Positions 1-64,000 of a stretch of DNA of 64,000 nt are shown piece after piece (the stretch's first letter is position 1; the number at the start of each line of letters is the position of its first letter). The DNA lies in the NCBI GenBank assembly GCA_965248705.1, contig CBDFJY010000002.1, positions 1,322,980 through 1,386,979 on the forward strand, read 5' to 3'. This stretch comes from Acidimicrobiia bacterium. GTDB lineage: Bacteria > Actinomycetota > Acidimicrobiia > Spongiisociales > ZC4RG35. Both the position numbers and the translations under genes were made by a program. Below the pieces are notes generated by a model, which worked only from the letters and a program-made list of their open reading frames with translations, made no database searches and had not been told where the DNA came from.

Positions 1-1186
1 GCTTGGCTTGCTCCAGTTCCCAGTACTCCACCTCGAACATGTCCCCCTCGGGTAGAGCGACATACCCGCCCAGATGATCCTCGGCCCGCACCAGGGTGGT
101 GATGGTGTGGTGATAGATGTCCGAAGCTATCCCCGCCGCCGACGCGTTGGCGCCGATCGCCAGCATCCCGATCTCGGGATCGAGCACCACCCGGGGCGCC
201 GGATCCAGCATGGTCGTCTCGCCGCGCGCCCGGCCCAGGTTGCGCTGGTAGTAGCTCCGGTAGTCATCGGCGTATCGGGCAATATCTCTGCCCACCATCG
301 GTGTCCGTTTGGTTCGGATGATGTGATCGGGGGTGAGCGGTCCTCGACTGGCCAGGGAGGCGAGGTCAGGACGGCGGACGAAGCGGGCCACCTCCGGACA
401 GGTATGGCGCACCGAGATCACAGGTTGTCCTACCGCCCGGGAGATCCCTGCTCTCAGGCGGGCCAACTCCACCGGGTCAACCCAACCGAGCGGCTCGCCT
501 TCCGCGGCCCGGTGCGGGGCGTGGATGTCCAGCCACCGGGCGGCGCGGGAGATAAGGTCCAGATGACGTTGATAGGCGTGTCTGGTAGTGGGCCCGTAGG
601 TGAACAGGCCGTGGTTCATGAGCACCATACCGCTCGAGGCATCCCCCCCATCTGGCCACATGTCCCGTACTTCTCGGGCCAGGTCGAAGCCGGGCATCAC
701 GTAGGGCACGATCATCACTCCCTTTCCCAGCACCTCTCGCACGCGGTCGACGCCATCGGCGAGATTGGTGAGGGTGACTATCACATCGGCGTGGCTGTGA
801 AGAACCGCCCGGTGGGGGATCAGGGCGTGGAGCAAGGACTCCACCGACGGCTGGGGAGCGGCCGGATCAAGCCGCGCCGCCGACAATTCCCGCATCATCT
901 CGGAGTCCGAGAGACTCTCCAGTTCCAGAAGTTGGCGCAGGCGATCAAGAGGCAGGGGAGCGAACCCGGCCTTCTCGATGCTGGCCAGATCCCATCCCGA
1001 CCCTTTCACCCACAGGGTTTCCACCTGCGCGCCGGTTATGTCTCGAAATGGCGCTTTCACCGAGGTGTTGCCCCCGCCGTGCAACACCAAAAACGGATCG
1101 GACCCCATCAGCCGGGAGCCGTACACACACTCGGCCAGGGGATCGGAATGACCCGAGGCTATTTCGTCGTTCCAAAGGTCCTTCAT
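1..1186 (-). CDS. bifunctional class II aldolase / short-chain dehydrogenase (rhamnulose-1-phosphate aldolase/alcohol dehydrogenase-like); 3' end cut by the window edge
   Basis: Manual minus-strand translation from the ATG at 1186..1184 (GGAGGAG RBS just upstream) gives MKDLWNDEIASGHSDPLAECVYGSRLMG..LVLHGGGNTSVK..MVLMNHGLFTYG, which carries class II aldolase/adducin motifs. It continues into a linker ..DPAPRVVLDPEIGMLAIGANASAAG. There is no stop before position 1, which explains its absence from the ORF track. The 387-aa plus-strand ORF 74..1237 is its antisense. Confidence 0.7.
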   Translation of the reverse strand, partial: MKDLWNDEIASGHSDPLAECVYGSRLMGSDPFLVLHGGGNTSVKAPFRDITGAQVETLWVKGSGWDLASIEKAGFAPLPLDRLRQLLELESLSDSEMMRELSAARLDPAAPQPSVESLLHALIPHRAVLHSHADVIVTLTNLADGVDRVREVLGKGVMIVPYVMPGFDLAREVRDMWPDGGDASSGMVLMNHGLFTYGPTTRHAYQRHLDLISRAARWLDIHAPHRAAEGEPLGWVDPVELARLRAGISRAVGQPVISVRHTCPEVARFVRRPDLASLASRGPLTPDHIIRTKRTPMVGRDIARYADDYRSYYQRNLGRARGETTMLDPAPRVVLDPEIGMLAIGANASAAGIASDIYHHTITTLVRAEDHLGGYVALPEGDMFEVEYWELEQAK

Positions 1187-1205
1187 CACCCTTCTCCTCC
1201 AGGAT

Positions 1206-1976
1206 TTAGTAGGGAGTGTCTCCGCCGTCGATGCTGATCGCCTGACCGCGGATGATCCCAGCATCGTCGGAGAGCAGGAAGGCGATCACCCGCCCCACTT
1301 CCACCGGCTTGATCTTCCGACCCAGTTGGGCAGGCCCCATCTGTCCCAGCAGTTCATCAGCGGGTACTCCCAAACGGGGAGATAGCCACTCCGCCACTCC
1401 GGCCAGCATGGGGGTGTCCACCCCACCGGGGCAAACCGCATTGACATTGATTTGATCTTCTGCCCATTCCATGGAAAGGGACCGAGTGAGTCCCAGAACT
1501 GCTGCCTTTGAAGCGTTGTAGGCAGCCATATTCGGATATCCGGCCTTGCCGCAGTTGGAACTCACGTTGACCACCGCCCCGCCCCCGTGTTCCCGCAGGT
1601 GGGCCCCTACCGCCTGAGCGAACACGAACGAGCCCGTGACGTTCACCTCCAACTGGCGGTTCCAATCAGACGCAGAGGCGTCCCAGGCGGTGTCAAGGAA
1701 CACCACCCCCGCGCAGTTCACCAGTCCATCCAGCCGCTCGAAACGCCCCAAGGTCTCTGCCACCACCCGCCGGGCATCGGTGGAGATGGTGACATCGGTT
1801 GCCAGGGCCAGTGTCCGGTCTCCGTCGGGGTCGACCTGTGAAGCCGCTTCCGAGGGAGTCTGCAGGTCCACCATCGCCACTCCCCGGGCGCCGTCCTCCA
1901 AGAGGGCTTGAGTGATGCCCCGGCCGATGCCTCCCCCCGCTCCGGTCACCACATATACACGATCGGCAAGTCTCAT
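1206..1976 (-). CDS. short-chain dehydrogenase/reductase (SDR)
   Basis: N-terminal VVTGAGGGIGRG Rossmann motif and an NASKAA (YxxxK) catalytic region. The ORF is 256 aa, and its stop lies 20 nt upstream of the next gene's start. Confidence 0.8.
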   Translation of the reverse strand: MRLADRVYVVTGAGGGIGRGITQALLEDGARGVAMVDLQTPSEAASQVDPDGDRTLALATDVTISTDARRVVAETLGRFERLDGLVNCAGVVFLDTAWDASASDWNRQLEVNVTGSFVFAQAVGAHLREHGGGAVVNVSSNCGKAGYPNMAAYNASKAAVLGLTRSLSMEWAEDQINVNAVCPGGVDTPMLAGVAEWLSPRLGVPADELLGQMGPAQLGRKIKPVEVGRVIAFLLSDDAGIIRGQAISIDGGDTPY

Positions 1977-1989
1977 TGCTGTGTTCCTC

Positions 1990-2760
1990 TCACCAGGTGG
2001 GATGGGCCAGGACGCCGCCGTCCACCACCAGGTTGGCGCCGGTGATCCACCGCGCCAGGGGTGACACCAAAAACAGACAGGCGTCCGCCACGTCCTCGGG
2101 GGTTCCCAGTCTGGTCAGAGGAGCGGCGGCCTGCCAGCGGGCCACTCCCTCGGGCCACTGCTCTTCGAGCCCTTGGCGATGGATCAACCCCGGTGACACC
2201 GCGTTGACCCGAATTCCGTGGCTCCCGTACTCCAGGGCGGCCGCCCGGGCGTGCATGATCAACCCGGCTTTGGTGACTGCATAATGGCCGTGGAAGGCGG
2301 CTGGCTGGCTGCCTTCTATGGAGGCGATGTGGATCACCGAGCCCGGAGAGCCGCGCGAGATGAGATGGTCCGCCACGGCCTGGGTGAGACGATGCACTGC
2401 GGTCAGATTGGTGTCCACCATCACCCGCCACTCCTCTTCGTCCATCTCCGGCATGGAGGCCAAGGTCTGGACCGCGGCGTTGTTAACCACCGCGTCGAGT
2501 TTGCCGAAGGAGGCTACGGCGGCCTCCATCACCCGGCACGGTCCTTCAGGGTCCCGTAGATCAGCGGTGATTTCTGAAGCAGGACCGGGCAGGGAGTGCA
2601 CCAGCGGCCCAAGATCGGTGGTGCGGGTGTGGGCCACGACCGATGCGCCGGCCTCGGAGAATCGACGGGCTATACCCTGGCCGATTCCCCCTCCCGCTCC
2701 GGTGACGGCCACCACCATCCCGGAGAGGTCGAGCATGGCCGAGGGTGAGGGAAGCGTCAT
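1990..2760 (-). CDS. short-chain dehydrogenase/reductase (SDR)
   Basis: The ORF 1990..3153 contains MTLPSPSAMLDLSGMVVAVTGAGGGIGQGIA, an SDR glycine motif. The long upstream extension is Arg/Pro-rich junk. I trimmed the start to the ATG near 2760 (MTLPS..), or alternatively 2738 (MLDLS..). Confidence 0.7.
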   Translation of the reverse strand: MTLPSPSAMLDLSGMVVAVTGAGGGIGQGIARRFSEAGASVVAHTRTTDLGPLVHSLPGPASEITADLRDPEGPCRVMEAAVASFGKLDAVVNNAAVQTLASMPEMDEEEWRVMVDTNLTAVHRLTQAVADHLISRGSPGSVIHIASIEGSQPAAFHGHYAVTKAGLIMHARAAALEYGSHGIRVNAVSPGLIHRQGLEEQWPEGVARWQAAAPLTRLGTPEDVADACLFLVSPLARWITGANLVVDGGVLAHPTW

Positions 2761-3215
2761 GGGAGGGGACGGTCGCGGGTGAGTTCGCAAATCCGGGTCC
2801 CTGCCTCGGGGTACCGGTGGGCCAGGTGAGCGCTGTCTCCCAGTTCGAAGCCGTCGGGATTCCAGGCCGGCGCCATGGTGGTTCCCACCAGGCTCCAGTC
2901 TCCCAGCGTGGAGGCTCCCATCCATACCCCTGCGGGCACCGTCACGCAGGGTCGCTGGCCTTCTGCCAGTTCCTTTCCCAGGATGGGCCGGTCGACCGAG
3001 CCGTTGGGATGGAGCAGCAGCATGCTGGCGGGGGCGCCCAGGTAGTGATGCCAGATCTCGGGCGCGTCCAGGCGGTGCAAGGCGGAGAAATCGCCGGGTC
3101 GCATCAGAAAGTAGATGGCGCTTCCGTGTTCGTCGAGCCAGGTTTGAGCCCACATCCCACCCTCTTCCGGCATGGGCTCCAAGCCCAATAAAGTGATGAC
3201 TTTGTCGGCGTTCAT
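2757..3215 (-). CDS. cupin-fold protein (DUF985-like)
   Basis: Translation MNADKVITLLGLEPMPEEGGMWAQTWLDEHGSAIYFLM..HRLDAPEIWHHYLGAP matches the DUF985/cupin signature HRLxxDEIWH. Its start overlaps the preceding gene's stop and its stop overlaps the next gene's start. Confidence 0.6.
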   Translation of the reverse strand: MNADKVITLLGLEPMPEEGGMWAQTWLDEHGSAIYFLMRPGDFSALHRLDAPEIWHHYLGAPASMLLLHPNGSVDRPILGKELAEGQRPCVTVPAGVWMGASTLGDWSLVGTTMAPAWNPDGFELGDSAHLAHRYPEAGTRICELTRDRPLP

Positions 3216-4528
3216 CCCGTCGCCAGGCGGGCGGCGCGCCGGGAGATATCTACCGGGGACGCTTCGACGTCCACCGTCAGCACCTTGCCCTCCGACATCA
3301 CCCGCCTTCCCCCCACCCACGAGGAGTGAACTGCGGCTGGAGAACCCGACCAGACCAGGCGGGAGATGAGATCATCCTCTTCGGGGATCACCGGGCCGAA
3401 GGCGGGGTCGGTGGTGGAGACGGCGATCATGTCGGCCGGATTCCCGGGGGAAAGCCTGCCCAGGTCGGGCCGGTCTATGGCGGCGGCCGCTTCCTTGGTG
3501 ACCATCGCCAGGGCGTCATGGGGCAGGAGAGCAGCGGCGTCATGTGAACGGATGCGGGCCAGGCGCAGGGCCATCCGCATCTCCTCGAACATGTCCAGGC
3601 GATGGTGCGATGCCGGTCCGTCGGTGGCGATGCCCACCGGAATCCCGGCCTTTCGCATCTCGGCCACCGGGGCGATGCCCGAGGCGTGCTTGCCGTTGGA
3701 GCAGGGACAGTGGGCCACTCCCGCTCCCGCCTCGGCCAGGATGGCGATGTCGTCGGGTGAGATCCACACCGAATGGGCGGCCATCGTCGGTGAATCCAGG
3801 ATGCCCACCTTCGCCAGGTAGGCGGTTGCCGACATTCCGGTCTGCTTCCTTACCGCCTCCACCTCCCATTCCTGTTCGTCGACATGGATGTGGATCAACA
3901 TTCCGTTGGCGGCCGCCGCATCGGCCACCCCCTGCATGCACCGCTCCGAGAGGGAATACACGGCGTGGGGGCCGATTCCTATCTGGATGAGGTCGCTTCC
4001 CTGCCAATCCTTGGCCATTTCGGTCATCTGATGCAACTGGTCCTGCCAGGCGCCGAACCTGCTCAGCTGGGCGTCTTCGATGAGAGGGGCGGTTACCACG
4101 CACCGCAAACCGGCTCGCACCGCACCCGCCGCCACTGCCTGGCCGTAGAAATACATCTCCATCGAAGTGGTTACCCCACCGGCCAGCAGTTCCGCAGCGC
4201 CGGCCATCATTCCCATCTCCACGTCCTCGGGGGTGAGACGGGCCTCCCGCGGCCACATGACCTCGTGCAGCCACCGGTCCACCGGAAGGTCCTCCCCGGC
4301 GCCCCGCAGCAGCACCATGGGAGTGTGGCAGTGGATGTTCACCATGCCGGGCAGGACCACCCCCTCCACCCGCTCGATGGTTGCGTCTTCCCGAGCCGGC
4401 GCGTCTTCGGCCTTCCCCACCCATGTCACTTTGCTTTCTTCCACATCCACGGCGCCCGGCGAGAAAATGGACTCCTCGGCGTCCACCGGGATCAGGTGAT
4501 CCGCCAGATATCGATGCGTCTCGGTCAT
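3212..4528 (-). CDS. mtaD: amidohydrolase of the MtaD/SsnA deaminase family (5-methylthioadenosine/S-adenosylhomocysteine deaminase-like)
   Basis: Contains VNIHCHTPMVLLRGAGEDLPVDRWL (the metal-binding HxH motif and the MtaD-like loop). ..HIHVDEQEWE.. and ..IATDGPASHH.. are typical of the metal-dependent amidohydrolase superfamily. The start is trimmed to MTETHRYLADHLIPVD. Confidence 0.7.
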   Translation of the reverse strand: MTETHRYLADHLIPVDAEESIFSPGAVDVEESKVTWVGKAEDAPAREDATIERVEGVVLPGMVNIHCHTPMVLLRGAGEDLPVDRWLHEVMWPREARLTPEDVEMGMMAGAAELLAGGVTTSMEMYFYGQAVAAGAVRAGLRCVVTAPLIEDAQLSRFGAWQDQLHQMTEMAKDWQGSDLIQIGIGPHAVYSLSERCMQGVADAAAANGMLIHIHVDEQEWEVEAVRKQTGMSATAYLAKVGILDSPTMAAHSVWISPDDIAILAEAGAGVAHCPCSNGKHASGIAPVAEMRKAGIPVGIATDGPASHHRLDMFEEMRMALRLARIRSHDAAALLPHDALAMVTKEAAAAIDRPDLGRLSPGNPADMIAVSTTDPAFGPVIPEEDDLISRLVWSGSPAAVHSSWVGGRRVMSEGKVLTVDVEASPVDISRRAARLATG

Positions 4529-4548
4529 CCCCAATAGGCTAGGGCTCC

Positions 4549-5625
4549 ATGGAGCCGAAATCACAGGAGAGTTCCGTCGAAACGGTGGAGTGGGATGGCG
4601 AAGTCGTAAAGCTGATTGACCAGACTCGGCTCCCCCACCAACTGGTCATCCTGGAAATCTCGGATGTGCCGACTCTGGTGGCGGCTATCCAGCGGCTGTC
4701 GGTGCGGGGCGCTCCCGCTATCGGGGTAGCCGGCGCCTACGGGGTGGCCTTGGCGGTTCGCCACCACGGCACGCAGGGCCCCGAACTCGATGAGGCGATC
4801 GCCGCGCTCCGCTCGGCCCGCCCCACCGCTGTCAACCTGGCCAAGATGGTGGATCGGACGGCTGCTTTGGTGTCCCAGGGCTTGGAAAGGGTGCTGGACG
4901 AAGCCCACAACATCCGCGATGAGGAGCTGGCCGCCTCCATCTCCATGGGCGAATACGGAGCGGATCTGGCGGACGAGTTGATTGGCGAGGCGGCGGCGCG
5001 AACCATGACCATCTGCAACACCGGCGGGCTGGCCACGGTCGCCCGGGGGACGGCGCTGGCTGTCATCCAGACGCTTCACGAACGCGGACGCCTGGAGATG
5101 GCGCTCCCCGTCGAAACCCGTCCCCTCCTGCAGGGAGGGCGTCTCACCACCTGGGAACTGGCCCGGATGGGGGCGCCGTTCCGGCTGCTGGTGGACGGTG
5201 CCGGGCCGTTTCTCCTGGCCAGGGGAGAGGCCAATCTGGTGCTGGCCGGCGCCGACCGGATAGCCCGTAACGGCGATGTGGCCAACAAAATCGGCACTTT
5301 CAGCCTGGCGCTGGCCGCCCGCCACGCCGGGGTGCCGTTCATAGTGGTGGCTCCCGAGTCGACAGTCGATCTCGACACTCCGTCCGGCGCCGAAATAGAC
5401 ATAGAGGACCGGGGATCGAGGGAGGTGGTTTCCCTGGCGGGAGTGGACGTTGCGCCGCCCACCGCCGAGGCGCTGAACCCGGCCTTCGACATCACCCCCG
5501 CCGAATTCATCACCGCTATCGTTACTGATCGGCGGGTCATCAGGCCTCACCACGGCCAAACTCCCGAGAATGTCCCCTGGGGAGCGCTCAGGCGTTCCCG
5601 TGAGGGGGAGACAGCACCAAAATGA
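4549..5625 (+). CDS. mtnA: methylthioribose-1-phosphate isomerase / eIF-2B alpha-beta-delta family (MtnA-like)
   Basis: ..KLIDQTRLPHQLVILEISDVPTLVAAIQRLSVRGAPAIGVAGAYG.. and ..TICNTGGLAT..VLAGADRIARNGDVANKIGT.. are hallmarks of MtnA and the ribose-1,5-bisphosphate isomerase family. It is divergent from mtaD with a 20-bp gap. Confidence 0.75.
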   Translation: MEPKSQESSVETVEWDGEVVKLIDQTRLPHQLVILEISDVPTLVAAIQRLSVRGAPAIGVAGAYGVALAVRHHGTQGPELDEAIAALRSARPTAVNLAKMVDRTAALVSQGLERVLDEAHNIRDEELAASISMGEYGADLADELIGEAAARTMTICNTGGLATVARGTALAVIQTLHERGRLEMALPVETRPLLQGGRLTTWELARMGAPFRLLVDGAGPFLLARGEANLVLAGADRIARNGDVANKIGTFSLALAARHAGVPFIVVAPESTVDLDTPSGAEIDIEDRGSREVVSLAGVDVAPPTAEALNPAFDITPAEFITAIVTDRRVIRPHHGQTPENVPWGALRRSREGETAPK

Positions 5626-5640
5626 GAAGGAGAAAGCGAC

Positions 5641-6672
5641 ATGAGAAACCGAAGAGTGGTTCTGGGAATCACAGTCATGCTGGCCCTTGCCTTGTTGGCC
5701 TCGGCCTGCGCCGAAGAAGAAGAAGCCGCACCCGACGGCCCGAGTTTGATCTATGTAACCCCCAATCCGATTGGCGTTAACAAGTTCCTGGAACTGGGCC
5801 AAGTCGGCACCCAGCGGGTGGCCGAGGAAATGGGAGGGTCTTGGAAAACCTTTGAGTCGACCAACGACTCCGACCGGCGCGCCAACGTCGAGGCCGCCAT
5901 TGACGAGGCGCCCGACGTGGTGGTGCTCACCACCTTCACACTCCTCGAGTTGGCCGACGAAGTTTCCAAGGCCAATCCCGATCAGCAGTTCATTCTGATC
6001 GACGCCTGTCCCAACGAGCCTGCCGCCAACCTGCACTGCGGGGTTTTCCGGGAGCACGAAGGGGCCTACCTGCTGGGCATCATGGCGGGCCGTCTCAGCC
6101 AGGCCAAGCAGATAGGCTCGGTAGTGGCGCTGGACATTCCGTTCCTGCACCGCTGGTCCGACAGCTTCGCGCTGGGCGCCCAGAGCATCGATCCTTCCAT
6201 TACCGACACGCAAGTGTTCATCGGTGGCGACAATCCCTTCTCCGATCCGGCTCGCGCCAAGGAACAGGCGTTGGCGGTGGCGGCGCGCGGCGCCGATCAC
6301 ATCTTCGCAGTGGGCGCCGGGTCCAACGGCGGCATTTTCGAAGCCGCCCAGCAGGAGGGCTTCTTGAGCTATGGTGTGGATATCAACCAGTGCCCGGACG
6401 CTCCGGGAAGCATCGTTGACAACAACCTGAAGCTGGTGGATGTCCTGGTCGAACAGTTAGCGAAGCAGGTGCTGGACGGAACGGCCGGCTCGGTGGTGGC
6501 CTTCGGTCTGGCCGAGGGCGGCACCGGTGTGGTGGCCCTCTTCTCCGATGACGAACTAGCAGCAAGCGAGTGTGTGATTGCCGACCATCCCGATATCGTG
6601 GCCGAGGTCCGCGCCGCCCGGGACGCCATCGTGGCAGGCGACATCGTAGTCCCCGACCCCCTGTTCGGTTGA
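5641..6672 (+). CDS. BMP-family ABC transporter substrate-binding lipoprotein (nucleoside-binding PnrA-like)
   Basis: Lipoprotein signal peptide MRNRRVVLGITVMLALALLASAC, where LASAC is the lipobox. BMP/PnrA-like body. It is immediately followed by the ATPase and two permeases. Confidence 0.75.
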   Translation: MRNRRVVLGITVMLALALLASACAEEEEAAPDGPSLIYVTPNPIGVNKFLELGQVGTQRVAEEMGGSWKTFESTNDSDRRANVEAAIDEAPDVVVLTTFTLLELADEVSKANPDQQFILIDACPNEPAANLHCGVFREHEGAYLLGIMAGRLSQAKQIGSVVALDIPFLHRWSDSFALGAQSIDPSITDTQVFIGGDNPFSDPARAKEQALAVAARGADHIFAVGAGSNGGIFEAAQQEGFLSYGVDINQCPDAPGSIVDNNLKLVDVLVEQLAKQVLDGTAGSVVAFGLAEGGTGVVALFSDDELAASECVIADHPDIVAEVRAARDAIVAGDIVVPDPLFG

Positions 6673-6679
6673 TGACTTC

Positions 6680-8203
6680 TTGACCTTCGAGCTGGAGCTC
6701 CGCGGAATAACCAAGCGGTTCCCCGGCGTCGTTGCCAACGACGCGGTGGACTTGGCGGTGCGGCCCGGAGATATCCACGCCATTGTCGGCGAGAACGGGG
6801 CAGGCAAGACCACCCTGATGTCGTTGCTCTACGGACTGTTCCCCCCCGACGAGGGAGAGATCCTCATCAGGGGGGAACCGGTCCGTTTCTCATCGGCGTT
6901 GGACGCCATCGGGGCCGGGCTGGGCATGGTCCATCAGTCATTCAAACTGTTCCCGACCCTGAGCGTGGCCGACAATGTGGTGTTCCGCCAGGAACCCACC
7001 CGTGGCGGGCTCATCGACCGAGCAGCCAGCGCCGTCCGGGTCCGGGATCTGGCCGACCGGTACGGCTTGGCGGTGGATCCCGAGGCAGCGGTGGAGGATC
7101 TCCCGGTGGGAGTACTGCAGCGGGTAGAGATACTGAAGGCTCTCTACCGGGACGCGCAGGTCCTCATTCTGGATGAGCCCACCGCGGTGCTCACCCCCCA
7201 GGAACGGGACCAGCTGTTCGAGGTTATCCGGAGACTGCGTGACGCGGGGCGAACGATTCTCTTCATCACCCACAAGCTGGGGGAGGTGATGGCGATCTCC
7301 GACCGAGTGACCGTACTCCGCAACGGTCGGTCGGTGGCCAACCTGGTGACCGCCCAGACCAACCCGACCGAGATAACCTTGCATATGACCGGCCGGGCGG
7401 TCGACTTGCATCGGAGGGCCCCCGAACACGAGCCCGACCGGGTCGTGCTCGAGGTGGAGAGTCTCACCGTGCTGGGCGGCCATGGGCGGCCGGTAGTGGA
7501 TGACGCTAACTTCGAGGTGAGATCGGGGGAGATAGTGGGAATAGCCGGGGTGGCGGGAAACGGCCAGAGCGAGTTGATCGAGGCGCTCTGCGGGCTGCGG
7601 GAGGCGGCCTTTGGCTCGGTGACCCTATCGGGTAAGGACATCACCGGTGTCGACGTGGCCGGACGGCGAGATGCCGGACTGGCATACATACCCGAGGATC
7701 GCTACGGGGTGGGTACCACCCGTCAGGCATCGGTCTCCGAGAACCTCCTGATGGGTCATCACCGGAGAACGAAGGTCCAGCGTAAGGGCTGGTTCGACCG
7801 CCGCGCGGTCACCGAACTCACCCGACGGCTGGTGGAGGTGTTCGGGATCAAGGTGGGTTCGGTATCAGATCCGGTTTCAACGCTCTCGGGCGGGAACCTG
7901 CAGAAGGTGGTGGTGGCTCGGGAGATGGAATACGGTTCGCCGCTCCTCATCGCCGAGCAGCCCACCCGCGGACTCGACATCGGCGCCATCGAGTTCGTTC
8001 ACAGCCAGTTAGTGGATTACCGGGACCAGGGCGGAGCGGTGCTGATGGTGTCGGCCGAATTGTCGGAGATCCTAGCGCTGAGCACCCGCATCCTGGTGAT
8101 GTTCGAGGGGCGCATCGTGGCGAGTCTTGATCCCCGTAGCGTCGCCGAGCCCGAGATCGGCCTTTACATGACCGGAGCGCACCTAGAGGCAGCGGTTGCT
8201 TAA
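6680..8203 (+). CDS. ABC transporter ATP-binding protein with duplicated ATPase domains (nucleoside/sugar type)
   Basis: GENGAGKTTLMS (Walker A) in the first half and a second NBD (GVAGNGQSEL) in the second half. LSGGNLQKV signature motifs are present. Confidence 0.85.
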   Translation: MTFELELRGITKRFPGVVANDAVDLAVRPGDIHAIVGENGAGKTTLMSLLYGLFPPDEGEILIRGEPVRFSSALDAIGAGLGMVHQSFKLFPTLSVADNVVFRQEPTRGGLIDRAASAVRVRDLADRYGLAVDPEAAVEDLPVGVLQRVEILKALYRDAQVLILDEPTAVLTPQERDQLFEVIRRLRDAGRTILFITHKLGEVMAISDRVTVLRNGRSVANLVTAQTNPTEITLHMTGRAVDLHRRAPEHEPDRVVLEVESLTVLGGHGRPVVDDANFEVRSGEIVGIAGVAGNGQSELIEALCGLREAAFGSVTLSGKDITGVDVAGRRDAGLAYIPEDRYGVGTTRQASVSENLLMGHHRRTKVQRKGWFDRRAVTELTRRLVEVFGIKVGSVSDPVSTLSGGNLQKVVVAREMEYGSPLLIAEQPTRGLDIGAIEFVHSQLVDYRDQGGAVLMVSAELSEILALSTRILVMFEGRIVASLDPRSVAEPEIGLYMTGAHLEAAVA

Positions 8204-9290
8204 GCGGTTCCTGGACGAACTCCGGAGTATGAGCCAACGGGCGTTGGTGAGTCCGGTGACCTTCTCGTTGCTCTTTGCCTTTGCTCTGGCCGCCGCCATT
8301 GTGGCTGTCACCGGTGGTGATCCCCTGGCGGCGGGGGAGGAGATGTTCACCGGGGCGGTCACCGGCTCCGGGCTGCGCAACACCCTGGGCCGAGCGATCC
8401 CGATAGTGGGTATGGCCCTGGCGGTCTCTATCGCCTTTCGATCGGGAATCATCAATCTGGGGGGAGAGGGTCAGATGGTGATCGGCGGGCTGGCAGGGAC
8501 GATCGTGGCCATATACGTGCCGGGTCCGGGGATTCTGATCGTCCCCCTGGCGATGCTCACAGGAGCCGTGGTGGGCGCCCTGTGGGCGCTCCTCCCCGCC
8601 TACGGTCAGACCAGGCTTCGTCTTCCCATTCTCATCACCACCCTGCTCCTCAATTACGTGGCCCGCGCCATCACCGGATACCTGGTGCGGTTCCCGCTGG
8701 CCGACGTTTCGGTCACTCTGGCGACCACCCGCCAGGTTCCCGAGTCCGCCCGCATGCCCAAGATGCCGGTCTTCGGAGGAGTCAGCCTGTCGCTGATTCT
8801 TGTCATATTGCTGGTGGTGCTTCTCTGGATGGTGTACACCCGCACCGTGGCTGGCTACGAGACGCAGATGGCAGGCTTCAACATGCGCTCCGCCCGCTAC
8901 GGGGGCATCGATGTGGAGCAGCGCACAGTACAGGTGATGGTGGTGGGCGGGGCGATCGGGGGACTGATCGGGACCCATCTCATCATCGGCGAGGCGATTC
9001 GTTACATCGACGGCGAGTTGGTGCTGAGCGGCTTTGCCTGGACCGGTCTCCTGGTCGCCCTCTTGGCGGTGAACCGGCCCATTCCCATTTTCATTACGGG
9101 GCTCTTCTTCTCGGGTCTTCAGATCGGCGGGCTGGCGATGCAGCGGAACGCCGGCGTGTCGTGGCGCCTATCGCAGGTGTTGCAGGCGGTGGTGATCGTG
9201 GCGGTGGCTTGTCGACTTGCCATCCGAAGGGGTGAGCGGCGCCAGGCCGAGCCAGGGGAAGCCGAAGCGGCGGGGGTGGGGGAGGTCTGA
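8196..9290 (+). CDS. ABC transporter permease
   Basis: Polytopic hydrophobic protein. Its start overlaps the ATPase stop, which is classic operon coupling. Confidence 0.75.
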   Translation: MLKRFLDELRSMSQRALVSPVTFSLLFAFALAAAIVAVTGGDPLAAGEEMFTGAVTGSGLRNTLGRAIPIVGMALAVSIAFRSGIINLGGEGQMVIGGLAGTIVAIYVPGPGILIVPLAMLTGAVVGALWALLPAYGQTRLRLPILITTLLLNYVARAITGYLVRFPLADVSVTLATTRQVPESARMPKMPVFGGVSLSLILVILLVVLLWMVYTRTVAGYETQMAGFNMRSARYGGIDVEQRTVQVMVVGGAIGGLIGTHLIIGEAIRYIDGELVLSGFAWTGLLVALLAVNRPIPIFITGLFFSGLQIGGLAMQRNAGVSWRLSQVLQAVVIVAVACRLAIRRGERRQAEPGEAEAAGVGEV

Positions 9291-10207
9291 TGTTCGAACA
9301 GATCTTCGACACCGCTCTCTTCGACTCGGCCACCCGGGCCATGATCCCCATCCTGCTGGCGGCGCTCGGCGGCATGATCTGCGAGCGTGCGGGGGTCTTC
9401 CAGATCGCCCTGGAGGGAATCATGCTAGCGGGGGCTTTTGCGGCGGTGGCCGGTTCCTATCTGGCCCTGAGCTCCGGCGTGGGGGTGATCTTCGGGATGG
9501 CGGCCGGGATGCTGATTGCCCTCGCTCTTGCATACGGCACGGTTACCCGCCAAGGCGATTCCATCGTGCTGGGGATAGCCTTGAACCTGCTGGCGATGGG
9601 CCTCACCGGCTTCTTACTACCGCAACTCTTCGATGTGCGAGGGGTCTTGCAGCATCCCCGCATCGACGGGCTGGACAGGATCGCCATTCCGGGCCTGTCA
9701 CAGCTCCCCTGGGTCGGGCCGGTGCTCTTCGACAACACCGTCCCCACCTACCTGGCGCTGCTGCTGGTACCGGCCCTGTGGGTGTTCCTGTTCCGCTCTC
9801 CGATTGGTTTGCGTCTCCGGGGGGTGGGTGAGCGGCCCCTGGCTGCGGAGACTCTCGGGGTGAGTCCGACCGTCTACAAATACGGAGCGGTTTTGGCGTC
9901 CGGCGCCTTGGCCGGGATGGCCGGGGCTCAACTCTCATTGGGCAACGTGGTGCAGTTCGCCGAGAACATGTCCAGCGGGCGGGGCTGGGTGGCGGTGGTG
10001 GCGGTGATGTTGGGCCGGGCCCATCCGGTGGGTGTCCTGGCTGCCGCCGCTCTTTTCGCTTTGGCCGAGGCGCTTGGCTTCCGCTTCCAGGGCAACGGCC
10101 TCCCGGTGCAGATAACCGACGCCCTTCCCTTCGTGGTGACCCTGTTGGCTCTGGTGGTCGCTCGCAAGCGATTCGCCCGCCTTCTCGACCTGACCACCGC
10201 CGGTTGA
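9290..10207 (+). CDS. ABC transporter permease
   Basis: Second permease. The start ATG overlaps the previous stop (ctgATGttc). The C-terminus is ..LLALVVARKRFARLLDLTTAG. Confidence 0.75.
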   Translation: MFEQIFDTALFDSATRAMIPILLAALGGMICERAGVFQIALEGIMLAGAFAAVAGSYLALSSGVGVIFGMAAGMLIALALAYGTVTRQGDSIVLGIALNLLAMGLTGFLLPQLFDVRGVLQHPRIDGLDRIAIPGLSQLPWVGPVLFDNTVPTYLALLLVPALWVFLFRSPIGLRLRGVGERPLAAETLGVSPTVYKYGAVLASGALAGMAGAQLSLGNVVQFAENMSSGRGWVAVVAVMLGRAHPVGVLAAAALFALAEALGFRFQGNGLPVQITDALPFVVTLLALVVARKRFARLLDLTTAG

Positions 10208-10249
10208 GTAGGCTGGGTTTGGGTGAGAGGCGGGGCCGGGAGCGGCCGC
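10135..10249. repeat. direct repeat copy A (3' end of permease gene plus about 40 nt downstream)
   Basis: ggtgaccctgttggctctggtggtcgctcgcaagcgattcgcccgccttctcgacctgaccaccgccggttga.. recurs imperfectly at 11204..11318. Confidence 0.7.
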
Positions 10250-10313
10250 GCTGTTCCTGATCACATCCAAGAAGCGATGACCGACCGGAAATGGGAATAC
10301 AAGGAGCAATGTC

Positions 10314-11159
10314 ATGAGCAACAGGGGGCTTTGGGAGCGTTTAGAGCGACGCTTGAATCACAAGATTGAGAAATTCGCGGGAGTAGCGGGAGTTTCAGTG
10401 ATGGATCTGAAGCGTGGAGACGGAGTGTCCATACGTGGCAGCGAGGTGTTTCCCACGGCGTCCACTATCAAGATCCACATTTTGACACAGCTCTTGAGCC
10501 GTGCCGAGAGAGGTGAGATAGACCTTGGTGAGCGCGTCAGGATCACACCCGAGATGCGCGGAACAGGTAGTGGAGTAATCCACTATATGGAAGGTGAGCC
10601 CGAGTTGTCAGTGCTGGATATAGCCATCCTGATGATCATTGTGTCGGACAATACGTCGACGAACATGTGCATAGATTGGGCGGGCATGGAGGCAACCAAT
10701 GCGCTGTTGCGTGACATGGGACTGACCGCGACGAAGTTACGGCGCAAGATGATGGACAGCGAGGCTATACACAGGGGTGACGAGAATGTTTCGACGCCGA
10801 ACGAACTCGTTGCGATGCTGGAGATGCTGTATCGGGGTAAGCCGTCATCCAAAGTGGCGGAGCAGGTCCTGCGGATCATTGGTAAGCCCAAGACTGCACC
10901 GTTGAACCGGGCGATACCGTCCAACTTGGTGGTTGCGAACAAATCGGGCGGCATGGAACGGGTCCGCTGCGATGCTGGAATTGTGTTTCTGGGAAACCGA
11001 CCCTACGCCATAGCGGTGATGACCAAATTCGCATTGGAGGACGTCGTAGGCCGGGAAGCATTCATCATGGATCTGGCACGGGACGTACATCAGACGATGG
11101 TGGCACTGGACAGCACCAACGATTTCGGGTTGGGCGTACTTACGTACACGGGTTACTAG
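10314..11159 (+). CDS. class A beta-lactamase-like serine hydrolase (no signal peptide detected)
   Basis: STIK (SxxK), SDN and KSGG (KTG-like) motifs in canonical order and spacing. The coding region is visibly lower in GC than its flanks. Confidence 0.65.
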   Translation: MSNRGLWERLERRLNHKIEKFAGVAGVSVMDLKRGDGVSIRGSEVFPTASTIKIHILTQLLSRAERGEIDLGERVRITPEMRGTGSGVIHYMEGEPELSVLDIAILMIIVSDNTSTNMCIDWAGMEATNALLRDMGLTATKLRRKMMDSEAIHRGDENVSTPNELVAMLEMLYRGKPSSKVAEQVLRIIGKPKTAPLNRAIPSNLVVANKSGGMERVRCDAGIVFLGNRPYAIAVMTKFALEDVVGREAFIMDLARDVHQTMVALDSTNDFGLGVLTYTGY

Positions 11160-11203
11160 CAACAGTGTTTGCTTGTTGCGACAATGGAGGATTTGCGTAA
11201 CCC

Positions 11204-11318
11204 GGTGACCCTGCTGGCCTTGGTGATCGCTCGCAAGCGTTTCGCCCGCCCCCGGGACCTCACCACCGCCGGATGACTAAGCTGGAATCTGTGAAAGGAA
11301 AGGACCGGAGGCGGCCGT
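11204..11318. repeat. direct repeat copy B (diverged remnant of the permease 3' end)
   Basis: ggtgaccctgctggccttggtgatcgctcgcaagcgtttcgcccgcccccgggacctcaccaccgccggatga.. encodes PVTLLALVIARKRFARPRDLTTAG*. Compare VVTLLALVVARKRFARLLDLTTAG* for the real C-terminus. Confidence 0.7.
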
Positions 11319-11352
11319 AGAATTCCTATACCTGTTCGGGTTAGCGGTCGGG

Positions 11353-11838
11353 TTGCCGCTATTGCTGGTTTTCGCTTTTGGGGGCGAAGTGGGCGCCGAC
11401 ACCGACACTGGTTCGGACGGAGGTTTTTTCTCGCGGGTGTCGATCAGTGCTGTCGCCTTTGGGGCTACCTTCTTTGGACTTTCCGGTCTGTTCACCGTGT
11501 GGGTGGGGCTATCCCCTCTGCCGGGGGTGTTGATCTCCGCGGGGGTGGGAGTTCTGGGGGCAGCCTTTCACAACGCCCTTTTTGGTTGGCTGCGCCGCAC
11601 GGAGGCGTCCAGTGAAGTCACCAACCAGGACCTCGAAGGCGCCACCGGTTTGGTCGTGTTGCCGGTTTCTACCGACAGGCGGGGGCAGATAGTTGTAGAA
11701 GTGGCGGGGCAGCGACTTCGGATTAGCGCCTCCCCCGCCAATCCGGAAGATCGGCTGGCAAAGGGAATCAGGGTGAAAATCGTGGAAATGGATGGCGGCG
11801 TGGCTCTGGTAATAGACTTAGGCACAGAAAGAAAGTAG
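11353..11838 (+). CDS. NfeD-like membrane protein (partner of flotillin)
   Basis: N-terminal hydrophobic segments followed by a C-terminal OB-fold-like region (GQIVVEVAGQRLRI..VKIVEMDGGVALVI). It lies immediately upstream of an SPFH/flotillin gene. Confidence 0.6.
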   Translation: MPLLLVFAFGGEVGADTDTGSDGGFFSRVSISAVAFGATFFGLSGLFTVWVGLSPLPGVLISAGVGVLGAAFHNALFGWLRRTEASSEVTNQDLEGATGLVVLPVSTDRRGQIVVEVAGQRLRISASPANPEDRLAKGIRVKIVEMDGGVALVIDLGTERK

Positions 11839-13142
11839 TGAATATGTTTGGAAATGCAGGAACTCCGTTGTTGCTCGGCGCGGCAGTTGCGTTGGTGATA
11901 TTGATTCTGATCGGAATCGTCAAGTCTTTGGTGGTGATTTGTCCTCCCAACCGGGTGGCGGTGATTTCCGGACGCAAGCGCGCACTGAGCGACGGGCGGA
12001 AGGTGGGCTATCGCCTGCTACAAGGAGGACGGACGCTGCGTGTCCCTCTCATTGAGCGGGTCCAGTGGATGAGTCTGAACACCATTCCGTTGGAAGTGGC
12101 GGTGACCAACGCCTATTCGCGGGGGACGATTCCTCTGAATGTGGCGGGGATCGCCAATGTGAAAGTGTCAAGCCGTGAAGGATTGCTGGAAAACGCCGCT
12201 GAGCGGTTCCTGGGACGGTCCAGTGCTCAGATCGGACAGATTGCGAAGGAGACGCTGGAGGCCAACCTGCGAGGCGTGTTGGCGACCTTGTCGCCCGAAG
12301 AGGTGAATGAAGACCGACTCAAGTTTTCGCACCAGTTGATTGATGAGGCCGACGACGACATCAAGACCCTGGGTCTGGAACTTGATGTCCTCAAAATCCA
12401 GAACGTCACCGACGATGTCCAGTATTTGACCTCGGTGGGGCGCCTTCTCACCGCCGAGGTGATTCGTAATGCCCGTGTGGCGGAAGCAGAACGCAAAGCA
12501 GAGGCGGAAAAGGCCGAGGCTGCCGGTCGGCAAGTTGGACAGGTCGCCGGCCTTGAGGCGGACAGGGCGATCGTGGTGGAGAACAATGGTCTGCGGGTCC
12601 GTACCGCCGAACTGGAGGCCGTCTCGAACGCACGAGAGGAGGAAGCGCTGGTGGCGGGAGAGGTCGCCAAAGTCGTGGCCAGTCAGGAGTTGGAAGGCCA
12701 GCGCATCGAGCTGGAGAAACGACGCGTGGAGGCGGCGGTGGTGGTTCCGGCCCGAGCCGAATTGGAAGCTCAACAACTGCATGCCCGGGCCGAAGCAGCG
12801 TCGATCATCGAGGACGGAAGAGCCCAGGTTGAGGTGTTCAAACTCCTCACCGATCAGTATCAGGCAGCCGGCAAGGACGGGCACCATGTGCTGGTGCTCA
12901 ACATGCTTCCCGAACTGATCGACAAGATCGTCGCTACCGTGCAAGGAGTCAAGATCGACCGGGTGGCGGTGGTGGACTCCAACAGCGACCGGGGCAGCAG
13001 CGGTGGAGGTATACCCGGCCTGGTTTCCCAACTGCCCGCCGCTCTGGTGGCCCTGACGGAACAGATAGATGCCGCCACCGGAGTGGACATCCTTGGCTCG
13101 CTACGCCGCCATGTCGACGAACCGACGGAGGACAACGGGTAG
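11838..13142 (+). CDS. flotillin / SPFH (band 7) domain protein
   Basis: N-terminal TM, an SPFH domain, then a long Ala/Glu-rich coiled coil (AEAERKAEAEKAEAAGRQ..). Typical of YqiK/FloA-like flotillins. Confidence 0.8.
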   Translation: MNMFGNAGTPLLLGAAVALVILILIGIVKSLVVICPPNRVAVISGRKRALSDGRKVGYRLLQGGRTLRVPLIERVQWMSLNTIPLEVAVTNAYSRGTIPLNVAGIANVKVSSREGLLENAAERFLGRSSAQIGQIAKETLEANLRGVLATLSPEEVNEDRLKFSHQLIDEADDDIKTLGLELDVLKIQNVTDDVQYLTSVGRLLTAEVIRNARVAEAERKAEAEKAEAAGRQVGQVAGLEADRAIVVENNGLRVRTAELEAVSNAREEEALVAGEVAKVVASQELEGQRIELEKRRVEAAVVVPARAELEAQQLHARAEAASIIEDGRAQVEVFKLLTDQYQAAGKDGHHVLVLNMLPELIDKIVATVQGVKIDRVAVVDSNSDRGSSGGGIPGLVSQLPAALVALTEQIDAATGVDILGSLRRHVDEPTEDNG

Positions 13143-13149
13143 GCCTAGC

Positions 13150-13212
13150 CACAAGTCGGCTTTTGCCGGCTTGCTCGTATGGGTGGAGGGCTACCAAGAA
13201 CCCGATGAACAA
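13150..13212 (-). pseudogene. remnant copy of the 3' end of membrane-protein gene 15341..15700
   Basis: Minus-strand translation FIGFLVALHPYEQ matches the C-terminus FLGFLVALHQYEES of the intact gene. The nucleotide repeat gtatgggtggagggctaccaagaacccgatgaa matches gtattggtggagggctaccaggaacccgaggaa at 15371..15403. Confidence 0.6.
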
Positions 13213-13307
13213 TCCCCGCCGACCAGGGCCGGGCAGCCCAAACTGTCGCAGTGCGCCGCCAACCTTGGTGGAACAGCCGGAGGCAACGGCTGTAGGTTGG
13301 GTAACGC

Positions 13308-14309
13308 TTGGAGGTCCCTATGGAAAGCGCTCTGCAGACCGAGCTCGAACTGGAGATTGATCATCCGAAGCAGGGTCGCGTAAAGACACCTGTTTACCTC
13401 ATCCAAGCTGGGATGACTGATAAAATTAGCCCTATCAGATCGCACCAAATCGAAGTTTCGCCTATTCCCGCGGTAAACGTCGCCTCGGTGCCGCAACGCA
13501 GTCCGCTCCGCTATCCAGGCGGCAAGACATGGCTGGTCCCTCATATCCGTGCTTGGCTCAGCAGCTTCTCCGAGAGGCCCAGGTTGCTGGTCGAACCCTT
13601 CGCCGGCGGGGGGATTGTTTCACTGACCGCCGTTATGGAAAATTTGGTTGAACGTTGTCTTATGGTTGAGCTGGATCGCGACGTGGCTGCCTTCTGGCAC
13701 GCAGCCCTGCGTAAAGGGGAGGAACTCGCTGAAAAGGTGTCATGCTTCACGCCCACGAGAGAAGCGGTGCACTTGCTGGCGAGCCGCGAGACACACGACA
13801 TCGTGGAACACGGTTTTCGCACCCTCGTGTTGAATCGGACCCGCCGGGGTGGCATTCTGGCTCCGGGCGCCTCGTTCAGCCGAGTGGGTGAAAACGGCAA
13901 AGGGCTTGCTTCTCGCTGGTATCCCGAAACGATCGTGAATCGCTTGCAGGAAATAACGAAACACGCCGACCGCATCAGCTTCTGTGAGACGGATGGCATG
14001 AAGATGCTGGAAGCTTTCTCGGGCGAACTTGGTGGTGGCGCAGCTGTTTTCGTGGATCCGCCTTACACCGCCGGGGGCAAACGGGCCGGCAAGCGATTGT
14101 ACGCGCACAGCGAAATAGACCACCCACTGCTCTTTGAGATGCTCGCCGAGAGTGGCGCCGATTTTCTTATGACATACGATCTCTCATACGAAGTCGCCGC
14201 CTTGGTGCAAAAGCACGGCTTCCATGCTGTCCAGGTGACCATGAAGAACACGCACCACGCCCGGATTCCTGAATTGGTGATCACCCCTCGACCTGTGTTT
14301 GGTCCATGA
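13308..14309 (+). CDS. DNA methyltransferase, Dam-like D12 class (N6-adenine type motifs)
   Basis: LRYPGGK, EPFAGGG (FxGxG SAM motif I) and FVDPPY (DPPY motif IV). The true start may be the internal ATG near 13413. Lower GC than the host. Confidence 0.8.
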   Translation: MEVPMESALQTELELEIDHPKQGRVKTPVYLIQAGMTDKISPIRSHQIEVSPIPAVNVASVPQRSPLRYPGGKTWLVPHIRAWLSSFSERPRLLVEPFAGGGIVSLTAVMENLVERCLMVELDRDVAAFWHAALRKGEELAEKVSCFTPTREAVHLLASRETHDIVEHGFRTLVLNRTRRGGILAPGASFSRVGENGKGLASRWYPETIVNRLQEITKHADRISFCETDGMKMLEAFSGELGGGAAVFVDPPYTAGGKRAGKRLYAHSEIDHPLLFEMLAESGADFLMTYDLSYEVAALVQKHGFHAVQVTMKNTHHARIPELVITPRPVFGP

Positions 14310-15184
14310 GCACCCGTTACGGGATCGCGGAATGGTATGGCCGCCTATTTTCAGAACTCTCTCCCGAAACCCGGCATACCCTGGCAAGGAAGGCGTTGCG
14401 AGAAGATCCAGAGGCTCCGCCCTGTCCGTTTCAGAAGAACAAACCTCCCTGCCGCAAGCGTGGCGGAGTGTGTTCCCTGCGCCGTTACCAAAGAGGTGAG
14501 AGTGATCGCATCGGCCTTCCCAAGGGCGATCCGGTCGTAGTGTGCCCTGCTCGATTTGAGGAAGGACAATTATTGGTCGAATGGCTCGCTGAGATTGTCG
14601 GTTTCTCATCGAGCGAGGCGAGGCTGGCCCGCGAAGTGCCTTTCATGCAGGGCACCAGCACCGGTAAACCGGCTGGGAAGATAGATTTGGTAGTGGCCAA
14701 GGCCTCCAACGGCGACCTCAAATGGTATGGCTTGGAGATCCAGGCTGTTTATTTCTCAGGCAGAGGAATGAACTCCGAGTATTTGGGTCTTCGAGATGAC
14801 GACTGTAAAGACCCGCCGTTTCCGGGAGCGGTTCGCCGGCCGGATTGGCGATCCTCAAGTGCAAAGCGCCTCATGCCACAGTTGCAGATCAAGGTACCAA
14901 CCCTCCGTCGGTGGGGATCGAAGCTAGCTGTAGCGGTGGATCGGCCTTTTTTCGATTCGATGGGAGGGCCGAGTTCTGCTCCAAGCAGTGATCTCAATGA
15001 TGGTGATATCGTGTGGATGGTCCCGAGGCTCCTACCCAACGACACGGGGGGCAACGCGTTGTCCCGTGGCCACTGGGAAGTTCTTACCTTGGAGGAATCC
15101 AGCAGGAGACTTCTTGCCGCGGAAACCATCCCGCGTCGCGCCTTCGAACAAACACTAAGAGAGAAGCTGGAGCCCATCGGCTAG
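14306..15184 (+). CDS. putative type II restriction endonuclease, NotI-family-like
   Basis: Its ATG overlaps the MTase TGA (ATGA). A Cys cluster PPCPFQKNKPPCRKRGGVCSL, then VVCPARFEE and YGLEIQAVYFSG, resemble the NotI motifs TGTCPFL..SCVK..RGVCVV, LVCPNRALD and YGVLEIQTMDFHG. The comparison is from memory. Confidence 0.5.
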   Translation: MSTRYGIAEWYGRLFSELSPETRHTLARKALREDPEAPPCPFQKNKPPCRKRGGVCSLRRYQRGESDRIGLPKGDPVVVCPARFEEGQLLVEWLAEIVGFSSSEARLAREVPFMQGTSTGKPAGKIDLVVAKASNGDLKWYGLEIQAVYFSGRGMNSEYLGLRDDDCKDPPFPGAVRRPDWRSSSAKRLMPQLQIKVPTLRRWGSKLAVAVDRPFFDSMGGPSSAPSSDLNDGDIVWMVPRLLPNDTGGNALSRGHWEVLTLEESSRRLLAAETIPRRAFEQTLREKLEPIG

Positions 15185-15340
15185 CTAGAGCCTTATGGCC
15201 TTTAGTGATCTGATTGCATATCGTGCAAAGAGCATGGCCGGTTCGTTTTTACAAAATACCTTATTGGTAAGGGAAAACCGCCAAGGGCGTGACGCAGCAA
15301 AGTTATGACCGAATATGGCCTCCGGGTCATGCGCTCGGGT

Positions 15341-15700
15341 TTAGAGGTCGGCTTTTTCGCGGGATTCTTCGTATTGGTGGAGGGCTACCAGGAACCCGAG
15401 GAAGAGCACGGCCGAGACCACGGTGAAGGTGATTGGGATGATCCGCACCTCGAAGGCGTTGAGTCCCTCGATGTTGGCCGGGCGGGGACCTCGGGGAGCG
15501 TAGAGGACGAAAAGCAGGCTGCCGATGGTCATCCAGGCCGAAATCCCGGCCCCGGTCACCAAGAAAGCCAGCTTCTTTCCCAGGTTGGTGTAGTTCAGTA
15601 GGTAGACGGTGCCGTAGAAAACCAGGATCGCCGTCACCAAGAGGATGATTCCGGTGACGAACAGATTGGCCGAAAGCAGGGATCGAAACAGTTCACGCAT
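15341..15700 (-). CDS. small integral membrane protein (3 predicted TM)
   Basis: Hydrophobic 119-aa ORF, last gene of the respiratory operon. Its 3' terminus is duplicated at 13150..13212. Confidence 0.5.
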   Translation of the reverse strand: MRELFRSLLSANLFVTGIILLVTAILVFYGTVYLLNYTNLGKKLAFLVTGAGISAWMTIGSLLFVLYAPRGPRPANIEGLNAFEVRIIPITFTVVSAVLFLGFLVALHQYEESREKADL

Positions 15701-15703
15701 AGC

Positions 15704-17410
15704 TCAGTTCCCCTTGCCGTTGAGGTTGCCTGCCCACAGGTAGTCCACCAGCAGATCCAGGTCGTCGGAGGAAAGCACCGCCCCGAAAGCGGGCATCTGC
15801 CCGTTCCCGAACCCGCTCACCCCGTAGGGCAGGTCGGCCACCGCCCCCACCAGCAGGAAGGAGCGAAGGTCTTCCTTGGCGATGAACTGCACTCGCGGTC
15901 TGCCCTTCCACACTGCCGGCCCGAACCCTCCCGAGCCTGGCTCGGAGGCATAGGGTGTCCCCGCTGACCAGCCGGAAGTGTGACAGCGCGCACAATAGCC
16001 GGTGAACACTCCAACCGCCCGGGTGGCCTGGTCCGTATCGCCGTCAAAAGCCGCGTCGGCCACTCCTTCCAGATCTATCTCCCACTTCCGCTCCATCTGG
16101 GCGTCCCGCAACTCTTCGAGGCCGGCGCGGGCGGGAACGAGCAGCCGCTCGGCGTTTTCGGTTCGCACCGACAGGTTTATCGCCGCGCTCGCCATACCGG
16201 AGACCGCGGTGGCGGCTGCCCGGTCGTCGGTGATCCCCCCGCCCGAGGAAGCCCGCTCAGGATCCAGGTTGACCACCATCAGGGTGTTGGGGCGGAGCGC
16301 TGTCCGGGCTATGGCCAGTTCGGCGGTGAGCACCCTTTCCAACCGGTCGGAGAGGCCGTCTCCATCCGAGTCTTCCTCGTCCTCGGCGTTAGCCGCCGTC
16401 TCGATAGAGGCAAGCCGCAACTGGAGAATCGGGGCCTGGGGCGCCATCGCCCGCAGGGTGGAGCGGGCAAGGTCGGCCACGGCGGCGTCGGGTCGCCCGT
16501 CCGTTGCGGGGTTTTGCGGATCGAAGGTCAAAGCTTCGATGTCGGTGAAGTCGAACAGGGCGGCGGCTGAGGCGGTTAGCTGGGAGATCGTCACCTCGGA
16601 GATATCCGACAGGTTGTCCCCGTCGCGGTCGATTCCCTGGTCCGAGAGTTCGAGGGTCCGGCGGGCGAGGACCACCAGTTCGGCCATGGTCTCGGCATGC
16701 CGTGGCGCCTGTTCTATATCGGCGATCAACTGCTGTTGCTCGATGATGGCCCTTTCCAGCGACTGGTCGGCGTTCTCCAGAAGGCTCAGCTGGTTCACGA
16801 CCATGCCGTCGGTTTTGCGAAGGGTCTCCTGTTGGGAGATTTGGATGCTCTCCAGGTAGTTGACGATGTCAAAGATCTGCTGTTCGTTCATGGGCCCCCC
16901 TCCCACGGTGCCCCAGGGGGGCATGGGGGAGTTGCCCCGCCCGTATGTAATCCAATAGGTGATGATGTCGCGGTCGTAACGCAGGAAGACGTCATCGAGA
17001 GCCGGCGCCGACCAGGACACGTTCACCCCGGTCCGCTTCTCCACATAGCTGGCCACTCCCCCCACTCCGCTAGGGCCGTGACAGCTCCAGCAGTCGGCAT
17101 CGTCAGGTCCCACCAACTCGGCGCCCCGTTCCACCGACTCCTCGTGGAACTGATCGACGAAGCTGAGTTGACGATCGGTCTCACTCAGGTAGTAAACCGC
17201 CAGTCCGACCGCCAGGAAGGCGGAGAGCAGAACTGCGCCCTGTTGGATGCGCTCCAGCCGGCGGGTCTCCAAAGCGTCGTCGGTGACCCCCGGCGCCTGG
17301 TTGGGAGGTATTCCTTCCCGGCGACGGGATCGAAGCGCGGCCACTCCCAAAAAAGAGAGCCAGATCACCGCTCCCACGACGACCAGGGTTATTACCAGCG
17401 AAGAGTCCAT
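15704..17410 (-). CDS. membrane-anchored diheme cytochrome c with a large acidic insertion
   Basis: Two CxxCH motifs (CWSCH near the N-terminus, CARCH near the C-terminus). Each has a downstream Met ligand context (MPPWG, MPAFG). Two N-terminal TM helices. A roughly 300-aa Asp/Glu-rich insert carries DRDGDNLSD and DSDGDGLSD motifs. Confidence 0.8.
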   Translation of the reverse strand: MDSSLVITLVVVGAVIWLSFLGVAALRSRRREGIPPNQAPGVTDDALETRRLERIQQGAVLLSAFLAVGLAVYYLSETDRQLSFVDQFHEESVERGAELVGPDDADCWSCHGPSGVGGVASYVEKRTGVNVSWSAPALDDVFLRYDRDIITYWITYGRGNSPMPPWGTVGGGPMNEQQIFDIVNYLESIQISQQETLRKTDGMVVNQLSLLENADQSLERAIIEQQQLIADIEQAPRHAETMAELVVLARRTLELSDQGIDRDGDNLSDISEVTISQLTASAAALFDFTDIEALTFDPQNPATDGRPDAAVADLARSTLRAMAPQAPILQLRLASIETAANAEDEEDSDGDGLSDRLERVLTAELAIARTALRPNTLMVVNLDPERASSGGGITDDRAAATAVSGMASAAINLSVRTENAERLLVPARAGLEELRDAQMERKWEIDLEGVADAAFDGDTDQATRAVGVFTGYCARCHTSGWSAGTPYASEPGSGGFGPAVWKGRPRVQFIAKEDLRSFLLVGAVADLPYGVSGFGNGQMPAFGAVLSSDDLDLLVDYLWAGNLNGKGN

Positions 17411-17420
17411 GACATTCCTC

Positions 17421-18287
17421 CTATATGCAGGAGGGGCCTTGCGGATAGGATACGGATTGGGCGATGGCCCGGGGGGTTTCCACGATCATTCCGGTTCTGA
17501 TGACCAACCGTCCTTCCTCGGTGACGTTGACCGCGAATCGGTCGAGATTCCGGGGGGCGGGACCGGCGAAATACTCTCCGATCGAGTTGTACTTGGATCC
17601 GTGGCAGGGGCATTCGAAACCTTGGGAGTCGTTGCACCAGGGCACCCGACATCCCAGGTGGACGCAGCGCTGATAGAGGGCCATCAGCCCACCGGCGACC
17701 ACGTCTCTGTCCGCGAATTGCTGGCTCATCTCGGTGGGCGCCGGGACTACATAGGCGCGGGCGTCGGGGATGAAAGCCGGGGTGACCAGGCCGGCGCTGT
17801 CGGTCATCGCCGGTACCAGGTCGGCGGCGAGTCCGGCGTCCACATCGCTCCCGAAGCCTCCGGTTATTTTGGGCCACAAAAAGGCCAGGATCTCTATCCC
17901 CATGATGCCAAACCACGCGACCGACATGGCGGCCAGGGACCGGTTGAAGAACTGCCGGCGGGTGACCCCCACCTCCTCGGGGGAGGCTTCCACGATCACC
18001 TGAGATTCGGTGATGGGCGCCAGCGCCTCCATCACCTCGACCGGGGCCTCTTCTTCCGCAACGGCCGGGGCTTCGGCCTCCGACGGCTCCGTGTCCACAG
18101 AGGTTTCCAGCACCAAATCCATGGAGGGAGCGGAACGGTCGGCCTTCCGGGCGCGGCGTTCTACCCGCTTGGGCCAGAGAGAGGCCGAGTCGGGATCCGC
18201 GCGGCGGAAGGCGATGGTGAAGGCGCCAATCGCGGCGGCGATGGCCACCGCCGCCACCCCGATGATGATCAGCTCGACGCTGTCCAT
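17421..18287 (-). CDS. Rieske [2Fe-2S] iron-sulfur protein
   Basis: CVHLGC..CPCHGS Rieske boxes. An internal twin-arginine-like TRRQFF sits ahead of the hydrophobic anchor. There is an extra N-terminal TM and an acidic extension. Confidence 0.85.
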
Positions 18288-18309
18288 CAGACCATCAGAC
18301 TATTCGACA

Positions 18310-19182
18310 TCAGTGGCCCCCAAAGTCGACCCAGTCTTTCAGGTCATCGAAAAATATCCCGTCCACCCACGGGTAGGCAAAGTTGAATCCCGGCCCCCGG
18401 AACAGCACTCCCAGGATGGTGAGGGTGGCTGCTCCGGCCAGGAAGATGGTGAACATCATGATGGCCAGTTTGCGGTCGGAGGGGCGGGTGGAGGGGTTGC
18501 GGTCTATATAGGGAATCATCATGAATCCCACCAGCCCGATCACGGTCGGCACCGTGACTCCGGCGATTTGGGGGTCAAAATAGGAGAGCATCTCCTGGAG
18601 ACCCAGGAAATACCAGGGTGCCTTGGAAGGGTTGGGGGTGGCATTGAAGTTGGCCGATTCCAGGAGGGGCGCCTGGAGGATGACCGAGAGAACCAGGAGA
18701 AAGGCGGTCATCGCCAAAAGGGCGGTGAACTCGGTGATCATCAGATGCGGCCAGGTGTTTACCTTGTCGGTGGGGTCGGCCTTTACCTGTTGGATGGCTC
18801 GGGCCTTGACCACGGTGAGCAGTCGCTGATGGCGGACTCCCTCGGGCAGGTCGGTGGGTGGGACCGAGGGACGAACCGAGACCGAAGCCGCCAATCGTCC
18901 GTTCCCGGCGCCGTTTTCCCCACTCGCCGGGGCGGCTGTGACGGCCGGGGTGATTACCGGAGCGGGCTCGGGCGGCGGGGGAGCGGGGGGAGTCTCGGAG
19001 ACGGATGGCGGGGGGGCGGTGGGAACCATGCGGGGGGCGGGCACCACGACCTTCTCTGCGGCTATTTCGGTGACCGGGGCCTCTCCGCGCATCTCGGCCA
19101 GAACCTGTTCAACCGGCAGGCCCAATGCCTTGGCCTTGGCTTCGGCGGACCGTCTCAACAGTTCTTCAGGGATTTGTGGCAC
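18310..19182 (-). CDS. cytochrome b C-terminal-domain protein (b6f subunit IV / PetD-like) with a Pro-rich N-terminal extension
   Basis: WPHLMITEF.., ..APWYFLGLQEMLSYF.. (the PEWY-type motif) and ..IMMFTIF... The first 130 aa are Pro/Ala-rich low complexity. Confidence 0.7.
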   Translation of the reverse strand: MPQIPEELLRRSAEAKAKALGLPVEQVLAEMRGEAPVTEIAAEKVVVPAPRMVPTAPPPSVSETPPAPPPPEPAPVITPAVTAAPASGENGAGNGRLAASVSVRPSVPPTDLPEGVRHQRLLTVVKARAIQQVKADPTDKVNTWPHLMITEFTALLAMTAFLLVLSVILQAPLLESANFNATPNPSKAPWYFLGLQEMLSYFDPQIAGVTVPTVIGLVGFMMIPYIDRNPSTRPSDRKLAIMMFTIFLAGAATLTILGVLFRGPGFNFAYPWVDGIFFDDLKDWVDFGGH

Positions 19183-19201
19183 TAGTGCTCACCTCGCATG
19201 T

Positions 19202-19990
19202 TCAGAGAGGCCCGGAGATGCCGCCGTCTTTGCGGACTCTCCAAAAGTGGACCGCCAGGAATATCACGATGATGAACGGCAGAAAGAGAACATGAAGCAC
19301 ATACCATCGCAAAAGTGTCCCCGCCGTTACCTCCACCCCGCCCAATAGGGCGAATTTCACCTGCGCGCCTATCACAGGAACGAACCCGGCCATGTTGGTG
19401 CCCACCGTCACCGCCCACAGAGCCAACTGGTCCCAGGGAAGCAGATAGCCGGTGAAGGAGAGGAGCAAGGTCAGGAGCAGCAGGATGACTCCCACCACCC
19501 AGTTGAACTCGCGGGGAGGCTTGTAAGCCCCGTGGTAGAAAACCCTGGACATGTGGAGAAACACGGTTAGCACCATCAGATGGGCGCCCCAGCGGTGCAT
19601 ATTCCTCATCAGGGAGCCAAAGGCGATGTCGGTGGAGAGCGCCTGCACATCGATGTAGGCCCGTTCCGCGGTGGGGGCGTAGTAGAACATCAGGAAAATG
19701 CCGGTCACGGTCAGGAGAATGAAGAGGAAAAAGCTCATCCCTCCCAGACAAAGCGTGTAGGAGAGCTTGACGCCGTGTCGCTTCACCTTCACCGGATGGA
19801 GGTGATAGAGCACGTTGTTCATGATCACATAGGAGCGGTTGCGGGGAGTGTCGGTGTAGCCCTTTTTGAAGGGAGAGCCGGGTCGCAGCATCGAATCCAT
19901 GAACTGGCCCGACCAGACTCGTCCCATCAACCCCGACACTGAGGTGCGGGCTTTGGTCAGAAGGCCTTGTCTGCCGTTTTGGTTGCTCAC
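19202..19990 (-). CDS. cytochrome b6-type (N-terminal heme-binding half of a split cytochrome b)
   Basis: ..YHLHPVKV.., ..[17 protein letters not shown].. and ..LPWDQL..WA..V.. show the characteristic b-heme His pairs on helices B and D. Confidence 0.85.
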
Positions 19991-19999
19991 CCTTACTCC

Positions 20000-20449
20000 T
20001 TACCAACGCATTCCATAGGTATAGCCGTGTTTGAAGTCCCTTTGGCCGGTGTCCACCTCCCAGGGCGCCGCGTTGAGGCCCATCTCCTCGGCCTGGGCGG
20101 CCAGGGACCCCTCGAACTTGCCCAGGGAGATGACCCCGGTGGGGCAGCGATCGATGCACAGGGCGCAGCGGGTGCACTCGTTTTCGTCGACCACGAAGAA
20201 ACCGTAATTGGTGACGTCTTCCCGTGGGTCATCGACGTTGACCGCTTCGTCGATGGCGTCCATAGAGAGATAGAAGATGCACTTCCACGGGCAGATGTCC
20301 ACGCAGCCCTCGCAAATGATGCACTCGGACTGATCGATGTGGAGAAACTGCTTGGGGCGAATCTTGCCCAGGTAGAAGTCGTTTTCCACCAGGGCGAGCT
20401 GGTAGTCGTCTCGAAAGGGCGGGGTCTCATCTACAACTCCGCGGGGCAT
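20000..20449 (-). CDS. 2[4Fe-4S] ferredoxin-like protein
   Basis: Two CxxCxxCxxxCP motifs: CIICEGCVDICP and CTRCALCIDRCP. Confidence 0.8.
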   Translation of the reverse strand: MPRGVVDETPPFRDDYQLALVENDFYLGKIRPKQFLHIDQSECIICEGCVDICPWKCIFYLSMDAIDEAVNVDDPREDVTNYGFFVVDENECTRCALCIDRCPTGVISLGKFEGSLAAQAEEMGLNAAPWEVDTGQRDFKHGYTYGMRW

Positions 20450-20450
20450 C

Positions 20451-21083
20451 TCAGCGGTCTCCCTTCACCAGCGGTCGGCCGTACGGGGACAACTGGACGG
20501 GGGGAGTGGGCTTCTTCTTGGGCGACTTGTATAGCTGCTGCAGTTGGTAGGCGAAAAAACCGGCGGCGCCCAAGGCCACCATGTTGTAGGTTGCCGAGAT
20601 GATGTCTTTGATGGCGCCCCAGCTTATCGCCACCTCGTTGCCCAGCATCAGCAACGGTGGAATGTTGAGTGCGATTCTCTGTCCCGACCAGTCGAGATCG
20701 GTCTGGGAGAGGTTGAGCCATTCGGAAGGGACGATCCCGAATATCATTACCAGTTCCATCCAGACCAAAAAGGCGGCGAAAGCGGCTCTCGCCCAGGTCA
20801 TTTTCTGGTTGAGCACCCACAGGAAGGCGGCGCCCGCCAACATCATCTGGGAGGCGGCCAGGGCTCCGAGGTAGCCGAGGCTCTTCCAGAACCAGCCCCG
20901 TGGTATCCAGTTGAAGAAGTCCACCACCAGGGTCGTGGAGACCCCGTTGACGATCTCGGTCTCCGGCAGCTTGGAATAGTGAATCCAGATCACCGCCACG
21001 GTCATGAGGGCGGCACCCATCAACAGCGACGACCACCCTATGAGGATCCTTTTTTGCTGGTCTAAAGAGCCGATGCGATGCAT
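20451..21083 (-). CDS. integral membrane protein, first gene of the cytochrome operon
   Basis: 210-aa Trp-rich polytopic ORF. Its stop abuts the ferredoxin start. No family recognised. Confidence 0.45.
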   Translation of the reverse strand: MHRIGSLDQQKRILIGWSSLLMGAALMTVAVIWIHYSKLPETEIVNGVSTTLVVDFFNWIPRGWFWKSLGYLGALAASQMMLAGAAFLWVLNQKMTWARAAFAAFLVWMELVMIFGIVPSEWLNLSQTDLDWSGQRIALNIPPLLMLGNEVAISWGAIKDIISATYNMVALGAAGFFAYQLQQLYKSPKKKPTPPVQLSPYGRPLVKGDR

Positions 21084-21222
21084 CTGTACCAGATGGCCTT
21101 CCAGAGTCGAACCACTCCTATTTTTACACCGGAGCGGGTCTCAAACAAAGTTCTAACGCCTTTCTTCTTCACAAAGCCGACCATACGCCCTGAACGCCCC
21201 CGCGCCAAGGTGGGTTTGGAAC

Positions 21223-22770
21223 TTGCTATCTTTTGGAGCGGCTCTCATAGCTAACCTTTCCTTTTCCGGGGGTAGCGCTCTGAGTACAACCAAGAATAAT
21301 CAAGTCGGACATCCGAAAAATCGAGTCGGACGTTACGCGGCCTGGTCGGACGCGCTGGGTCCTGACGCCGCGGCCAAATGGCACATCATCATCTCCACCG
21401 CCTTTTTGGCGGTGGCCGGGATCGTATGGGTGGTAGGGATGGTGGAGCTGCGCTTCTCCGGAACGCTGACCGGGCCTTTCTCGTACGGGCGCATCCGCCC
21501 GATCGCCCTGTTGCTGGCCGTGGTGGGCTGGCTGACCCTGTCGCTGGCCGGTGGGGCCTACTACATTCTGCCCCGGCTCACCGGAACCCGGATGCGCAGC
21601 GAAGGCTTGGCGTTGGCGGGTGGGGTGGGAACGGCGCTGGTGACGGTGGTGGGAGCGGCGGTGGTGTTGTTGGGCGGAGGAGACGGGACCGGCCCTTTTT
21701 CTCTTCCCTGGTGGGTCTCTTTTCCGCTGCTCGCCACCCTTCTGGCGCCGATGGTGGTGACCGTCTCCACGGTTCGCCATCGACAAGAACCCAACATCTA
21801 CGTTTCTTTGTGGTATGCCCTGGCCGGGGTGGTTTGGCTTCCTCTCCTCTACCTGGTGGGCGCGCTTCCCGCACCCTCAGCCTTGGGGAGCGCCCTCTCC
21901 GGGTCGATATCTCTCTTCGGGCTCTCCAACCTGTGGGTGGTGGGAATGGGAGTCGGGCTTGCCTACTACGCCCTGGTGAAGGAGACGGGCAACCCCCTGG
22001 CCAGCCGACAGTTGGCGAGAGTGGGATTCTGGTCTCTGGCCTTTGCCTCGGCGTGGGCGGGATCCGCCCCCTTGGTTTTCGGTCCCATTCCCGGCTGGCT
22101 GGAGGCGGTGGCATTCCTGATGACGCTGGCGCTTCCTGTCTCGGCGCTGGCCAACGCCGCCAACCTCGCTTTGACCACCGACCAGTTCTGGGCGGAAAGG
22201 AAAGAGCGTCCGGTGGTGGCCGCGGCCTTGGCGGGCGTCTTTTTTGCTTTGATGACGGCGGCTCTAACCAGCTTTGGAACCATCCGCTCGGCGGCGGCGG
22301 TGGTGGGACTCACCCCCTTCTGGGACGGGGTGCTCTATGCCACCCTGTTCGGCGCGGGAGGCCTCCTGGTGGCTGCCTGGTCCTATCAGGCGCTGCCGTC
22401 GATCATCGGGCGGAAGCTGGCGGGGGTGAGGCTCGCCCGTCTTCATCTGCGTCTCACCTTCTGGGGAGTGGGTTTGACTTCCGCGCTGCTGGTGGGGGCC
22501 GGCTTGGTTTCGGGCTATAGCTGGGCGGGGGGTTCCTACAGTGGCATAAGTCCCACGGGCGAAGGCTGGGGGAGCCTGGTGGGCATGTCCTCGCTGATGG
22601 TGGGGTTGTCCATACTGTCGGGCCTGTTGACCCTGGTGGGCCAGCTCTCTTTCTGTTTGGCCATTGCCAGGACCTTTACCTCCGGACCCGCGTCCACCCA
22701 GGAGATATTCACTTTGGTTGCTGCTGATCGGTCGCCCGATTCCGAAGCTGAGGAAGAGGAAGAGGAATGA
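21223..22770 (+). CDS. polytopic membrane protein resembling heme-copper oxidase subunit I (CcoN-like) but lacking canonical His ligands
   Basis: At least 12 hydrophobic helices. ..FSYGRIRPIALLLAVVGW..GGAYYILPRLTG.. parallels the CcoN FGRLRPLHTNAV..YYVVQR region, with His replaced by Ala. There are only 4 His in 515 aa. The C-terminal tail is acidic (EAEEEEEE). It precedes a CcoO-like gene with overlapping stop and start. Confidence 0.4.
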   Translation: MLSFGAALIANLSFSGGSALSTTKNNQVGHPKNRVGRYAAWSDALGPDAAAKWHIIISTAFLAVAGIVWVVGMVELRFSGTLTGPFSYGRIRPIALLLAVVGWLTLSLAGGAYYILPRLTGTRMRSEGLALAGGVGTALVTVVGAAVVLLGGGDGTGPFSLPWWVSFPLLATLLAPMVVTVSTVRHRQEPNIYVSLWYALAGVVWLPLLYLVGALPAPSALGSALSGSISLFGLSNLWVVGMGVGLAYYALVKETGNPLASRQLARVGFWSLAFASAWAGSAPLVFGPIPGWLEAVAFLMTLALPVSALANAANLALTTDQFWAERKERPVVAAALAGVFFALMTAALTSFGTIRSAAAVVGLTPFWDGVLYATLFGAGGLLVAAWSYQALPSIIGRKLAGVRLARLHLRLTFWGVGLTSALLVGAGLVSGYSWAGGSYSGISPTGEGWGSLVGMSSLMVGLSILSGLLTLVGQLSFCLAIARTFTSGPASTQEIFTLVAADRSPDSEAEEEEEE

Positions 22771-23729
22771 GCGAGATACTGGAAGCGGCCGCTCGCGCCG
22801 TGGGCGCCCCCGCCGAGTTGGTGCAGCGCTCCGCCGAAGCGCGCGCCGGCGCCAGCGGCGTCTCTGTCGAAGAAGTTCTGACCGCCTGGGCGGGAGGTGG
22901 AGTGGCGCCCCCCTCCGTTCCACCCGCGGCTCCCGTTCCACCCGCGGCTCCGGCGCCTGCCGCGGCTCCCGTTCCACCCGCGGCTCCGGCGCCTGCCGCG
23001 GCTCCCGTTCCACCCGCGGCTCCGGCGCCTGCCGCGGCTCCCGTTCCACCCGCGGCTCCGGCGCCTGCCGCGGCCCCCGCTCCTGCCGTACCATTTCCCC
23101 CGCCTGTGGCCCCTCCAGTCGCAGCGCCGCCTGCCGCAACCCCCGCACCCCAGCCGTCGCCCGCGCTTGGCGCCGCGCCGTCGGCGCCTACCGCCCCTGT
23201 CGCCCCTGCGAGGCCCGCCCTGGTCACGCCCGGGGTCGCGGCGGGCCCGCCCCCGGTGCTGAAAGGTCGGGTGGATCGGCCGTTCCGGTATCTGTTCGGC
23301 GCCACTGCCCTGTTGATCCTGTGCTTGGGCGCCACTCTGGTGGTCCCCGCCCTTTCGGAAACGGGCCGGGGAGCACTCCACTCCGAGATCCCCTTCACCG
23401 CGCCGGCGCGGGCGGGAAAAGAGATATATCTGGCGGAGGGATGTGCGGGCTGTCACACCCAGATGGTCCGTCCCATCGTCGCCGACGCCCAACTGGCCGC
23501 TCTGGCCGGGGTGGGCGGGGTTACCCTGTCCGACACCAATCAGGTGATCGGCCGCCAGCGTTACGGTCCCGACTTGGCCAACGTGGGCAGTCGGATGTCC
23601 CCCGAGGACATCGAGGCGGTGCTTTCCGGCGAGGGAGACCATCTTTCCTACCGGGGCGACTGGACTGATTCCCTGGTGGCATACCTGGTGGAGTCGCGAG
23701 TTTTGACCGAGGACGGATCCAGTGAGTGA
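22767..23729 (+). CDS. CcoO/FixO-like monoheme cytochrome c with an N-terminal cytoplasmic domain and Pro/Ala repeat linker
   Basis: [34 protein letters not shown] closely follows the CcoO signature (G.x.Y..GC..CHSQM.RP..GPDL..VGGRYS). One TM ([20 protein letters not shown]) lies upstream of the heme domain. Confidence 0.6.
22914..23075. repeat. perfect 36-bp tandem repeat, 4 copies plus a partial copy, in frame ([12 protein letters not shown])n
   Basis: cccgttccacccgcggctccggcgcctgccgcggct repeated head-to-tail at 22932, 22968, 23004 and 23040. The last copy has one substitution. Confidence 0.9.
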
Positions 23730-24729
23730 GAATTTGGCGAGAGCGGCCCAGGCCATGGGTGCGCCGGAGGTTTTGGTGCAACGCTCGGCCGAAGCCCGGT
23801 CCCAGGCAAGCGGGGTCCCCGTCGAAGAAATTCTGGCGGCCTGGGCGGGTGGTGGCTCGGCGCCGACGGCCTCCTCCGCGGCTCCGGCTGGCGCTCCCGA
23901 TCCCGTACCTCCCCCGGCCCCAACCCAACCAGCCGCGCCGCCGCCCGTGGTTACCGCGCCTGTGGTTACCCCGCCCGCGGCTCCGAGGCCGGTGTCCCCC
24001 TCACCCGCTCCGGCGGCCCCGGTCGTGGCGCCGCCTCTTCCTCCTCCCTCGGAGGTGAGCACCAAGGAAGCGATTTCCTTCCCGGTGGTGGTGTCGGTGC
24101 CCACCGCCCGCCTGACGGAGAGAACCTCATCCACCCTTCCCCGCTGGCTCGCCGCTCTCTTCCTGGTCGTTCCGGTGATAGGTCTGCTCTATCTGGCGGG
24201 AAACTCCGCCCGGGCGGGATGTGTGGAGGGGGGAGTGGAGTTGGCTGTCAACCGGATCAACTCCACGGTGGTCAACTGCGACGGCAGCGAGTTCACCGGT
24301 CGCGCCGACCAATCGGCGGGGATTTTCCTGGTGATGGGGGAAACGATTTTCGAAACTTGTGCCGGATGTCATGGGGCCACCGGTGAAGGGGGAGTGGGGC
24401 CGGCGCTCGCCACCGTGCTCTCCACTTTTTCGGCTTGCGCGGCCCACATCGAGTGGGTGACCCTGGCCACCGGCGGCTTTCAGAACGCCGGAGAAACCAC
24501 CTACGGAGATTTGGCCAAATCGGTGGGCGGCGGGGGCTTCATGCCCGGATTCGCGACCAGTAACAGCCCCGAAGAGATTGCTTCGGTGGTCTCCTTCGAG
24601 CGGATCCGCTTCGGCGGGGCTGATCCCGATCAAACGCTGATGGAGTGTGGATTGGTAGAGGGCGACACGGGTGAGAGTGACACGGGAGAAGGCGAGGCGC
24701 CTCCCGCGGAGGAGGAAGGAAGCGAATGA
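23722..24729 (+). CDS. membrane-anchored c-type cytochrome (CxxCH) paralogous in its N-terminus to 22767..23729
   Basis: CAGCHGATGEGGVGPAL (class I cytochrome c). The N-terminal 45 aa, [45 protein letters not shown], are about 70% identical to the N-terminus of the preceding protein. A Pro/Ala linker and one TM follow. Confidence 0.6.
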   Translation: MSENLARAAQAMGAPEVLVQRSAEARSQASGVPVEEILAAWAGGGSAPTASSAAPAGAPDPVPPPAPTQPAAPPPVVTAPVVTPPAAPRPVSPSPAPAAPVVAPPLPPPSEVSTKEAISFPVVVSVPTARLTERTSSTLPRWLAALFLVVPVIGLLYLAGNSARAGCVEGGVELAVNRINSTVVNCDGSEFTGRADQSAGIFLVMGETIFETCAGCHGATGEGGVGPALATVLSTFSACAAHIEWVTLATGGFQNAGETTYGDLAKSVGGGGFMPGFATSNSPEEIASVVSFERIRFGGADPDQTLMECGLVEGDTGESDTGEGEAPPAEEEGSE

Positions 24730-24744
24730 GTCCCTGGGGGTGCG

Positions 24745-25019
24745 CTATTGGGCGGTCAGGCCCAAGCGTTTCCCGAGGATCGCTCTCCACAGCCGGAAAG
24801 TACTGATCTGTCCCTCGGCCAGTACCTGTCCGGCGGGATCTTCCACCACCGGGATGCGCAGCCCGTAGTCGACGGCCAACTCGGGGCGCTGATCGATGTC
24901 CACTTCTTGCAGGGCCAGGCCCGTGAGGAGCGCCACTCGTCGCACCCGGGGCGCCGCCACCGCGCACAGGTGGCACTCGGGGCGGGTGTAGAACACCAGG
25001 TAGCGCCGTTCTCTCTTCA
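24745..25019 (-). CDS. glutaredoxin-like thioredoxin-fold protein (DUF836-like)
   Basis: ..RYLVFYTRPECHLCAVAAP..LQEVDID..P..YG.RIPVV.. carries the CxxC motif. The likely GTG start at 25019 follows GGGAGGAG. The longer annotated ORF has a His/Arg-rich junk N-terminus. Confidence 0.5.
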
Positions 25020-25123
25020 CTCTCCTCCCTCCCGCGGGATATCCTGGGTAGTTCCCGTCCCCGATTTTGGGAGGAGTAGAATGCGACCCGCCACCGCGGT
25101 AGTGATAGTGACGCTGGCGTTGA

Positions 25124-25966
25124 TCATCGTTGTGGCGGCGGTGGTGCAACTGTGGGGATTGGTGTTCTCTCCATGACCACCGCCATTCCCTCGGCGAGGG
25201 AAAGCCGGTCACAAGCCCGCCCTCCCCTCATTGCCAAGGCCAAAAGTCCCGCCGAGTCGATGTGGATCAGCAAATCGCCCTCTCCAACTTGGGCGTAGGC
25301 CGCCGCTCTCCGAATCCGGTGGACGGATGCGCCCACCCGCACAGTCAGCTCTGAGCAGTCCTCCAAGCCGGCGGCTTCCAGATCACCAGGAGAGATGTTG
25401 GTTTGGACGTTGCCGTAGGTGTCCACCCACCAGGCCGCTCCGCTCACCCGCCCGGTGCTCACCTCGGGCAGGGGCAGCAGCAGGGGGGTTACCTCGTGGG
25501 GGCCAATCGGAGGGCCCAACTCGGAGAGCCGGACTTCTCCCGCGGCCAGGGCCGCCGCCGCCGGAGCGAAGACGTCCCGTCCCCAGAAGGTGTCTCCGGC
25601 GCCCGGCAGACGATATTCGAGGTTTTCGATGGAGACCATCCGCTGGGCGCCTCCCACCATAGCGACTGCCGGCGAGAGGAGACCGTTGTCAGGCCCGACG
25701 AAGGCCATTTCGGAGGTTTCGACCGCCAAGGCCCGCCGGTCGGTTCCCACCCCGGGATCCACCACCGCCAACACCACCCCGGCGGGCAGGTACTGGACGG
25801 CGCGGAGAAGCGATAGGGCGCCGGCCCGCACGTCTCCGGGAGCGATCCGGTGATTGATGTCGATTACCCGTGATTGGGGAGCAATCCGGGCAATTACCCC
25901 GTGAACCACCCCCACGAACTCGTCATCGGTTCCAAAATCGGAGAGAAAGCTGATGGGAAGGCTCAT
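25124..25966 (-). CDS. SAM hydroxide adenosyltransferase family protein (DUF62, fluorinase/chlorinase-like SAM hydrolase)
   Basis: N-terminal ISFLSDFGTDDEFVGVVHGVI matches the conserved (T/S)DFGxxDxYVG start of DUF62 proteins. Confidence 0.7.
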   Translation of the reverse strand: MSLPISFLSDFGTDDEFVGVVHGVIARIAPQSRVIDINHRIAPGDVRAGALSLLRAVQYLPAGVVLAVVDPGVGTDRRALAVETSEMAFVGPDNGLLSPAVAMVGGAQRMVSIENLEYRLPGAGDTFWGRDVFAPAAAALAAGEVRLSELGPPIGPHEVTPLLLPLPEVSTGRVSGAAWWVDTYGNVQTNISPGDLEAAGLEDCSELTVRVGASVHRIRRAAAYAQVGEGDLLIHIDSAGLLALAMRGGRACDRLSLAEGMAVVMERTPIPTVAPPPPQR

Positions 25967-26342
25967 AATGTCCCGGTGGGGTTGACAGCGTAAGCCCAGG
26001 TTACGAGTAAAGGCTAGAGACTTGGCGATTCAAAAGAAGAAGCCCACCCCGGCCGGGCCTGATCATGAGATCATCCCGACTCCGAGTCGGAAGAAAATTC
26101 CTAGATCGGCAAACAATCCAAGCCAAAAGAGTTGACTCCTGTCACAGGCCGGATACACACTGATGAAAGCTGAAACCACCTCACGGCCCGATCCGACGCG
26201 TCGTTCGGACCGCTCCAGGGATCATATTTCAAAAAGGCACCCCTCCAGAGGACTGGCAGAGCGCGTTTTGACCAAAGGAACGGTGGCGAGCTCCTATGAT
26301 GCTATGATTTCCAAATCGGGTTCGGGAGGTGTTGGGCTGGGG

Positions 26343-27389
26343 TTAGGAGGGGGGTGCTTCGCTTGATGGCGGCGGGTTTTCAAGTAGTCGGTATAGCTGT
26401 CGGGCGATGTACCGTTTGAGGCAGCGGCGGGTTTCTCGGGTGGTTTTGCCTTGGCTGGTGCGTTTGGTGATGTAGGCGCGGGTTTTGGGACAGTATCGGG
26501 CGCGGCTGATGGCGATGGTGTGGATGGCTTGGTTGAGTTGGCGGTCACCGCGTCGGTTCAGCCGGTGGCGGGTGTGTTGTCCCGATGAGGCTTCCAAGGG
26601 GGCTACGCCGGCTAGCCGAGCGAAGGCTGCTTCGTTGCGGCAGCGGCGAGGATGGGACCAGGCAATGAACACTTGGGCGGCTGTGATGGGGCCGATCCCG
26701 GGTTGTTGGAGCAGTTGGGGAGCTACGGTTTGGACTAGTTCGGTGATAGTTGTTTTGAGTTGGGCTGCTTCGGTGGTGAGTGCATTGATTCGCCGGGCGA
26801 GGGAACGCATGGCCTGTTTGGTGGCGGTGTGTTCGTTGGCCGGTGCTGATGTGAGTCGAAACCTGTGGCATTTAGCGACCAGAGCAGCAGTGGTAACACC
26901 TCGGAGTTGGTCTCTGAGATCGACTGGCGCGGTCACTAGGAGAGCTTTCAGTTCGTTGATCGCCGATGTTCTAGCTGTTATTGCGCCTCGTCGGGTGGTT
27001 TCCAACACTCGTAAGGCTTCTCGGTCTCCCCGAACTCGCGGTACAGAAGGTCGGAAGCGGCCCAGCGCCTGGCGGGCGGCCCGGCGAGCGTCCAGGGCAT
27101 CGGTCTTGGCGCCGTCGCCGCTGGGGGTGGGATCGTTGAACTCGGTCACCAGTTCCCCACTAGCGACCAAATAGGAGGTCACACCAGCTCCGTAACTGCC
27201 TGTGCCTTCCACAGACCATACCCGATCGGCGGCCTGGGTGTATTGGTCTACCCACTTCAACAACCGCTTGTATCCCAGCCCGCTGGTCTCGAACACCGCA
27301 GACGCCTGTTCTCCGGTGGTGGCGGTGTCCACTACCGACGCGGTGACCCGGTCACGATCCGGGTCGATCCCGATCACATGTTCTACCAA
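26343..27389 (-). mobile_element. IS110-family transposase gene (copy 1)
   Basis: ..HVIGIDPDRDRVTASVV.. DEDD N-terminal domain. C-terminal ..EASSGQHTRHRLNRRGDRQLNQAIHTIAISRAR.. is the Transposase_20-like region. The ATG-defined ORF extends to 27560, but the conserved core begins near 27389. Confidence 0.75.
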
Positions 27390-27474
27390 TGAGGCCAACA
27401 CAACAACCTTCTTTCCTTGTTTGCTACCTGGTTTGTCCAAGGAGGTGCGATCCGAACGGCAGGACTGTGATGAG

Positions 27475-28649
27475 TCACACCCCTTTGGGGTGGACAGGCT
27501 TCTGATCAGGCCAGCGCGGTACGCCAGGTCGGCGCTGGTGGTCAATGTCGGACAGATCATAGGAAAGACACCAAACCGGGTCAGTCAAATTGAGGGTCAC
27601 GACATCAATTCCAGCACCGTACCTGATAGCCTCCAAGGGCACCCGCCATATTCTCACAGTCAAATTGGGGGGGGGGGGTTGGAGGTGTTTGTAGACGCGG
27701 TTGGAGATGTGGCGTTTGAGGTTGCGGATGGCTTCTTTGGGGGTTTTGCCTCGGGCGAGTTGTTTTTGGTAGTAGCGGTGTCCTTCGCTGCCGGGTTGGG
27801 AGATTTGGGTGAGGGCTGCGGTGTAGAGGGCTTGGTTGATGCGGCGGTTTCCTCCTCGGTTGAGTCGATGGCGTGTTATGCGTCCCGAGCTGGCTTCCAG
27901 TGGTGCGGTGTCGTTGGCCATGGCAAATTTGGCTTTGGTGGGGTAGTGGGCGGGGTTCCCGACCTGGGCGATGATCTCGGCGGCGGTGAGGTTGCCGATG
28001 CCGTGGATGTGGGTGAGGGTGGCGCCGGTGGTTTTGACCACCGTGGTGATCTGTTGGGTGAGTTCTTGGATCTGTCGGCTCAGGGAGCGTATGTGGCGGG
28101 TTCTTTGTTTGGCGATCCGGGCGCGGGTGGTGGTGTCACGGGCGAGCATTCGTGTCACGCGGTCAACAGCGGACGGGTTGGTGAGAGCGGTGGGAAGTTT
28201 GGGATGATCGCCGCGCAGTTGGGTGAGATCGGCGTGGAGCCGGTTGATCTGGCGGGTGCGGGTTTCGACCAGTTCACGGCGGTATCCGACCAAAAGCCGC
28301 AGGTCTTCTGTGATACCGTCGGGGCGGCTACCCGGGCGATTAACAAAGCGTCAGTGGAATCGTTCTTGACAGGCGTGCGTTGTCTCCGCCGTTGCCTACT
28401 GGTCATCTGTGGTGGTACTTCCACCACCTCGATACCCGCTTCCACAAGCGCCAAAGCCGCGGGACGTCCGTAATGACCGGACCCTTCGATAGCTACCCGC
28501 CCGGCGCCGGTTTCCCGCGCCCAGGCCACCAACCGGGCACGACCCCCGGAGGTGTTAGGGACACAACGGGTCCCGACCTGGCGCAGGGCCTGGTCGATAA
28601 CACAGCCCATCAAAGTATCCTTGTGCGAGTCGATTCCAATAACAAACAT
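27475..28649 (-). pseudogene. IS110-family transposase (copy 2), split by a frameshift
   Basis: The N-terminal frame reads MFVIGIDSHKDTLMGCVI..ALLIARVAAP and runs to junk after about 28300. The C-terminal frame reads ..LLVGYRRELVETRTRQINRLHADL..EASSGRITRHRLNRGGNRRINQALY... A single-nucleotide shift near the gccgcccc run at about 28300 would join them. The C-terminus reads through a C12 tract (PPPP). Confidence 0.7.
27667..27678. repeat. G12 homopolymer tract
   Basis: caaattgggggggggggggttggagg. It encodes PPPP on the minus strand inside the IS110 copy 2 C-terminus. With 11 G the frame would stop two codons later (..PPPPI*), which resembles the copy 1 C-terminus. Confidence 0.9.
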
Positions 28650-29172
28650 GATTCGCGGTTCCTCTCTGAAGTCGGGAACATGGGATCGGCGGGTTCGGCG
28701 AAGCGCAGCCGTGCGTCGGTTCACACCCTCTGGGTGGAGAACCTCATGCTCCTATCAAGCGACAACACCGAACGAAACAGCCGGTGGGGAGACACTCGCC
28801 AACCAAAGTTACCAACCTGGGAACCAAGAACCGGGACAGACGGGGGAAGAGCCATCCCCACCGGCAACACCCATTCAAACACGCACGGCGGGGGAGGGCC
28901 CAACGGGTTAAAAAGATTCCCACGATTTTCGCGAGATAGAATTGTTCGGATCGGTGACCGGACAGGGTGGCTGTGTACGCAGCGGCGCTTGAGTAGTCGG
29001 GCGGTTGTGAACCGGCCCTCGGTGTCATCCCGCCTTCCCTTTAGGTGACGATCGAAGGATGCCCGATTTCCCGCCCGACCGATTACAGGATGGAGCAAAC
29101 CGGACGGGATTATCAAGTTTTTCGGAGCGCTCTTTTCGCGGATCGGAGAATCGCTGACCCGACGTCTCTTGC

Positions 29173-29592
29173 TCAGCTCTTTTGGAAGGCCATCATCGCC
29201 AGGGGCCGGAAGCTGAGCTCCACCGCCTCATAGATCTCTCCCAACAGCAGATCCAGGGACTCGGGGTTCACCTCGGAGACCGCCAGCCGGCCGGTCAGTA
29301 TCACCGCTCCCTCCCGGTCGAGCGCAAAGTGACATTGCCACAGGCGGTGGTTGCGCAACAGACAAAGCCGGTACACCTCAGCCTGGTTGGCGGGAGGGGC
29401 GGGCAGCACGTAGGCCTCGGCAATGATGCTCCGGTCTCCCACCGTCCACCAGACGGTGGTGGCCGATCGGACGCTCTGGCGCATCCGCACCGCCCAGCGA
29501 CCGTCCACCTGCTCGGAGTACTCGACATCGCTTTCGGGATCCTCCACCCACAAGGAGATGGTCTGAACGAGAGTTGCGGCGGGGTCGCTCAT
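29173..29592 (-). CDS. YbjN-like protein (putative sensory-transduction/chaperone-like fold)
   Basis: Start trimmed to MSDPAATLVQTISLWVEDPE... The family call is weak and made from memory. Confidence 0.4.
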   Translation of the reverse strand: MSDPAATLVQTISLWVEDPESDVEYSEQVDGRWAVRMRQSVRSATTVWWTVGDRSIIAEAYVLPAPPANQAEVYRLCLLRNHRLWQCHFALDREGAVILTGRLAVSEVNPESLDLLLGEIYEAVELSFRPLAMMAFQKS

Positions 29593-30809
29593 CTCCCAAA
29601 GAGTACGCTTCGATAGAGTTCTAATAGGCGGTCGGAGGCGACTTGCCAGGAGTACTGGCTGGCCCATTCCACCGCCCGTTCGGACATGGCGGCGCGCAGT
29701 TCGTCATCCTCCAGCACCTTGGCTATGGCCGCCACGTATCCCTCCGGTTCCCATCCTTCCACCAACAAGCCCGAGCCGCCGTCCTCCACGACATACATGA
29801 GCCCTCCTTTCCGGGCGGCCACCACCGGCAGCCCGCATGCCTGCGCCTCGGCGACCACCAACCCGAAGGACTCGCTGCGAGAGGGCGCCACCAACACATC
29901 CGCCGCCCGGTAGAAGTCGGCGAGCCGGTTGTGGCCGACCGGGGGGTGGAAGCGGACCGTCTCCGGTCCCAGGTCGTCGGCGGCGCTGCGCAGAGCTTGC
30001 ATCTCCCGCTGTCCCTCGGGTCCGCTCGGTCCCCCCACTATCAGCAGCCGGAGATCCGCAATGCGTTCCCGAGCCAGGGCCACCGCCGCCAGAGCCACGT
30101 CCGGTCCTTTCAGGGATTGAATTCTTCCCACGAATAGTGCCAGCGGCCCCTCCCCCAAGCCCAGCTTCGCCCGGGCTTCGGCCTGGTCTCCCGGCTGAAA
30201 GTGGGTGCGGTTGACCCCCGGAGGGGAGACGCACAACTTGGTGGGGTCGGCCCCGTAGTGGTCCATCAGGTCGTCCGCCTCGAAAGGGGTGGACGCCACC
30301 ACGCAGTTGGCGCTGGAAATCAGAGTCTGCTCGGCGGCGATTCGCCGCGGGTCGGTGGGGGATTGATCCGCCCGTCGGGTGGCGTCCTTCACTCTGCCCA
30401 GAGTGTGAAAAGAGTTCGCCATGGGGATGTTCAACCTCTGTTTGACCTCCAGCGCCGCCCATCCCGAAAGCCAGTAATGGCTGTGAACCAGGTCGGGCAG
30501 GGCCTCCCCGGCTTCCAACCGCTCCAACAGCGCCTTGCTGAATTCCTCCACATGCGGGAACTGCGCTTCGATGGAGAGCGATCGAAGCGGTCCGGCCTCC
30601 AAGTGGTGGACCCGATAGCCGGGCGCCACCTCCACCGTCTCTTCAAGCTCGGGGTGATCCTTGCGAGTGAACACGTCCACCACCACTTCCTGGGCGGCCA
30701 TGGTTGCGGAGAGCTCGTGCAGGTAGACATTCATGCCACCCGCGTCGCCCTCCCCGGGATCCCGGAGCGGAGAGGTGTGCATGGAAATAAAAGCGACCCG
30801 GGCGATCAT
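29589..30809 (-). CDS. mshA: D-inositol-3-phosphate glycosyltransferase MshA (GT4), mycothiol biosynthesis
   Basis: MIARVAFISMHTSPLRDPGEGDAGGMNVYLHEL is the characteristic MshA N-terminus (HTSPL..PG.GDAGGMNVY). The C-terminal EAQACGLPVVA is the GT4 motif. Confidence 0.8.
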   Translation of the reverse strand: MIARVAFISMHTSPLRDPGEGDAGGMNVYLHELSATMAAQEVVVDVFTRKDHPELEETVEVAPGYRVHHLEAGPLRSLSIEAQFPHVEEFSKALLERLEAGEALPDLVHSHYWLSGWAALEVKQRLNIPMANSFHTLGRVKDATRRADQSPTDPRRIAAEQTLISSANCVVASTPFEADDLMDHYGADPTKLCVSPPGVNRTHFQPGDQAEARAKLGLGEGPLALFVGRIQSLKGPDVALAAVALARERIADLRLLIVGGPSGPEGQREMQALRSAADDLGPETVRFHPPVGHNRLADFYRAADVLVAPSRSESFGLVVAEAQACGLPVVAARKGGLMYVVEDGGSGLLVEGWEPEGYVAAIAKVLEDDELRAAMSERAVEWASQYSWQVASDRLLELYRSVLFGR

Positions 30810-31720
30810 TTTCGACAGCTCACCGTGTAGAGGGGCCGCCGGACCGCGCCCAGCCGACGCTTGTAGGTCTCGTCACCTTTCAGGAAATCGAAGCGGGTGA
30901 GCCCCTCGCTGATCACCTTTTCGATCAAAGATGACAGCAAAACCATTCCCGGGGAGAAGGCCGAATAGGACGGATCGAACGAAGAGTTGTACAGGTAGTA
31001 GCAGTCGACGTCCGAATAACCGAACACACAAGCGGCGGTTTCCCCGTCTTCGGTGGCCAACAGGTCGACTCGCCATCCCCGAAGGTCGGCCAGCCGTCGG
31101 AACAGTGGCGTCGTTTCCTCATCCATGAACTGTCCTTTGGCCCCGCCCGCCAGTTTGTGCAGCCGCACGAACTCCTCAAACCCCCATCCCGGTCCCCGTT
31201 GGGTCCGAAGCGTCGCTTCTCCCAGCCCCTTGTGATAGCGTCTGGTCTTGCGACGTATCTCGTGGCGCTCTTTTTTGCCGACCAGTTGCAGGTACTCGTC
31301 GAAGGTGGGGGGCAGGTGCAGCACCGCCGCCACGGCGGTCTGTTCCCTGGTGGGGGTGGCGCCGGCCATGCCCAGTCCTTCTTCGGCCACCTCGGCGGCC
31401 CGATGGGGAAGAGAGTCCCAACTGAGTTCCACGCCTTGTTCCTGACCTTGCCACCACTCCGCCACCAAAGCAGGGACGCCTGAGCCCCGCGGACTGTGAT
31501 AGTCCGTCAAAGAAGATCGACCCGCCATGCGAACCGTGCGCTCCTCTCGCTCCAACGCCAGCAGGCCGTCTTCTCCCTCCACCAGCTCCACCCGGGTTGG
31601 AGCGCCGGGGGACCGCTCGGTTACGGCCCGCAGGAATTCCCGGTCGGGGAAGGGTCCAAGATGATCGCCCACCGTGGGAAGATGAAATGAAGCGGCGTCC
31701 CAGTCTTGATGAAGGCGCAT
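30806..31720 (-). CDS. GNAT-fold protein of the CelD/BioF2-like (FemAB-related) family
   Basis: Start trimmed to MRLHQDWDAASFH... The C-terminal ..CYYLYNSSFDPSYSAFSPGMVLL.. pattern resembles the cellulose-biosynthesis CelD-like acetyltransferase fold. Confidence 0.5.
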   Translation of the reverse strand: MRLHQDWDAASFHLPTVGDHLGPFPDREFLRAVTERSPGAPTRVELVEGEDGLLALEREERTVRMAGRSSLTDYHSPRGSGVPALVAEWWQGQEQGVELSWDSLPHRAAEVAEEGLGMAGATPTREQTAVAAVLHLPPTFDEYLQLVGKKERHEIRRKTRRYHKGLGEATLRTQRGPGWGFEEFVRLHKLAGGAKGQFMDEETTPLFRRLADLRGWRVDLLATEDGETAACVFGYSDVDCYYLYNSSFDPSYSAFSPGMVLLSSLIEKVISEGLTRFDFLKGDETYKRRLGAVRRPLYTVSCRK

Positions 31721-31724
31721 CCGG

Positions 31725-32927
31725 CTAACAGGCCGCTCGTACGGTCGGGTAGGGGTTGTAAGCGGGCCCCTCCCTTCCGTTGGGGTGGAGTTGGAGGTGG
31801 AGGTGGGGGAGTCCTCCGTAGGCGTTGCCGGAGGCGCCGTTGTATCCCACCACTTGGCCCGCATTCACTCGTTGGTCCTCACTCACCGCCCATCCACTCA
31901 GGTGAGCGTAGTAGTAGTCGACCCCGGTGTCGGAGTGCAGCCAGAGGCCCCTCCCCCCCAGGCCGCCGTTGGTTATGGTGATTGTTCCGTTGGCCACCGC
32001 ATACAGGGGAGCGCCTTGCCGGCCGAACATGTCCACTCCCTTGTGGGCTCTTCCTCCCGAGCGGGGCGCGCCCCAGGAATCCACGAACGCCGACCCCGGG
32101 AAAGGACAGACCAAACTGGGAATGGGCCCCACTCCCTGTCCTTGCCGGGAAGAGAGGGCGATCGCCTGGATGCGAGCCTGCTCACGGCGCCGGGCCGCGG
32201 CGGCTCTCTGGCGGGCTTCCTCCGCTCTTTGGCGGGCCTCTTCGGCTCTCTGGCGGGCTTCCTGTGCCTCCCATTGTCTGACCAGTTCCTGGCAGTCCTC
32301 GTCGAGCTCTTCCCAGGCTGTGTACTGATTTCGGGCCGCCAGCGCCAGTTGTCCCATCCAGGCCTGGCGATCCTCTTCCAACTCCGCCAACTCGCCTTGC
32401 AGGGCGGCGACGTCTTCCCGATGGAGGTCGAGGTCCCTTTGGGAACTCAGGTAGTTGTTGATATCGGCGAGCTTCGTGTCCGTGTCGCTTTCCAGATACT
32501 GGCGGCCCACTATCAGTTCTCCGGGGGTTTCTCCGAGAAAGGGCGTCAGGCTCACGACGCCTTGCTGCATATAGATATCGATGGCTGTTTGTTCCAATCC
32601 GGCGCGGAGTTTTTCCACCTCATCGGCTTTGAGAGCCGCCAGTGATAGCGCCACATCTTGGCGCCCTTGCGCGATCTCGATGTCTTCTAATACGATATCC
32701 CATTCCGCGGTTGCCTCATGGAAGGAGTCCAGAGCGTTCTCGTAGGCGGCCAACTGGTCGAGCGAAACCGCGCACGCCTCTTCAACTTCTCCCTTTTCTA
32801 TCTGGGAGGTTTCCTGCTGCTCCTCCTCCTGAGCTATCGAGAGCAAGGCTCCGCTGGCGGCCAAGACCACTCCCATGAGGATCACTACGAGAACCCGACC
32901 AGCCGGGATGCGCTCTGATCTTCCCAT
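31725..32927 (-). CDS. M23 family metallopeptidase with N-terminal anchor and coiled coil
   Basis: HKGVDM..(N)G..G..HLHLQLH LytM catalytic motifs. An internal EARQRAEEARQRAEEARQRA repeat. Confidence 0.75.
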   Translation of the reverse strand: MGRSERIPAGRVLVVILMGVVLAASGALLSIAQEEEQQETSQIEKGEVEEACAVSLDQLAAYENALDSFHEATAEWDIVLEDIEIAQGRQDVALSLAALKADEVEKLRAGLEQTAIDIYMQQGVVSLTPFLGETPGELIVGRQYLESDTDTKLADINNYLSSQRDLDLHREDVAALQGELAELEEDRQAWMGQLALAARNQYTAWEELDEDCQELVRQWEAQEARQRAEEARQRAEEARQRAAAARRREQARIQAIALSSRQGQGVGPIPSLVCPFPGSAFVDSWGAPRSGGRAHKGVDMFGRQGAPLYAVANGTITITNGGLGGRGLWLHSDTGVDYYYAHLSGWAVSEDQRVNAGQVVGYNGASGNAYGGLPHLHLQLHPNGREGPAYNPYPTVRAAC

Positions 32928-32972
32928 GTGAGATAGGTTAAAGGATTTGCCTGGCTAAATAGTCCGCTGCCT

Positions 32973-33965
32973 CTAGAGAACCAGTGTGAGCAAAGCGAAA
33001 AAGACCATTCCCGCACAGAGGGGCCCGTCCAGGCTGGCCAGGATCCCGGGCAGGGAGGTAGACCACAGCCGTCCGGAGCGAAGCGCCGTGCCGAAACCTT
33101 CCCCGGCCAGATAAGCCGCGGCCAAGCCGAATCCGATCAGGAGAAAGTCCGTGAGGGAGAACCCCCACACGTACGCTCCCACCAACGAAAGGATCACCAC
33201 TCCTAGCACCACCGTATTCTGACGGTTGAAAAGTCGGTTGGAACTCATCCGCCGAGCAACTTCCGCCAAAGTTATGGTTCCCACGGTCACCACCAAAAAG
33301 AACCCGATTGTCCGCCCCCCCGGCTCGAAGACGGTTCGGGCCAGCATCAACGACGCCAGTGCGCCGCAGGTCAGCGTGCCGATTCCGGCCGTGATTCCAA
33401 TCGAGGCGAGATTGCGGCGGTGGGGCACGAAAGCCGCCGCGCCCAGAGGGAAAATGACTCCCATCGCCAGGGCGGGCAGCAGAGCCGAGGGGCCCATCAG
33501 GTGGGTGATCGCCATGGCCGCCACCTGGCCTCCCAGCAGCGCTCCCACCGCGAGCTGATATCCCCGTTCTCCGGCCGCGGCGGTGATGTCGATTGTCCAC
33601 AGCCCCACCATGGCGGCCAGGATGGGTGTCCACAGGTCGAATCCGCTCGCCAGGTTGCCCAGGATCAGAGCCAATACCACTATCAGGGTGGCGAATCCTC
33701 CAGAGCCGATCTGTTTTCCCCAGGCCATGGAGCCGCCGGAGACGGGAGGCAGCAGCGCTATTTCATCGTCGGGGGCCACCGGTTGGAAAACGTCGGTCTC
33801 TTCTCCGTTTCGCCATATCTTGGCAGTGGCCACCCCGGCGGCGAACTGCTCTCCGAAGCGGGAGGAAGCGGCCTCCAGCACCTCTCCCACCGTGGCGCCC
33901 TCGATCACCACTTCCGAGGCGCGCGCCGCCTCTCTCAAACCGGCGAAAAGACGGACCCGCGGCAT
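32973..33965 (-). CDS. MoaD/ThiS-like beta-grasp domain fused in frame to a polytopic membrane domain
   Basis: The N-terminal 82 aa, MPRVRLFAGLREAARASEVVIEGATVGEVLEA..ETDVFQPVAPDDEIALLPPVSGG, end in the Gly-Gly typical of sulfur-carrier proteins. The frame continues without a stop into roughly 245 aa of hydrophobic helices. Confidence 0.5.
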   Translation of the reverse strand: MPRVRLFAGLREAARASEVVIEGATVGEVLEAASSRFGEQFAAGVATAKIWRNGEETDVFQPVAPDDEIALLPPVSGGSMAWGKQIGSGGFATLIVVLALILGNLASGFDLWTPILAAMVGLWTIDITAAAGERGYQLAVGALLGGQVAAMAITHLMGPSALLPALAMGVIFPLGAAAFVPHRRNLASIGITAGIGTLTCGALASLMLARTVFEPGGRTIGFFLVVTVGTITLAEVARRMSSNRLFNRQNTVVLGVVILSLVGAYVWGFSLTDFLLIGFGLAAAYLAGEGFGTALRSGRLWSTSLPGILASLDGPLCAGMVFFALLTLVL

Positions 33966-34077
33966 CTTTTACCAGCATAGACAGAATTGCCACTTTCTGG
34001 ATGCTTCTTGGCGGGTGGGAAATGGCCGGGGGCTATAGTCTGCGGTGCCAATCGAGAAACACTGAACCTGGAGGTGA

Positions 34078-35047
34078 GATGCACTCCATAAGGGTCGAAA
34101 GCCACGGGGGCGCCGAGCAGTTGAAGTGGAGGAAGACCCCCGATCTTCGTCCGGGTCCGGGTCAGGCGCTGGTCACGGTGCTGGCCGCGGGAGTGAATTT
34201 CATCGACACCTATCAGCGGACCGGCCTCTATCCGGTGGAACTCCCCTTTACTCCCGGTTTGGAGGGAGCGGGGATAGTGCGGGAGTTGGGGGAGGGGGTG
34301 GAGGGGATCGAAGTGGGCGACCGGGTGGCCTGGAGCCAGTGCCTGGGCTCCTACGCCGAGCAGGTGGTGGGGCCGGCGGAGAAGATGGTTCCCGTGCCCC
34401 CGGATCTCGAGATCGAGTCGGCGGCGGGGGTGCTGGTGCAGGGGCTGACCGCCTACTTCCTGGCGCACGACACCTTCCCCCTCCGAGAAGGTCATCGGGC
34501 GCTGGTGCATGCCGGGGCGGGGGGAGTGGGGCTGCTGCTGATCCAGATGGCCAAACAGCGCGGGGCGGAAGTGTTCACCACCGTGGGCTCCGAAGAGAAA
34601 GGCGGGCTGGCCAAGAGCGCGGGGGCCGACCATGTCATCTACTACCGGGAGACCGACTTCGGGGACTCAGTGGAGGAGATCGCGGGTCCCAGGCCGCTCG
34701 ATGTGGTCTATGACGGGGTGGGCGCCGTTACTTTTGACCGGGGGCTCTCCCTGCTTCGTCCCCGGGGGATGATGGTCACCTTCGGAAACGCCAGCGGGCC
34801 GGTGCCTCCCGTGGCGCCGCTGCGCCTCACCCAGGAGGGGTCGCTGTTCTTGACCCGCCCCACGGGGTCCGACTATGTGTCGACCCGCGCCGAACTGCTG
34901 GAAAGAACCTCCTCGTTGTTCGGAATGGTGCTCAGCGGCGAGTTGGGCTTGCGGATCGCACACAGCCTTCCCATTCGGGAAGCCGCCCGCGCCCATCGGA
35001 TGCTGGAGGGGAGAGAGACCACCGGAAAGGTGATCCTCATCCCCTGA
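34078..35047 (+). CDS. qor: NADPH:quinone oxidoreductase / zinc-type MDR alcohol dehydrogenase family
   Basis: MHSIRVESHGGAEQLKWRK..VLAAGVNFIDTYQRTGLYP.. and HAGAGGVGLLLIQ (AxxGxxG cofactor motif). The longer annotated ORF 33593..35047 has a junk N-terminus. Confidence 0.8.
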
Positions 35048-36197
35048 GCCCCTCCATTCGCTTCAGGGCGGCGCGGAGCGTGGATTCGCTCTTGCAGAAG
35101 GCGAAACGGACCAACTCGGCGCCGTCGGTGGGATCGTCGTAAAAGACTGAGGGCGGAATCGCCGCCACCCCTACTTCGTCTATCAGGTGGTTGACGAAGG
35201 CCACGTCGTCGGGGTGTCCGAAGGGGCGATGATCGGCCAGCAGGAAATAGGTGCCCTCCGGTGTGTAGACCTCAAACCCCAGCCGGTCCAGCCCCTCGGC
35301 CAAGAGGTCCCGCCGTGCGGTGTACAGCCCTCGCAGATCCTCAAAATACTCCTCAGGGGCCGAGAGAGCGGCGACCGCGCCATATTGCATGGGGTTGGGA
35401 GTGGTGAAAGTGAGGAACTGGTGGGCGGCGCGCACCCCGGAGGTGAGAGTCTCCGGCGCCACCGCCCATCCGGTTTTCCAACCGGTGAGGGAAAAGCTCT
35501 TCCCCAAGGAAGATAAGGTCACGGTCCGTTCCCACATTCCCGGCAGAGAAGCGAGGGAGAGATGAGAACGCTGGTCGAAGAGGATGTGCTCGTAGACTTC
35601 GTCGGTGAAGGCGATGACGTCGTGGGCAACGCACAGCTCGGCCACCAGTGCTAGCTCATCGTGGTCAAAGACCCGGCCGGTGGGGTTGTGGGGCGTGTTG
35701 AAGACGATCGCCCGGGCGCCGGCCTCGAAAGCCGTCCGCAGTGCGGCTTCGGGCAGTCGGAAACCCGGGGGACGGAGCGTTACGAACCGGGGCAGGGCGC
35801 CGGCCAGGGCGCAGCCCACCGGGTAGGCGTCGTACCAGGGCTGGAGAAGAATCACCCGGTCTCCGGGCTCCACCAGACCCAGAAAGGAGGCCGCCAGCGC
35901 CTCGGTACATCCCGAGGTGACGGTCACATGCCGATCTGGATCGGCCTTGATCCCGGTCTGATCATGGAAACGGGCGGCGATCTCCTCCCGCAGGACGGGA
36001 ATGCCCATCGAAGGCGGATACTGGTTGGATTCGAGGTCGATTCCCGCCTTGGCGGCCTGCTTGACGAAATCCGGACCCTCGAAATCGGGGAAACCCTGCC
36101 CGAGATCGATTGCCTTCCGCTGCCGGGCCCGATGCGATATCTCGGTGAAGATAGTGTTCCCAAAAGGGCGCAGACGAGTAGCGACGGCCATGATCAA
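35037..36197 (-). CDS. PLP-dependent aminotransferase, class I/II
   Basis: ..NTPHNPTG.. and ..SLGKSFSLTGWKTGW.. (the PLP-lysine region). Confidence 0.8.
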   Translation of the reverse strand: MIMAVATRLRPFGNTIFTEISHRARQRKAIDLGQGFPDFEGPDFVKQAAKAGIDLESNQYPPSMGIPVLREEIAARFHDQTGIKADPDRHVTVTSGCTEALAASFLGLVEPGDRVILLQPWYDAYPVGCALAGALPRFVTLRPPGFRLPEAALRTAFEAGARAIVFNTPHNPTGRVFDHDELALVAELCVAHDVIAFTDEVYEHILFDQRSHLSLASLPGMWERTVTLSSLGKSFSLTGWKTGWAVAPETLTSGVRAAHQFLTFTTPNPMQYGAVAALSAPEEYFEDLRGLYTARRDLLAEGLDRLGFEVYTPEGTYFLLADHRPFGHPDDVAFVNHLIDEVGVAAIPPSVFYDDPTDGAELVRFAFCKSESTLRAALKRMEGLRG

Positions 36198-36373
36198 ACC
36201 AGATTAGGTGAGATTGTCCGGAGGTGCGGAACACTATTGCTCCATCCAACGTCCCTGAGAGGGAGCCCTGTTCGTCGGATCACCAATGTCACAGCGGAGT
36301 CCCATAGTTAAGGGGTAAGGCCAGGGACGGGTTAGATGTCGGGCCGGAGACGCGATAAAGAGAGGAGTTTTGC

Positions 36374-37183
36374 ATGTCGGAGGACCAGAGATACAGGACA
36401 TCAGAGAACGAGTTGATGCGGCGATTGTTGAATGCGGGAATAGAAGTGACTGGGGGTTCGGCTACCAGTGTCGTAAGTGCCGCGCTTGGCTTCCTCGTAG
36501 CTGGTCCGGTTGGGGTGGCGATTGGCGGTGCGGCCGGTGCGGGTCTCATGATGGCATTGAGGAAGGTCGGTAGTGAGGTTGATCAACGCTTGCTGGGCCC
36601 GAGAGAAAGAAGACGTGTCGGAGAAGTGTTGACCCTTGGGGCAGTGGCGATTCAAAAGCGTATCAAGAGGGGAGACATTCTCCGTACTGATGGGTTTTTT
36701 GACTCTAAGCAGTCAGGGAGATCGGATGCGGAGGAAGTCGCAGAAAGCGTGTTGCTAAAAAGCCAGAGAGAACCTGAGGAACAAAAACTGCCGTACATGG
36801 CGCACCTGTTGGCGAACATATCCTTTGATATCGAGATCAGCCCAGAGATGGCGCATCAGATTACGAAGGCTGCCGAACAACTTACCTATCGGCAACTCTG
36901 TTTGCTTAAGCTCGCGGTCAATAAAGACGCATACGGTCTACGTCGCGCCGACTACAGGGGGCAGGAAGGCTTTTCGAAAGAGCTATATCAGGTGCTCGAT
37001 GAGTGCTTCGATCTCTATCGCAGGGCGTATGTCAACTTTGGCGGCAAAGTTGCATTCGGCCCTACAGATGTAAAACCTGGGGAGATGACCGTCCAAGGGA
37101 TCGGAGCAGACATGTTCAACCTTATGGATCTCTCCTTGGTTCCAAATGAAGACATAGAGCCAATGGCTATGCGACTGCAATGA
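36374..37183 (+). CDS. hypothetical protein with an N-terminal glycine-zipper transmembrane segment (low-GC gene)
   Basis: GGSATSVVSAALGFLVAGPVGVAIGGAAGAGLMMAL glycine zipper, followed by a roughly 200-aa soluble domain. GC is clearly below that of the flanking genes. No family recognised. Confidence 0.45.
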   Translation: MSEDQRYRTSENELMRRLLNAGIEVTGGSATSVVSAALGFLVAGPVGVAIGGAAGAGLMMALRKVGSEVDQRLLGPRERRRVGEVLTLGAVAIQKRIKRGDILRTDGFFDSKQSGRSDAEEVAESVLLKSQREPEEQKLPYMAHLLANISFDIEISPEMAHQITKAAEQLTYRQLCLLKLAVNKDAYGLRRADYRGQEGFSKELYQVLDECFDLYRRAYVNFGGKVAFGPTDVKPGEMTVQGIGADMFNLMDLSLVPNEDIEPMAMRLQ

Positions 37184-37220
37184 TGAAAAACCCGGGAGCC
37201 TGAGGGGTACGGGGTGGGGG

Positions 37221-37874
37221 CTACAGCAGCACCGCGTGGATTTCGCCGGGTCCGTGCACTCCTTTGGTAAGGATAAGTTCGATGTCTCCGGTGCGGCTGG
37301 GTCCGGTTATGACCACCATGTTTGCCAATAGTTCGGGCGATTCGGCATGTGCCGCCCAATGTGAGAGGGAGCGGAAGATTCGGTCGGTGGGTACCAGCAC
37401 TATGTGCACCGCCGGGATCACCGAGGCCAGCCGGGACCGTCCCCGTCCGGAAGCCACCACCATTGAGCCGGACTCGGCGAAGGCGGCCACAGCCGCGGAG
37501 ACTCCCACCTTTGCGTCCATGTAGCCCATCTGATGGGGGATCCGGCCGTCCGGGTCCGAAGGCAGGACGGTCTCGGTCCGCCGGTATCCCTTCTTTGCCA
37601 GAGCGGCCAGTAATCCGTCGGCGGGAAGCTGCTCGTCGTCCCAGGCCAGGAACTTCGCCGCCTGGCGTTCCTCCATAATCCCGGTTATCACTTCCAGGGG
37701 CGATTGGCGGTGGACGATCCCGTCCAGCGCTTGGAAGGCCTCGACGAAGTGAGCGGTCAGGTCTACGTCGGCCAGGTCGGGGAGGGCATGGCCGGGATGG
37801 GGAGCGGGAAGCCCGGGGAGAGAACCGGCCCCCACCGCTTCTTCGACCCGCTTCAGAAACCGGCTACGCTCCAC
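37221..37874 (-). CDS. lutC: lactate utilization protein C (LutC/YkgG, LUD domain)
   Basis: The conserved core begins near VERSRFLKRVEEAVG, probably from the GTG near 37874. Operon position after lutB. The annotated longer ORF has an Arg/Trp-rich junk N-terminus. Confidence 0.55.
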   Translation of the reverse strand: MERSRFLKRVEEAVGAGSLPGLPAPHPGHALPDLADVDLTAHFVEAFQALDGIVHRQSPLEVITGIMEERQAAKFLAWDDEQLPADGLLAALAKKGYRRTETVLPSDPDGRIPHQMGYMDAKVGVSAAVAAFAESGSMVVASGRGRSRLASVIPAVHIVLVPTDRIFRSLSHWAAHAESPELLANMVVITGPSRTGDIELILTKGVHGPGEIHAVLL

Positions 37875-39267
37875 CGCGGTTCTCTTTCCACCATTGCCGG
37901 AAAGACTGGGTCGCCGGCGACGGAAAGTCCCGGCTGTTGGTCCACCCCTTGGCGTGAAAGGGCAGGTGGCGGAACCACTCGTCCTTCTTTTTGATCCGTC
38001 CTGCCACTCGCCCGGCCGCCAGCACCGTCTTCCACAGCGCGGGGCGTTTGCCCACCTGTCGGTAGACCGCCAGCCCCGGTCCCATCCATCGGAACGGATC
38101 ATTCTCCTTGGTTGCCCGAACCCGTTGGTTCACCAACAGCTTGGGGATGTCGATCCGCACCGGGCACACCTCTCGGCACGCTCCGCACAGGCTGGAGGCG
38201 TAGGGCAGGTCGACCCATTCCTTGAAATCCGCCAGCCCGGGCGCCAGCACCGCGCCCACCGGACCCGAATAGACCTGTCCGTAGGCATGGCCGCCCACCT
38301 CTCGGAAGACGGGGCAGACGTTCAGGCAGGCCCCGCAGCGGATGCAGGCCAGTATCTCGGAGGCGTCGCTTGCCAGGACCAGGCTGCGTCCGTTGTCCAC
38401 GATCACCACCACGAACTCGTCGGGTCCGTCCGGATCGCCGGGTCTTCTCGGCCCGGTTACCACATTGGTGTAGACACTGAGCCGCTGACCCGTGGCTGAT
38501 CGGGCCAGTATCTCCACAATGGTGGCCGCGTCACGGAAAGTGGGAACCAGCCTCTCCATGCCCATCACTGCGATGTGCATCCGGGGGGCGGCGGTGGTCA
38601 GCCAGCCGTTGCCCTCGTTGGTGACGGTTATGATCGACCCGGTCTCGGCTATTCCCATGTTCACCCCCGAGATACCCACATCGGCGGAGAGGAAAAAACG
38701 GCGCAGGTGGCGGCGGGCCACCTTGTTGAGTTCTTCGTGATCATCGGTGTAGGGAATACCCAGCCGCTCGTGGAAAAGAGTGCCGATGTCTTGGCGGGTG
38801 AGGTGCATCACCGGCGCAATGATGTGTGAAGGATGATCCTCGGCCAGTTGGGCGATGAACTCTCCCAGGTCGGTCTCCACCACGGTGTGCCCCTCGCTCT
38901 GTAGGTGGTGGTTAAGTTCGAGTTCTTCGGTGACCATCGACTTGGATTTGATCACCAACGACTCTCTTTTCCCCCCGACCAGGCTGGCGATTAGTTCATT
39001 GGCTTCCGCCGCGTCGTCCGCCCAAAGCACTTTGCCTCCGGCTCGCTCAACTCCTTCGGCGAACTGATCCAGGTAGCTGTGGAGGTTGGCCAGGGTGTGT
39101 AGCCGGATTTCCCGGGCCCGGTCCCGGGTCTCCTCCATGGCCGTGAAATCGTCGACCGCCCACTGGCGCTGGGAGGTGAAGCGGCGAGCCGCCCGGCCCA
39201 CCGCCGATGGTTTGGAGGTAGCCATTTGCTCAATGGCGCGGCGACGGAAGGTGACCGGTTGGTTCAT
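37864..39267 (-). CDS. lutB: lactate utilization protein B (LutB/YkgF, 4Fe-4S cluster-binding)
   Basis: Start trimmed to MNQPVTFRRRA (RBS GGAGGAATCGGAGAA). Two CxxCxxCxxxCP ferredoxin motifs (CIRCGACLNVCP, CGACREVCP). Confidence 0.85.
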   Translation of the reverse strand: MNQPVTFRRRAIEQMATSKPSAVGRAARRFTSQRQWAVDDFTAMEETRDRAREIRLHTLANLHSYLDQFAEGVERAGGKVLWADDAAEANELIASLVGGKRESLVIKSKSMVTEELELNHHLQSEGHTVVETDLGEFIAQLAEDHPSHIIAPVMHLTRQDIGTLFHERLGIPYTDDHEELNKVARRHLRRFFLSADVGISGVNMGIAETGSIITVTNEGNGWLTTAAPRMHIAVMGMERLVPTFRDAATIVEILARSATGQRLSVYTNVVTGPRRPGDPDGPDEFVVVIVDNGRSLVLASDASEILACIRCGACLNVCPVFREVGGHAYGQVYSGPVGAVLAPGLADFKEWVDLPYASSLCGACREVCPVRIDIPKLLVNQRVRATKENDPFRWMGPGLAVYRQVGKRPALWKTVLAAGRVAGRIKKKDEWFRHLPFHAKGWTNSRDFPSPATQSFRQWWKENRGGA

Positions 39268-40040
39268 TTCTCCGATTCCTCCGCACGGCCGCCGACCAGC
39301 GCCGAGGCGATGTGCAGCACCTGCATGCGGTTTTCCCGGCGCCGGAGGCCCCCTTCCAGGTGTATTAGGCAGGCCGCGTCCGCTCCCACCAGCATCTCGA
39401 CGCCCGCTTCTTCCAACTGATCCAGCTTGGTGTTCATGATCTCGGTGGAAATCTCGGGCATTTCCACCGAGAACAGGCCACCGAACCCACAGCAGTCCTC
39501 GGCGCCTTCGATCTCCACCCGCTCCACCCCTTTCACCGATTCCAACAGCGTCTCCCCTTCCCGGCGCAGACCCAGGCCGCGGAGTGCATGACATGAAGGG
39601 TGGTAGAAAGCCCGGCGCGACGGCTCCGAGCTCCGATGATCGCTTGTTTTCGGTTGGTCGGCTACGTCTTCTCCCCGTCTTTCGACCGCATAGGAGGTGA
39701 ATTCTCGGATTCGCGCGGCGACTCGCTCGGCCAAAGCAGCCTTTTCCGGGCGGTCGGCTGCCAGCCGCGGGCCGTGATGCATAAGGAAGTCCGCACAGGA
39801 GCCGGAGGGAATCACTATGGGGCCGTCGGTGGCGTCCAGCACCTCCAGATTGTGGATCAGCACCTCGGTCGATGCCCGACGATGCCCGGCGTTGTAGGCG
39901 GGCTGGCCACAGCAGGTTTGATTTGTGGGAAACTCCACCGTTACGCCACTCCGTTCCAGCTCTGCCACTACATCCCGGCCCACTTGCGGGAAGACCGCGT
40001 CAATAACGCAGGTGACGAACAGTTGAACGGTTTCGGACAT
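39264..40040 (-). CDS. lutA: lactate utilization protein A (LutA/YkgE, CCG-domain Fe-S oxidoreductase)
   Basis: Two Cys-rich CCG motifs (..TCCGQPAYNAG.., ..DCCGFGGLFS..). Confidence 0.85.
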   Translation of the reverse strand: MSETVQLFVTCVIDAVFPQVGRDVVAELERSGVTVEFPTNQTCCGQPAYNAGHRRASTEVLIHNLEVLDATDGPIVIPSGSCADFLMHHGPRLAADRPEKAALAERVAARIREFTSYAVERRGEDVADQPKTSDHRSSEPSRRAFYHPSCHALRGLGLRREGETLLESVKGVERVEIEGAEDCCGFGGLFSVEMPEISTEIMNTKLDQLEEAGVEMLVGADAACLIHLEGGLRRRENRMQVLHIASALVGGRAEESEK

Positions 40041-40093
40041 GGATGAGACAATACAGAGGCTTGCGCCGCTGACTTGCCAAACTAGGCAGGGTC

Positions 40094-40942
40094 ATGCCGG
40101 ATTTTGGGTTACGCGTCGCCCCGCCCTACCGCGGCCCGATTCATGGAGTGATTCTCGACTGGAGCGGAACTGTTTGCGACGCATATGTGATTGCTCCGGC
40201 CAGGGTGTTTGTGGAAGTGTTCAGGAGAAGAGGGGTGGAGATCAGCATGAGCGAGGCTCGCGGGCCGATGGGCTTGACCAAGGATCTTCACATCAAGAAG
40301 CTGATCGAGGTTCCCGTCATTCGAGAAAGGTGGCGAGCGGTCCACAGCAGGTATCCCGATCAGACCGACGCGGAGGACATGTTCGAAGATTTCGTGCCTC
40401 TCCAGATCGAATGTCTGCCCGATCACGCGGCGCTCTTGCCGGGGGTTAGTGAGATGGCCGGAACGTTGCAGCGGGACTATGGCATCAAGATCGGCATGAC
40501 CACCGGCTTTACCCGGCCGATGGTCGATGTCTTGTTGGAGCACACCCGGATTCAGGGCTTTTTTCCCGACTGCACGGTGGCGGGCGACGAAGTGGCGCAC
40601 GGCGCCAGGCCCCGTCCTTTCATGGTGTATCGCAACCTCGATCTCTTGGATGTCCATCCCATCCGGTCGGTGGTCAAAGTGGATGACACCACCTCGGGAG
40701 TGGGGGAGGGGCTGGCGGCGGGATGCTGGTCGGTGGGGATCGCTCGGTACAGCAACTATATGAATGCCGACACTTTGGAGGAGGCCCGGGACTGGTCGCC
40801 GGCGCAGGTGGCAGAACGCCTCGAAGGTGTCCGCCGCTTGCTGTGGGAGGCGGGCGCCCACTATGTGATAGACGAGCCATTGGAATTGTTGGGGGTGGTG
40901 GACGACATCAATGTCCGGTTGGGGAGGGGCGAGCAGCCGTAG
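40094..40942 (+). CDS. phnX: phosphonoacetaldehyde hydrolase (HAD family, PhnX)
   Basis: VILDWSGTVCDAY..ARGPMGL..GIKIGMTTGFTRPMVD..KVDDTTSGVGEG follows the PhnX signature (DWAGT..ARKPMGL..GIKIG.TTGYTR.M.D..KVGDT..D). The start may be a few codons downstream. Confidence 0.7.
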   Translation: MPDFGLRVAPPYRGPIHGVILDWSGTVCDAYVIAPARVFVEVFRRRGVEISMSEARGPMGLTKDLHIKKLIEVPVIRERWRAVHSRYPDQTDAEDMFEDFVPLQIECLPDHAALLPGVSEMAGTLQRDYGIKIGMTTGFTRPMVDVLLEHTRIQGFFPDCTVAGDEVAHGARPRPFMVYRNLDLLDVHPIRSVVKVDDTTSGVGEGLAAGCWSVGIARYSNYMNADTLEEARDWSPAQVAERLEGVRRLLWEAGAHYVIDEPLELLGVVDDINVRLGRGEQP

Positions 40943-41012
40943 CGGTTACCACTCCCAGAAGATAAGACTTTTTAGCGATATTTCCGTGTTTTGGTGCTAC
41001 TCTTTTAGAGAC

Positions 41013-42008
41013 ATGTTTAACCTCGCTTCTCAGGCTCTTTTTCGTCGAATTCTTTGGCCAGCGCTGTTGATGATCCTGGTGGCGGCAACAGCCTGCGGCG
41101 GCGACGACGGGGAAGAACCCGATGCTACCGCTTCCGCGGATGGGGGGACGGTTGCGACTGCGGATGGGACTTCGGCGGGTAACGGGACGGGTACCACCAC
41201 GGACGCCGCTCCCACCCCCTCTGAGGCGCCTGCTACCACTACCGCCACAACCCTTCCTCCCCGACGGAGCATGGGAGTGGTGTTGCTTGCTCCCGATGAC
41301 GCAAACAACAGCTTGAACATTCGGGAAGGCCCCGGCACCGACAATCCCGTCGTCGGTGAACTTCTGCCGGCTCAAGCAGAACTTTCTCCCACCGGCGACA
41401 TTGAGGTGGTTGAAGGTCGGGTGTGGCATGAACTGCTGACCGCAGAGTTTGGGGGATGGGTGTACGGCTATTACCTCACCGAGATTTGGACGCCCGCAGA
41501 GGTCGAGGAGGAGTGGGACTGGGAGTTGGCTCTCGACGACTTCGCCAACGCTCTGGTATTGGGTGAAGGCTTGACGGAGACCGTGTCTTGGAGAGGCCTC
41601 TTCGCCATCTATTTCGACCAGACCCTGCGTCGTTGGACACCTGAGGAGTTGCCTGGCCTTGCGGCGGACGAAACCGAGTTGCAATGGTCCAACACCGGAG
41701 CCTCGGCCGAGGAGGGTGACGCCACAGTCGGAACATGGAAAGAGGTAATCGCCGATGCCTTCTTGTCCGATTATCTCGATTCGGATGTGGAGATCGAGGA
41801 GGGAGGCCTGACTCTGGGCCCCAACGCGGTTCTGCCGGGTTCAGCTATCTCCTCGGCCTTCGCCAACTTCCCATGGGTGGCCATACACGATCCGGGAGAC
41901 GATGAGAACCTGGACGGACTCGACTGGTCCACCTGGCTGGTGTTCATGGAGTTGGAAGAGGGCGAATCCCGAGTGGTAGGTCTCCAACCGCAGTTCGGCT
42001 ATCCCTGA
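41013..42008 (+). CDS. secreted lipoprotein of unknown function
   Basis: Start trimmed to MFNLASQALFRRILWPALLMILVAATACGG (lipobox). A Thr/Ala-rich linker, then an acidic Trp-rich domain. Confidence 0.5.
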   Translation: MFNLASQALFRRILWPALLMILVAATACGGDDGEEPDATASADGGTVATADGTSAGNGTGTTTDAAPTPSEAPATTTATTLPPRRSMGVVLLAPDDANNSLNIREGPGTDNPVVGELLPAQAELSPTGDIEVVEGRVWHELLTAEFGGWVYGYYLTEIWTPAEVEEEWDWELALDDFANALVLGEGLTETVSWRGLFAIYFDQTLRRWTPEELPGLAADETELQWSNTGASAEEGDATVGTWKEVIADAFLSDYLDSDVEIEEGGLTLGPNAVLPGSAISSAFANFPWVAIHDPGDDENLDGLDWSTWLVFMELEEGESRVVGLQPQFGYP

Positions 42009-42327
42009 GCGGATTGCCCAGCGGTGGGGACGGACACCTGATCTGAAAACGCCGTCCAATCCTATCTCGCGAAAATCGCTCCTGAATTTCCCCTGCCAGG
42101 GCCCTCCCCCGCCACCAGCCTACCGTTGGTCAAAAACGCGCTCCGCCGGTCCCTGAGGGGTCGTTTTTGAAAGAAAATAATCCCTGGAGCGGCCTGAACG
42201 ACGCGTCGGATCAGACCGTGAGGTTGTTGTGACTACTTACCACTATGGGCCGGGCCTGGGATAAGAGTCAAGCCTTGCTAAGGCCGTTTTTTCCCAACTA
42301 TGTGATGTGGAGCGTTAAGCCGGGAAG

Positions 42328-42882
42328 CTATACCCAGGCTTCTATCCGGTCGGCCAGATAAACGCTGACCTCTTTTGCCAAATCCAGGGTTTCGCACAGT
42401 TGCTCGCGACCCATCACCATCTCCACCAGGGAGATATGCACGGTTCCGGTGATCATCAGGCGACGTTGGGGAGACTCGCCCAGCGGTGCGTAGGAGTCGA
42501 TCGCCTGCACCTCGATGGGGAGAGAGAGGTTTCCCACCCCGGCCAGATCGGTGGCCAGCACCAACAGGTCGGGTGGGTTGGTGAGAGGGGGAACCGACCA
42601 GTTGAAGTACAAATGCATCTGATAGATGTCCTCGGGTTCCTCGAAATCGTCTTCCATCTCGTCCAGGCGGTCGATGAGGGCGAGGAGCGCTCGGGGTTCT
42701 ACATCCAGCGACAAGTGGAGGTCGATCGGCAGGTTGCAGGACTCAGCGGGATGCAGGTCCACCTCCCAAGACTGGCGAAGAGAGTAGGTCTCCACGAAGT
42801 GCCGCTCGTCGTGGATATGAAATCCGTGTTTGATCGCGTGTTCTTTGACGTTGTGGATGAACCCGGCGATATCGATGGACAT
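42328..42882 (-). CDS. hypothetical protein
   Basis: 184-aa ORF with no recognised motifs. Moderate GC. Confidence 0.35.
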   Translation of the reverse strand: MSIDIAGFIHNVKEHAIKHGFHIHDERHFVETYSLRQSWEVDLHPAESCNLPIDLHLSLDVEPRALLALIDRLDEMEDDFEEPEDIYQMHLYFNWSVPPLTNPPDLLVLATDLAGVGNLSLPIEVQAIDSYAPLGESPQRRLMITGTVHISLVEMVMGREQLCETLDLAKEVSVYLADRIEAWV

Positions 42883-43034
42883 ACTGGCAAGAGATTACCG
42901 GAGCGGATGACTAACAGATCGATCCGGCGTTGGAAATGTTTGGCGGGACGCGTCAGCCAGATGAGGTAAATCAACGAACGCCTGCCCGGTGCGGAGCCGT
43001 AACATTGATGGTGGGGTTGACCAAAGGATTATCG

Positions 43035-44048
43035 ATGATCATCGTGATGCGAAAAGATGCCACCCAGGATCAGATCAAGGTGGTGGTGAACAGGCTTGAG
43101 TCGATAGATTGCGAAGCACATGTGTCGGTGGGACGTTTTAGAACTGTTATCGGGGCGGTGGGTGATCGCCAGCAAATCCTGCAGCTACCGCTGGAGGCGC
43201 TGGGCGGAGTGGAGCGGGCGGTGCCGGTGATGAGGCCTTACAAGCTGGTTAGTCGCGAGTTTCGGGAGACCAACACGGTGGTCGAGATCAGGGGGGTAAG
43301 AATCGGAGACGGCTCGTTCACTGCCATCGCCGGGCCGTGCGCGGTGGAATCGCGCGACCTGTTGTTCGAGACAGCCGCGGCCGTCAAAGAAGCGGGCGCC
43401 ACCGTGCTGCGGGGAGATGCCTTCAAGCCGCGCACTTCTCCCTTTTCCTTCCAGGGGCTGAAAGAGAAGGCGCTGATTTTTCTGGCCGAGGCTCGCGAGG
43501 AATTCGATATGCCCTTCGTGGCCGAGGTGCTGGACCCCAGAGATGTGAAACTGGTAGCCGAATACGCCGATATGCTTCGCATCGGCACCCGCAATATGTC
43601 CAACTTCGCTCTTTTGACCGAGGTGGGCCGCACCAACACTCCGGTAATGCTCAAGCGAGGCTTCACAGCCACTCTGGAAGAATGGTTGAACGCTGCCGAG
43701 TACATCTACAAGGAGGGAAACCAGGAGATCGTATTGGCGGAGCGGGGCATCCGCACTTTCGAGACCGCTTCCCGCAACACCCTCGATATCACCGCGGTTC
43801 CCCTGCTTAAGGAGTTTTCGCATCTGCCGGTGCTTATTGATCCTTCCCACTCCTCGGGCAAAAGACAATTGGTGGCACCCCTTTCCCGGGCGGCTTTGGC
43901 GGTGGGATCTGATGGAATCATGATCGATGTTCATCCTGTCCCCGAGCAAGCTCTGGTCGACGGTTCCCAGGCGATTCTGCCCGAAGAGTTCGCCGAGTTG
44001 ATGAAAAGCATTGAGGTGATAGCCAAAGCTCTTTGCATTCCCATCTAG
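43035..44048 (+). CDS. aroG: 3-deoxy-7-phosphoheptulonate (DAHP) synthase, type I-beta with N-terminal regulatory domain
   Basis: Start trimmed to MIIVMRKDATQDQIKVV (ferredoxin-like regulatory domain). Core motifs ..AGPCAVES.. and ..LKRG..AT..EW... Its stop abuts the tyrA start. Confidence 0.75.
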   Translation: MIIVMRKDATQDQIKVVVNRLESIDCEAHVSVGRFRTVIGAVGDRQQILQLPLEALGGVERAVPVMRPYKLVSREFRETNTVVEIRGVRIGDGSFTAIAGPCAVESRDLLFETAAAVKEAGATVLRGDAFKPRTSPFSFQGLKEKALIFLAEAREEFDMPFVAEVLDPRDVKLVAEYADMLRIGTRNMSNFALLTEVGRTNTPVMLKRGFTATLEEWLNAAEYIYKEGNQEIVLAERGIRTFETASRNTLDITAVPLLKEFSHLPVLIDPSHSSGKRQLVAPLSRAALAVGSDGIMIDVHPVPEQALVDGSQAILPEEFAELMKSIEVIAKALCIPI

Positions 44049-45131
44049 ATGCGTTCGGTCACCATTGTCGGTACCGGGCTGATCGGGACTTCGATCGGGA
44101 TCGGGCTTTCCGGCGCCGGATGGGAAGTGTGCGGATGGGACACCAACCCCCAACATCTTGCTCAGGCGGTTTCCATAGGGGCGGTCGCAAAGCAGGCATC
44201 CAGTTTCGAGGAGGCAGTCACCGCCTCGGAGTTGGTAATTCTGGCGGTCTCTCCCAAGGGCACGATTTCTATGCTTTCAGACTTGCGCACCCAGGCGTTG
44301 GTCACCGATGTGGCGGGAATCAAACAGCCAGTGGTGGAAGCCGCCGCTGGTCTTTCCCGGTTTGTGGGCGGCCATCCTATGTCCGGACGGGAGGTCTCGG
44401 GTCCGCTCGGAGCCAGCGGGGGGCTTTTCCGAGGCGCCACTTGGGTGCTCACCACCGACCACGCCGCTCCGAACGACCTGGAAACGCTTTCGGAAGTAGT
44501 GCGGTCACTGGACGCCCATCCGGTGGAAATGACCGCCGCTCGTCACGACCACATAGTGGCGCTGGTCAGCCACCTTCCCATGGTGCTGGCCGCCACCTTG
44601 GTCGACCAGTTGACCACGACCGGCCAATCCGCCGACACTTTGGTGGCGGGAGGATTCCGCGACCTGACCAGGATTGCGCTGTCGAGTTCGGACTGGTGGG
44701 CGGACCTGTTGGTGGCAAACCGTCGATCTCTTGTCTCTGTGCTTCGGAACATGTCGGCCGGGTTGGAGGACTGGGCGAAGCACCTGGACGAGTTAGAACT
44801 GGAATGGGTCTCCGAATTGTTGGGTTCGGCACGACAGACGCGTGCCGGGCTCGCTCCACCCGGAGAAAGCGTAGGGGTGCTCTTGGATGACCATCCGGGG
44901 GAGATTGCCCGGGTGGGCCATGCGCTGGCGGAGAGCGGAGTGGATATACGGGATTTGCAACTTCGTCACTCCACTCATGGCGGAGGGGGTGTGCTCACCC
45001 TGTCAGTCCGACCGAAAGAGGCCGCCAGTCTGCGGGACGCCCTGATCTTGGAGGGGTTCCGGATTCTGGAGATTGAGTCCGGAGAGCGACCCTTAGCCGA
45101 CGATCGGTTGGGACAAAAGGCCCAGCACTGA
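44049..45131 (+). CDS. tyrA: prephenate dehydrogenase with C-terminal ACT domain
   Basis: MRSVTIVGTGLIGTSIGIGL NAD-binding motif, ..GGHPMSGRE.., and a C-terminal ACT-like region. Confidence 0.8.
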   Translation: MRSVTIVGTGLIGTSIGIGLSGAGWEVCGWDTNPQHLAQAVSIGAVAKQASSFEEAVTASELVILAVSPKGTISMLSDLRTQALVTDVAGIKQPVVEAAAGLSRFVGGHPMSGREVSGPLGASGGLFRGATWVLTTDHAAPNDLETLSEVVRSLDAHPVEMTAARHDHIVALVSHLPMVLAATLVDQLTTTGQSADTLVAGGFRDLTRIALSSSDWWADLLVANRRSLVSVLRNMSAGLEDWAKHLDELELEWVSELLGSARQTRAGLAPPGESVGVLLDDHPGEIARVGHALAESGVDIRDLQLRHSTHGGGGVLTLSVRPKEAASLRDALILEGFRILEIESGERPLADDRLGQKAQH

Positions 45132-46274
45132 GGCTATTCCAATCTTGACCCCGACTTCCAGACAGTCTTCGTCTATCTGGAACCACGCCGAATGGATATC
45201 CCGTCGATTGCCGTCGGTCATGGTGCCCAGCCTCACCATCACGCCCGGCGCGCGGTCGAGGTAGAAGGAAAAATCTTCCGCTCCAAGGGAGGTAAAGGTG
45301 TCCGTCACCGCTGGGCCGCCCAGCAACTCGGTCAGGGAGCGTCGCAGAGTATCGACGGTGGAGGGATCGTTGTACACCGGCGCCAAGACCGGCTGCCATT
45401 CGGTCTGCACCTCTGCTCCAGTGGGCGCCGCGATTTCGGCCGTTAGTCGCCGCACCAGTTGCGGAAGGCGCTCGCGCAGCTGAGGATCGGAGGTGCGGCA
45501 GGTGCCCCTGATCGTCACTTCGGTGGGGATCACGTTCTCGGCTTGGCCTCCCCGTATGGAGCCGAAGGTCAGCGTGAAAGGCAGGCGGGGGTCGACCAGG
45601 CGACCGAGCAGACCGGGGAGTTCGGTGACCACCTTCCCCGCCGCATAGATGAGATCGGTGGTCAGATGAGGTCGGGCGGTGTGGCCTCCCGGGCCCCGGA
45701 GAACTATTCGCATGCGGTCGACCGAACTGGTGATCGGGCCTTCTTTCAATCCCACCTTCCCCACTTCCAAAGAAGCGTCGACATGCAGCGCCGCGATTGC
45801 TTCCACTTCGTCCATCACTCCCTCCTCCACCATCTCCGCCGCTCCACTGGGAACAGACTCCTCAGAGTGTTGGAAGACCATCCGGACTCTGCCCTCCAGG
45901 TGCGGCAGCCTGTTCAGGGCGGCCGCCACCCCCAAACCGATGGCCGCATGGGCGTCGTGGCCGCAGGCGTGCATCACCCCCGGCCTCTCCGACGGGTAGG
46001 CATTGGTGGACGGCTCCTCGATGGGCAACGCGTCCAGATCACAGCGCCAGGCAACCAGACGACCTGCCGATCCGACCTCGGCCACCAGACCTGTCTGGGA
46101 GGGAAACCGAATCCGGGGGTTTATCCCCTGGTTTCCGAGCGCGTCCGCCAGTAGGGCGGTGGTGCGGTGCTCAGAATGCGCCAGCTCCGGATGGCGGTGG
46201 AGCATTCTTCGCACCGCAATCACCTCATCGAGAACTGCCCGGACCGCTTTTTCGATCAGTTTGCGCTCCACCAT
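45093..46274 (-). CDS. M20 family amidohydrolase (N-acyl-amino acid amidohydrolase / hippuricase-like)
   Basis: ..HRHPELAHSEH.., ..MHACGHDAH.., ..FQHSEE.. metal-binding motifs. Confidence 0.8.
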   Translation of the reverse strand: MVERKLIEKAVRAVLDEVIAVRRMLHRHPELAHSEHRTTALLADALGNQGINPRIRFPSQTGLVAEVGSAGRLVAWRCDLDALPIEEPSTNAYPSERPGVMHACGHDAHAAIGLGVAAALNRLPHLEGRVRMVFQHSEESVPSGAAEMVEEGVMDEVEAIAALHVDASLEVGKVGLKEGPITSSVDRMRIVLRGPGGHTARPHLTTDLIYAAGKVVTELPGLLGRLVDPRLPFTLTFGSIRGGQAENVIPTEVTIRGTCRTSDPQLRERLPQLVRRLTAEIAAPTGAEVQTEWQPVLAPVYNDPSTVDTLRRSLTELLGGPAVTDTFTSLGAEDFSFYLDRAPGVMVRLGTMTDGNRRDIHSAWFQIDEDCLEVGVKIGIASVLGLLSQPIVG

Positions 46275-46383
46275 GTCTTCGAGAGGCTATCGAAGAAGCG
46301 GGCGGTGGCGAAGATCGTAGCCCTGACACGCGAAACCAACACCTTGTCGAGAAAACGCTGCCGGAACACTCACCATGGGTCGA

Positions 46384-46740
46384 TCACATGACACCGCTGC
46401 CGATCCACGCCAGTGCGATTCCGGTGAGGGCCAGGGGTACGGTCCGTAACCAGGCGTTTCTCGGTTTCCTCACAGATTCTTCGAGAGTTTCAACCATCCA
46501 CGTCGAAAACGTGGTCAACCCGCCCAGGAGGCCGACCCCAAGCACCAGTCCCAAATCCGAGTGGAGTCGCCCGTTGTCCACGAGGGCGACGACGACCCCG
46601 AGTGCGAAGGCGCCGACCAGATTGACCACCGCCGTGCCGGTTCCTCGTCGACAGCGATCGGCGAACCAGGCCGTCACCAGCCACCGTATGCATGCCCCGA
46701 CCCCACCAGCCAGCGCCACGCCGATGATCACCACGCGATA
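46384..46740 (-). CDS. crcB: fluoride ion channel CrcB/Fluc (second of a tandem pair)
   Basis: Small 4-TM protein. ..GGLTTFSTWMVE.. is the Fluc signature. Likely GTG start overlapping the upstream crcB. Confidence 0.7.
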   Translation of the reverse strand, partial: YRVVIIGVALAGGVGACIRWLVTAWFADRCRRGTGTAVVNLVGAFALGVVVALVDNGRLHSDLGLVLGVGLLGGLTTFSTWMVETLEESVRKPRNAWLRTVPLALTGIALAWIGSGVM

Positions 46741-47120
46741 CTCCGCTTGCGGGCGGTGGTGGCGATCCACAGACCGGCGAGCACACTACCGCCGGCGTAG
46801 AGCACCGCGGTGGCCAGGCCCTGGTCGTTGAAAATGGTTATTGCTTCCAAAGCGAAGGTGGAGAAGGTCGTGAGGGCGCCGGCGAAGCCGACGCCCAGCA
46901 GCGGCCAAGCCACACCTCGACCGACCCGCCGCGCCGTGAGCCCGGCCAAGACCCCGAGGATCGCCGATCCCACGAGGTTGGCGATCAAAGTCGCGGTGAC
47001 GACCTCGCCCACCGGCGCCAGCCACTCGCCGAGTCCGTAGCGAGCCAGTGCACCCAACGACCCGCCACCGAAGACAGCGGCGGCCGTGGCGCCGCGGCCG
47101 ATCAGGGCAGGAGTGGTCAC
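46728..47120 (-). CDS. crcB: fluoride ion channel CrcB/Fluc (first of a tandem pair)
   Basis: ..GALTTFSTFALE.. signature. GTG start. Confidence 0.75.
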   Translation of the reverse strand: MTTPALIGRGATAAAVFGGGSLGALARYGLGEWLAPVGEVVTATLIANLVGSAILGVLAGLTARRVGRGVAWPLLGVGFAGALTTFSTFALEAITIFNDQGLATAVLYAGGSVLAGLWIATTARKRSIAW

Positions 47121-47215
47121 CGCAGCTGAGCGTATCAGGTGATCTCCGCTTAGGGCGCAAACCCCGGGTTCAGAGGACTAACTGTCGGTGTAGCGGTGTT
47201 TTCCTCCGTATCCTT

Positions 47216-48883
47216 ATGGACATGGCGTTGCGGATTGCGGGTGCCCAACTCAACCTGGTCGTCGGGGATTTGGACGGAAACTGTCGACGGCTCCTGGATG
47301 CCATGGATTGGGCGGAGGAGGAAAACGCCGACCTTCTGGTGTTCCCCGAACTGGCTATCAGTGGATATCCGCCCGAGGACCTGGCATTGCGCGGTGGTTT
47401 CCTGGAAGCCAACCGGGCGGTGCTGTCCCAACTTGCCGACCGGTCCCGCCGCACGGTTACCGTGGTGGGCTTCTTGGATTCCTCCCGCCCCGTGGCAGGC
47501 GGGTCGATGGCGGGCGACACCTTCTCTGGTCGGGTGTCCAACGCGGCGGCGATTCTGGGAGGAGGCCGTGTTCAGGGGATCTATCGCAAGACGATTCTGC
47601 CCAACTACGGAGTTTTCGACGAGCGGCGCTGGTTTTATCCCGGCCGTGATCCGGTCCGCACCTGGCTGGTCGGCGAGGTAACGGTGGGGGTCTCTATCTG
47701 TGAGGACTTGTGGATGGAAGACGGTCCCTGGCGGCGGCAGGCCGCGGCCGGCGCCAGGGTGATCGTCAACCTCAACGCATCTCCCTATCACATGGGAAAG
47801 GCCGCTGAGCGAGAAGTGTTGGTGTCCCGGCGAGCCCGGGCGGCGGGTGTGCCGGTGGTTTATTTGAACCTGGTGGGAGGCCAGGACGAGCTGGTTTTCG
47901 ACGGCGCCTCGCTGGTTGCCGGCGCCAACGGCGCCATCCTCCATCGGTCTGCCCAGTTCGAAGAGGACCGGTTCGTTCTCGACGTCCCCCTGGCCGGCGA
48001 GCCTGTCGCACCTTGTCGGCCGGAGCGGAACTGGATGGAACCCGAAGAGGAGATCTGGGCCGCTTTGATCCTGGCCACCGGTGACTACGTGCGCAAAAAC
48101 GGTTTCGACTCAGCAGTGGTGGGTCTTTCGGGGGGTATCGACTCGGCGGTCACCGCCTGCCTGGCAGCCGATGCCCTGGGCGCCGACCGGGTTTGGGGGG
48201 TCTCCATGCCGTCGGTCTACAGCTCCGAGCACTCCAAGACCGACGCCAAGCGGCTGGCGTCCAATCTGGGCATCCGCTTCGACATGGTTCCGATCGAACG
48301 CGCCCACACTGCGTTTTTGGACACCTTGTCGCCGGTGATGGGCAAAGACGGATGGGGAGTGGCCGGTGAGAACTTGCAAGCCCGCGCCCGGGGGTCGATT
48401 CTCATGGCCCTCTCCAACCGCCACGGTGGATTGGTGCTTGCCACCGGCAATAAATCGGAGTTGTCGGTGGGCTATGCCACCCTCTATGGCGACATGGTGG
48501 GGGGATTCGCTCCCCTCAAAGACATCTACAAGACCTGGGTGTACCGCTTGGCCCAGTGGAGAAACCGCCAACGCCTCGACATCCCCGAGGACATCCTCAT
48601 CAAGCCGCCCTCCGCCGAACTGCGCCCCGATCAGCTTGATACCGACTCACTGCCTCCCTATGATGTTTTGGATGCCATTCTTACCATGTACATCGATTCT
48701 GAACGTTCCATAGAAGAGATAACCGCGGCTGGGTTCGACCCAGCGTTGGTGCACCGGGTGGTGGGCCTGGTGGAGCGATCCGAGTACAAGAGACACCAAT
48801 CGGCGCCGGGTCCCAAGATCACCACCAAATCCCTGGGGCGGGAGAGGCGACGTCCCATCACCAGCAGATGGAACCTCCGATGA
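47216..48883 (+). CDS. nadE: glutamine-dependent NAD+ synthetase (N-terminal CN-hydrolase domain plus NadE)
   Basis: Start trimmed to MDMALRIAGAQLNLVVGDLDGN.. The C-N hydrolase region contains ..VFPELAISGYPPEDL... The synthetase domain contains ..VVGLSGGIDSAV.. (PP-loop SGGxDS). Confidence 0.85.
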   Translation: MDMALRIAGAQLNLVVGDLDGNCRRLLDAMDWAEEENADLLVFPELAISGYPPEDLALRGGFLEANRAVLSQLADRSRRTVTVVGFLDSSRPVAGGSMAGDTFSGRVSNAAAILGGGRVQGIYRKTILPNYGVFDERRWFYPGRDPVRTWLVGEVTVGVSICEDLWMEDGPWRRQAAAGARVIVNLNASPYHMGKAAEREVLVSRRARAAGVPVVYLNLVGGQDELVFDGASLVAGANGAILHRSAQFEEDRFVLDVPLAGEPVAPCRPERNWMEPEEEIWAALILATGDYVRKNGFDSAVVGLSGGIDSAVTACLAADALGADRVWGVSMPSVYSSEHSKTDAKRLASNLGIRFDMVPIERAHTAFLDTLSPVMGKDGWGVAGENLQARARGSILMALSNRHGGLVLATGNKSELSVGYATLYGDMVGGFAPLKDIYKTWVYRLAQWRNRQRLDIPEDILIKPPSAELRPDQLDTDSLPPYDVLDAILTMYIDSERSIEEITAAGFDPALVHRVVGLVERSEYKRHQSAPGPKITTKSLGRERRRPITSRWNLR

Positions 48884-49698
48884 GCGGGCATCCTATCCTG
48901 GTCGACGGGAAGCCCTCGGGGCCGATGATTTTCTCCATAAACAGTCCCACCATCACCCGGGGCGACGGCTGCTTCGAGGTGATGCGCGTCTACGAGGGAC
49001 ATCCTTTCGAATGTGACTCCCACCTCGACCGTCTGGACCGTTCCGCCGAGATGCTCGATCTCCGGGTTCCCGACCGCGCCGATCTGGACTCCTGGGTGGA
49101 GCAGGTGGCGGCCTGTGGCACAGAAGGGCTGATCAGGGTGGTGCTCGGCCGGGGGAACCAGCCCGGCGAAGAACAATGCGTGGTGACCTGGCATGACCTT
49201 CCCTCCCGGCCCGACCAGATCCGCCTGCTGCCGGTCAGCGCTCCCTGGCATTCGGCCGGTCGACCCTGGGATCTGGCCGGCGGCAAGACGCTCTCCTATG
49301 CGCCCAACATGGCGGCCGCCCGCCGCGCCGTGAAGGAGGGGTATGATGATGCCCTGCTGATCTCCGACGACCAGACGGTTCTGGAGGGCCCGGTCTTTTC
49401 GGTGGCCTGGGTTTACCGGGGAGTGTGGGAAACCCCTTCCTTGGATCTGCTGATCCTCGACTCCATAACCCGTCGGGTAGTGCTGGAGCTTGTGTCGGAG
49501 TCGGGTGTGCCTTTTCGGGAGGGACGCTTCGGCCTCGATCGGGTTCTGGATGCAGACGAGGTGATGGTGATCGGAACCACCCGGGAAGTGACGCCCGTGG
49601 TTGCTGTGGGGGAGCAGGAGTTTTCCCACGGGCCGGTCTCCAAACTGCTGAGAGAGGCTTTTTTCAGACGCGTCCGACAGGCCATTGACCAAGCCTGA
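48880..49698 (+). CDS. class IV aminotransferase (branched-chain amino acid aminotransferase / aminodeoxychorismate lyase-like)
   Basis: Its ATG overlaps the nadE TGA (ATGA). ..FEVMRVYEGHPFE.. and a ..E.G..S.. fold-type IV pattern. The subfamily is not resolved. Confidence 0.65.
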   Translation: MSGHPILVDGKPSGPMIFSINSPTITRGDGCFEVMRVYEGHPFECDSHLDRLDRSAEMLDLRVPDRADLDSWVEQVAACGTEGLIRVVLGRGNQPGEEQCVVTWHDLPSRPDQIRLLPVSAPWHSAGRPWDLAGGKTLSYAPNMAAARRAVKEGYDDALLISDDQTVLEGPVFSVAWVYRGVWETPSLDLLILDSITRRVVLELVSESGVPFREGRFGLDRVLDADEVMVIGTTREVTPVVAVGEQEFSHGPVSKLLREAFFRRVRQAIDQA

Positions 49699-49746
49699 GG
49701 GTAGTTCACCCCGATGGGCAAACGGAGCAGGCGTGGGCTTTTTGGC

Positions 49747-50304
49747 ATGACAGAGTCGAGAAGGATGCTCGGTGCCTACGCCGTGGCGGGGTTGGCGGTC
49801 CTGGCGATGGCCGCAGCTTGCGGAAGTGACGACGGCCCGGCCTTGGTCACCACCTCCTCTCGGGTGGTCACTACCGCCGCGCCCACTACCACCGCGCCCA
49901 CCACCACCGCGCCCATCACGACCGCCGCGGCGCCCACCACGACCCCCGCGCCCACCACCATCGCAGAGGAGCAGGACACCAATCAGATTTATTATCGGGT
50001 GGCACGCCAGGAGTCAACCCGCGATGGCAGCGTTTTGTATGTGGAGATCCCTCCGGGCGACTACACCGACATTGATCTGGAGAACCTGGTGCTCTCCGTA
50101 TACGAAGAGCGGGGTGATCTCTATGAGCTGCATGTGGTGGACGATCGGGAGGCGGTTGCGGCGTTGCTCAAAGCAGAGGGGGAGCGGACTCCCGAAGAGG
50201 CCGACTCGCTGGAACGCCACTATCTGGTCAGCTTTCTGGAGGGATCAATCTTGCGTTTCCAGGGACCCTTTGCCGAGTTGGAGGGATTCATCGTCGGCTC
50301 GTAG
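49747..50304 (+). CDS. secreted lipoprotein with Thr/Pro-rich linker
   Basis: MTESRRMLGAYAVAGLAVLAMAAACGS (lipobox), then (TTAPTTT)n low complexity. Confidence 0.5.
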   Translation: MTESRRMLGAYAVAGLAVLAMAAACGSDDGPALVTTSSRVVTTAAPTTTAPTTTAPITTAAAPTTTPAPTTIAEEQDTNQIYYRVARQESTRDGSVLYVEIPPGDYTDIDLENLVLSVYEERGDLYELHVVDDREAVAALLKAEGERTPEEADSLERHYLVSFLEGSILRFQGPFAELEGFIVGS

Positions 50305-50632
50305 ATGTTCGACGCCGGGTGTCCGCCCCGGCGGTCTGCGTTTGTCAATTCTTGGGTTTACCCTCCCGACCCGCCGCCGCCGGTCCGGTTGAAACCTTTA
50401 GGGTGGGCGCGTAGGGCCTGCCCGAACCTGGGATTGGTCGTCGGCTAAGCGCTCGGTCCCCGGGGATGCGTTGTCGAAGGCCGCTTTTCGGGGAGCGAGA
50501 CTTTTGATGATCGAGCCGGTCCGGACCTTGCTCTGATGTTTGTTCTTATCACTATGTAGAACCGCGGTGACGAAAATTCAAGGCTCCAAGCCGATTTGTT
50601 GGGGGACTTTTCCGCGACTCCTCGCTTGCTGT

Positions 50633-52036
50633 TCAGAGCAGTGCGGCGGCCACCATCAGGAATCCTCCGAATCCCACCACGTCGGTGATCAGGGTCAGGA
50701 AGATGCTGGAGGCCAGCGCCGGGTCGAATCCCATCCGACGCAGCGCCATGGGGATGCCGGCGCCGGCCAGGGTGGCGATGGTCAGGTTGGCCAACGCCGC
50801 CACGCCCACCACCACCGCCACCTGCACTGCGCCGAAGTTGGAGGAAAACAGTTTCAGCGACAAGAGAGCGATGGTCAGGCCCATGGCCGCCAGAGCCAAA
50901 AAGGCGCCGTTGATTAGCCCGATGCCTATTTGACGTTTCATCACCTCCCGGATCCGCGCTCGGGGAAGATCGCCGGAGGCCATGGAGCGGATCACCACCG
51001 CCAGGCTCTGGATGCCCCCGTTTCCGCCTAGGAGCGCCACCACCGGCATGAGCGCGGCCAACACCGGCTCAGCGGAGATGATCCCGGTCTGCAGTTCGAT
51101 GACAAACGCCACGATCAGAGCCAGACACAAGTTGAGCGTAAGCCAGGGAAGCCGCATCCTCACCGAGGACCGCACCGGCGTGTAGATGGTCTCCTCAGCG
51201 CCCGCACCCACCGAGGCGGCGAAGTCTTCGGAGGCCTCGGCCTGCACGGCGTCGATCACCTCGTCGTATGTCACCATCCCCTGCAGGTGTCCCAGGTCGT
51301 CCACCACCGGCAACCCCAGCAGCCGGTAGCGCTGCATCAGCTCGGAGACTTCTTCCCGGTCGGCGGTGGTGTGCACCACTATCGGGTTGGCCTCCATGGC
51401 CTCGTCGAGACCCACCGACGGTCTTGCAAACACCAGGTCTCGAAAAGAGAGCACCCCCCGCAGCACTCCGAAGTCGTCGACGATGTACACATAGGTAAGG
51501 TCGTTCACTGTTTCGCGGATGTTTCGGATCCGCTCTATGGCCTCTCCGGCGGTGAGGCCGATGGGCAGCACCGCCACTTCGGTGGTCATGAGACCCCCGG
51601 CGGTGTCGGACGGGTAGTGAAACAGCCGGCTGACTTCCGAGCTGGCCGGCTCCGCCATCAGTTCGATCAAGGCGCTCACCGTCTCGGTGGGCATATTCTC
51701 CAGAATGTCCACCGCTTCGGTGGAGGGCATTTCCTCCAGCACCGAGGCCGCCTCCAAGAGGGGCAGCTCTTGCAGAAGAGTGGCGGCCAGTTCGTCGCGC
51801 AGCTCCTCGAGAATGAAGGCGCTTTGCTTCTGGGCGAGCGGACTAAGGAGCTCCCCGGCGATCTCGGGGGAAACCGATTCCAGGATGTCCGCCGCATCGT
51901 GGGGAGACGCCTCCGCCAAAGCCATCCACATTTCGGTGTTGGCGCCCAGGTACTCCTCGACGTCGGTGGGTCGGAGATGGGCGATCCTGCGCAGACGCTG
52001 GGCAAGCTCCCGGGGACGATGCAGTCGCAATTTCAT
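50633..52036 (-). CDS. mgtE: magnesium transporter MgtE
   Basis: N-terminal MgtE-N helical domain, tandem CBS domains, and a C-terminal 5-TM MgtE channel domain. Confidence 0.85.
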   Translation of the reverse strand: MKLRLHRPRELAQRLRRIAHLRPTDVEEYLGANTEMWMALAEASPHDAADILESVSPEIAGELLSPLAQKQSAFILEELRDELAATLLQELPLLEAASVLEEMPSTEAVDILENMPTETVSALIELMAEPASSEVSRLFHYPSDTAGGLMTTEVAVLPIGLTAGEAIERIRNIRETVNDLTYVYIVDDFGVLRGVLSFRDLVFARPSVGLDEAMEANPIVVHTTADREEVSELMQRYRLLGLPVVDDLGHLQGMVTYDEVIDAVQAEASEDFAASVGAGAEETIYTPVRSSVRMRLPWLTLNLCLALIVAFVIELQTGIISAEPVLAALMPVVALLGGNGGIQSLAVVIRSMASGDLPRARIREVMKRQIGIGLINGAFLALAAMGLTIALLSLKLFSSNFGAVQVAVVVGVAALANLTIATLAGAGIPMALRRMGFDPALASSIFLTLITDVVGFGGFLMVAAALL

Positions 52037-52109
52037 CCCTCAAGAGACTACGGCTTCTTCGGGCGACAGCCACCGATTGAGGGGTCCAGGCCTAGCGGTA
52101 GGGGAGGGG

Positions 52110-52586
52110 TTAGCTGGAGTAGGGACGGACCGAGGTTACTTTTACCTCGAAAGTGCCGCCGGGAGCGACATAGGTGACCAGATCTCCGGGCGTTTTGGTC
52201 AACACGGCTTTTCCCAGGGGGCTGGTGGGCGAGACCACCAACCGGGCCGATCCCTTGTTCTCCGCCGGCGCCAACAAGAACTCCATCTCGTCCCCGTCGC
52301 TGTCCACCACGGTCACCATGGTGCCGATCTCCACCCGTCCGGTGTCGTCAACCTCCATCACCGTGACGTCTCTCAACACCGACTCAAGATGTGCGATCCG
52401 CGCTTCCATCAGACCCTGTTGCTCCTTGGCGGCGTGATAGTCGGCGTTCTCTCGGATGTCGCCGTGTGAACGAGCCTCGGCGATGCGATCGGAGATCTCG
52501 ATCCGCTTGGGTCCTTTCAACTCGTCCAGTTCGGCCACCAGCCGCCGGTGCGCCTCGGGAGTGAGAAAGGTGCTAGGGGTTTGCAT
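52110..52586 (-). CDS. greA: transcription elongation factor GreA
   Basis: N-terminal coiled coil ..AEARSHGDIRENADYHAAKEQQ.. and a C-terminal FKBP-like domain. Confidence 0.85.
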   Translation of the reverse strand: MQTPSTFLTPEAHRRLVAELDELKGPKRIEISDRIAEARSHGDIRENADYHAAKEQQGLMEARIAHLESVLRDVTVMEVDDTGRVEIGTMVTVVDSDGDEMEFLLAPAENKGSARLVVSPTSPLGKAVLTKTPGDLVTYVAPGGTFEVKVTSVRPYSS

Positions 52587-52654
52587 CGTACCCAGAAAGG
52601 ATATCGCCCACCGGTTGGGGGATAACCCGGTCCGGCTTTGGTAGCTTTGTGGCG

Positions 52655-53680
52655 ATGAGCACCAAGCTGACCCGGTTCAGTCACGGCGCCGGCTGAGGCT
52701 GCAAGCTCGGATCAGCCGAGCTGGCGCAGGTTCTGCGCCCCTTGCAGGGTCATCCCGCCTATTCCTCCCCCCATCTGCTAGTGGGGGTGGATACCCGTGA
52801 CGATGCAGGCGTATATCGCCTGTCGGATGGACGCGTCCTCATCCAGACGGTCGATTTTTTCACTCCGGTGGTGGATAGCCCCGAGGATTGGGGGCGGATT
52901 GCCGCCGCCAACGCTTTGTCCGATATCTACGCCATGGGCGGGACGCCGCTCACTGCTCTCCAGTTGGTGTGCTGGCCAGCACAATCCCTATCACTGGAGA
53001 TCCTGACAACGGTTGTCCGGGGAGGAGCGGAGGTGATGGCTCGAGCGGGATGCACGGTGGTGGGCGGCCACTCCGTTGACGATCCTGAGCCAAAATACGG
53101 GTTCGCGGTGACCGGGATCGCTACGGAGGTGACCACCAACTCCGGCGCCCGACCGGGCGATCGGCTAGTGCTAACCAAGCCGCTCGGAACCGGGATCATC
53201 ACCACCGCCCACAAAGCGGGTGATTGCCCCCCGTCCTCCCTGGATGCGGCGGTGGAGGCAATGATCTCCCTCAACGACCGAGCTTCTCGGGCGATGATCT
53301 CGGTCGGAGTTTCCGCCGCCACCGATGTCACCGGCTACGGATTGGCGGGCCACCTCCTTTCCATGCTGGACGCCTCGGAGGCGGCGGCCCGGATAGAGAC
53401 CGCCCGGCTGCCGCTCCTGGCGGGGGCCGAACAAATCCTGGCCGCCGGATTCTATCCGGGGGGAAGCCTTCGCAATCTGGAGGCGGCCGGCGACCGGCTC
53501 CGGGGCGGAAACGAGATGTCCCGACGTCTGGTGTGCGACGCGCAGACCAGCGGGGGACTGCTGATGTCGGTTCACCCATCCAAGCTGGCCGAACTCAAGG
53601 GCAGGCTCAAAGAAGAAGGCGTGCGCGGGACGGTGATTGGAGCGGTGGTGGAGGGTAAACCTTCGGTGGAGCTGTTCTAG
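52655..53680 (+). CDS. selD: selenide, water dikinase SelD, selenocysteine-containing (in-frame TGA at 52694..52696)
   Basis: Manual translation from the ATG at 52655 gives MSTKLTRFSHGAG-U-GCKLGSAELAQVL..LLVGVDTRDDAGVY..VDFFTPVVD..GRIAAANALSDIYAMGG. This aligns position-for-position with the E. coli SelD N-terminus (..YSHGAGCGCKISPKVL..LLVGNETRDDAAVY..), with the TGA at the Cys17 position. The ORF track's 52742 start would delete the catalytic loop. Confidence 0.85.
52705..52721 (+). promoter_or_regulatory. SECIS-like hairpin 11 nt downstream of the selD UGA
   Basis: Perfect stem gctcgg / ccgagc with loop atcag, extendable to agctcgg/ccgagct. This is the expected position for a bacterial SECIS. 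Confidence 0.55.
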
Positions 53681-54852
53681 CCCAGAATCGCCTGAAGACC
53701 GGGTTCAAACTTTTCGGGCTCCAACAGAAAGGCGTCGTGTCCCTTGTCGGAGTGGACGGTGTGCCAGAGAACCGGCACTCCCGCCTCGTTGAGCGTCTTG
53801 ACCATGGTCTCCTGCTCCTCGGGGTAGAAGCAGACGTCGGAGTCGATGGTGAAGATCAGCCACTGTTGGTGGCGACAGCGGCTCAGCAGCTCCTCGACGC
53901 TATCTCCACCCACCTCTTTGAGCAGATTGAACTTCTGCCAGATCCGCACCACCCGCAGATAGGTGTTGGCGTCGAATCGTTCCACGAACTTTTGCCCCTG
54001 ATGCAGCATGTAGGACTCCATGGGATGCTGCACCCGGTATCCGCCCAGGTCTTCCTGCTCGATAATCTCGTGGCGGATCCGCTCCCGGAAAGCCGACAGG
54101 GAGACGAAGGTCTTGTGGCTGATCATCCGGGCCAGGGCCAGTCCCAGGTCCGGCCGGGTCCCCCCGTAGAAGTCGCCGCCCGCGAAATGTGGATCGGTGA
54201 CGATGGCGAACATCTGCTCGAAGTTGTGAATCACTTGCAGGGTGGTTACCTCGAGGCCCGCGGCGATGGGGATCACCACCTTCACCTGGTCGGGATAGCG
54301 GGTACCTAACACCAACGCCATCAAACCGCCCACCGAGCCTCCCGTGCAGGCGTGGATCCGCTCCACGCCGAGATGATCCAAGAGTTTCATCTGAGAGTCG
54401 ACGATATCGGTGATGGTCAGGGCGGGGAAAGCCGAGCCGTAGGGGCGGCCGGTGGAAGGGTTGGTGGAGGACGGACCGGTGGAGCCATAGCAGCCACCCA
54501 GGTAGTTGACGCACAAAACCGCGTATTTGTCGGTGTCCAGAGCCCGTCCCGGTCCGATGAACCCGTCCCACCAGCCCACCTGCATCTCTTCGGTCCACTG
54601 GGCGCCCACCCCGGGCACCGAGGGATTGAATCCGGCCGCGTGCTGGCTTCCGGTGAGGGCGTGGAATACCAGAATGACGTTGTCCCGGGCCTCGTTGAGC
54701 TCCCCGTACAGCTCATAGGCCAGGGTTACTTCGGGAATGGTCTTGCCGCCCAAAGTGGTGTAAGGATCGTCCAGACGAAGAAACCGGGTCTCGGTGCGCG
54801 TCAGGTCTGGTGGGATGGGGGAACTGTTTGTCACCGACTCTCCTTTACTCAT
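53677..54852 (-). CDS. metX: homoserine O-acetyltransferase MetX
   Basis: ..IPEVTLAYELYGELN.. MetX N-terminus and an alpha/beta-hydrolase nucleophile elbow. Alternative GTG start at 54834 behind AAGGAGAG. The 3' end overlaps the selD 3' end by 4 nt (convergent). Confidence 0.85.
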   Translation of the reverse strand: MSKGESVTNSSPIPPDLTRTETRFLRLDDPYTTLGGKTIPEVTLAYELYGELNEARDNVILVFHALTGSQHAAGFNPSVPGVGAQWTEEMQVGWWDGFIGPGRALDTDKYAVLCVNYLGGCYGSTGPSSTNPSTGRPYGSAFPALTITDIVDSQMKLLDHLGVERIHACTGGSVGGLMALVLGTRYPDQVKVVIPIAAGLEVTTLQVIHNFEQMFAIVTDPHFAGGDFYGGTRPDLGLALARMISHKTFVSLSAFRERIRHEIIEQEDLGGYRVQHPMESYMLHQGQKFVERFDANTYLRVVRIWQKFNLLKEVGGDSVEELLSRCRHQQWLIFTIDSDVCFYPEEQETMVKTLNEAGVPVLWHTVHSDKGHDAFLLEPEKFEPGLQAILG

Positions 54853-54938
54853 CGGTCAGGCGTTGGCACCGTGTCGGCTGGCCGACCGGTTGCCGCGGTT
54901 TCACGGGGCCTGATCCCTCCACCGCTCTGGATGAGCGT
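54848..54938 (-). ncRNA. SAM-I (S-box) riboswitch candidate in the metX leader
   Basis: Minus-strand RNA: ACGCUCAUCCAGAGCGGUGGAGGGAUCAGGCCCCGUGAAACCGCGGCAACCGGUCGGCCAGCCGACACGGUGCCAACGCCUGACCGAUGAG. It matches the SAM-I consensus CUUAUCAAGAGNGGNGGAGGGANNGGCCCNAUGAANCCCGGCAACC..GGUGCNAANUCC..AGAUGAG. The P1 arms are CUCAUC/GAUGAG. The P4 hairpin is reduced to about 5 nt. Confidence 0.65.
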
Positions 54939-55108
54939 CTGGTGACGCTACCTGTCCCAGTTTGGCAGAAGTCTCCGCCAAAATCAACCCGGATGCCACA
55001 TCGGGTACTGGGAGACGGCTGGGGCCATTTGGTTCAGCCGGGCGCGGAGTTCACGAGGAGAACGAGAGTTGCCTCCCGCCCCGTGGAGGAGCGCCGCCCC
55101 TATCGGCG

Positions 55109-56236
55109 CTAGTGCATTTGGGGGTGGTTGCTCACCCAAACGGTATTCCCTTCGGGATCGGTTACTCCCGTCAGGTCGAGAGGCAGGCTTGTTCGAGAGG
55201 CTGGCATCTTCATCACTGCCAGGCCCTGAGCGGTCAGATAATCTTCCCACTCTCCTATGTCGTCCGCCCACAGCACGGTCTCTCTTGATCCGGAGGGCGG
55301 CGAATTGGCTTGCCTTTTGCGGAGGATGAGGTAGGCGCCGCCGATCGCCATCCACACAAACCCGCGGGTGGCCATCCGGGGCGCGGTGATCTCATGCAGG
55401 CCGAGGGCCGTGGAGTAAAAGTTGGACATCTTTTCCAGGTCGTCCACCCAGACAATCATGCTCATCCCTCCTCGGCGGCTGAGCGACGGCGCCTCTTCCC
55501 CGGCCATTACCGTTTTCTTGGCTTGCGCCAGGCTGAATCGGCCGTGGGTTACCTCTCTTCCCACGATCACCCCGGCCAGTTTGCGGCCCGACACCGACAA
55601 CCGGGCCAGGGCGCTGAGGTCATCCACCGATCCCACGCCGCCCGCCACTATCACCGGCTCGGGCACCAATCCCAGTACTTCCCCGTAGATGTCCAGGTCG
55701 ACTGGTTCCTTCAGCGGATCACGCCCGGCTTCGGCCACCAAAAAGGAGGCCACTCCCGCCGAAGACATCTCCAAGAGCACCTCTTCGAGGTAGCGTCCGC
55801 TTCGTTCCGACCACCCCTGGGTGACGATCTCATGGTCGGACCGGACATCGAGGGACACCGTGATCTTGCCTGGATAGTCCCGGCAGAGGTCCCAAATCAT
55901 GATCTGGTCTTCGATGGCGGCGGTTCCCATCACCACTCTCCAGGCGCCGTTTCGGATCAACCGGGCGGCCTCGAGATGCGAGCGGATTCCTCCCGCCACC
56001 TGTACCGGTGTCTCCAGTTCCGAGACGATGGCGTCGATCAGGGGCCGGTTCTGGTAGTCGCCCAACGCCGCAGCGTTGAGATCCACGACATGCAAATAGT
56101 CGGCGCCCTGATTGACCCAGCTCTTGGCGCGGCTCAGGGGATCGTTGTCCAAGACAATGGCCTGGGTTACGTCACCGGTGGGGAGGCGGACCGATCTGCC
56201 GCCCAGAATGTTTATTCGCCCATAGACGTCCATGCT
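55109..56236 (-). CDS. HisA-like (beta/alpha)8 isomerase domain fused to a C-terminal VOC/glyoxalase-like domain
   Basis: Start trimmed to MDVYGRINILGGRSVRLPTGD. HisA-like motifs HVVDLNAA, VAGGIRS, SLDVR, VIVAGGVGS and GVIVGRE. The first catalytic Asp of HisA (IDL) reads N (INIL). The C-terminal 120 aa (MSMIVWVDDLEKMSNFYSTALGLHE..) look VOC-like. Confidence 0.6.
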   Translation of the reverse strand, partial: SMDVYGRINILGGRSVRLPTGDVTQAIVLDNDPLSRAKSWVNQGADYLHVVDLNAAALGDYQNRPLIDAIVSELETPVQVAGGIRSHLEAARLIRNGAWRVVMGTAAIEDQIMIWDLCRDYPGKITVSLDVRSDHEIVTQGWSERSGRYLEEVLLEMSSAGVASFLVAEAGRDPLKEPVDLDIYGEVLGLVPEPVIVAGGVGSVDDLSALARLSVSGRKLAGVIVGREVTHGRFSLAQAKKTVMAGEEAPSLSRRGGMSMIVWVDDLEKMSNFYSTALGLHEITAPRMATRGFVWMAIGGAYLILRKRQANSPPSGSRETVLWADDIGEWEDYLTAQGLAVMKMPASRTSLPLDLTGVTDPEGNTVWVSNHPQMH

Positions 56237-56282
56237 GTTAAGAAGAATACCCGCTCTCGGGCTGGTTTTCCATACCAAATTG

Positions 56283-58169
56283 CTACAGAGGTTCGAGTTC
56301 CAAAGCCTGCTCGGCCGATTCCAGGGTTTGATTTCCCGCCAGCACCGGCAGGAACAGGTCGCCATAGCGGGAAAGACGCTCCCAGAGGTTGGTGATATCA
56401 ATGTCGCCGTTGCGGAAATGTCCCACCTCTTCCCAGAGCAGGGGAACAGAGACGGGAGCGCCGGGAAGGGGGCGTACCGAGTACACCGAGGCGATCGTCT
56501 GGCCGAAAGCGTTGCGGTTGTGGTCGATGAACACCTTCCCCGCCCGCTTGGGCTTGTCCCAGGCGATGGTCAGGTCGTCGGGGTTGGCCGCCACCAACAA
56601 CCCGGCCACTGCTCCCACGAAACGCCGCACCCGCTCATAGGTGTGGACGGGCCGGAGGGGAAGGTAGACGTGCATGCCGCGGCTTCCCGAAAGCTTGGCG
56701 ACCGACCGCAGCCCCAGTTGCTCCAGCGCCATCCCCAGCAGGCGGGTTCCCGCCACCACCTGGGACCATGAGGAGCCCTCGGCCGGATCGAAGTCGAATA
56801 CTGCCCAGTCGGGGTATCCGAGGTCCGGGTGGCGGGAATGAAAAGGGTGGGTTTCCACACACCCCATGTTGGCGAACCACATCAGGGACTCGGGGTGGTC
56901 GGCGCAGAGAAAGTCGATATTCCCGCCCGCCGAGTGCGAGCCCACCGGGAGGGTACGCATCCACTCGGGCTGGTGTCCCGGCGCTCGCTTCTCATAAAAA
57001 GACGGTCCCCCGATCCCGTCTGGATAGCGGGACATCGAGAGGGGGCGGTCCCGGAGATGGGGGAGGAGCGTGGCGGCTATCGAGGAGTAGTAGGTGATCA
57101 GATCACCCTTGGTGTAGCCCTCGGGAAAAAACGGCTTCGACAGGTTGGAGAGCCGTAGGGGAAGAGTGGCGTCGGTTGGCCGGTAGCGGTCTTCCACCGG
57201 CTCGACCGGCGTGGGGTCGGGGAAGTCCACCAGCCCCGATCCGGCCGGCAGGCGGGTGGACGGCTCTTCTTCCAGCCGGTGGAGAACCGAGCGAAGTTCG
57301 GCGCCGATGGCCAGGTGGCTCTTCCACTCCCGCGCCTCGGAGATGACCACCATCGCCAATCCCGTCTCATGGGCGGCCTCGGCCAGAGGGCCGATCCGAA
57401 GAGTCCCCTCTCCGTAGGGAAGATGGCTGATCTCCCCGGCGGGTCCGAATCGGTTGTCGGTGAACTGGGTGTGGAGGGGAGAGAGCATCCAGGCGGGGAA
57501 GGAGTCTTTTATGAAGGCCATCACCGTTTTGAAGCGCTCTGTTCCGGTCAGTCCGCCGCCCGACATGGCGTGAAGATGCGCCCAGTCGATCACCGGTCTC
57601 ACGAAGGGGAACTCCGCAGCCAGCAGGGCAATGTCGCCCAGCGTTCCGAAAGAGCGGTTATTGCCGGCGGTCTCGATCCCCAGTCCCACCCCCAGGTGGG
57701 CCACTTTGGGCGCCAGCATCTCCAAACGTTCTCGGATCGTCTCCATTACCTCGTGCGGCGGACGACCCTTCAGATGACCGGCGTGGGCGACGATCAAGGG
57801 AGCGCCCAGTTCCCGTCCGAGTTTCATGGTGTGCTCCAAAGCCGAGAGGCACATGCGGGCCTTCTCGGGGTCTTCGACGGTCAGCACCGCGAAATAGGGA
57901 GCGTGCGCAGAGAGCCGAAATCCCCGGGCGGCGGCCTGTGTTCCGAACTGGGCGCACCGCGCCTCTTTCCAAGGGAAACCTTTGACGAACGAAAGCTCAT
58001 AGGATGAGATATTCTGCTTTGCTAGGCCGTCCAGGAAAGCTCCGTCGTCGGCGCCCCGAGGAGGTGGGGGGCCCGACACTCCGAACAGGATGGGTTCCCG
58101 GCGTTTGCGGGTGGTGGCCATGGCCGCTATTAATGGTTGCCGAGGCACCGTCCAACCCCGCGCGGGCAA
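56283..58169 (-). CDS. fusion protein: AP endonuclease IV-like TIM-barrel domain plus LigD-type primase-polymerase (PolDom)
   Basis: N-terminal ..LSAHAPYFAVLT.. and ..VAHAGH.. resemble Nfo (HAPYLINL). The C-terminal half contains ..GSRGMHVYLPLRP.. and ..KVFIDHNRNAFGQT.., typical of the NHEJ LigD polymerase domain. Confidence 0.6.
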   Translation of the reverse strand: MPARGWTVPRQPLIAAMATTRKRREPILFGVSGPPPPRGADDGAFLDGLAKQNISSYELSFVKGFPWKEARCAQFGTQAAARGFRLSAHAPYFAVLTVEDPEKARMCLSALEHTMKLGRELGAPLIVAHAGHLKGRPPHEVMETIRERLEMLAPKVAHLGVGLGIETAGNNRSFGTLGDIALLAAEFPFVRPVIDWAHLHAMSGGGLTGTERFKTVMAFIKDSFPAWMLSPLHTQFTDNRFGPAGEISHLPYGEGTLRIGPLAEAAHETGLAMVVISEAREWKSHLAIGAELRSVLHRLEEEPSTRLPAGSGLVDFPDPTPVEPVEDRYRPTDATLPLRLSNLSKPFFPEGYTKGDLITYYSSIAATLLPHLRDRPLSMSRYPDGIGGPSFYEKRAPGHQPEWMRTLPVGSHSAGGNIDFLCADHPESLMWFANMGCVETHPFHSRHPDLGYPDWAVFDFDPAEGSSWSQVVAGTRLLGMALEQLGLRSVAKLSGSRGMHVYLPLRPVHTYERVRRFVGAVAGLLVAANPDDLTIAWDKPKRAGKVFIDHNRNAFGQTIASVYSVRPLPGAPVSVPLLWEEVGHFRNGDIDITNLWERLSRYGDLFLPVLAGNQTLESAEQALELEPL

Positions 58170-58277
58170 AGATAGGCCGGGTTGGCTGTCATAAGGCCAT
58201 TTTTTAAGAAAGTGATGTTTATAGTATCATACGAAAGTGAGTCAATACCGGCTCATCACCTAGGTAAGGAAGTAAAT

Positions 58278-58478
58278 ATGGATCTCCAAGGTATAAGCAT
58301 TGTGGTAGCGGCCATCGGGGCTATCAACTGGGGTTTGATCGGACTGTTCGGCTTTGACCTGGTAGCGGCCATCACTACCGCTGGCAAGTTCGGGTCAACC
58401 AACCTCATCTCACGAATTGTTTATGTCATCGTCGGGATAGGGGGCGGCTGGGCGCTTTACATCCAACTCTTTGGGTAG
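58278..58478 (+). CDS. DUF378-like small membrane protein
   Basis: MDLQGISIVVAAIGAINWGLIGLFGFDLVA. The ATG follows an AAGGAAG RBS in a locally AT-rich, promoter-like stretch. Confidence 0.5.
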   Translation: MDLQGISIVVAAIGAINWGLIGLFGFDLVAAITTAGKFGSTNLISRIVYVIVGIGGGWALYIQLFG

Positions 58479-58510
58479 GGAGCACCAGAGCATCCACTGA
58501 TAATCGCCGT

Positions 58511-58568
58511 CGTCCCATCCTGGCGACCTTTTTCCCAAGCGGGAGTCGGCAGGATGGGACGGCTTTTT
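58511..58568 (+). terminator. putative intrinsic terminator after the DUF378 gene
   Basis: 11-12 bp stem (cgtcccatcctg .. caggatgggacg) with a long loop, followed by gcTTTTTg. Confidence 0.4.
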
Positions 58569-58709
58569 GTTGCACGGGCTAAGGTTTTGGATGGGGCAGG
58601 AAAGAGAAAGCACATTGATGAACATGCTTAAGCGTCCAAAATGGCGTTCACCGGATCACCGCCGGGTGATAGGGGGCGAGGTGATGACCTGATGGGAGGT
58701 GATGACCTG

Positions 58710-59576
58710 ATGGATGGAGACATCCGGTTCGGGATCTGCACCGATCAGTCGATGCCCTACGCCACTTTGGTGGACCGGTGGCGCTACTTTGAGGAACTGG
58801 GGTTCGACAGTGTCTGGGACTGTGACCATTTCCTCCGGCCCAGCAATCCCTCCCATCCCTACTTCGAGGGGTGGACTCTGTTGGCCGCCCTTGCCACCCA
58901 AACCACCCGGATCCGGGTGGGGGTGCTGGTGGGAAGCAACACTTTCCGTCACCCCGCGCTCTTGGCGCAGCAGGCCATCACCATCGACCACATCTCGGAG
59001 GGGCGCTTGGAGTTCGGTTTCGGCGCCGGATGGTTTGTGGAGGAACATCAGCGGTTCGGGATACCTTTCGGTGATCCGCCGGTGCTGGTCGAAAGGTTCC
59101 GAGAAGCGGTCGAGATTATCGACTCGCTCCTCTGTGGCCGGGAAGTCACCTATGAGGGTCGGCACTATCAGCTGAGTGAGGCCCGGCTCCGGCCCCGGCC
59201 GGTGCAGTCTCCCCGTCCGCCTCTCACCCTGGGCGCACACCGTCCTCGTATGCTGGCGATTTGCGCGCGGTTCGCCGACCGGTGGAACTCGTTCGGGACG
59301 GTGGAGGAGATCGCCGAGCGCAATCGGCTGCTGGATCAGGCCTGTGGGAGGATCGGGAGGGATCCCACCGAGATCATCCGCTCCTTCTACGGGTGGTCAT
59401 CCAACATGGCCGCCCAGGGTCTGCCCGACCCGTGGTCGAGCCCCGACGCCTTCACCGAGGTGGTGGGCAGATACGTCGAGGCGGGGGTGAACGAGTTCAT
59501 TCTGGATCAACCCCGTCCCGAACAGTTCAAGATCGCCGAACGGATCGTCTCGGACGTCATCGAGCCGACTCGTTGA
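58710..59576 (+). CDS. LLM-class (luciferase-like monooxygenase family) flavin/F420-dependent oxidoreductase, tandem copy 1
   Basis: MDGDIRFGI..VDRWRYFEELGFDSVWDCDHF..GW..LAAL..T..IR.G.LV..N..RHPALLAQQA.T.DH.S.GRLE.G.G.GW is the LLM fold pattern. Start chosen at the ATG after the GGAGGTGA RBS. Confidence 0.7.
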   Translation: MDGDIRFGICTDQSMPYATLVDRWRYFEELGFDSVWDCDHFLRPSNPSHPYFEGWTLLAALATQTTRIRVGVLVGSNTFRHPALLAQQAITIDHISEGRLEFGFGAGWFVEEHQRFGIPFGDPPVLVERFREAVEIIDSLLCGREVTYEGRHYQLSEARLRPRPVQSPRPPLTLGAHRPRMLAICARFADRWNSFGTVEEIAERNRLLDQACGRIGRDPTEIIRSFYGWSSNMAAQGLPDPWSSPDAFTEVVGRYVEAGVNEFILDQPRPEQFKIAERIVSDVIEPTR

Positions 59577-59791
59577 GTGGCGACGGGCCGTTTGGCCGGC
59601 GCTGTAGGGCGGGCATCCGCAAATTGTTTTGTGTTATGTTGGTTATGACATTGGAAATGGCCGAATGATCGTGCCGCTCGGCCCCAACGGCGTGCGCAGC
59701 GCGGGGGGAACCACCGATGCGCACCGTGGATGGCGCACCGAAGGCGGTTCGAGGAAAACCGGTTTGTGATGAGAGTCGAGGTGATGCTCTG

Positions 59792-60655
59792 GTGAAAGGA
59801 ATGAGGTTCGGTGTTTACACCCCCCAGTGGAAGCCGTATCGGGTTCTGGTGGAGAATTGGCGGTATTTCGAAGAATTGGGGTTCGACAGCGTGTGGCCCT
59901 GTGATCATTTCCACAATCCCGGGCATCCGGACAAGCCCTTTTTCGAGGGGTGGACTGTACTGGCCGCCCTGGCTGCCGAAACCTCCCGGATCAGGGTGGG
60001 AGTGCTGGTGAGCAGCAACACGTTCCGCCATCCGGCGCTCCTGGCGCAGCAGGCCATCACCCTGGATCACATCTCCGAAGGGCGGCTCGACTTTGGGATC
60101 GGCGCCGGGTGGTACGAGTTGGAGCACGAGTGGTTCAGGATCCCCCTGTATGAGCCACGGGTGCGGGTGGACCGCTTTTCCGAGGCGATGGAGATCATCG
60201 ATCCCCTGATGCGCGGGGAGACCGTCTCCTATGAGGGTCGGCACTATCAGCTGAGTGAGGCCCGGCTCCGTCCCCGCTCCGTTCAGTTGCCCCGCCCACC
60301 GTTCATGCTGGCCGGCCACCGCCCCCGGATGCTGGGGATCTGCGCGCGGTACGCGGACGCGTGGAACTCCACCGGGACGGTGGAGGATCTCACCGAACGT
60401 AACCGCCTGGTTGACGAGGCCTGTCGGAGGATCGGGAGGGATCCGACCGAGATAGTCCGTTCCTATCTGGGAGGAAACTCCACCCTGGGCCCCCAGGGTC
60501 TGCCCGATATGTGGTCGAGCCCCGATGCCTTCTCGGAGGTGGTGGGGCGATACGCCGAAGCGGGGGTGAACGAGTTTATCTTCGTCGAACCCCTGCCCGA
60601 GCAGTACAAGATGGTCGAGCGGATCGCCTCTGAGGTGATCGAGCCGAGCCGTTGA
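59792..60655 (+). CDS. LLM-class oxidoreductase, tandem copy 2
   Basis: Paralog of copy 1 (..NWRYFEELGFDSVWPCDHF..). GTG start 7 nt after AGGTGA. The annotated 59717 start adds unrelated leader residues. Confidence 0.7.
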   Translation: MKGMRFGVYTPQWKPYRVLVENWRYFEELGFDSVWPCDHFHNPGHPDKPFFEGWTVLAALAAETSRIRVGVLVSSNTFRHPALLAQQAITLDHISEGRLDFGIGAGWYELEHEWFRIPLYEPRVRVDRFSEAMEIIDPLMRGETVSYEGRHYQLSEARLRPRSVQLPRPPFMLAGHRPRMLGICARYADAWNSTGTVEDLTERNRLVDEACRRIGRDPTEIVRSYLGGNSTLGPQGLPDMWSSPDAFSEVVGRYAEAGVNEFIFVEPLPEQYKMVERIASEVIEPSR

Positions 60656-60706
60656 GTGCGACTGCCCGGCGGGCCCGTTTGTGATGAGAGTGGAGGCGAT
60701 GCTCCG

Positions 60707-61570
60707 GTGAAGGGATTGAAGTTCGGACTCACCGTGACTCCGTCCGAGCCGTATCCGGTCCTGGCGAAGAAGTGGCGGTACTTCGAGGAGTTGGGGTTCG
60801 ACAGCATCTGGCATTGTGATCATCTCCTTCGTCCCAACGATCCGACCGGTCCCCTCTTCGAGGCGTGGACTCTGCTGGCCGCCCTGGCCACCGAAACCTC
60901 CCGGATCCGGGTGGGTGTGATGGTGACCAGCAACGTCCTCCGTCATCCCGCCCTCCTGGCGCAAGAGGCTATCACCGTCGATCACATCTCCGAGGGGCGC
61001 CTGGAGCTGGGGATTGGCTGCGGGTGGTTCGAGGAGGAACACAAGCGGTTCAGGATCCCCCTCTATGAGCCACGGGTTCGGGTGGACCGATTTGAGGAGG
61101 CCTTGGAGATCATCGACCCCCTGCTGAGGGGGGAGACCGTCTCCTATGAGGGTCGGCACTATCAGCTGAGCGAGGCCCGGCTCCGTCCTATGCCGGTGCA
61201 GTCGCCCCGCCCGCCCCTCACCCTGGCCGCCCACCGTCCCCGGATGCTTCGGATCTGCTCCCGCTATGCGGACCGGTGGAATTCCTCAGGAACGATCGAG
61301 GAGATGGCCGGACGGAACCGGCTCTTGGACGAGGCCTGTGAGAGAATCGGGAGGGATCCGACCGAGATCATCCGTTCTTTCCGCGCGGGAGTCTCCAACG
61401 TGGGCAGCCGGGGCCTGCCCGATATGTGGTCGAGCCCCGATGCTTTCACGGAGGTGGTGGGGATATTCGGAGAGGCCGGCGCGACCGAGTTCATCATGGA
61501 CCAGCCCCGTCCCGACCAGTACCAGACGGTCGAGCGGATCGCGTCGGAGGTCATCGAACCCAGTCGTTAA
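60707..61570 (+). CDS. LLM-class oxidoreductase, tandem copy 3
   Basis: Paralog. GTG start (VKGLKFGL) overlaps the uORF stop. Confidence 0.7.
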   Translation: MKGLKFGLTVTPSEPYPVLAKKWRYFEELGFDSIWHCDHLLRPNDPTGPLFEAWTLLAALATETSRIRVGVMVTSNVLRHPALLAQEAITVDHISEGRLELGIGCGWFEEEHKRFRIPLYEPRVRVDRFEEALEIIDPLLRGETVSYEGRHYQLSEARLRPMPVQSPRPPLTLAAHRPRMLRICSRYADRWNSSGTIEEMAGRNRLLDEACERIGRDPTEIIRSFRAGVSNVGSRGLPDMWSSPDAFTEVVGIFGEAGATEFIMDQPRPDQYQTVERIASEVIEPSR

Positions 61571-61609
61571 GGTGGAACCGTCTGTGATGAGAGTGAAGGT
61601 GATGTTCCG

Positions 61610-62473
61610 ATGAAGGGCTTTAGAGTCGGAATTTCCGCCATGCAGTACGAGCCGTATCCGGTTCTCCGGAAGAAGTGGCGATATTTTGAGGAGTTGGGGT
61701 TCGAGAGCATTTGGCACTGTGATCATTTGCTTTTCACCTCGGATTCGACCGTTCCCCTCTTCGAGGGTTGGACTGTCCTGGCCGCCCTGTCCGCCGAAAC
61801 CTCCCGGATCCGGCTGGGGGTGCTGGTGAGCAGCAATGTCCTCCGTCATCCCGCTCTCCTTGCCCAGGAGGCCATCACCGTCGATCACATCTCCGAGGGG
61901 CGCCTGGAAGTGGGGATTGGCTGCGGGTGGTTCGAGGAGGAACACGAGCGGTTCGGAATCCCGCTGTATGAGCCGGGGGTTCGGGTGGACCGATTTGAGG
62001 AGGCCTTGGAGATCATCGACCCGCTGTTGCGGGGAGAGACCGTCTCCTATGAGGGTCGGCACTATCAGTTGGCAGAGGCCCGGCTCCGTCCTCTCCCCGT
62101 TCAGTTGCCCCGCCCGCCCCTCACCCTGGCCGCCCACGGTCCCCGCATGCTTCGGATCTGCGCCCGCTACGCGGACCGGTGGAACTCCACCGGGACAGTG
62201 GAGGAGATGGCCGGACGGAACCGGCTCCTGGACGAGGTGTGTCGCAAGATCGGGAGGGATCCCACCGGGATCATCCGCTCCCTCCGCTTATCGATCCCCA
62301 AATTAGTCTCCCGGGGTCTGCCCGATCCGTGGTCGAGCGCCGGTGCCTTCACGGAGGTGGTGGGCAGATACGGAGAGGCCGGCGTGGACGAGTTCATTAT
62401 CGACCAGCCCCGTCCCGACCAGTACAAGACGGCCGAGCGAATCGCGCTGGAGGTCATCGAACCGAGTGGTTGA
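61610..62473 (+). CDS. LLM-class oxidoreductase, tandem copy 4
   Basis: Paralog. ATG start (MKGFRVGI) overlaps the uORF stop (ATGA). Confidence 0.75.
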   Translation: MKGFRVGISAMQYEPYPVLRKKWRYFEELGFESIWHCDHLLFTSDSTVPLFEGWTVLAALSAETSRIRLGVLVSSNVLRHPALLAQEAITVDHISEGRLEVGIGCGWFEEEHERFGIPLYEPGVRVDRFEEALEIIDPLLRGETVSYEGRHYQLAEARLRPLPVQLPRPPLTLAAHGPRMLRICARYADRWNSTGTVEEMAGRNRLLDEVCRKIGRDPTGIIRSLRLSIPKLVSRGLPDPWSSAGAFTEVVGRYGEAGVDEFIIDQPRPDQYKTAERIALEVIEPSG

Positions 62474-62681
62474 GTTGGGACTGGCGGGTGGGCTGGAGGG
62501 CCATCGTGGGGACGGAGAACTCGGTGTATGTTGGTGACGACATTGGAAGAGGCCGAGTGATCGGGTTGCCGGGGCCATGCCGGCGGGTGCGGCTCGGGTA
62601 GGATCACCGATGCGCGCCGCGGGTGGCGGTAGAGAATATGATCGGGGAATGCCCGTTTGTAACGAGAGTGGAGGTGATGGT

Positions 62682-63560
62682 GTGACGAAAGGACTGAGGT
62701 TCGGTATTACCGTCGTTCAGTCGGATCCGTATCCGGTTCTGGCCGAGAAGTGGCGGTACTTCGAGGAGTTGGGGTTCGACAGCATCTGGCACTGCGACCA
62801 CCTCCTCCGTTCCTTGGATCCGACCGCTCCCCTCTTCGAGGCATGGACCCTGCTGGCCGCCCTGGCCGCCGAGACTTCCCGGATCCGGGTGGGAGCGCTG
62901 GTGAGCAGCAACGTCCTCCGCCATCCGGCGCTCCTGGCGCAGCAGGCCATCACGGTCGATCACATCTCCGAGGGCCGCCTGGAAGTGGGGATTGGCTGCG
63001 GGTGGTTCGAGGAGGAGCACCGCCGGTTCGGGATCCCCCTCTATGAGCCGGGGGTGCGGGTGGACCGCTTCTCCGAGGCCCTGGAGATCATCGACCTCTT
63101 GCTGGTGGGGAAGACGGTCTCCCATGGGGGGCGGCATTATCAGTTGAGCGAGGCCCGGCTCCGTCCCCGCCCCGTGCAGTTGCCCCGCCCGCCGTTCATG
63201 CTGGCCGCTCACGGTCCCCGGATGCTGCGGATCTGCGCACGCTATGCGGACCGGTGGAACTCGTTCGGGACGGTGGAGGAGATGGCCCGAAGGAACCGCC
63301 TGCTGGACGAGGCCTGTGAGAGGATCGGGAGGGATCCCACCGGGATAAGCCGTTCCCTCTGCGTCGAGGACTCCACCAACCTGGCCTCCCAGGGCCTGCC
63401 GGACATATGGTCAAGCCCCGGCGGCTTCGCCGAAGTGGCGGGGAGGTACGCCGAGGCAGGGGTGAACGAGTTCATCATCGAACAGCCCCGGCCCGACCAG
63501 CACAAGACGGTCGAGCGGATCGTTTCAGAGGTGATCGAGCCGGGACGTCGATCTTTGTGA
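62682..63560 (+). CDS. LLM-class oxidoreductase, tandem copy 5
   Basis: Paralog. GTG start (VTKGLRFGI). The leader is degenerated (ATG to ACG). Confidence 0.65.
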   Translation: MTKGLRFGITVVQSDPYPVLAEKWRYFEELGFDSIWHCDHLLRSLDPTAPLFEAWTLLAALAAETSRIRVGALVSSNVLRHPALLAQQAITVDHISEGRLEVGIGCGWFEEEHRRFGIPLYEPGVRVDRFSEALEIIDLLLVGKTVSHGGRHYQLSEARLRPRPVQLPRPPFMLAAHGPRMLRICARYADRWNSFGTVEEMARRNRLLDEACERIGRDPTGISRSLCVEDSTNLASQGLPDIWSSPGGFAEVAGRYAEAGVNEFIIEQPRPDQHKTVERIVSEVIEPGRRSL

Positions 63561-63989
63561 TCAGGCGCTGGCGCTGAGCGGTTTGGTGGGGCGTGACAGC
63601 ACGTACCACCAGGCTACGGCAGCCACCGCCACCAGTATCACCCGCAGCGCGGTGTCGTTGGTGAGCAAGACCGCGGAGACGCTGATCGAGGCTGTGATGC
63701 CCACCAACGCGATGGTCTTGGCGCGGACGGTGAGGCCTCCCTGGTAGCTTCGGATGATCTTTCCGAACACCGGATGGTTGCGGAGCCACATCTCAAAGCG
63801 GCGGGAGGAGCGGGTGAAAAAGAACAGGGCGAGGACCACGAAGTCCGCGGTGGGGATGCCTGGCAGCCAACTCAGGAAAACAAACCCGAGACAGATCAGT
63901 CCCAGGATGAAATAGATCAGGCGGACGAGGGGGAAGCGGGCGATCTTTGCCACGGCCCACAAGGCTACGAAAGTCGGGGCCTTTATCAA
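63561..63989 (-). CDS. DUF454/YbaN-like inner membrane protein
   Basis: Small 3-4 TM protein. ..SWLPGIPTADFVVLALFFFTRSS.. resembles the YbaN family. Confidence 0.45.
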   Translation of the reverse strand: MIKAPTFVALWAVAKIARFPLVRLIYFILGLICLGFVFLSWLPGIPTADFVVLALFFFTRSSRRFEMWLRNHPVFGKIIRSYQGGLTVRAKTIALVGITASISVSAVLLTNDTALRVILVAVAAVAWWYVLSRPTKPLSASA

Positions 63990-64000
63990 AAGCCTCTTGC

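Follow-up and report, generated by a model that had tools for sequence, protein, structure and literature searches.

Our analysis indicates that the selD gene of the window (the whole 64-kb stretch of DNA studied here) very probably encodes a full-length SelD with a UGA-encoded selenocysteine (Sec), and that this UGA would be decoded by standard SelB/SECIS recoding, with the second of two adjacent downstream hairpins (H2) as the most likely SelB site and the first (H1) as an accessory stem. The features concerned are collected in Table 1.

Table 1. Positions of the selD features in the window
Feature	Position	Strand	Remarks
TGGTAGCTT motif	52639..52647	+	last base 7 nt 5' of the selD ATG
Full selD CDS	52655..53680	+	341 codons; predicted Sec at codon 14; TAG stop 53678-53680
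selD start ATG	52655..52657	+	UGA 13 codons downstream; ATG at the equivalent site in 8/8 close relatives
In-frame TGA, predicted Sec14 at the catalytic site	52694..52696	+	column of E. coli Cys17
Hairpin H1	52704..52722	+	agctcgg/atcag/ccgagct = 52704-52710/52711-52715/52716-52722; 7 perfect bp; -10.8 kcal/mol alone
Hairpin H2	52723..52739	+	ggcgcag/gtt/ctgcgcc; 7 perfect bp; loop GUU (G52730, U52731); -11.3 kcal/mol alone
Truncated selD ORF	52742..53680	+	TTG start; 312 aa; without the catalytic loop; in the mechanical ORF list and in public data

The selD frame and its in-frame UGA

Read directly on the plus strand, the selD frame runs from the ATG through MSTKLTRFSHGAG to the TGA (52694-52696), continues with GCKLGSAELAQVL... 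(GCKLGSAELAQVLRPLQGHPAY...) and stays open to the TAG at 53678-53680; the TGA at codon 14 is the single one in frame among the 341 codons. For tests of the 341-aa product, Cys was substituted at codon 14. This product matched the selD model TIGR00476 with 391.8 bits (cut-off 125) over model positions 1-310 of 311, beginning at residue 4, and NF002098 with 367 bits (cut-off 299). Its residues 2-334 aligned with residues 5-337 of E. coli SelD (PDB 3u0o) with an E value of 2e-84. SHGAG-U-GCK of the window lies on SHGAG-C-GCK of E. coli, which pairs the TGA with Cys17 and Lys17 with Lys20. Residues D50, D67, N86, D90 and D224 align with D51, D68, N87, D91 and D227 of the E. coli enzyme, which we take to be its metal/ATP-binding residues. 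The domains PF00586 and PF02769 (PurM-like AIRS and AIRS_C) are recorded for an identical public product, P0001. Judged by its sequence, 52655-53680 is an end-to-end SelD (selenide, water dikinase), for which selenophosphate synthesis is predicted.

The initial annotation had located the TGA at the catalytic Cys/Sec position of selD, and the family score, the Cys17 column and the homologues all bear this out: in the column of codon 14, TGA is found in 97 of 161 homologues and a Cys codon (TGC/TGT) in 64. It had also proposed an alignment to SelD homologues with TGA read as U. In that alignment the N-terminus is covered from residues 2-4, at position 1 of the TIGR00476 model, and both the HMM match and the alignment with E. 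coli SelD start within these residues of the 341-aa product. The length of selD is uniform in the window gene and its relatives (341-344 codons), each consisting of one unbroken frame apart from the TGA. Upstream of the start codon, the core GGTAGCTTT of the TGGTAGCTT motif is present in the window and in six of the eight close relatives, and with one mismatch (GGTAGTTTT) in L163. An E. coli-type promoter scan returned nothing at this motif, which may serve as the extended -10 element of a leaderless selD transcript.

Among the genome loci, TGA occurs in 25 of 80 and TGC/TGT in 55 of 80; the best genome match, an Acidimicrobiia MAG with 62% identity, has the TGA. As the query of this search contained a Cys-type N-terminal pattern, a second search, of metagenome contigs, used residues 33-341 only and was blind to the UGA region; 71 of the 80 metagenome loci had TGA. 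Eight syntenic close relatives (71-82% protein identity), which have the gene order mgtE, greA, selD, metX, hisA, ligD in common, retain without exception the ATG, the 13 N-terminal codons, the TGA, H1 and H2. Since the TGA and the frame are conserved in relatives, and UGA is a normal stop, a sequencing error, a pseudogene and an alternative genetic code are all unlikely. The alternative code was ruled out because TGA terminates 12 of the 23 annotated genes in the window, and the sequencing error because the TGA is repeated in eight relatives from different samples. When every TGA of the window was scanned for a coding signal on both sides together with a model-compliant hairpin, the selD site alone was credible. 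These observations support selD as a selenoprotein gene, with Sec predicted at the UGA.

Two adjacent hairpins and the probable site of SelB binding

H2 directly abuts the 3' end of H1, and both are part of the minimum-energy fold. The hairpin agctcgg-atcag-ccgagct described 3' of the TGA in the initial annotation is H1, and it is real, with seven perfect pairs, and conserved. Its distance of 11 nt past the TGA holds when the T is counted as base 1 and the stem opens on the 11th base; counted from the last base of the TGA, the stem begins 7 nt later. The end point given there (52721) misses the final base of H1 (52722) and leaves H2 outside. The further claim, that a SECIS-like hairpin occupies the position of bacterial SECIS elements, stands for the neighbouring H2, which passes the bacterial SECIS (bSECIS) model, and fails for H1, which does not.

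[quoted passage not shown] H1 passes on loop size (AUCAG, 5 nt), stem (7 bp) and energy (-10.8 kcal/mol), and fails on loop start (A, U; no G) and on the spacing between UGA and loop (14 nt). H2 passes throughout, with a 3-nt GUU loop that begins with G and then U, 7 bp, a spacing of 33 nt and -11.3 kcal/mol. Its stem is separated from the UGA by 26 nt, and its conserved G lies 34 nt after the UGA, a spacing which exceeds both the norm for the conserved SECIS loop G, typically ~20 nt after the UGA (PMC4605307), and that of G23 in fdhF (PMC8659212), yet is inside the range of 16-37 nt.

Compared with shuffled sequence, the fold of the 61-nt stretch (63% GC) had no excess stability (z = -0.99). 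As this fold is not unusually stable for GC-rich sequence, the case for the hairpins rests on comparative evidence and not on thermodynamics. An Rfam search of 52640-52800 at E <= 10 gave no relevant family and two chance snoRNA-like matches.

When 26 Sec-type sequences were aligned without gaps, 84.1% of the H2 cells were paired, in contrast to 37.7%, the background level, in 55 Cys-type sequences, and four of the seven H2 pairs had double changes. For the structure as a whole, pairing in the 26 Sec-type sequences amounted to 71.7%, above every slid control (29-39%). H2 with all seven pairs and a GU loop was present in 45 of the 97 Sec-type homologues and in none of the 64 Cys-type ones; the Fisher p value of ~1e-12 for this difference treats related sequences as independent, and such p values overstate independence because the homologues are phylogenetically related. 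The H2 stem occurs in 22 variants with double compensatory changes, e.g. GGCGCAG/CUGCGCC, GGCUCAC/GUGAGCC, CGCUCAG/CUGAGCG and GUCGCAG/CUGCGAC. Most of the Sec-type genes without H2 bear another, single hairpin, GGGUCC-GGG-GGACCC (encoded LGPGDL), located at +12 to +15, which fits the model.

H1, taken in the register of the window, was paired about equally in Sec-type (59%) and Cys-type (56%) sequences. At least six of its seven pairs were present in 38 of the 97 Sec-type homologues vs five of the 64 Cys-type ones, and compensated variants (AGCUCAG/CUGAGCU, AGAUCGG/CCGAUCU, AGCUCGC/GCGAGUU) were found as well. Sec-type homologues with H2 and without H1 numbered 13, those with H1 and without H2 six. 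A near relative with a Cys-type SelD (54% identity), the metagenome locus L085, has kept H1 (6/7 pairs) and lost H2 (4/7), a pattern to be expected if the SECIS decayed after a Sec-to-Cys change.

The RNAalifold consensus consists of H1 and H2 together. A lower stem that would close a three-way junction (UGA..CUGCA/UGCAG..UCA) appeared in single-sequence folds and was rejected, as it is absent from this consensus. Synonymous changes across the nine closest genes are suppressed in codons 15-29, where six of 13 conserved codons vary vs 130 of 155 elsewhere (p = 0.004); the sites that do vary there lie in a loop or, at codon 15, just 5' of H1, or else change a G-C pair to G-U. To judge from these patterns, H1 is a selected structure within the clade of the window. 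H2 is most likely the SECIS core, i.e. the SelB-binding stem-loop, and H1 a conserved accessory stem.

In the mechanism that we propose, the UGA would be recoded as Sec by the standard bacterial pathway. [quoted passage not shown] The element bound would most likely be H2, and H1 would occupy the 33-nt gap from the UGA to the H2 loop as an accessory stem. Both the actual insertion of Sec and the binding of SelB to H2 are what we infer from the sequence comparisons.

As the UGA and the SECIS are conserved, selA, selB and selC are expected elsewhere in the genome. An ARAGORN scan of the 64-kb window detected no tRNA whatsoever, hence no tRNA-Sec (the program does detect tRNA-SeC in the loci L041 and L064). 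An Rfam scan of the window at gathering thresholds gave a SAM riboswitch alone, with no tRNA-Sec and no SECIS family, and none of the 40 window ORFs scanned against NCBIfam or Pfam matched SelA or SelB. L041 and L064, which are more distant relatives, have tRNA-SeC (3339-3432 and 6608-6706, respectively) a few kb upstream of a Sec-type selD; neither the window nor its close relatives showed such a linkage of tRNA-SeC and selD. A Sec-dependent SelD would mark the organism as a selenocysteine user, and predicts not only selA, selB and selC but also further selenoproteins elsewhere in the genome.

There is little probability that H1 is itself the SelB-binding SECIS, with H2 accessory or unrelated. 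H1 does have a spacing similar to that of the E. coli element, with G52715 of its loop 19 nt after the UGA vs the ~20 nt rule (PMC4605307), but this G is not among the first two loop positions, the loops of the relatives (CCC, CCA, UCA, CCU) have no conserved G, and the spacing from UGA to loop is below 16 nt. Some bSECIS elements are known to deviate from the consensus model (PMC13188914), and H1 is conserved and covarying in the clade of the window; however, its pairing in the window register is alike in Cys-type and Sec-type sequences, H2 without H1 outnumbers H1 without H2 among the Sec-type homologues, and the Cys-type L085 is the locus that kept H1 and lost H2.

Two further explanations dispense with Sec altogether, and we consider both of them highly improbable. 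In one, the TGA is a true stop and the gene either a pseudogene or a short SelD that starts at 52742 without the catalytic loop, as in the public gene calls; the Sec machinery was indeed not found in the 64-kb window. This is hard to reconcile with the 13 upstream codons and the TGA kept in frame in eight relatives from different samples (71-82% protein identity), with a TGA exactly on the catalytic Cys column and a UGA-specific SECIS hairpin downstream, and with a product from 52742 that would have no equivalents of Cys17 and Lys20 although the rest of the gene is one frame of the same length as in the relatives (341-344 codons). In the other, of just as slight a probability, the UGA is read through without Sec machinery, e.g. 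by near-cognate Trp or Cys decoding aided by the downstream structures, comparable to insect SPS1-UGA. Stable stems beside a UGA can promote such Sec-independent read-through in insect SPS genes (PMC4561486), and the presence of Sec machinery is here an expectation; against this, the G-U signature of the H2 loop is that of SelB-binding SECIS elements. H2 moreover accompanies TGA in many bacterial phyla for which Sec use is known, and in L041 and L064 a tRNA-SeC gene is a neighbour of selD. We know of no Sec-independent read-through of the insect SPS1-UGA kind documented in bacteria, which also counts against this explanation. We thus retain Sec insertion directed by H2 as the preferred reading.

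Truncated gene calls and neighbouring genes

As the initial annotation had remarked, the ORF track opens selD at 52742, the position of a TTG in the mechanical ORF list. Its warning that annotation would mis-start the gene proved right: the sole public form, P0001, is the 312-aa product from 52742 (100% identity, 91% query coverage), located on a contig of 2,562,588 bp in the public protein collection. A start at this position does remove the catalytic loop, as had been argued, and gives a product without the equivalents of Cys17 and Lys20. The 25 nearest public relatives (69-82% identity) are products of 299-328 aa with 72-93% coverage; more distant Cys-type SelD proteins of Acidimicrobiia are full length in the public collection.

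Gene callers shorten selD because the UGA is read as a stop. In six of the eight close relatives (L161-L163, L166-L168) the false start chosen is the GUG of the H2 loop, +36 nt from the TGA. As the H2 loop of the window is GUU and not GUG, the start call slid to the TTG at 52742. The value of our finding is foremost practical: this gene and at least two dozen of its closest relatives are stored in N-terminally shortened form, without the Sec/Lys loop, and the lack of this loop makes predictions of function and selenium use for these Acidimicrobiia-like genomes wrong unless UGA recoding is considered.

Several other features of the window deserve mention. Convergent with selD is metX (homoserine O-acetyltransferase; 53677-54852, minus strand), directly upstream of which lies the SAM riboswitch (RF00162, 71.9 bits, 54846-54937, minus strand). 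The mechanical ATG of metX (54852) falls within the 3' end of the riboswitch. As the MetX HMM match begins at about residues 19-32, the true metX start is probably further downstream. The HisA-like gene (55109-56401, minus strand) contains extra sequence, and in its relatives the Pfam domains His_biosynth and Glyoxalase are recorded. The neighbouring gene (56283-58169, minus strand) combines a LigD polymerase/primase domain with an N-terminal part that resembles AP endonuclease 2.

A run of ORFs on the plus strand (58632-63560) includes an F420-dependent LLM-class oxidoreductase (one paralogue tested); in L161, a syntenic relative, five Bac_luciferase genes stand side by side. An MshA-like mycothiol glycosyltransferase gene (29589-30809, minus strand) scored 421.7 bits, below the curated cut-off of 462.5 bits. 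Together, the MshA-like gene and the run with the F420-dependent oxidoreductase point, as far as sequence matches can tell, to an Actinomycetota host. The window also carries an IS110-family transposase gene (26343-27584, minus strand; NF033542, 168 bits) and a candidate gene, a 550-aa ORF (22536-24188, minus strand) with a high G+C content at each of the three codon positions, which overlaps several long ORFs and had no NCBIfam or Pfam match.

Relation to known SelD genes and SECIS elements

Sec-containing SelD (Sec-SelD) has been described as the prokaryotic selenoprotein family with the second-widest distribution (PMC13188914). It is known e.g. from Pasteurellales, Deltaproteobacteria and Clostridiales (PMC13188914; PMC4561486), and its bSECIS elements have already been modelled (PMC4561486). 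The window gene resembles the known bacterial Sec-SelD genes in its enzyme family, in the predicted Sec of the N-terminal loop, in a putative SECIS within the coding sequence after the UGA, and in the same mis-start error. Unlike the examples cited, it belongs to Actinomycetota, and its best relatives are Acidimicrobiia MAGs. Its loop reads U-G-C-K, compared with C-G-C-K in E. coli, whereas most of the Sec forms fetched have U-A-[C/S/A]-K.

For the SelD genes of Clostridiales, a tandem bSECIS was described in Supplementary Material S6 of Mariotti et al. 2015 (PMC4561486), in which stem2 is downstream of stem1 and not nested; according to the same supplement, stem2 by itself conforms to the bSECIS model, with an apex of 3-4 nt. 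By this description (PMC4561486), the window is alike, with H1 directly followed by H2 and a 3-nt GUN loop, and differs in that the loci found here are of Actinomycetota, Gemmatimonadota and Chloroflexota. Since the stem1/stem2 layout is already described in that supplement for Clostridiales SelD, the tandem layout reported here is not new. Both Sec-SelD and the tandem-stem SECIS were known before, and conceptually our results bring nothing new. It seems doubtful to us that the H1 and H2 tandem forms a distinct SECIS class of SelD genes of Actinomycetota, Gemmatimonadota and some Chloroflexota, with H1 as a required part. Were this the case, H1 might act by compaction of the 33-nt spacer, which is unusually long, or by pausing of the ribosome, and thereby allow the distal G-U triloop hairpin to present SelB to the A site.

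In the SECIS of E. coli fdhF, a 17-nt upper stem-loop begins 11 nt after the UGA and has a bulged U17 and G23/U24 in its loop (PMC8659212). Like this element, H2 is a stem-loop that lies downstream of the UGA inside the gene and has G-U in a small loop at its apex. It differs from fdhF in the position of the G-U (37/38 in the window), in lacking a bulged U, and in the separate hairpin that stands in the spacer. The apex of H2, GCAGGUUCUGC, presumably resembles GCAGGUCUGC of fdhF. H2 would work like the fdhF SECIS by comparison of these features, but it is not of the exact fdhF type.

With the Cys-type SelD of E. coli (3u0o), the window protein shares the conserved Lys and the Asp/Asn active-site residues within the aligned residues 2-334. 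What distinguishes the two is that Cys17 of E. coli is encoded by TGC and has no SECIS, in keeping with the Cys-type homologues, none of which has H2 (0/64), whereas the window gene carries at this site a TGA that is followed by H1 and H2.

Follow-up and report, generated by a model that had tools for sequence, protein, structure and literature searches.

The leader of metX in this Acidimicrobiia bacterium raises two related questions: whether an RNA element with the core of a SAM-I riboswitch and no helix P4 belongs to that class, and how such an element would control a gene whose start codon lies at the very edge of the aptamer. As an overall explanation we favor, with moderate confidence, a P4-less SAM-I aptamer acting as a translational OFF switch, in which a helix formed with the 5′ end of the mRNA (P0) competes with a local 5′ hairpin.

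Identification and structure of the metX leader aptamer

The window (the whole 64-kb stretch of DNA that was analyzed) was compared by cmscan with all 4227 Rfam families at gathering thresholds. A single match was obtained, RF00162 (SAM-I), at 54846–54937 on the minus strand. Its score of 71.9 bits (E = 7.2e-15 in the 64-kb scan) lies 27 bits over the gathering cut-off of 44.4, so the covariance model does not contradict the assignment proposed originally. A permissive scan of 54700–55200 (501 nt) recovered the same match (E = 5.7e-17), together with two weaker, overlapping matches of the same clan that are suppressed by clan competition; RF00162 is the top match in clan CL00012 for this leader. 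The minus strand from 54937 to 54846 reads CGCUCAUC CAGA GCGGUGGAGGGAUCAGGCCCCGUGAAACCGC GGCAACCGGUCGGCCAGCCGACACGGUGCC AACG CCUGA CC GAUGAGUA. Every upper-case consensus position of the model is matched, while 17 of the 17 P4 positions are deleted.

The original prediction had listed the core blocks CUCAUC, AGAGCGGUGGAGGGA, GGCCC, GUGAAACCGCGGCAACC, GGUGCCAACGCC and GAUGAG, in this order, with a P1 formed by CUCAUC/GAUGAG and a P4 that is essentially missing. All of the blocks are found where they were placed, in an arrangement far beyond chance; the P1 is real and lies within the RF00162 alignment, and 2 nt remain in place of P4. The accompanying claim that no automated call finds this architecture is incorrect, as the standard Rfam model detects it easily at the curated threshold. 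The metX leader element is a riboswitch aptamer of the SAM-I class (RF00162, SAM clan) and belongs to a natural P4-less subgroup that is common in Acidimicrobiia and other Actinomycetota. It is predicted to bind SAM selectively.

The components of the aptamer and of its surroundings are listed in Table 1. Only the dinucleotide CC (54855–54854) is found between the pseudoknot strand CCUGA and the 3′ arm of P1, which leaves 2 nt at the P4 site (54856/54854). P4 cannot form here, because C54855 alone separates the pseudoknot strand from the long-range pair. A four-way junction with a P4 hairpin, which is listed as separating SAM-I from SAM-IV (PMC7270179), is a hallmark of the classical S-box and is absent from the metX leader. 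With all P4 model positions deleted and 2 nt left, the aptamer is therefore not a canonical four-helix S-box. The remaining features are those of SAM-I. The K-turn in P2 is present as a sequence signature: GGUGGAGGGA...CCCCGUGAAACC aligns to the consensus GGcgGAGGGA...CCCuaUGAAgCC, and the flanking P2 pairs covary. The pseudoknot PK-1, between UCAGG (54913–54909) and CCUGA (54860–54856), is 5 bp long owing to a U inserted in the P2 loop. In SAM-I aptamers, the nucleotide just 5′ of the pseudoknot strand also forms a long-range Watson-Crick pair with the nucleotide just 5′ of the 3′ arm of P1 (PMC2258182; PMC5602112). This pair is U114-A138 in Bacillus subtilis yitJ (PMC5602112); G54861-C54854 occupies the same position. 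The P3 loop consists of 4–6 nt and differs in both sequence and length among close relatives (GAAA, CCAG, AAUUAU), so that it offers no conserved partner for a second pseudoknot (PK-2).

Table 1. Features of the metX leader and gene, in the order of transcription (positions counted from the first nucleotide of the window).
Feature	Position	Strand	Evidence and remarks
−35-like hexamer TTGATT (putative promoter)	54982–54987	−	TTGNTT in 8/9 relatives, 16–17 nt before the −10-like hexamer; surroundings ~40% identical
−10-like hexamer CAAACT	54959–54964	−	6–8 nt before the invariant block GTAGCG in 9/9 relatives
Invariant 15-nt 5′ flank GUAGCGUCACCAGAC	54937–54951	−	100% identical in 9 relatives except for one 1-nt deletion; identity 0.43 just upstream
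SAM-I class aptamer (RF00162) without P4	54846–54937	−	71.9 bits, E = 7.2e-15; relatives 66.6–75.2 bits
P1, 5′ arm GCUCAUC	54930–54936	−	Pairs with 54853–54847; P1 pairs kept in the 83 aptamers of alignment A2
P2 with K-turn sequence signature (GGA bulge, GGG/CCC, CGUGAA)	54895–54925	−	Rfam consensus match; compensatory changes in 5/5 P2a pairs
P2 loop AUCAGG, pseudoknot 5′ strand UCAGG	54913–54909	−	Complementary to CCUGA 54860–54856
P3 (GGCAACC ... GGUGCC), distal stem-loop variable	54865–54894	−	RF00162 alignment and comparison of relatives
J3/4 and junction	54854–54861	−	Pseudoknot 3′ strand CCUGA 54860–54856; long-range pair G54861-C54854
P1, 3′ arm GAUGAGU, holding the ATG (54852–54850) of the longest ORF	54847–54853	−	Sequence, RF00162 alignment, ORF listing
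Shine-Dalgarno sequence AAGGAGAG	54838–54845	−	2 nt past GAUGAG; invariant in relatives except for one A-to-G change
Proposed P0 3′ strands, GUC (54838–54836) and GGUGAC (54835–54830), with GUG 54834–54832 inside	54830–54838	−	MFE with forced aptamer; RNAalifold
metX (homoserine O-acetyltransferase) CDS from GTG	53677–54834	−	ORF listing, homologues

Conservation and distribution of the P4-less form

The aptamer without P4 is conserved in nine close relatives. In syntenic loci (80–94% MetX identity) the order is a hisA-like gene, the leader and metX, and the syntenic relatives L001–L006 and L019 all contain the same P4-less aptamer, with scores of 70.8–75.2 bits. A more distant locus, L011 (GCA_026002975.1), encodes a MetX that is 69% identical and has a P4-less aptamer 88 nt before metX in a metY-hydrolase-metX operon, with an expression platform that is different from, and longer than, that of the window. 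Since this locus also lacks P4, the loss of P4 is older than the metX subfamily of the window.

To collect further aptamers we searched one genome per GTDB species with a pattern too tight to accommodate P4, GGCAACC N{8,38} GGTGCYAANNCC N{3,9} GATNAG. It matched at least 120 genome loci, and all but ~5 of the matches listed have the full SAM core. Among the matches listed, most are from Acidimicrobiia and other Actinomycetota, gut Clostridia/Eubacteriales form the second large group, and Spirochaetota, Anaerolineae and Bacteroidia contribute a few. All 20 of the pattern loci tested were called RF00162, at 58–78 bits.

Alignment A2 combines the window with 82 diverse P4-less aptamers (83 sequences), and pairs were counted in P1, P2, the base of P3, the pseudoknot and the long-range pair. 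The P3 base, CC and GATNAG are fixed by the search pattern and hence uninformative, whereas P2, the pseudoknot and the long-range pair are free to vary. Overall, 96.3% of the cells are paired; shuffling lowers this share to 88.7%, and sliding the partners against each other to 49% or less. Compensatory changes occur at 13 pairs, and the covariation score of 0.225 (0.104 in shuffles) is reached by none of 500 shuffles. All five P2a pairs covary, as do three of the five pairs of PK-1, where one position is AU in 30 sequences, GC in 14, UA in 11 and CG in 4. At the long-range pair, 51 sequences have GC, 31 have UA and one has another combination. Because P2, the pseudoknot and the long-range pair covary although the pattern left them free, the P4-less fold is a selected structure and not a decayed relic.

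The opposite view, in which the loss of P4 ended SAM binding and the observed conservation reflects recent common ancestry only, is hardly credible. It could draw on work on yitJ which stresses P4 and P1-P4 stacking for binding (PMC5602112; Heppell 2011, as cited there). However, the compensatory changes extend over 83 sequences of several phyla, the flanks of the leader have diverged to ~40% within the subfamily whereas the leader itself is 100% conserved, and aptamers lacking P4 are reported to respond to SAM (PMC12714719).

An analysis of the RF00162 alignment (Nat Commun 2025) describes P4 deletion as the first principal component of the alignment, notes that [quoted passage not shown], and places P4-less Actinomycetota members in the full Rfam alignment already (PMC12714719). 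Being called by Rfam and recorded in Actinomycetota, the P4-less SAM-I architecture is thus not new. Function without P4 is attributed to Trausch 2014, and a lower affinity with a shorter P4 to Heppell 2011 (both as cited in PMC12714719). The affinity of the metX aptamer for SAM may be lower, since P4 and P1-P4 stacking matter for affinity in B. subtilis yitJ, as cited in PMC5602112 and PMC12714719.

Comparison with other SAM-clan riboswitches

The metX aptamer resembles the SAM-I/S-box class (RF00162) in its core blocks, P1, P2 with the K-turn, P3, PK-1, the long-range pair and the methionine-biosynthesis context. It differs in the absence of P4, in having a three-helix instead of a four-helix junction, and in its 5-bp pseudoknot.

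A hairpin further downstream could, in principle, restore the canonical architecture. In this four-helix arrangement, P4 would be ACCGAU(GAGUAAAGGAGA)GUCGGU (54856–54833), with the Shine-Dalgarno (SD) sequence in its loop, and the true 3′ arm of P1 would lie within the coding sequence. One relative, L019, was aligned in this way by cmscan (74.4 bits), and the 6-bp hairpin is invariant in the relatives and present in the unconstrained minimum free energy (MFE) structure. However, for the window and for all of the other relatives cmscan picked the P4-less alignment, and GAUGAG is a perfect complement of CUCAUC in every one of these sequences. The hairpin itself is no better than 12% of shuffles, and over 100 further P4-less loci, L011 among them, lack it. 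In L019 and L144 the P1 3′ arm of this arrangement would read AAUCAGCG; L006 has AAAAAACA, and the window, L001 and L002 share AAACAGUU. As this arm is not conserved, ACCGAU...GUCGGU is rejected as P4, and a P1 closing within the coding sequence is, in our judgment, very unlikely.

The lack of a junction P4 could also suggest SAM-IV (RF00634) or SAM-I/IV (RF01725), the SAM-clan families without this helix. SAM-IV has in common with the metX aptamer the SAM-binding core, the absence of P4 from the junction and an actinobacterial host, SAM-I/IV has in common the clan core and an altered periphery, and the two lower-scoring clan matches overlap the RF00162 match. However, RF00162 wins the clan competition, and the distinguishing features of both families are missing. 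In SAM-IV, a P5 hairpin lies 3′ of P1, the P3 loop forms PK-2 with the 3′ tail, and a 4-nt turn replaces the K-turn (PMC6890682); the metX leader shows none of these features. Instead, the SD and GUG lie within 13 nt of P1; because they come directly after P1 and the P3 loop is both short and variable, neither P5 nor PK-2 is possible. SAM-I/IV has no internal loop in P2 (PMC2864571) and possesses a PK-2 subdomain, while the metX aptamer is the reverse, with an internal loop in P2 and no PK-2 partner. Membership in either family, to which we give almost no credence, is rejected because PK-2 and P5 are lacking and P2 carries the K-turn signature of SAM-I; the scores of the two families themselves are masked by clan competition.

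Translation start of metX

The open reading frame downstream of the aptamer has 391 codons (53677–54852, minus strand) when read from the ATG. MetX has 7211 homologues, which contain PF00561 and bear the name homoserine O-acetyltransferase (Acidimicrobiia bacterium); the nearest are from Acidimicrobiia bacterium MAGs. As originally predicted, the 3′ arm of P1 holds the annotated AUG (54852–54850, inside GAUGAG), and an SD (AAGGAGAG, 54845–54838) that serves an alternative, in-frame GTG start (54834–54832) adjoins P1. The GTG lies 13 nt past P1, and its distance from the SD is 3 nt when counted from AAGGAGAG, 5 nt from AGGAG, and 4 nt with GGAGAG as the core. No SD precedes the ATG. Gene callers are divided among the relatives, some choosing the GTG (390 aa) and others the ATG (396–399 aa).

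Conservation provides a further indication. The 18 nt from ATG to GTG are invariant in the relatives at every codon position, while the coding sequence beyond diverges. Likewise, the 30 nt running from P1 to GUGAC show no change, even at third codon positions, whereas identity drops to 57% in the 75 nt of coding sequence that follow. Since the ATG has no SD and the stretch separating it from the GTG does not vary as the coding sequence does, metX most likely starts at the GTG (54834) rather than at the ATG inside P1, which has a direct consequence for its annotation. The aptamer lies upstream of this likely start and is overlapped only by the doubtful ATG; it is therefore probably not part of the metX ORF.

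Promoter region and mode of control

Upstream of the aptamer, identity among the nine relatives falls to ~40%, except for a pair of −35/−10-like hexamers and the block GTAGCGTCACCAGAC. The −10-like hexamer varies as TAAACT, CAGAAT or CAAAAT in the relatives (YARAMT), and a strict sigma-70 promoter scan of 54300–55500 returned no hit. Transcription probably starts near 54951, because the 100%-identical block GTAGCGTCACCAGAC begins 6–8 nt after the conserved −10-like hexamer. The sole promoter-like element conserved among the relatives lies upstream of the aptamer, in keeping with the position of the aptamer in the metX leader.

Control of metX is probably exerted at the level of translation, in the OFF sense. 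This is the natural reading of the sequence, since a terminator-like hairpin with its T tract is missing from 54300–55500 and the GUG comes only 13 nt after P1. The preference for translational over transcriptional control that had been expressed originally is supported, as an inference, by the same facts, the SD and start codon following directly after P1. A common and direct mechanism known for SAM-I riboswitches places the RBS within or at the 3′ side of P1 (PMC2258182).

Primary control at the level of transcription, by an intrinsic terminator or by Rho-dependent termination, is highly unlikely. The majority of Firmicute SAM-I switches do act through terminators, and P4-less members in gut Clostridia, such as L023, carry one; against this stand the missing terminator-like hairpin and the short distance between P1 and the start codon of metX. 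Rho-dependent termination may still follow once translation is blocked. As the regulator of a methionine-biosynthesis gene, the metX leader switch is expected and ordinary.

The nearest known counterparts in mode of action are translational SAM-I riboswitches in which the 3′ side of P1 includes the RBS (Barrick & Breaker 2007, PMC2258182) and SAM-I(Xcc) of Xanthomonas (PMC7270179). They share with the metX leader translational OFF control, the absence of a terminator and an RBS at the 3′ edge of the aptamer. Unlike in those systems, the SD of metX lies just outside P1, and the element proposed to be hidden is the start codon, by an extension of P1 with the 5′ end of the mRNA. SAM-I(Xcc), moreover, retains P4 (PMC7270179), which the metX aptamer lacks.

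Proposed switch between P0 and a 5′ hairpin

The invariant 5′ flank contains two short strands, GUCACC (54946–54941) and GAC (54939–54937), that are complementary to the region around the GUG. We tentatively propose that SAM binding would lock P1 (GCUCAUC/GAUGAGU), and that P1 would then be extended by a 9-bp helix, P0, in which the 5′ end of the mRNA (GUCACC-A-GAC) pairs with GUC-GGUGAC. P0 would bury the GUG start and leave the SD as an 8-nt bulge (AAAGGAGA) between two helices; with the GUG hidden and the SD bulged in this way, the 30S subunit would be unable to load. In the absence of SAM, a 5′ hairpin, AGCGUC(ACCA)GACGCU (54949–54934), would capture the 5′ strand of P0 and, through GCU 54936–54934, the first 3 nt of the P1 5′ arm. 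Its formation would free both the SD and the start codon.

Modeling is consistent with such a competition. When the aptamer helices are forced, the MFE structure adds exactly the P0 pairs and the GUG is fully paired. The unconstrained ensemble favors two hairpins, the 5′ hairpin, sharing 3 nt with P1, and a 3′ hairpin with the SD in its loop. The two modeled states have the same P2 and P3 and are only ~4 kcal/mol apart, and the SD is unpaired in both. RNAalifold, applied without constraint to six relatives, gave P0+P1+P2+P3, with no compensatory changes in P0. The P0 duplex has an energy of −13.0 kcal/mol, which is reached by 3.4% of 5′-flank and 0.5% of 3′-flank shuffles. The 5′ hairpin (−8.7 kcal/mol) is matched by 0.5% of shuffles and the 3′ hairpin by 12%.

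Comparative evidence does not extend the proposal beyond the metX subfamily of the window. Among 9–10 relatives, P0 and both alternative hairpins contain no compensatory change, since all three are invariant. A metagenome scan for more diverse members of the subfamily, using the 3′ end of the aptamer plus the SD, recovered only L144 and L156, and as their flanks are identical to those of the window no covariation could be obtained for the flanks. Other P4-less loci in which an SD and a start codon adjoin the aptamer were grouped into 30 clusters. Among them, cognate duplexes between the 5′ and 3′ flanks were not better than non-cognate ones (permutation p = 0.09), and the start codon paired with the 5′ flank in 15 of the 30 loci against 15.3 expected by permutation (p = 0.62). 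Both tests being negative, a start-codon clamp is not general in the P4-less group, and we claim no cross-family covariation for P0. Matches noted by eye in L040, L061, L099, L033 and L053 are at chance level. The alternation of P0 and the 5′ hairpin is accordingly a hypothesis specific to the metX subfamily of the window, one that we hold with less than even confidence.

The main rival to P0 is plain occlusion of the 30S site. In this translational switch, the compact SAM-bound aptamer with its closed P1 would occupy the 30S landing site, and in the free state P1 would fray and leave the region open. The conserved 5′ flank would then have some other role, for instance as the transcription start region or as a stabilizing 5′ hairpin. 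Such a scheme corresponds to the common direct mechanism of SAM-I (PMC2258182), in which the RBS is in or at the 3′ side of P1, and in many P4-less loci of Acidimicrobiaceae the SD (GAGGAGG) directly overlaps the P1 3′ arm. The negative cross-locus tests for a helix between the 5′ flank and the start codon also agree with it, as does the 5′ hairpin, which is unusual by itself. In the window, however, the SD is wholly outside P1 and unpaired in every model, so closure of P1 alone sequesters nothing, and the GUCACC/GGUGAC plus GAC/GUC pairing beats most shuffles and is chosen by RNAalifold without constraint. We consider occlusion without P0 possible but rather unlikely.

A separate candidate, in which the SD would be sequestered in the apo state by GACGCUC/GAGAGUC, was rejected; with 6 of 7 positions matched and a G-A mismatch, this pairing is weak, and it has the wrong genetic logic for metX.

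Evolutionary and functional implications

The P4-less, K-turn-bearing and PK-2-less aptamers of Acidimicrobiia could, as a speculation to which we assign a low probability, represent a minimal three-helix branch of the SAM clan, intermediate between SAM-I and SAM-IV. In the metX subfamily, the extension of P1 by the 5′ end of the mRNA would replace P4 stacking and at the same time clamp the start codon. If this were true, stabilization of the aptamer and the expression platform would be fused in one helix.

The metX leader is a cleanly defined natural P4-less SAM-I element, in which the predicted transcription start and the start codon are only ~120 nt apart. A leader this short is convenient for asking how SAM-I binds its ligand and signals without the P1-P4 stacking that was deemed essential in the yitJ work.

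Distribution of SAM-I control among metX loci

Riboswitch control of metX is patchy within Acidimicrobiia, as judged from loci in other genomes (designated by L-numbers) that encode MetX relatives. Those of L007–L010 and L013–L018, with identities of at most 74%, are located in metY-hydrolase-metX operons, and a scan of six of the ten loci (L007, L010, L013, L014 and L018 among them) found no Rfam SAM-clan match within 2.5 kb. An operon of the same organization in L011 (GCA_026002975.1) carries a P4-less aptamer 88 nt upstream of metX. The platform of L011 contains an anti-SD-like ACCUCCC together with GAGGAGGUGA, as well as a uORF of seven codons, which starts from a GUG at 2480. The stop codon of this uORF overlaps the metX ATG (ATGA), an arrangement that suggests translational coupling of the two reading frames.

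P4-less aptamers in other genomes

Actinomycetota are the sole group named for P4 loss in the 2025 study of the RF00162 alignment (PMC12714719). P4-less RF00162-type aptamers are also present, among the matches listed, in gut Clostridia/Eubacteriales MAGs, with scores of 78 bits (L034), 72.6 bits (L132) and 70.4 bits (L130). One of these loci, L023, has a terminator-like hairpin followed by a T tract, the 5′ half of which is complementary to the J3/4-pseudoknot strand of its own aptamer, AAUUCCUGAAG. Based on this complementarity, the antiterminator would employ the pseudoknot strand in place of the P4 and P1 strands.

Some MAGs that bear the label Paracoccaceae or Alphaproteobacteria include contigs (L022, L070 and L104) with aptamers nearly identical to the Acidimicrobiia P4-less type; either misbinning or horizontal transfer could account for this. 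A 4-kb Acidimicrobiia contig, L100, carries two P4-less SAM-I aptamers on opposite strands.

Coordinates of features at the window and comparison loci
Feature	Location	Strand	Remarks
P4-less aptamer region, gut Clostridia/Eubacteriales	L023:2508-2625		further examples: L024, L029, L083, L096
Terminator-like hairpin	L023:2596-2615		CTCGGGA-ATTGTG-TCCCGAG + T tract; 3′ of aptamer
Aptamer-platform region	L011:2324-2510
P4-less SAM-I aptamer	L100:917-1000	-	72.0 bits
P4-less SAM-I aptamer	L100:2426-2508	+	74.1 bits
Early metX codons	window 54809-54822	-	UCCCCCAUCCCACC
GC-rich hairpin	window 55064-55099	-	GGGGCGGCGCUCCUCCACGGGGCGGGAGGC; immediately 3′ of upstream ORF stop codon
Upstream ORF	window 55109-56401	-	HisA-like (PF00977) fused to C-terminal glyoxalase-like domain

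Sequences flanking the window aptamer

The early metX codons of the window show complementarity to GGUGGAGGGA, the 5′ strand of P2, and this pairing occurs in the unconstrained MFE structure. Within these codons, CC[A/G]CC is conserved among relatives and encodes Pro-Pro, so the complementarity may be coincidental.

The GC-rich hairpin has no T tract, and its single Rfam match, to a miRNA, is at chance level. The glyoxalase-like domain of the adjacent ORF corresponds to PF00903 in relatives. This ORF is listed with 430 aa in the window, while gene callers choose a later start in relatives (374–392 aa).

What the first reader, a model, noticed from the sequence alone, without database searches (positions are those of the whole stretch)
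56283..58169. Unusual domain fusion: endonuclease IV-like AP-endonuclease domain plus LigD polymerase domain
The N-terminal half has xylose-isomerase-like TIM-barrel / Nfo features (SAHAPYF, HAGH). The C-terminal half has LigD PolDom motifs (GMHVYLPL, FIDHNRN). Canonical LigD combines Pol with a phosphoesterase and a ligase. An Nfo-Pol fusion would couple AP-site or 3'-end cleaning directly to NHEJ gap filling, which is a non-standard end-processing arrangement.
Basis: partly seen in the sequence, partly recalled or inferred. Interest (0 to 1): 0.5.

Follow-up and report, generated by a model that had tools for sequence, protein, structure and literature searches.

The report
Endonuclease IV-like nuclease fused to repair polymerase
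One gene in this uncultured Acidimicrobiia genome joins an endonuclease IV-like DNA-end-cleaning nuclease to a LigD-type gap-filling polymerase; the fusion is real, conserved in every related genome checked, and untested in any paper I could find, so two consecutive DNA-repair steps probably sit on one protein.

Summary
The ORF at 56283..58169 (-) exists; its likely start is the ATG at 58121, giving 612 aa. It carries an N-terminal PF01261 TIM barrel (E 3.5e-25) and a full-length C-terminal LigD Prim-Pol domain (PF21686, E 9e-82). It is not a frameshift artefact: 83 of 84 related loci, mostly Acidimicrobiia MAGs, keep both domains in one uninterrupted ORF. One distant protein (P0129) carries the same two domains in reverse order.

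The polymerase keeps its catalytic and 5'-phosphate-pocket motifs. It is closest to mycobacterial Prim-PolC, a base-excision-repair gap filler, but lacks that enzyme's Loop 3.

No Ku or ligase was found in the parts of the window I annotated or in about 85 related loci. A stand-alone flap endonuclease lies downstream in one subclade.

Best reading: a clean/incise-and-fill enzyme for excision or single-strand-break repair, with the ligase supplied separately. An NHEJ role is not excluded. This is a new variant of a known kind and is mis-annotated in databases as a "DNA ligase".

The parts
56283..58121 (-). Gene for the bifunctional protein: 612 aa from the ATG at 58121, stop codon at 56283-56285. 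The open frame extends upstream to a TTG at 58169, which would give 628 aa.
   Evidence: ORF listed. P0001 (612 aa, 100% identical) is the public database form. Homologues start at 'M-IRFGISG', and in-frame stops lie just upstream of that start in 4 loci. Coordinates.
57267..58094 (-). Endo IV-like (beta/alpha)8 TIM-barrel nuclease domain, ORF aa 26-301. Predicted metal ligands: H89, H129, E166, D195, H198, H233, E246, H249, E278. Predicted lesion-inserting residues: Y92 and F93.
57162..57266 (-). Interdomain linker, ORF aa 302-336; variable in sequence and rich in Pro, Glu and Asp.
   Evidence: Model confidence is lower here (pLDDT 57-69). The alignment consensus is poor across this stretch.
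56286..57161 (-). LigD-type primase-polymerase (AEP) domain, ORF aa 337-628. Motifs: 5'-phosphate pocket SNLSKPFFPEGYTKGD (341-356); aromatic wedge SFYEKR (390-395); catalytic DxD in VFDFDP (457-462); SGSRGMHVYLPL (494-505); third acidic residue in FIDHNRN (547-553). There is no Loop 3.
   Evidence: PF21686, E 9e-82, full length. TIGR02778 ligD_pol scores 228.1, above its cutoff of 214.7. PDB matches: Prim-PolC 5op0/6sa0 at 184 bits, Methanocella NHEJ Pol 172, Pae LigD 131, Mtb PolDom 118, with residue-level alignments. AlphaFold2 model pLDDT 89.7. Foldseek TMq 0.80-0.87 to all LigD-type Pol structures.
55109..56233 (-). Conserved downstream neighbour and possible co-transcribed gene: a HisA-like TIM barrel fused to a glyoxalase/VOC domain (374 aa), 49 nt after the fusion gene's stop codon. 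Whether it takes part in the repair function is unknown.
   Evidence: PF00977 at 1e-49 plus PF00903 at 3e-7. The HisA equivalog model scores 173.6, below its cutoff of 228.95. It is the next gene downstream on the same strand in about 40 loci, all within the subclade of 60 loci whose Pol domain is at least 65% identical to the window's.

Best explanation
The gene encodes a two-headed DNA-repair enzyme.

The N-terminal domain is a divergent endonuclease IV-type metallo-phosphodiesterase with a trinuclear metal site. By inference it does one or both of two things. It may cut 5' of an abasic site, leaving a 3'-OH and a 5'-deoxyribose phosphate. It may also remove 3' blocking groups such as 3'-phosphate, 3'-phosphoglycolate or the 3'-unsaturated aldehyde left by glycosylase/lyases.

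The C-terminal domain is a LigD-family primase-polymerase. It would dock on the 5'-phosphate of the downstream strand and extend the freshly cleaned 3'-OH across the short gap, possibly with ribonucleotides as its mycobacterial relatives do.

A flexible linker of about 35 residues would let one polypeptide pass the nick from the nuclease to the polymerase without releasing a toxic intermediate. Sealing needs a separate ligase encoded elsewhere. Where synthesis displaces a 5'-dRP flap, a flap endonuclease would remove it; that gene is adjacent in one subclade.

In effect this is a covalent version of the Endo IV to Prim-PolC to LigC excision-repair route reconstituted for mycobacteria.

What is shown: the domain identities, intact active-site residues in both domains, the reality and conservation of the fusion, and the gene neighbourhoods. 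What is inferred: the substrates, the order of reactions, the hand-off between domains, and the identity of the ligase.
For: The fusion is real and under selection.
- The 120 best homologue clusters (61-100% identity) all carry PF01261 plus PF21686.
- 83 of 84 loci keep one uninterrupted ORF. The loci comprise 80 species-level genomes, mostly Acidimicrobiia MAGs, 3 further loci fetched by exact protein look-up (2 of which are contigs already among the 80), and the window itself.
- P0129, from an unrelated low-GC MAG, carries the same two domain families in reverse order: Pol at 30-281, TIM barrel at 347-581.

The N-terminal domain is Endo IV-like.
- The family profile hits Endo IV from 10 or more organisms at E 1e-17 to 1e-9, UvdE at about 3e-8, and sugar epimerases only at 5e-5.
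- hhalign against E. coli Nfo gives 97.8% probability, E 7e-13.
- Foldseek gives TM 0.64-0.74 and rmsd 3.2-3.8 A for Endo IV, against 0.53-0.61 and 4.7-6.8 A for sugar epimerases.
- All nine Nfo metal ligands map to conserved residues: H69, H109, E145, D179, H182, H216, D229, H231, E261 map to H73, H113, E150, D179, H182, H217, E230, H233, E262 (numbering from M17). Nfo Y72/L73 map to Y76/F77.
- The best NCBIfam match across the family is always nfo, never a sugar isomerase.

The polymerase looks competent. The DxD, SGxRGxH and FIDxNxN motifs, the 5'-phosphate pocket and the wedge residues all align to Prim-PolC and Mt-PolDom. The fold matches at TMq 0.80-0.87.

The pathway logic comes from experiments on relatives.
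- In mycobacteria, Endo IV was the best 3'-end-processing nuclease for Prim-PolC/LigC-mediated BER, and it co-purifies with LigC (PMC5663958).
- B. subtilis LigD and Nfo act together in spore BER (PMC4770248).
- Prim-PolC is the closest solved relative of this polymerase: 184 bits and 36% identity, against 118 bits and 30% for Mtb LigD PolDom.

Context.
- A stand-alone 5'-3' exonuclease/FEN (PF02739 + PF01367) lies 10-16 nt downstream in 5 loci and within 6.4 kb on the same strand in 8 more, out of 24 loci in one subclade.
- No Ku or ligase was found in the parts of the window that were annotated or in any fetched locus.
Against: - No activity has been measured for any member of this family.
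- The domain scores far below the Nfo family cutoff: 27.9 against 129.65 bits.
- Its best sequence match in the PDB is MJ1311 (3wqo), deposited as a 'D-tagatose 3-epimerase-like protein' of unknown function.
- The Nfo H216-equivalent is Gln in 84 of 208 fusion proteins examined. The window protein has His there. The D229 equivalent is a Glu shifted by one residue. The metal site may therefore differ from canonical Endo IV.
- A divergent Endo IV paralogue can be inactive: P. furiosus PF1383 had no AP-endonuclease or DNA-binding activity (PMC2770678).
- The polymerase lacks Loop 3, which Prim-PolC needs for 3-nt gap filling (PMC7442782). It is almost as similar to the bona fide NHEJ polymerase of Methanocella (172 bits).
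- Ku and ligase content of the whole genome could not be examined.
- FEN adjacency is confined to one subclade and is absent from the window's own subclade.
Confidence: 0.55

Rival explanations
1. It is an NHEJ end-processing module. The Endo IV-like domain would be a non-homologous replacement for the LigD phosphoesterase domain, cleaning 3'-phosphate, 3'-phosphoglycolate or 3'-ribonucleotide ends at double-strand breaks. The polymerase would fill in across a Ku-held synapse, and a stand-alone ATP-dependent ligase encoded elsewhere would seal. This does not exclude a BER role.
For: The polymerase meets the NCBIfam ligD_pol model (228.1 against a cutoff of 214.7). It matches the Methanocella NHEJ polymerase almost as well as Prim-PolC (172 against 184 bits; TM 0.85). 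Like NHEJ PolDoms, it lacks Loop 3. NHEJ components are often split across separate genes (PMC5663958; PMC7719229).
Against: No Ku, ligase or phosphoesterase gene lies within +/-10 kb in any of about 85 loci or in the parts of the 64-kb window that were annotated, whereas ku and ligD are often neighbours elsewhere. The polymerase is much closer to Prim-PolC than to the actinobacterial LigD PolDom (184 against 118 bits). Prim-PolC did not bind Ku (PMC5663958). FEN adjacency fits nick or gap repair better than end joining.
Confidence: 0.25
2. The TIM barrel is not a DNA nuclease. It could be catalytically dead or serve as a DNA-binding or scaffolding module, like P. furiosus PF1383. It could also act on a non-DNA phosphodiester or sugar substrate, as other PF01261 members do (CbiR, sugar epimerases). 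In that case the fusion would not couple incision to synthesis.
For: The Pfam family is generic, 'Xylose isomerase-like TIM barrel'. The top PDB sequence hit, MJ1311, was deposited as an epimerase-like protein. CbiR, a cobamide phosphodiesterase, is the second-best NCBIfam match. Gln replaces the H216 equivalent in about 40% of fusion proteins. PF1383 sets a precedent for an inactive paralogue.
Confidence: 0.1
3. The barrel acts like UvdE or a nucleotide-incision-repair enzyme. It would nick 5' of bulky, UV-induced or oxidised bases without a glycosylase. The polymerase would then perform strand-displacement synthesis and FEN would remove the damaged flap.
Against: Endo IV matches are clearly stronger than UvdE matches in every comparison. 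The Pfam UvdE model (PF03851) does not hit the window protein.
Confidence: 0.07

Closest known systems
Mycobacterial LigC / Prim-PolC excision-repair complex working with Endonuclease IV (Plocinski et al. 2017, PMC5663958; Brissett et al. 2020, PMC7442782)
   Same: It uses the same two enzyme types in the same logical order: Endo IV cleans the 3' end, and a LigD-family Prim-Pol that binds the 5'-phosphate fills a 1-3 nt gap. Prim-PolC is the closest solved relative of the window's polymerase (184 bits, 36% identity, TMq 0.87). The wedge, Loop-2 W/K/R, catalytic and 5'-phosphate-pocket residues are all conserved.
   Different: Here the two activities sit on one polypeptide rather than in separate proteins bridged by LigC. 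The polymerase lacks the Prim-PolC hallmark, Loop 3. The nuclease is a very divergent Endo IV-like protein, not the canonical Nfo/End. No ligC-type gene lies next to it, whereas prim-polC is operonic with ligC.
Bacterial LigD (Pol + phosphoesterase + ligase), the NHEJ enzyme that works with Ku
   Same: It is a multidomain repair enzyme built around the same polymerase family (TIGR02778 met). That polymerase is fused to a 3'-end-healing nuclease activity.
   Different: It has no ligase domain and no PF13298 phosphoesterase domain. The end-healing module has an unrelated fold, a TIM barrel. No Ku gene lies nearby. Database names such as 'non-homologous end-joining DNA ligase' and 'bifunctional ... 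LigD' are therefore misleading.
Endonuclease IV (Nfo/End/Apn1; E. coli 1qtw, T. maritima 2x7v) and divergent archaeal Endo IV homologues (PfuAPE PF0258; MJ1311, 3wqo)
   Different: It is only about 15-18% identical to solved Endo IVs and scores far below the Nfo model cutoff. The D229 equivalent is a Glu offset by one residue. The H216 equivalent is Gln in about 40% of family members. It is fused to a polymerase.
B. subtilis LigD + Nfo spore base-excision repair (de Ory et al. 2016, PMC4770248)
   Same: There is genetic and biochemical evidence that an Endo IV and a LigD-type polymerase cooperate on incised AP sites.
   Different: In Bacillus the proteins are separate. The 5'-dRP lyase that completes short-patch repair resides in the LigD ligase domain, which is absent here, so dRP removal must be done by another enzyme such as FEN or a lyase.

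Membership tests
LigD-type primase-polymerase (PolDom; PF21686 / TIGR02778) | Full-length match to the family models above their curated cutoffs | tested here: met
   PF21686 scores 274.8 bits (cutoff 27.4) over profile positions 1-254 of 254. TIGR02778 scores 228.1 against a cutoff of 214.7.
LigD-type primase-polymerase (PolDom; PF21686 / TIGR02778) | AEP catalytic residues: the DxD pair, the third acidic residue and the SGxxGxH motif | tested here: met
   VFDFDP, FIDHNRN and SGSRGMHVYLPL align column for column with VFDLDP, VFVDWSQN and SGSKGLHLYTPL of Mt-PolDom and with the Prim-PolC equivalents. All are invariant in 41 family members.
LigD-type primase-polymerase (PolDom; PF21686 / TIGR02778) | 5'-phosphate-binding pocket (N..K...K) and aromatic splaying wedge | tested here: met
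   SNLSKPFFPE-GYTKGD aligns with TNADKVLYPATGTTKSD of Mt-PolDom, and SFYEKR aligns with AFFEKQ of Mt-PolDom and IYQKR of Prim-PolC. The roles of these residues are taken from PMC7442782 and from my own knowledge of Mt-PolDom.
Prim-PolC (mycobacterial PolD1) orthologue | C-terminal Loop 3 (Prim-PolC residues 313-333, with pin residue N321) that defines short-gap specificity | tested here: not met
   The protein ends 22 residues after the GDLF motif, as Mt-PolDom and the Methanocella Pol do. The HMMER envelope on Prim-PolC stops at chain position 295 of 331. TMt is lower than TMq only for Prim-PolC, 0.81 against 0.87. Loop 3 is defined in PMC7442782.
Prim-PolC (mycobacterial PolD1) orthologue | Operonic association with a LigC-type ATP-dependent ligase | tested here: not met
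   No ligase gene was found in the annotated parts of the window or in about 85 loci spanning +/-10 kb, by Pfam context, clustering and a motif scan.
Canonical LigD (NHEJ ligase D) | ATP-dependent ligase domain (PF01068/PF04679) in the same protein | tested here: not met
   Only PF01261 and PF21686 (plus a weak PF01896 match) were detected. The LigD full-length models score far below their cutoffs and match only over the polymerase region.
Canonical LigD (NHEJ ligase D) | Genomic or functional partnership with Ku | not testable with these tools
   No Ku was found in the window genes that were annotated or in the fetched loci. The rest of the 2.56-Mb genome cannot be searched here.
Endonuclease IV (Nfo; TIGR00587 / COG0648) | Score above the curated family cutoff | tested here: not met
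   TIGR00587 scores 27.9 bits against a cutoff of 129.65. Relatives score 21-66 bits.
Endonuclease IV (Nfo; TIGR00587 / COG0648) | Nine residues of the trinuclear metal site (E. coli H69, H109, E145, D179, H182, H216, D229, H231, E261) | tested here: met
   They map to H73, H113, E150, D179, H182, H217, E230, H233 and E262 (numbering from M17), by hmmalign and hhalign. The Nfo sequence was verified against 1qtw. Caveats: D is replaced by E with a one-residue offset, and position 217 is Gln in 84 of 208 family members. The list of nine catalytic residues is confirmed in PMC2770678.
Endonuclease IV (Nfo; TIGR00587 / COG0648) | TIM-barrel fold closest to Endo IV structures | tested here: met
Endonuclease IV (Nfo; TIGR00587 / COG0648) | Lesion-recognition residues (E. 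coli Y72 and L73, which insert at the AP site) | tested here: met
   HDSYL of Nfo aligns with HAPYF. P75 and Y76 are at least 90% conserved in the family. The role of Y72 is from my own knowledge of the Endo IV-DNA structures. The equivalent of R37 could not be assigned confidently.
Endonuclease IV (Nfo; TIGR00587 / COG0648) | AP-endonuclease and 3'-repair diesterase activity | not testable with these tools
   This needs a biochemical assay. No member of this subfamily has been characterised in the literature I could search.
Sugar isomerase/epimerase branch of PF01261 | Closest sequence or structure relatives are sugar isomerases or epimerases | tested here: not met

The most novel reading that the evidence does not exclude
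The fusion is a self-contained 'incise/clean-and-fill' repair machine that serves as a main abasic-site and single-strand-break repair route in Acidimicrobiia. A non-orthodox Endo IV-like nuclease would hand the nick directly to an AEP polymerase, possibly laying down a ribonucleotide patch, and a FEN and a ligase would finish the job. If so, LigD-family Prim-Pols would be primarily excision-repair enzymes in a whole bacterial class rather than NHEJ factors. The Endo IV-like barrel would also be an evolutionary replacement for the LigD phosphoesterase domain.
Probability: 0.3. Interest if true: 0.65.

Novelty: new variant of a known kind. Interest (0 to 1): 0.5.

Why it matters
Domain fusions are strong evidence of functional coupling. 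This one, conserved across many Acidimicrobiia species and found once more in the opposite order, independently supports a claim that so far rests on work in mycobacteria and Bacillus: LigD-family primase-polymerases work hand in hand with Endo IV-type nucleases in base-excision and single-strand-break repair, not only in NHEJ.

It offers a single-polypeptide model for studying how a toxic repair intermediate passes from nuclease to polymerase.

It points to a divergent, mostly uncharacterised Endo IV-like subfamily that includes archaeal members and MJ1311.

It also exposes a systematic annotation error. These proteins are labelled 'non-homologous end-joining DNA ligase' although they have no ligase domain, which would inflate NHEJ calls in surveys of uncultured Actinomycetota.

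Tried and rejected
- Frameshift or mis-assembly joining two genes: rejected, since 83 of 84 loci keep one ORF. The four apparent in-frame stops lie upstream of the true start. Only L041 has a frameshift, and it is inside the polymerase domain.
- Sugar isomerase identity for the N-terminal half: rejected.
- Prim-PolC orthology: considered because it is the best PDB hit, then rejected because Loop 3 is absent.
- Operon partners Ku, LigC or LigD: looked for in the window (30 larger genes by Pfam), in 5 Pfam-annotated contigs and in about 85 loci by neighbour clustering and a ligase-motif scan. None was found. The single motif hit, in L051, has the wrong spacing and no motif V.
- A look-up of the exact window protein's contig failed: no record.
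- `mafft --add` of Nfo to the family alignment gave a shifted, meaningless mapping. I used hmmalign and hhalign instead.
- I tried to show that the validated archaeal AP endonuclease PF0258 belongs to the retrieved stand-alone family, using termini deduced from its cloning primers. It is not among the 150 representatives.
- The promoter and terminator scan around the gene gave nothing above chance.
- Literature searches for a prior description of the fusion found none. The library is incomplete, so this is not proof of absence.
Full report
**1. Observation.**
The window contains an ORF at 56283..58169 on the minus strand, 628 aa from a TTG. Pfam assigns PF01261 (AP_endonuc_2, 'Xylose isomerase-like TIM barrel') to aa 54-280 at E 3.5e-25. 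It assigns PF21686 (LigD_Prim-Pol) to aa 353-606 at E 9.3e-82, covering the whole 254-position profile. The likely start is the ATG at 58121 (M17, 612 aa). That is the form held in public databases (P0001), and homologues begin just before the conserved 'IRFGISG'.

**2. Is the fusion real?**
The 120 best homologue clusters (61-100% identity, about 600 aa) all carry both Pfam domains. A scan of species-representative genomes found at least 569 stretches encoding a relative of the barrel. The best 80 are almost all uncultured Acidimicrobiia MAGs from marine, sponge, coral, sediment and soil samples. In all 80, the polymerase domain follows the barrel directly.

I analysed 84 loci in total: those 80, three more fetched by exact protein look-up (two of which are contigs already among the 80), and the window. 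In 83 of them the two domains lie in one uninterrupted frame. The four apparent stops sit upstream of the real start, and the single exception (L041) has a frameshift inside the polymerase.

A distant, low-GC protein (P0129, from MAG GCA_040755895.1) has the same two domain families in the opposite order, with Pol at 30-281 and the barrel at 347-581. Its barrel is closer to the window's (39%) than the other full-length stand-alone relatives retrieved, apart from P0123 (44%); those are mostly 24-34% identical. True stand-alone copies also exist; P0123, for example, has no polymerase nearby.

**3. What is the N-terminal domain?**
A deep search with this domain alone found only 663 relatives among 1.84 billion representatives. 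In a 76-sequence alignment the invariant or at-least-90%-conserved residues are H73, H113, E150, D179, H182, E230, H233, E262, P75, Y76 and a His two residues beyond H217, numbering from M17.

I verified my recalled E. coli Nfo sequence against 1qtw. I then mapped its nine metal ligands with hmmalign and hhalign (97.8% probability, E 7e-13). H69, H109, E145, D179, H182, H216, D229, H231 and E261 correspond to H73, H113, E150, D179, H182, H217, E230, H233 and E262. Nfo Y72/L73 correspond to Y76/F77.

The family profile hits Endo IV from many organisms at E 1e-17 to 1e-9, including E. coli, T. maritima, S. aureus, M. tuberculosis and an Apn1. It hits UvdE at about 3e-8 and sugar epimerases only at 5e-5.

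There are caveats:
- The domain scores far below the Nfo family cutoff, 27.9 against 129.65 bits.
- The best sequence hit in the PDB is the uncharacterised MJ1311. It was deposited as an epimerase-like protein, but Kiyonari et al. list it as the predicted archaeal Endo IV homologue.
- The D229 equivalent is a Glu offset by one residue.
- The H216-equivalent column is His in 120 and Gln in 84 of 208 fusion proteins. The window protein has His.
- Kiyonari et al. show both sides of the risk. PF0258, only 13.5% identical to Nfo, is a genuine AP endonuclease with 3'-5' exonuclease and 3'-phosphatase activity. Its paralogue PF1383, which lacks some residues critical for activity including the Glu261 equivalent, is inactive.

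Source databases call the stand-alone relatives 'deoxyribonuclease IV' (JGI) or 'TIM barrel protein' (NCBI). Some are archaeal.

**4. What is the C-terminal domain?**
It meets the NCBIfam ligD_pol model (228.1 against 214.7). The closest solved proteins are:

| Structure | Bits | Identity |
|---|---|---|
| M. smegmatis Prim-PolC (5op0/6sa0) | 184 | 36% |
| Methanocella NHEJ polymerase (5dmu) | 172 | 31% |
| P. aeruginosa LigD Pol (2fao) | 131 | 30% |
| M. tuberculosis LigD PolDom (2iru) | 118 | 30% |

Bit scores are and identities from the Foldseek alignments. The catalytic DxD, the third acidic residue, the SGxRGxH motif, the 5'-phosphate pocket and the aromatic wedge all align. The model (pLDDT 89.7) superposes on all of these structures at TMq 0.80-0.87.

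Prim-PolC's defining Loop 3 (residues 313-333; PMC7442782) has no counterpart. The protein ends 22 residues after GDLF, and TMt is lower than TMq only for Prim-PolC. It is therefore a LigD-type PolDom that sits nearest Prim-PolC in sequence but is not a Prim-PolC orthologue.

**5. Surroundings.**
The window's other large genes are housekeeping: respiratory complexes, ABC transport, aromatic amino-acid synthesis, NAD synthase, GreA, MgtE and IS110 remnants. None is Ku, a ligase or another repair gene. Several ORFs, including those at 1-3.2 kb and 11.8-15.2 kb, were not annotated. Pfam-annotated contigs for four relatives, including P0129, show no Ku or ligase within +/-10 kb.

I clustered 1,173 neighbouring ORFs from the loci. 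Three neighbours recur:
- **HisA-like barrel fused to a glyoxalase/VOC domain.** It is the next gene downstream on the same strand in about 40 loci, including the window (55109..56233, a 49-nt gap). It is sub-threshold for true HisA.
- **Stand-alone Pol I-type 5'-3' exonuclease/FEN.** It lies 10-16 nt downstream in 5 loci and within 6.4 kb on the same strand in 8 more, out of the 24 loci in the subclade whose Pol domain is 60% identical or less. It appears in only 1 of the other 60 loci.
- **Sir2 gene.** It is directly downstream in 3 loci.

A ligase-motif scan of all loci and the window found nothing convincing.

**6. Mechanism.**
The best-supported reading is a bifunctional 'clean/incise-and-fill' enzyme for excision or single-strand-break repair. 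The Endo IV-like head would generate a clean 3'-OH, either by AP incision or by removing a 3' block. The tethered Prim-Pol, anchored on the downstream 5'-phosphate, would fill the short gap. A ligase encoded elsewhere would seal, and a FEN would remove any displaced 5'-dRP flap.

This mirrors the reconstituted mycobacterial pathway FPG, then Endo IV, then Prim-PolC, then LigC. In that system Endo IV was the most effective end-processing nuclease, and it co-purified with LigC (PMC5663958). It also mirrors the Nfo-LigD cooperation in Bacillus spores (PMC4770248).

The domain identities, intact active sites, the conserved fusion and the gene context are shown. The substrates, the hand-off between domains and the identity of the ligase are inferred. 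I put confidence at about 0.55.

The main rival, which is not mutually exclusive, is an NHEJ role in which the barrel replaces the LigD phosphoesterase domain (about 0.25). It cannot be excluded because the genome's Ku and ligase content is out of reach. Lesser rivals are a non-nuclease or inactive barrel (about 0.1) and UvdE-like lesion nicking (about 0.07).

**7. Comparison and novelty.**
The components and the pathway logic are known. The covalent Endo IV-like + Prim-Pol architecture was not described in any paper I could find, and the proteins are auto-annotated as 'non-homologous end-joining DNA ligase' despite having no ligase domain. I rate it a new variant of a known kind with moderate interest (0.5). 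It is a clean Rosetta-stone fusion that supports the Prim-Pol/Endo IV repair axis, it is widespread in an uncultured class, and it is easy to test. It is not mechanistically startling.

Noticed in passing
window 55109..56233 (-): A HisA-like TIM barrel (PF00977, 1e-49; the TIGR00007 HisA model scores 173.6, below its cutoff of 228.95) is fused to a C-terminal glyoxalase/VOC domain (PF00903). It lies 49 nt downstream of the repair gene on the same strand. The same gene pair occurs in about 40 related Acidimicrobiia loci. It is not canonical hisA, and both its function and any link to the repair enzyme are unknown.
   Followed up: partly
L035, L045, L066, L067, L080 (gene starts 10-16 nt after the fusion's stop); also L021, L032, L041, L043, L059, L077, L078, L085: A stand-alone Pol I-type 5'-3' exonuclease / flap endonuclease (PF02739 + PF01367, about 290 aa) lies directly downstream of the fusion gene, or within 6.4 kb on the same strand, in 13 of 24 loci of the more divergent subclade. 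It is absent from the window's own subclade.
   Followed up: yes
L040, L058, L065 (10-52 nt downstream of the fusion gene): A Sir2-family deacetylase gene (PF02146) directly follows the fusion gene in three loci. From memory, not checked here, a Sir2-like protein has been linked to mycobacterial NHEJ.
   Followed up: no
L003 10001..11803 (protein P0129, MAG GCA_040755895.1): This is a reverse-order version of the fusion (Prim-Pol then Endo IV-like barrel, 600 aa) in a low-GC genome. It sits near the trmD-rplS-lepB-rnhB cluster and upstream of comM and dprA. I did not determine the organism's taxonomy.
   Followed up: partly
window 58641..63560 (+): Five tandem paralogous genes of about 290-330 aa (58641-59576, 59717-60655, 60656-61570, 61610-62473, 62577-63560) correspond by synteny with L001 to luciferase-like monooxygenase (PF00296) genes. 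This is a local paralogue expansion lying on the upstream side of the repair gene, on the opposite strand.
   Followed up: no
window 58275..58478 (+): A small DUF378-family membrane protein gene (assigned by synteny with L001) is divergently oriented from the repair gene. The two share an AT-richer intergenic region (GC about 0.57-0.59, against about 0.63 elsewhere).
   Followed up: no
window 26343..28293 (-), and 11.3-15.3 kb: There are two adjacent IS110-family transposase ORFs: a 405-aa ORF with PF01548 + PF02371, and a 272-aa ORF with only PF02371 that is probably a truncated copy. The 11.3-15.3 kb region has ORFs with unusually low third-position GC and may be foreign DNA.
   Followed up: no
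public annotations of P0013, P0015, P0021, P0027 and others: [quoted passage not shown] This is a systematic mis-annotation.
   Followed up: yes
family alignment column equivalent to window H233 (ORF numbering; codon 57471-57473): The residue equivalent to Endo IV metal ligand H216 is Gln in 84 of 208 fusion proteins (PLQxQF) and His in 120 (PLHxQF or PLHxHF). This suggests that metal site 2 differs within the family.
   Followed up: partly
protein P0124 (374 aa): This apparent 'stand-alone' barrel has a C-terminal tail that reads like an out-of-frame Prim-Pol N-terminus. It is probably a frameshifted fusion gene or an assembly error.
   Followed up: no
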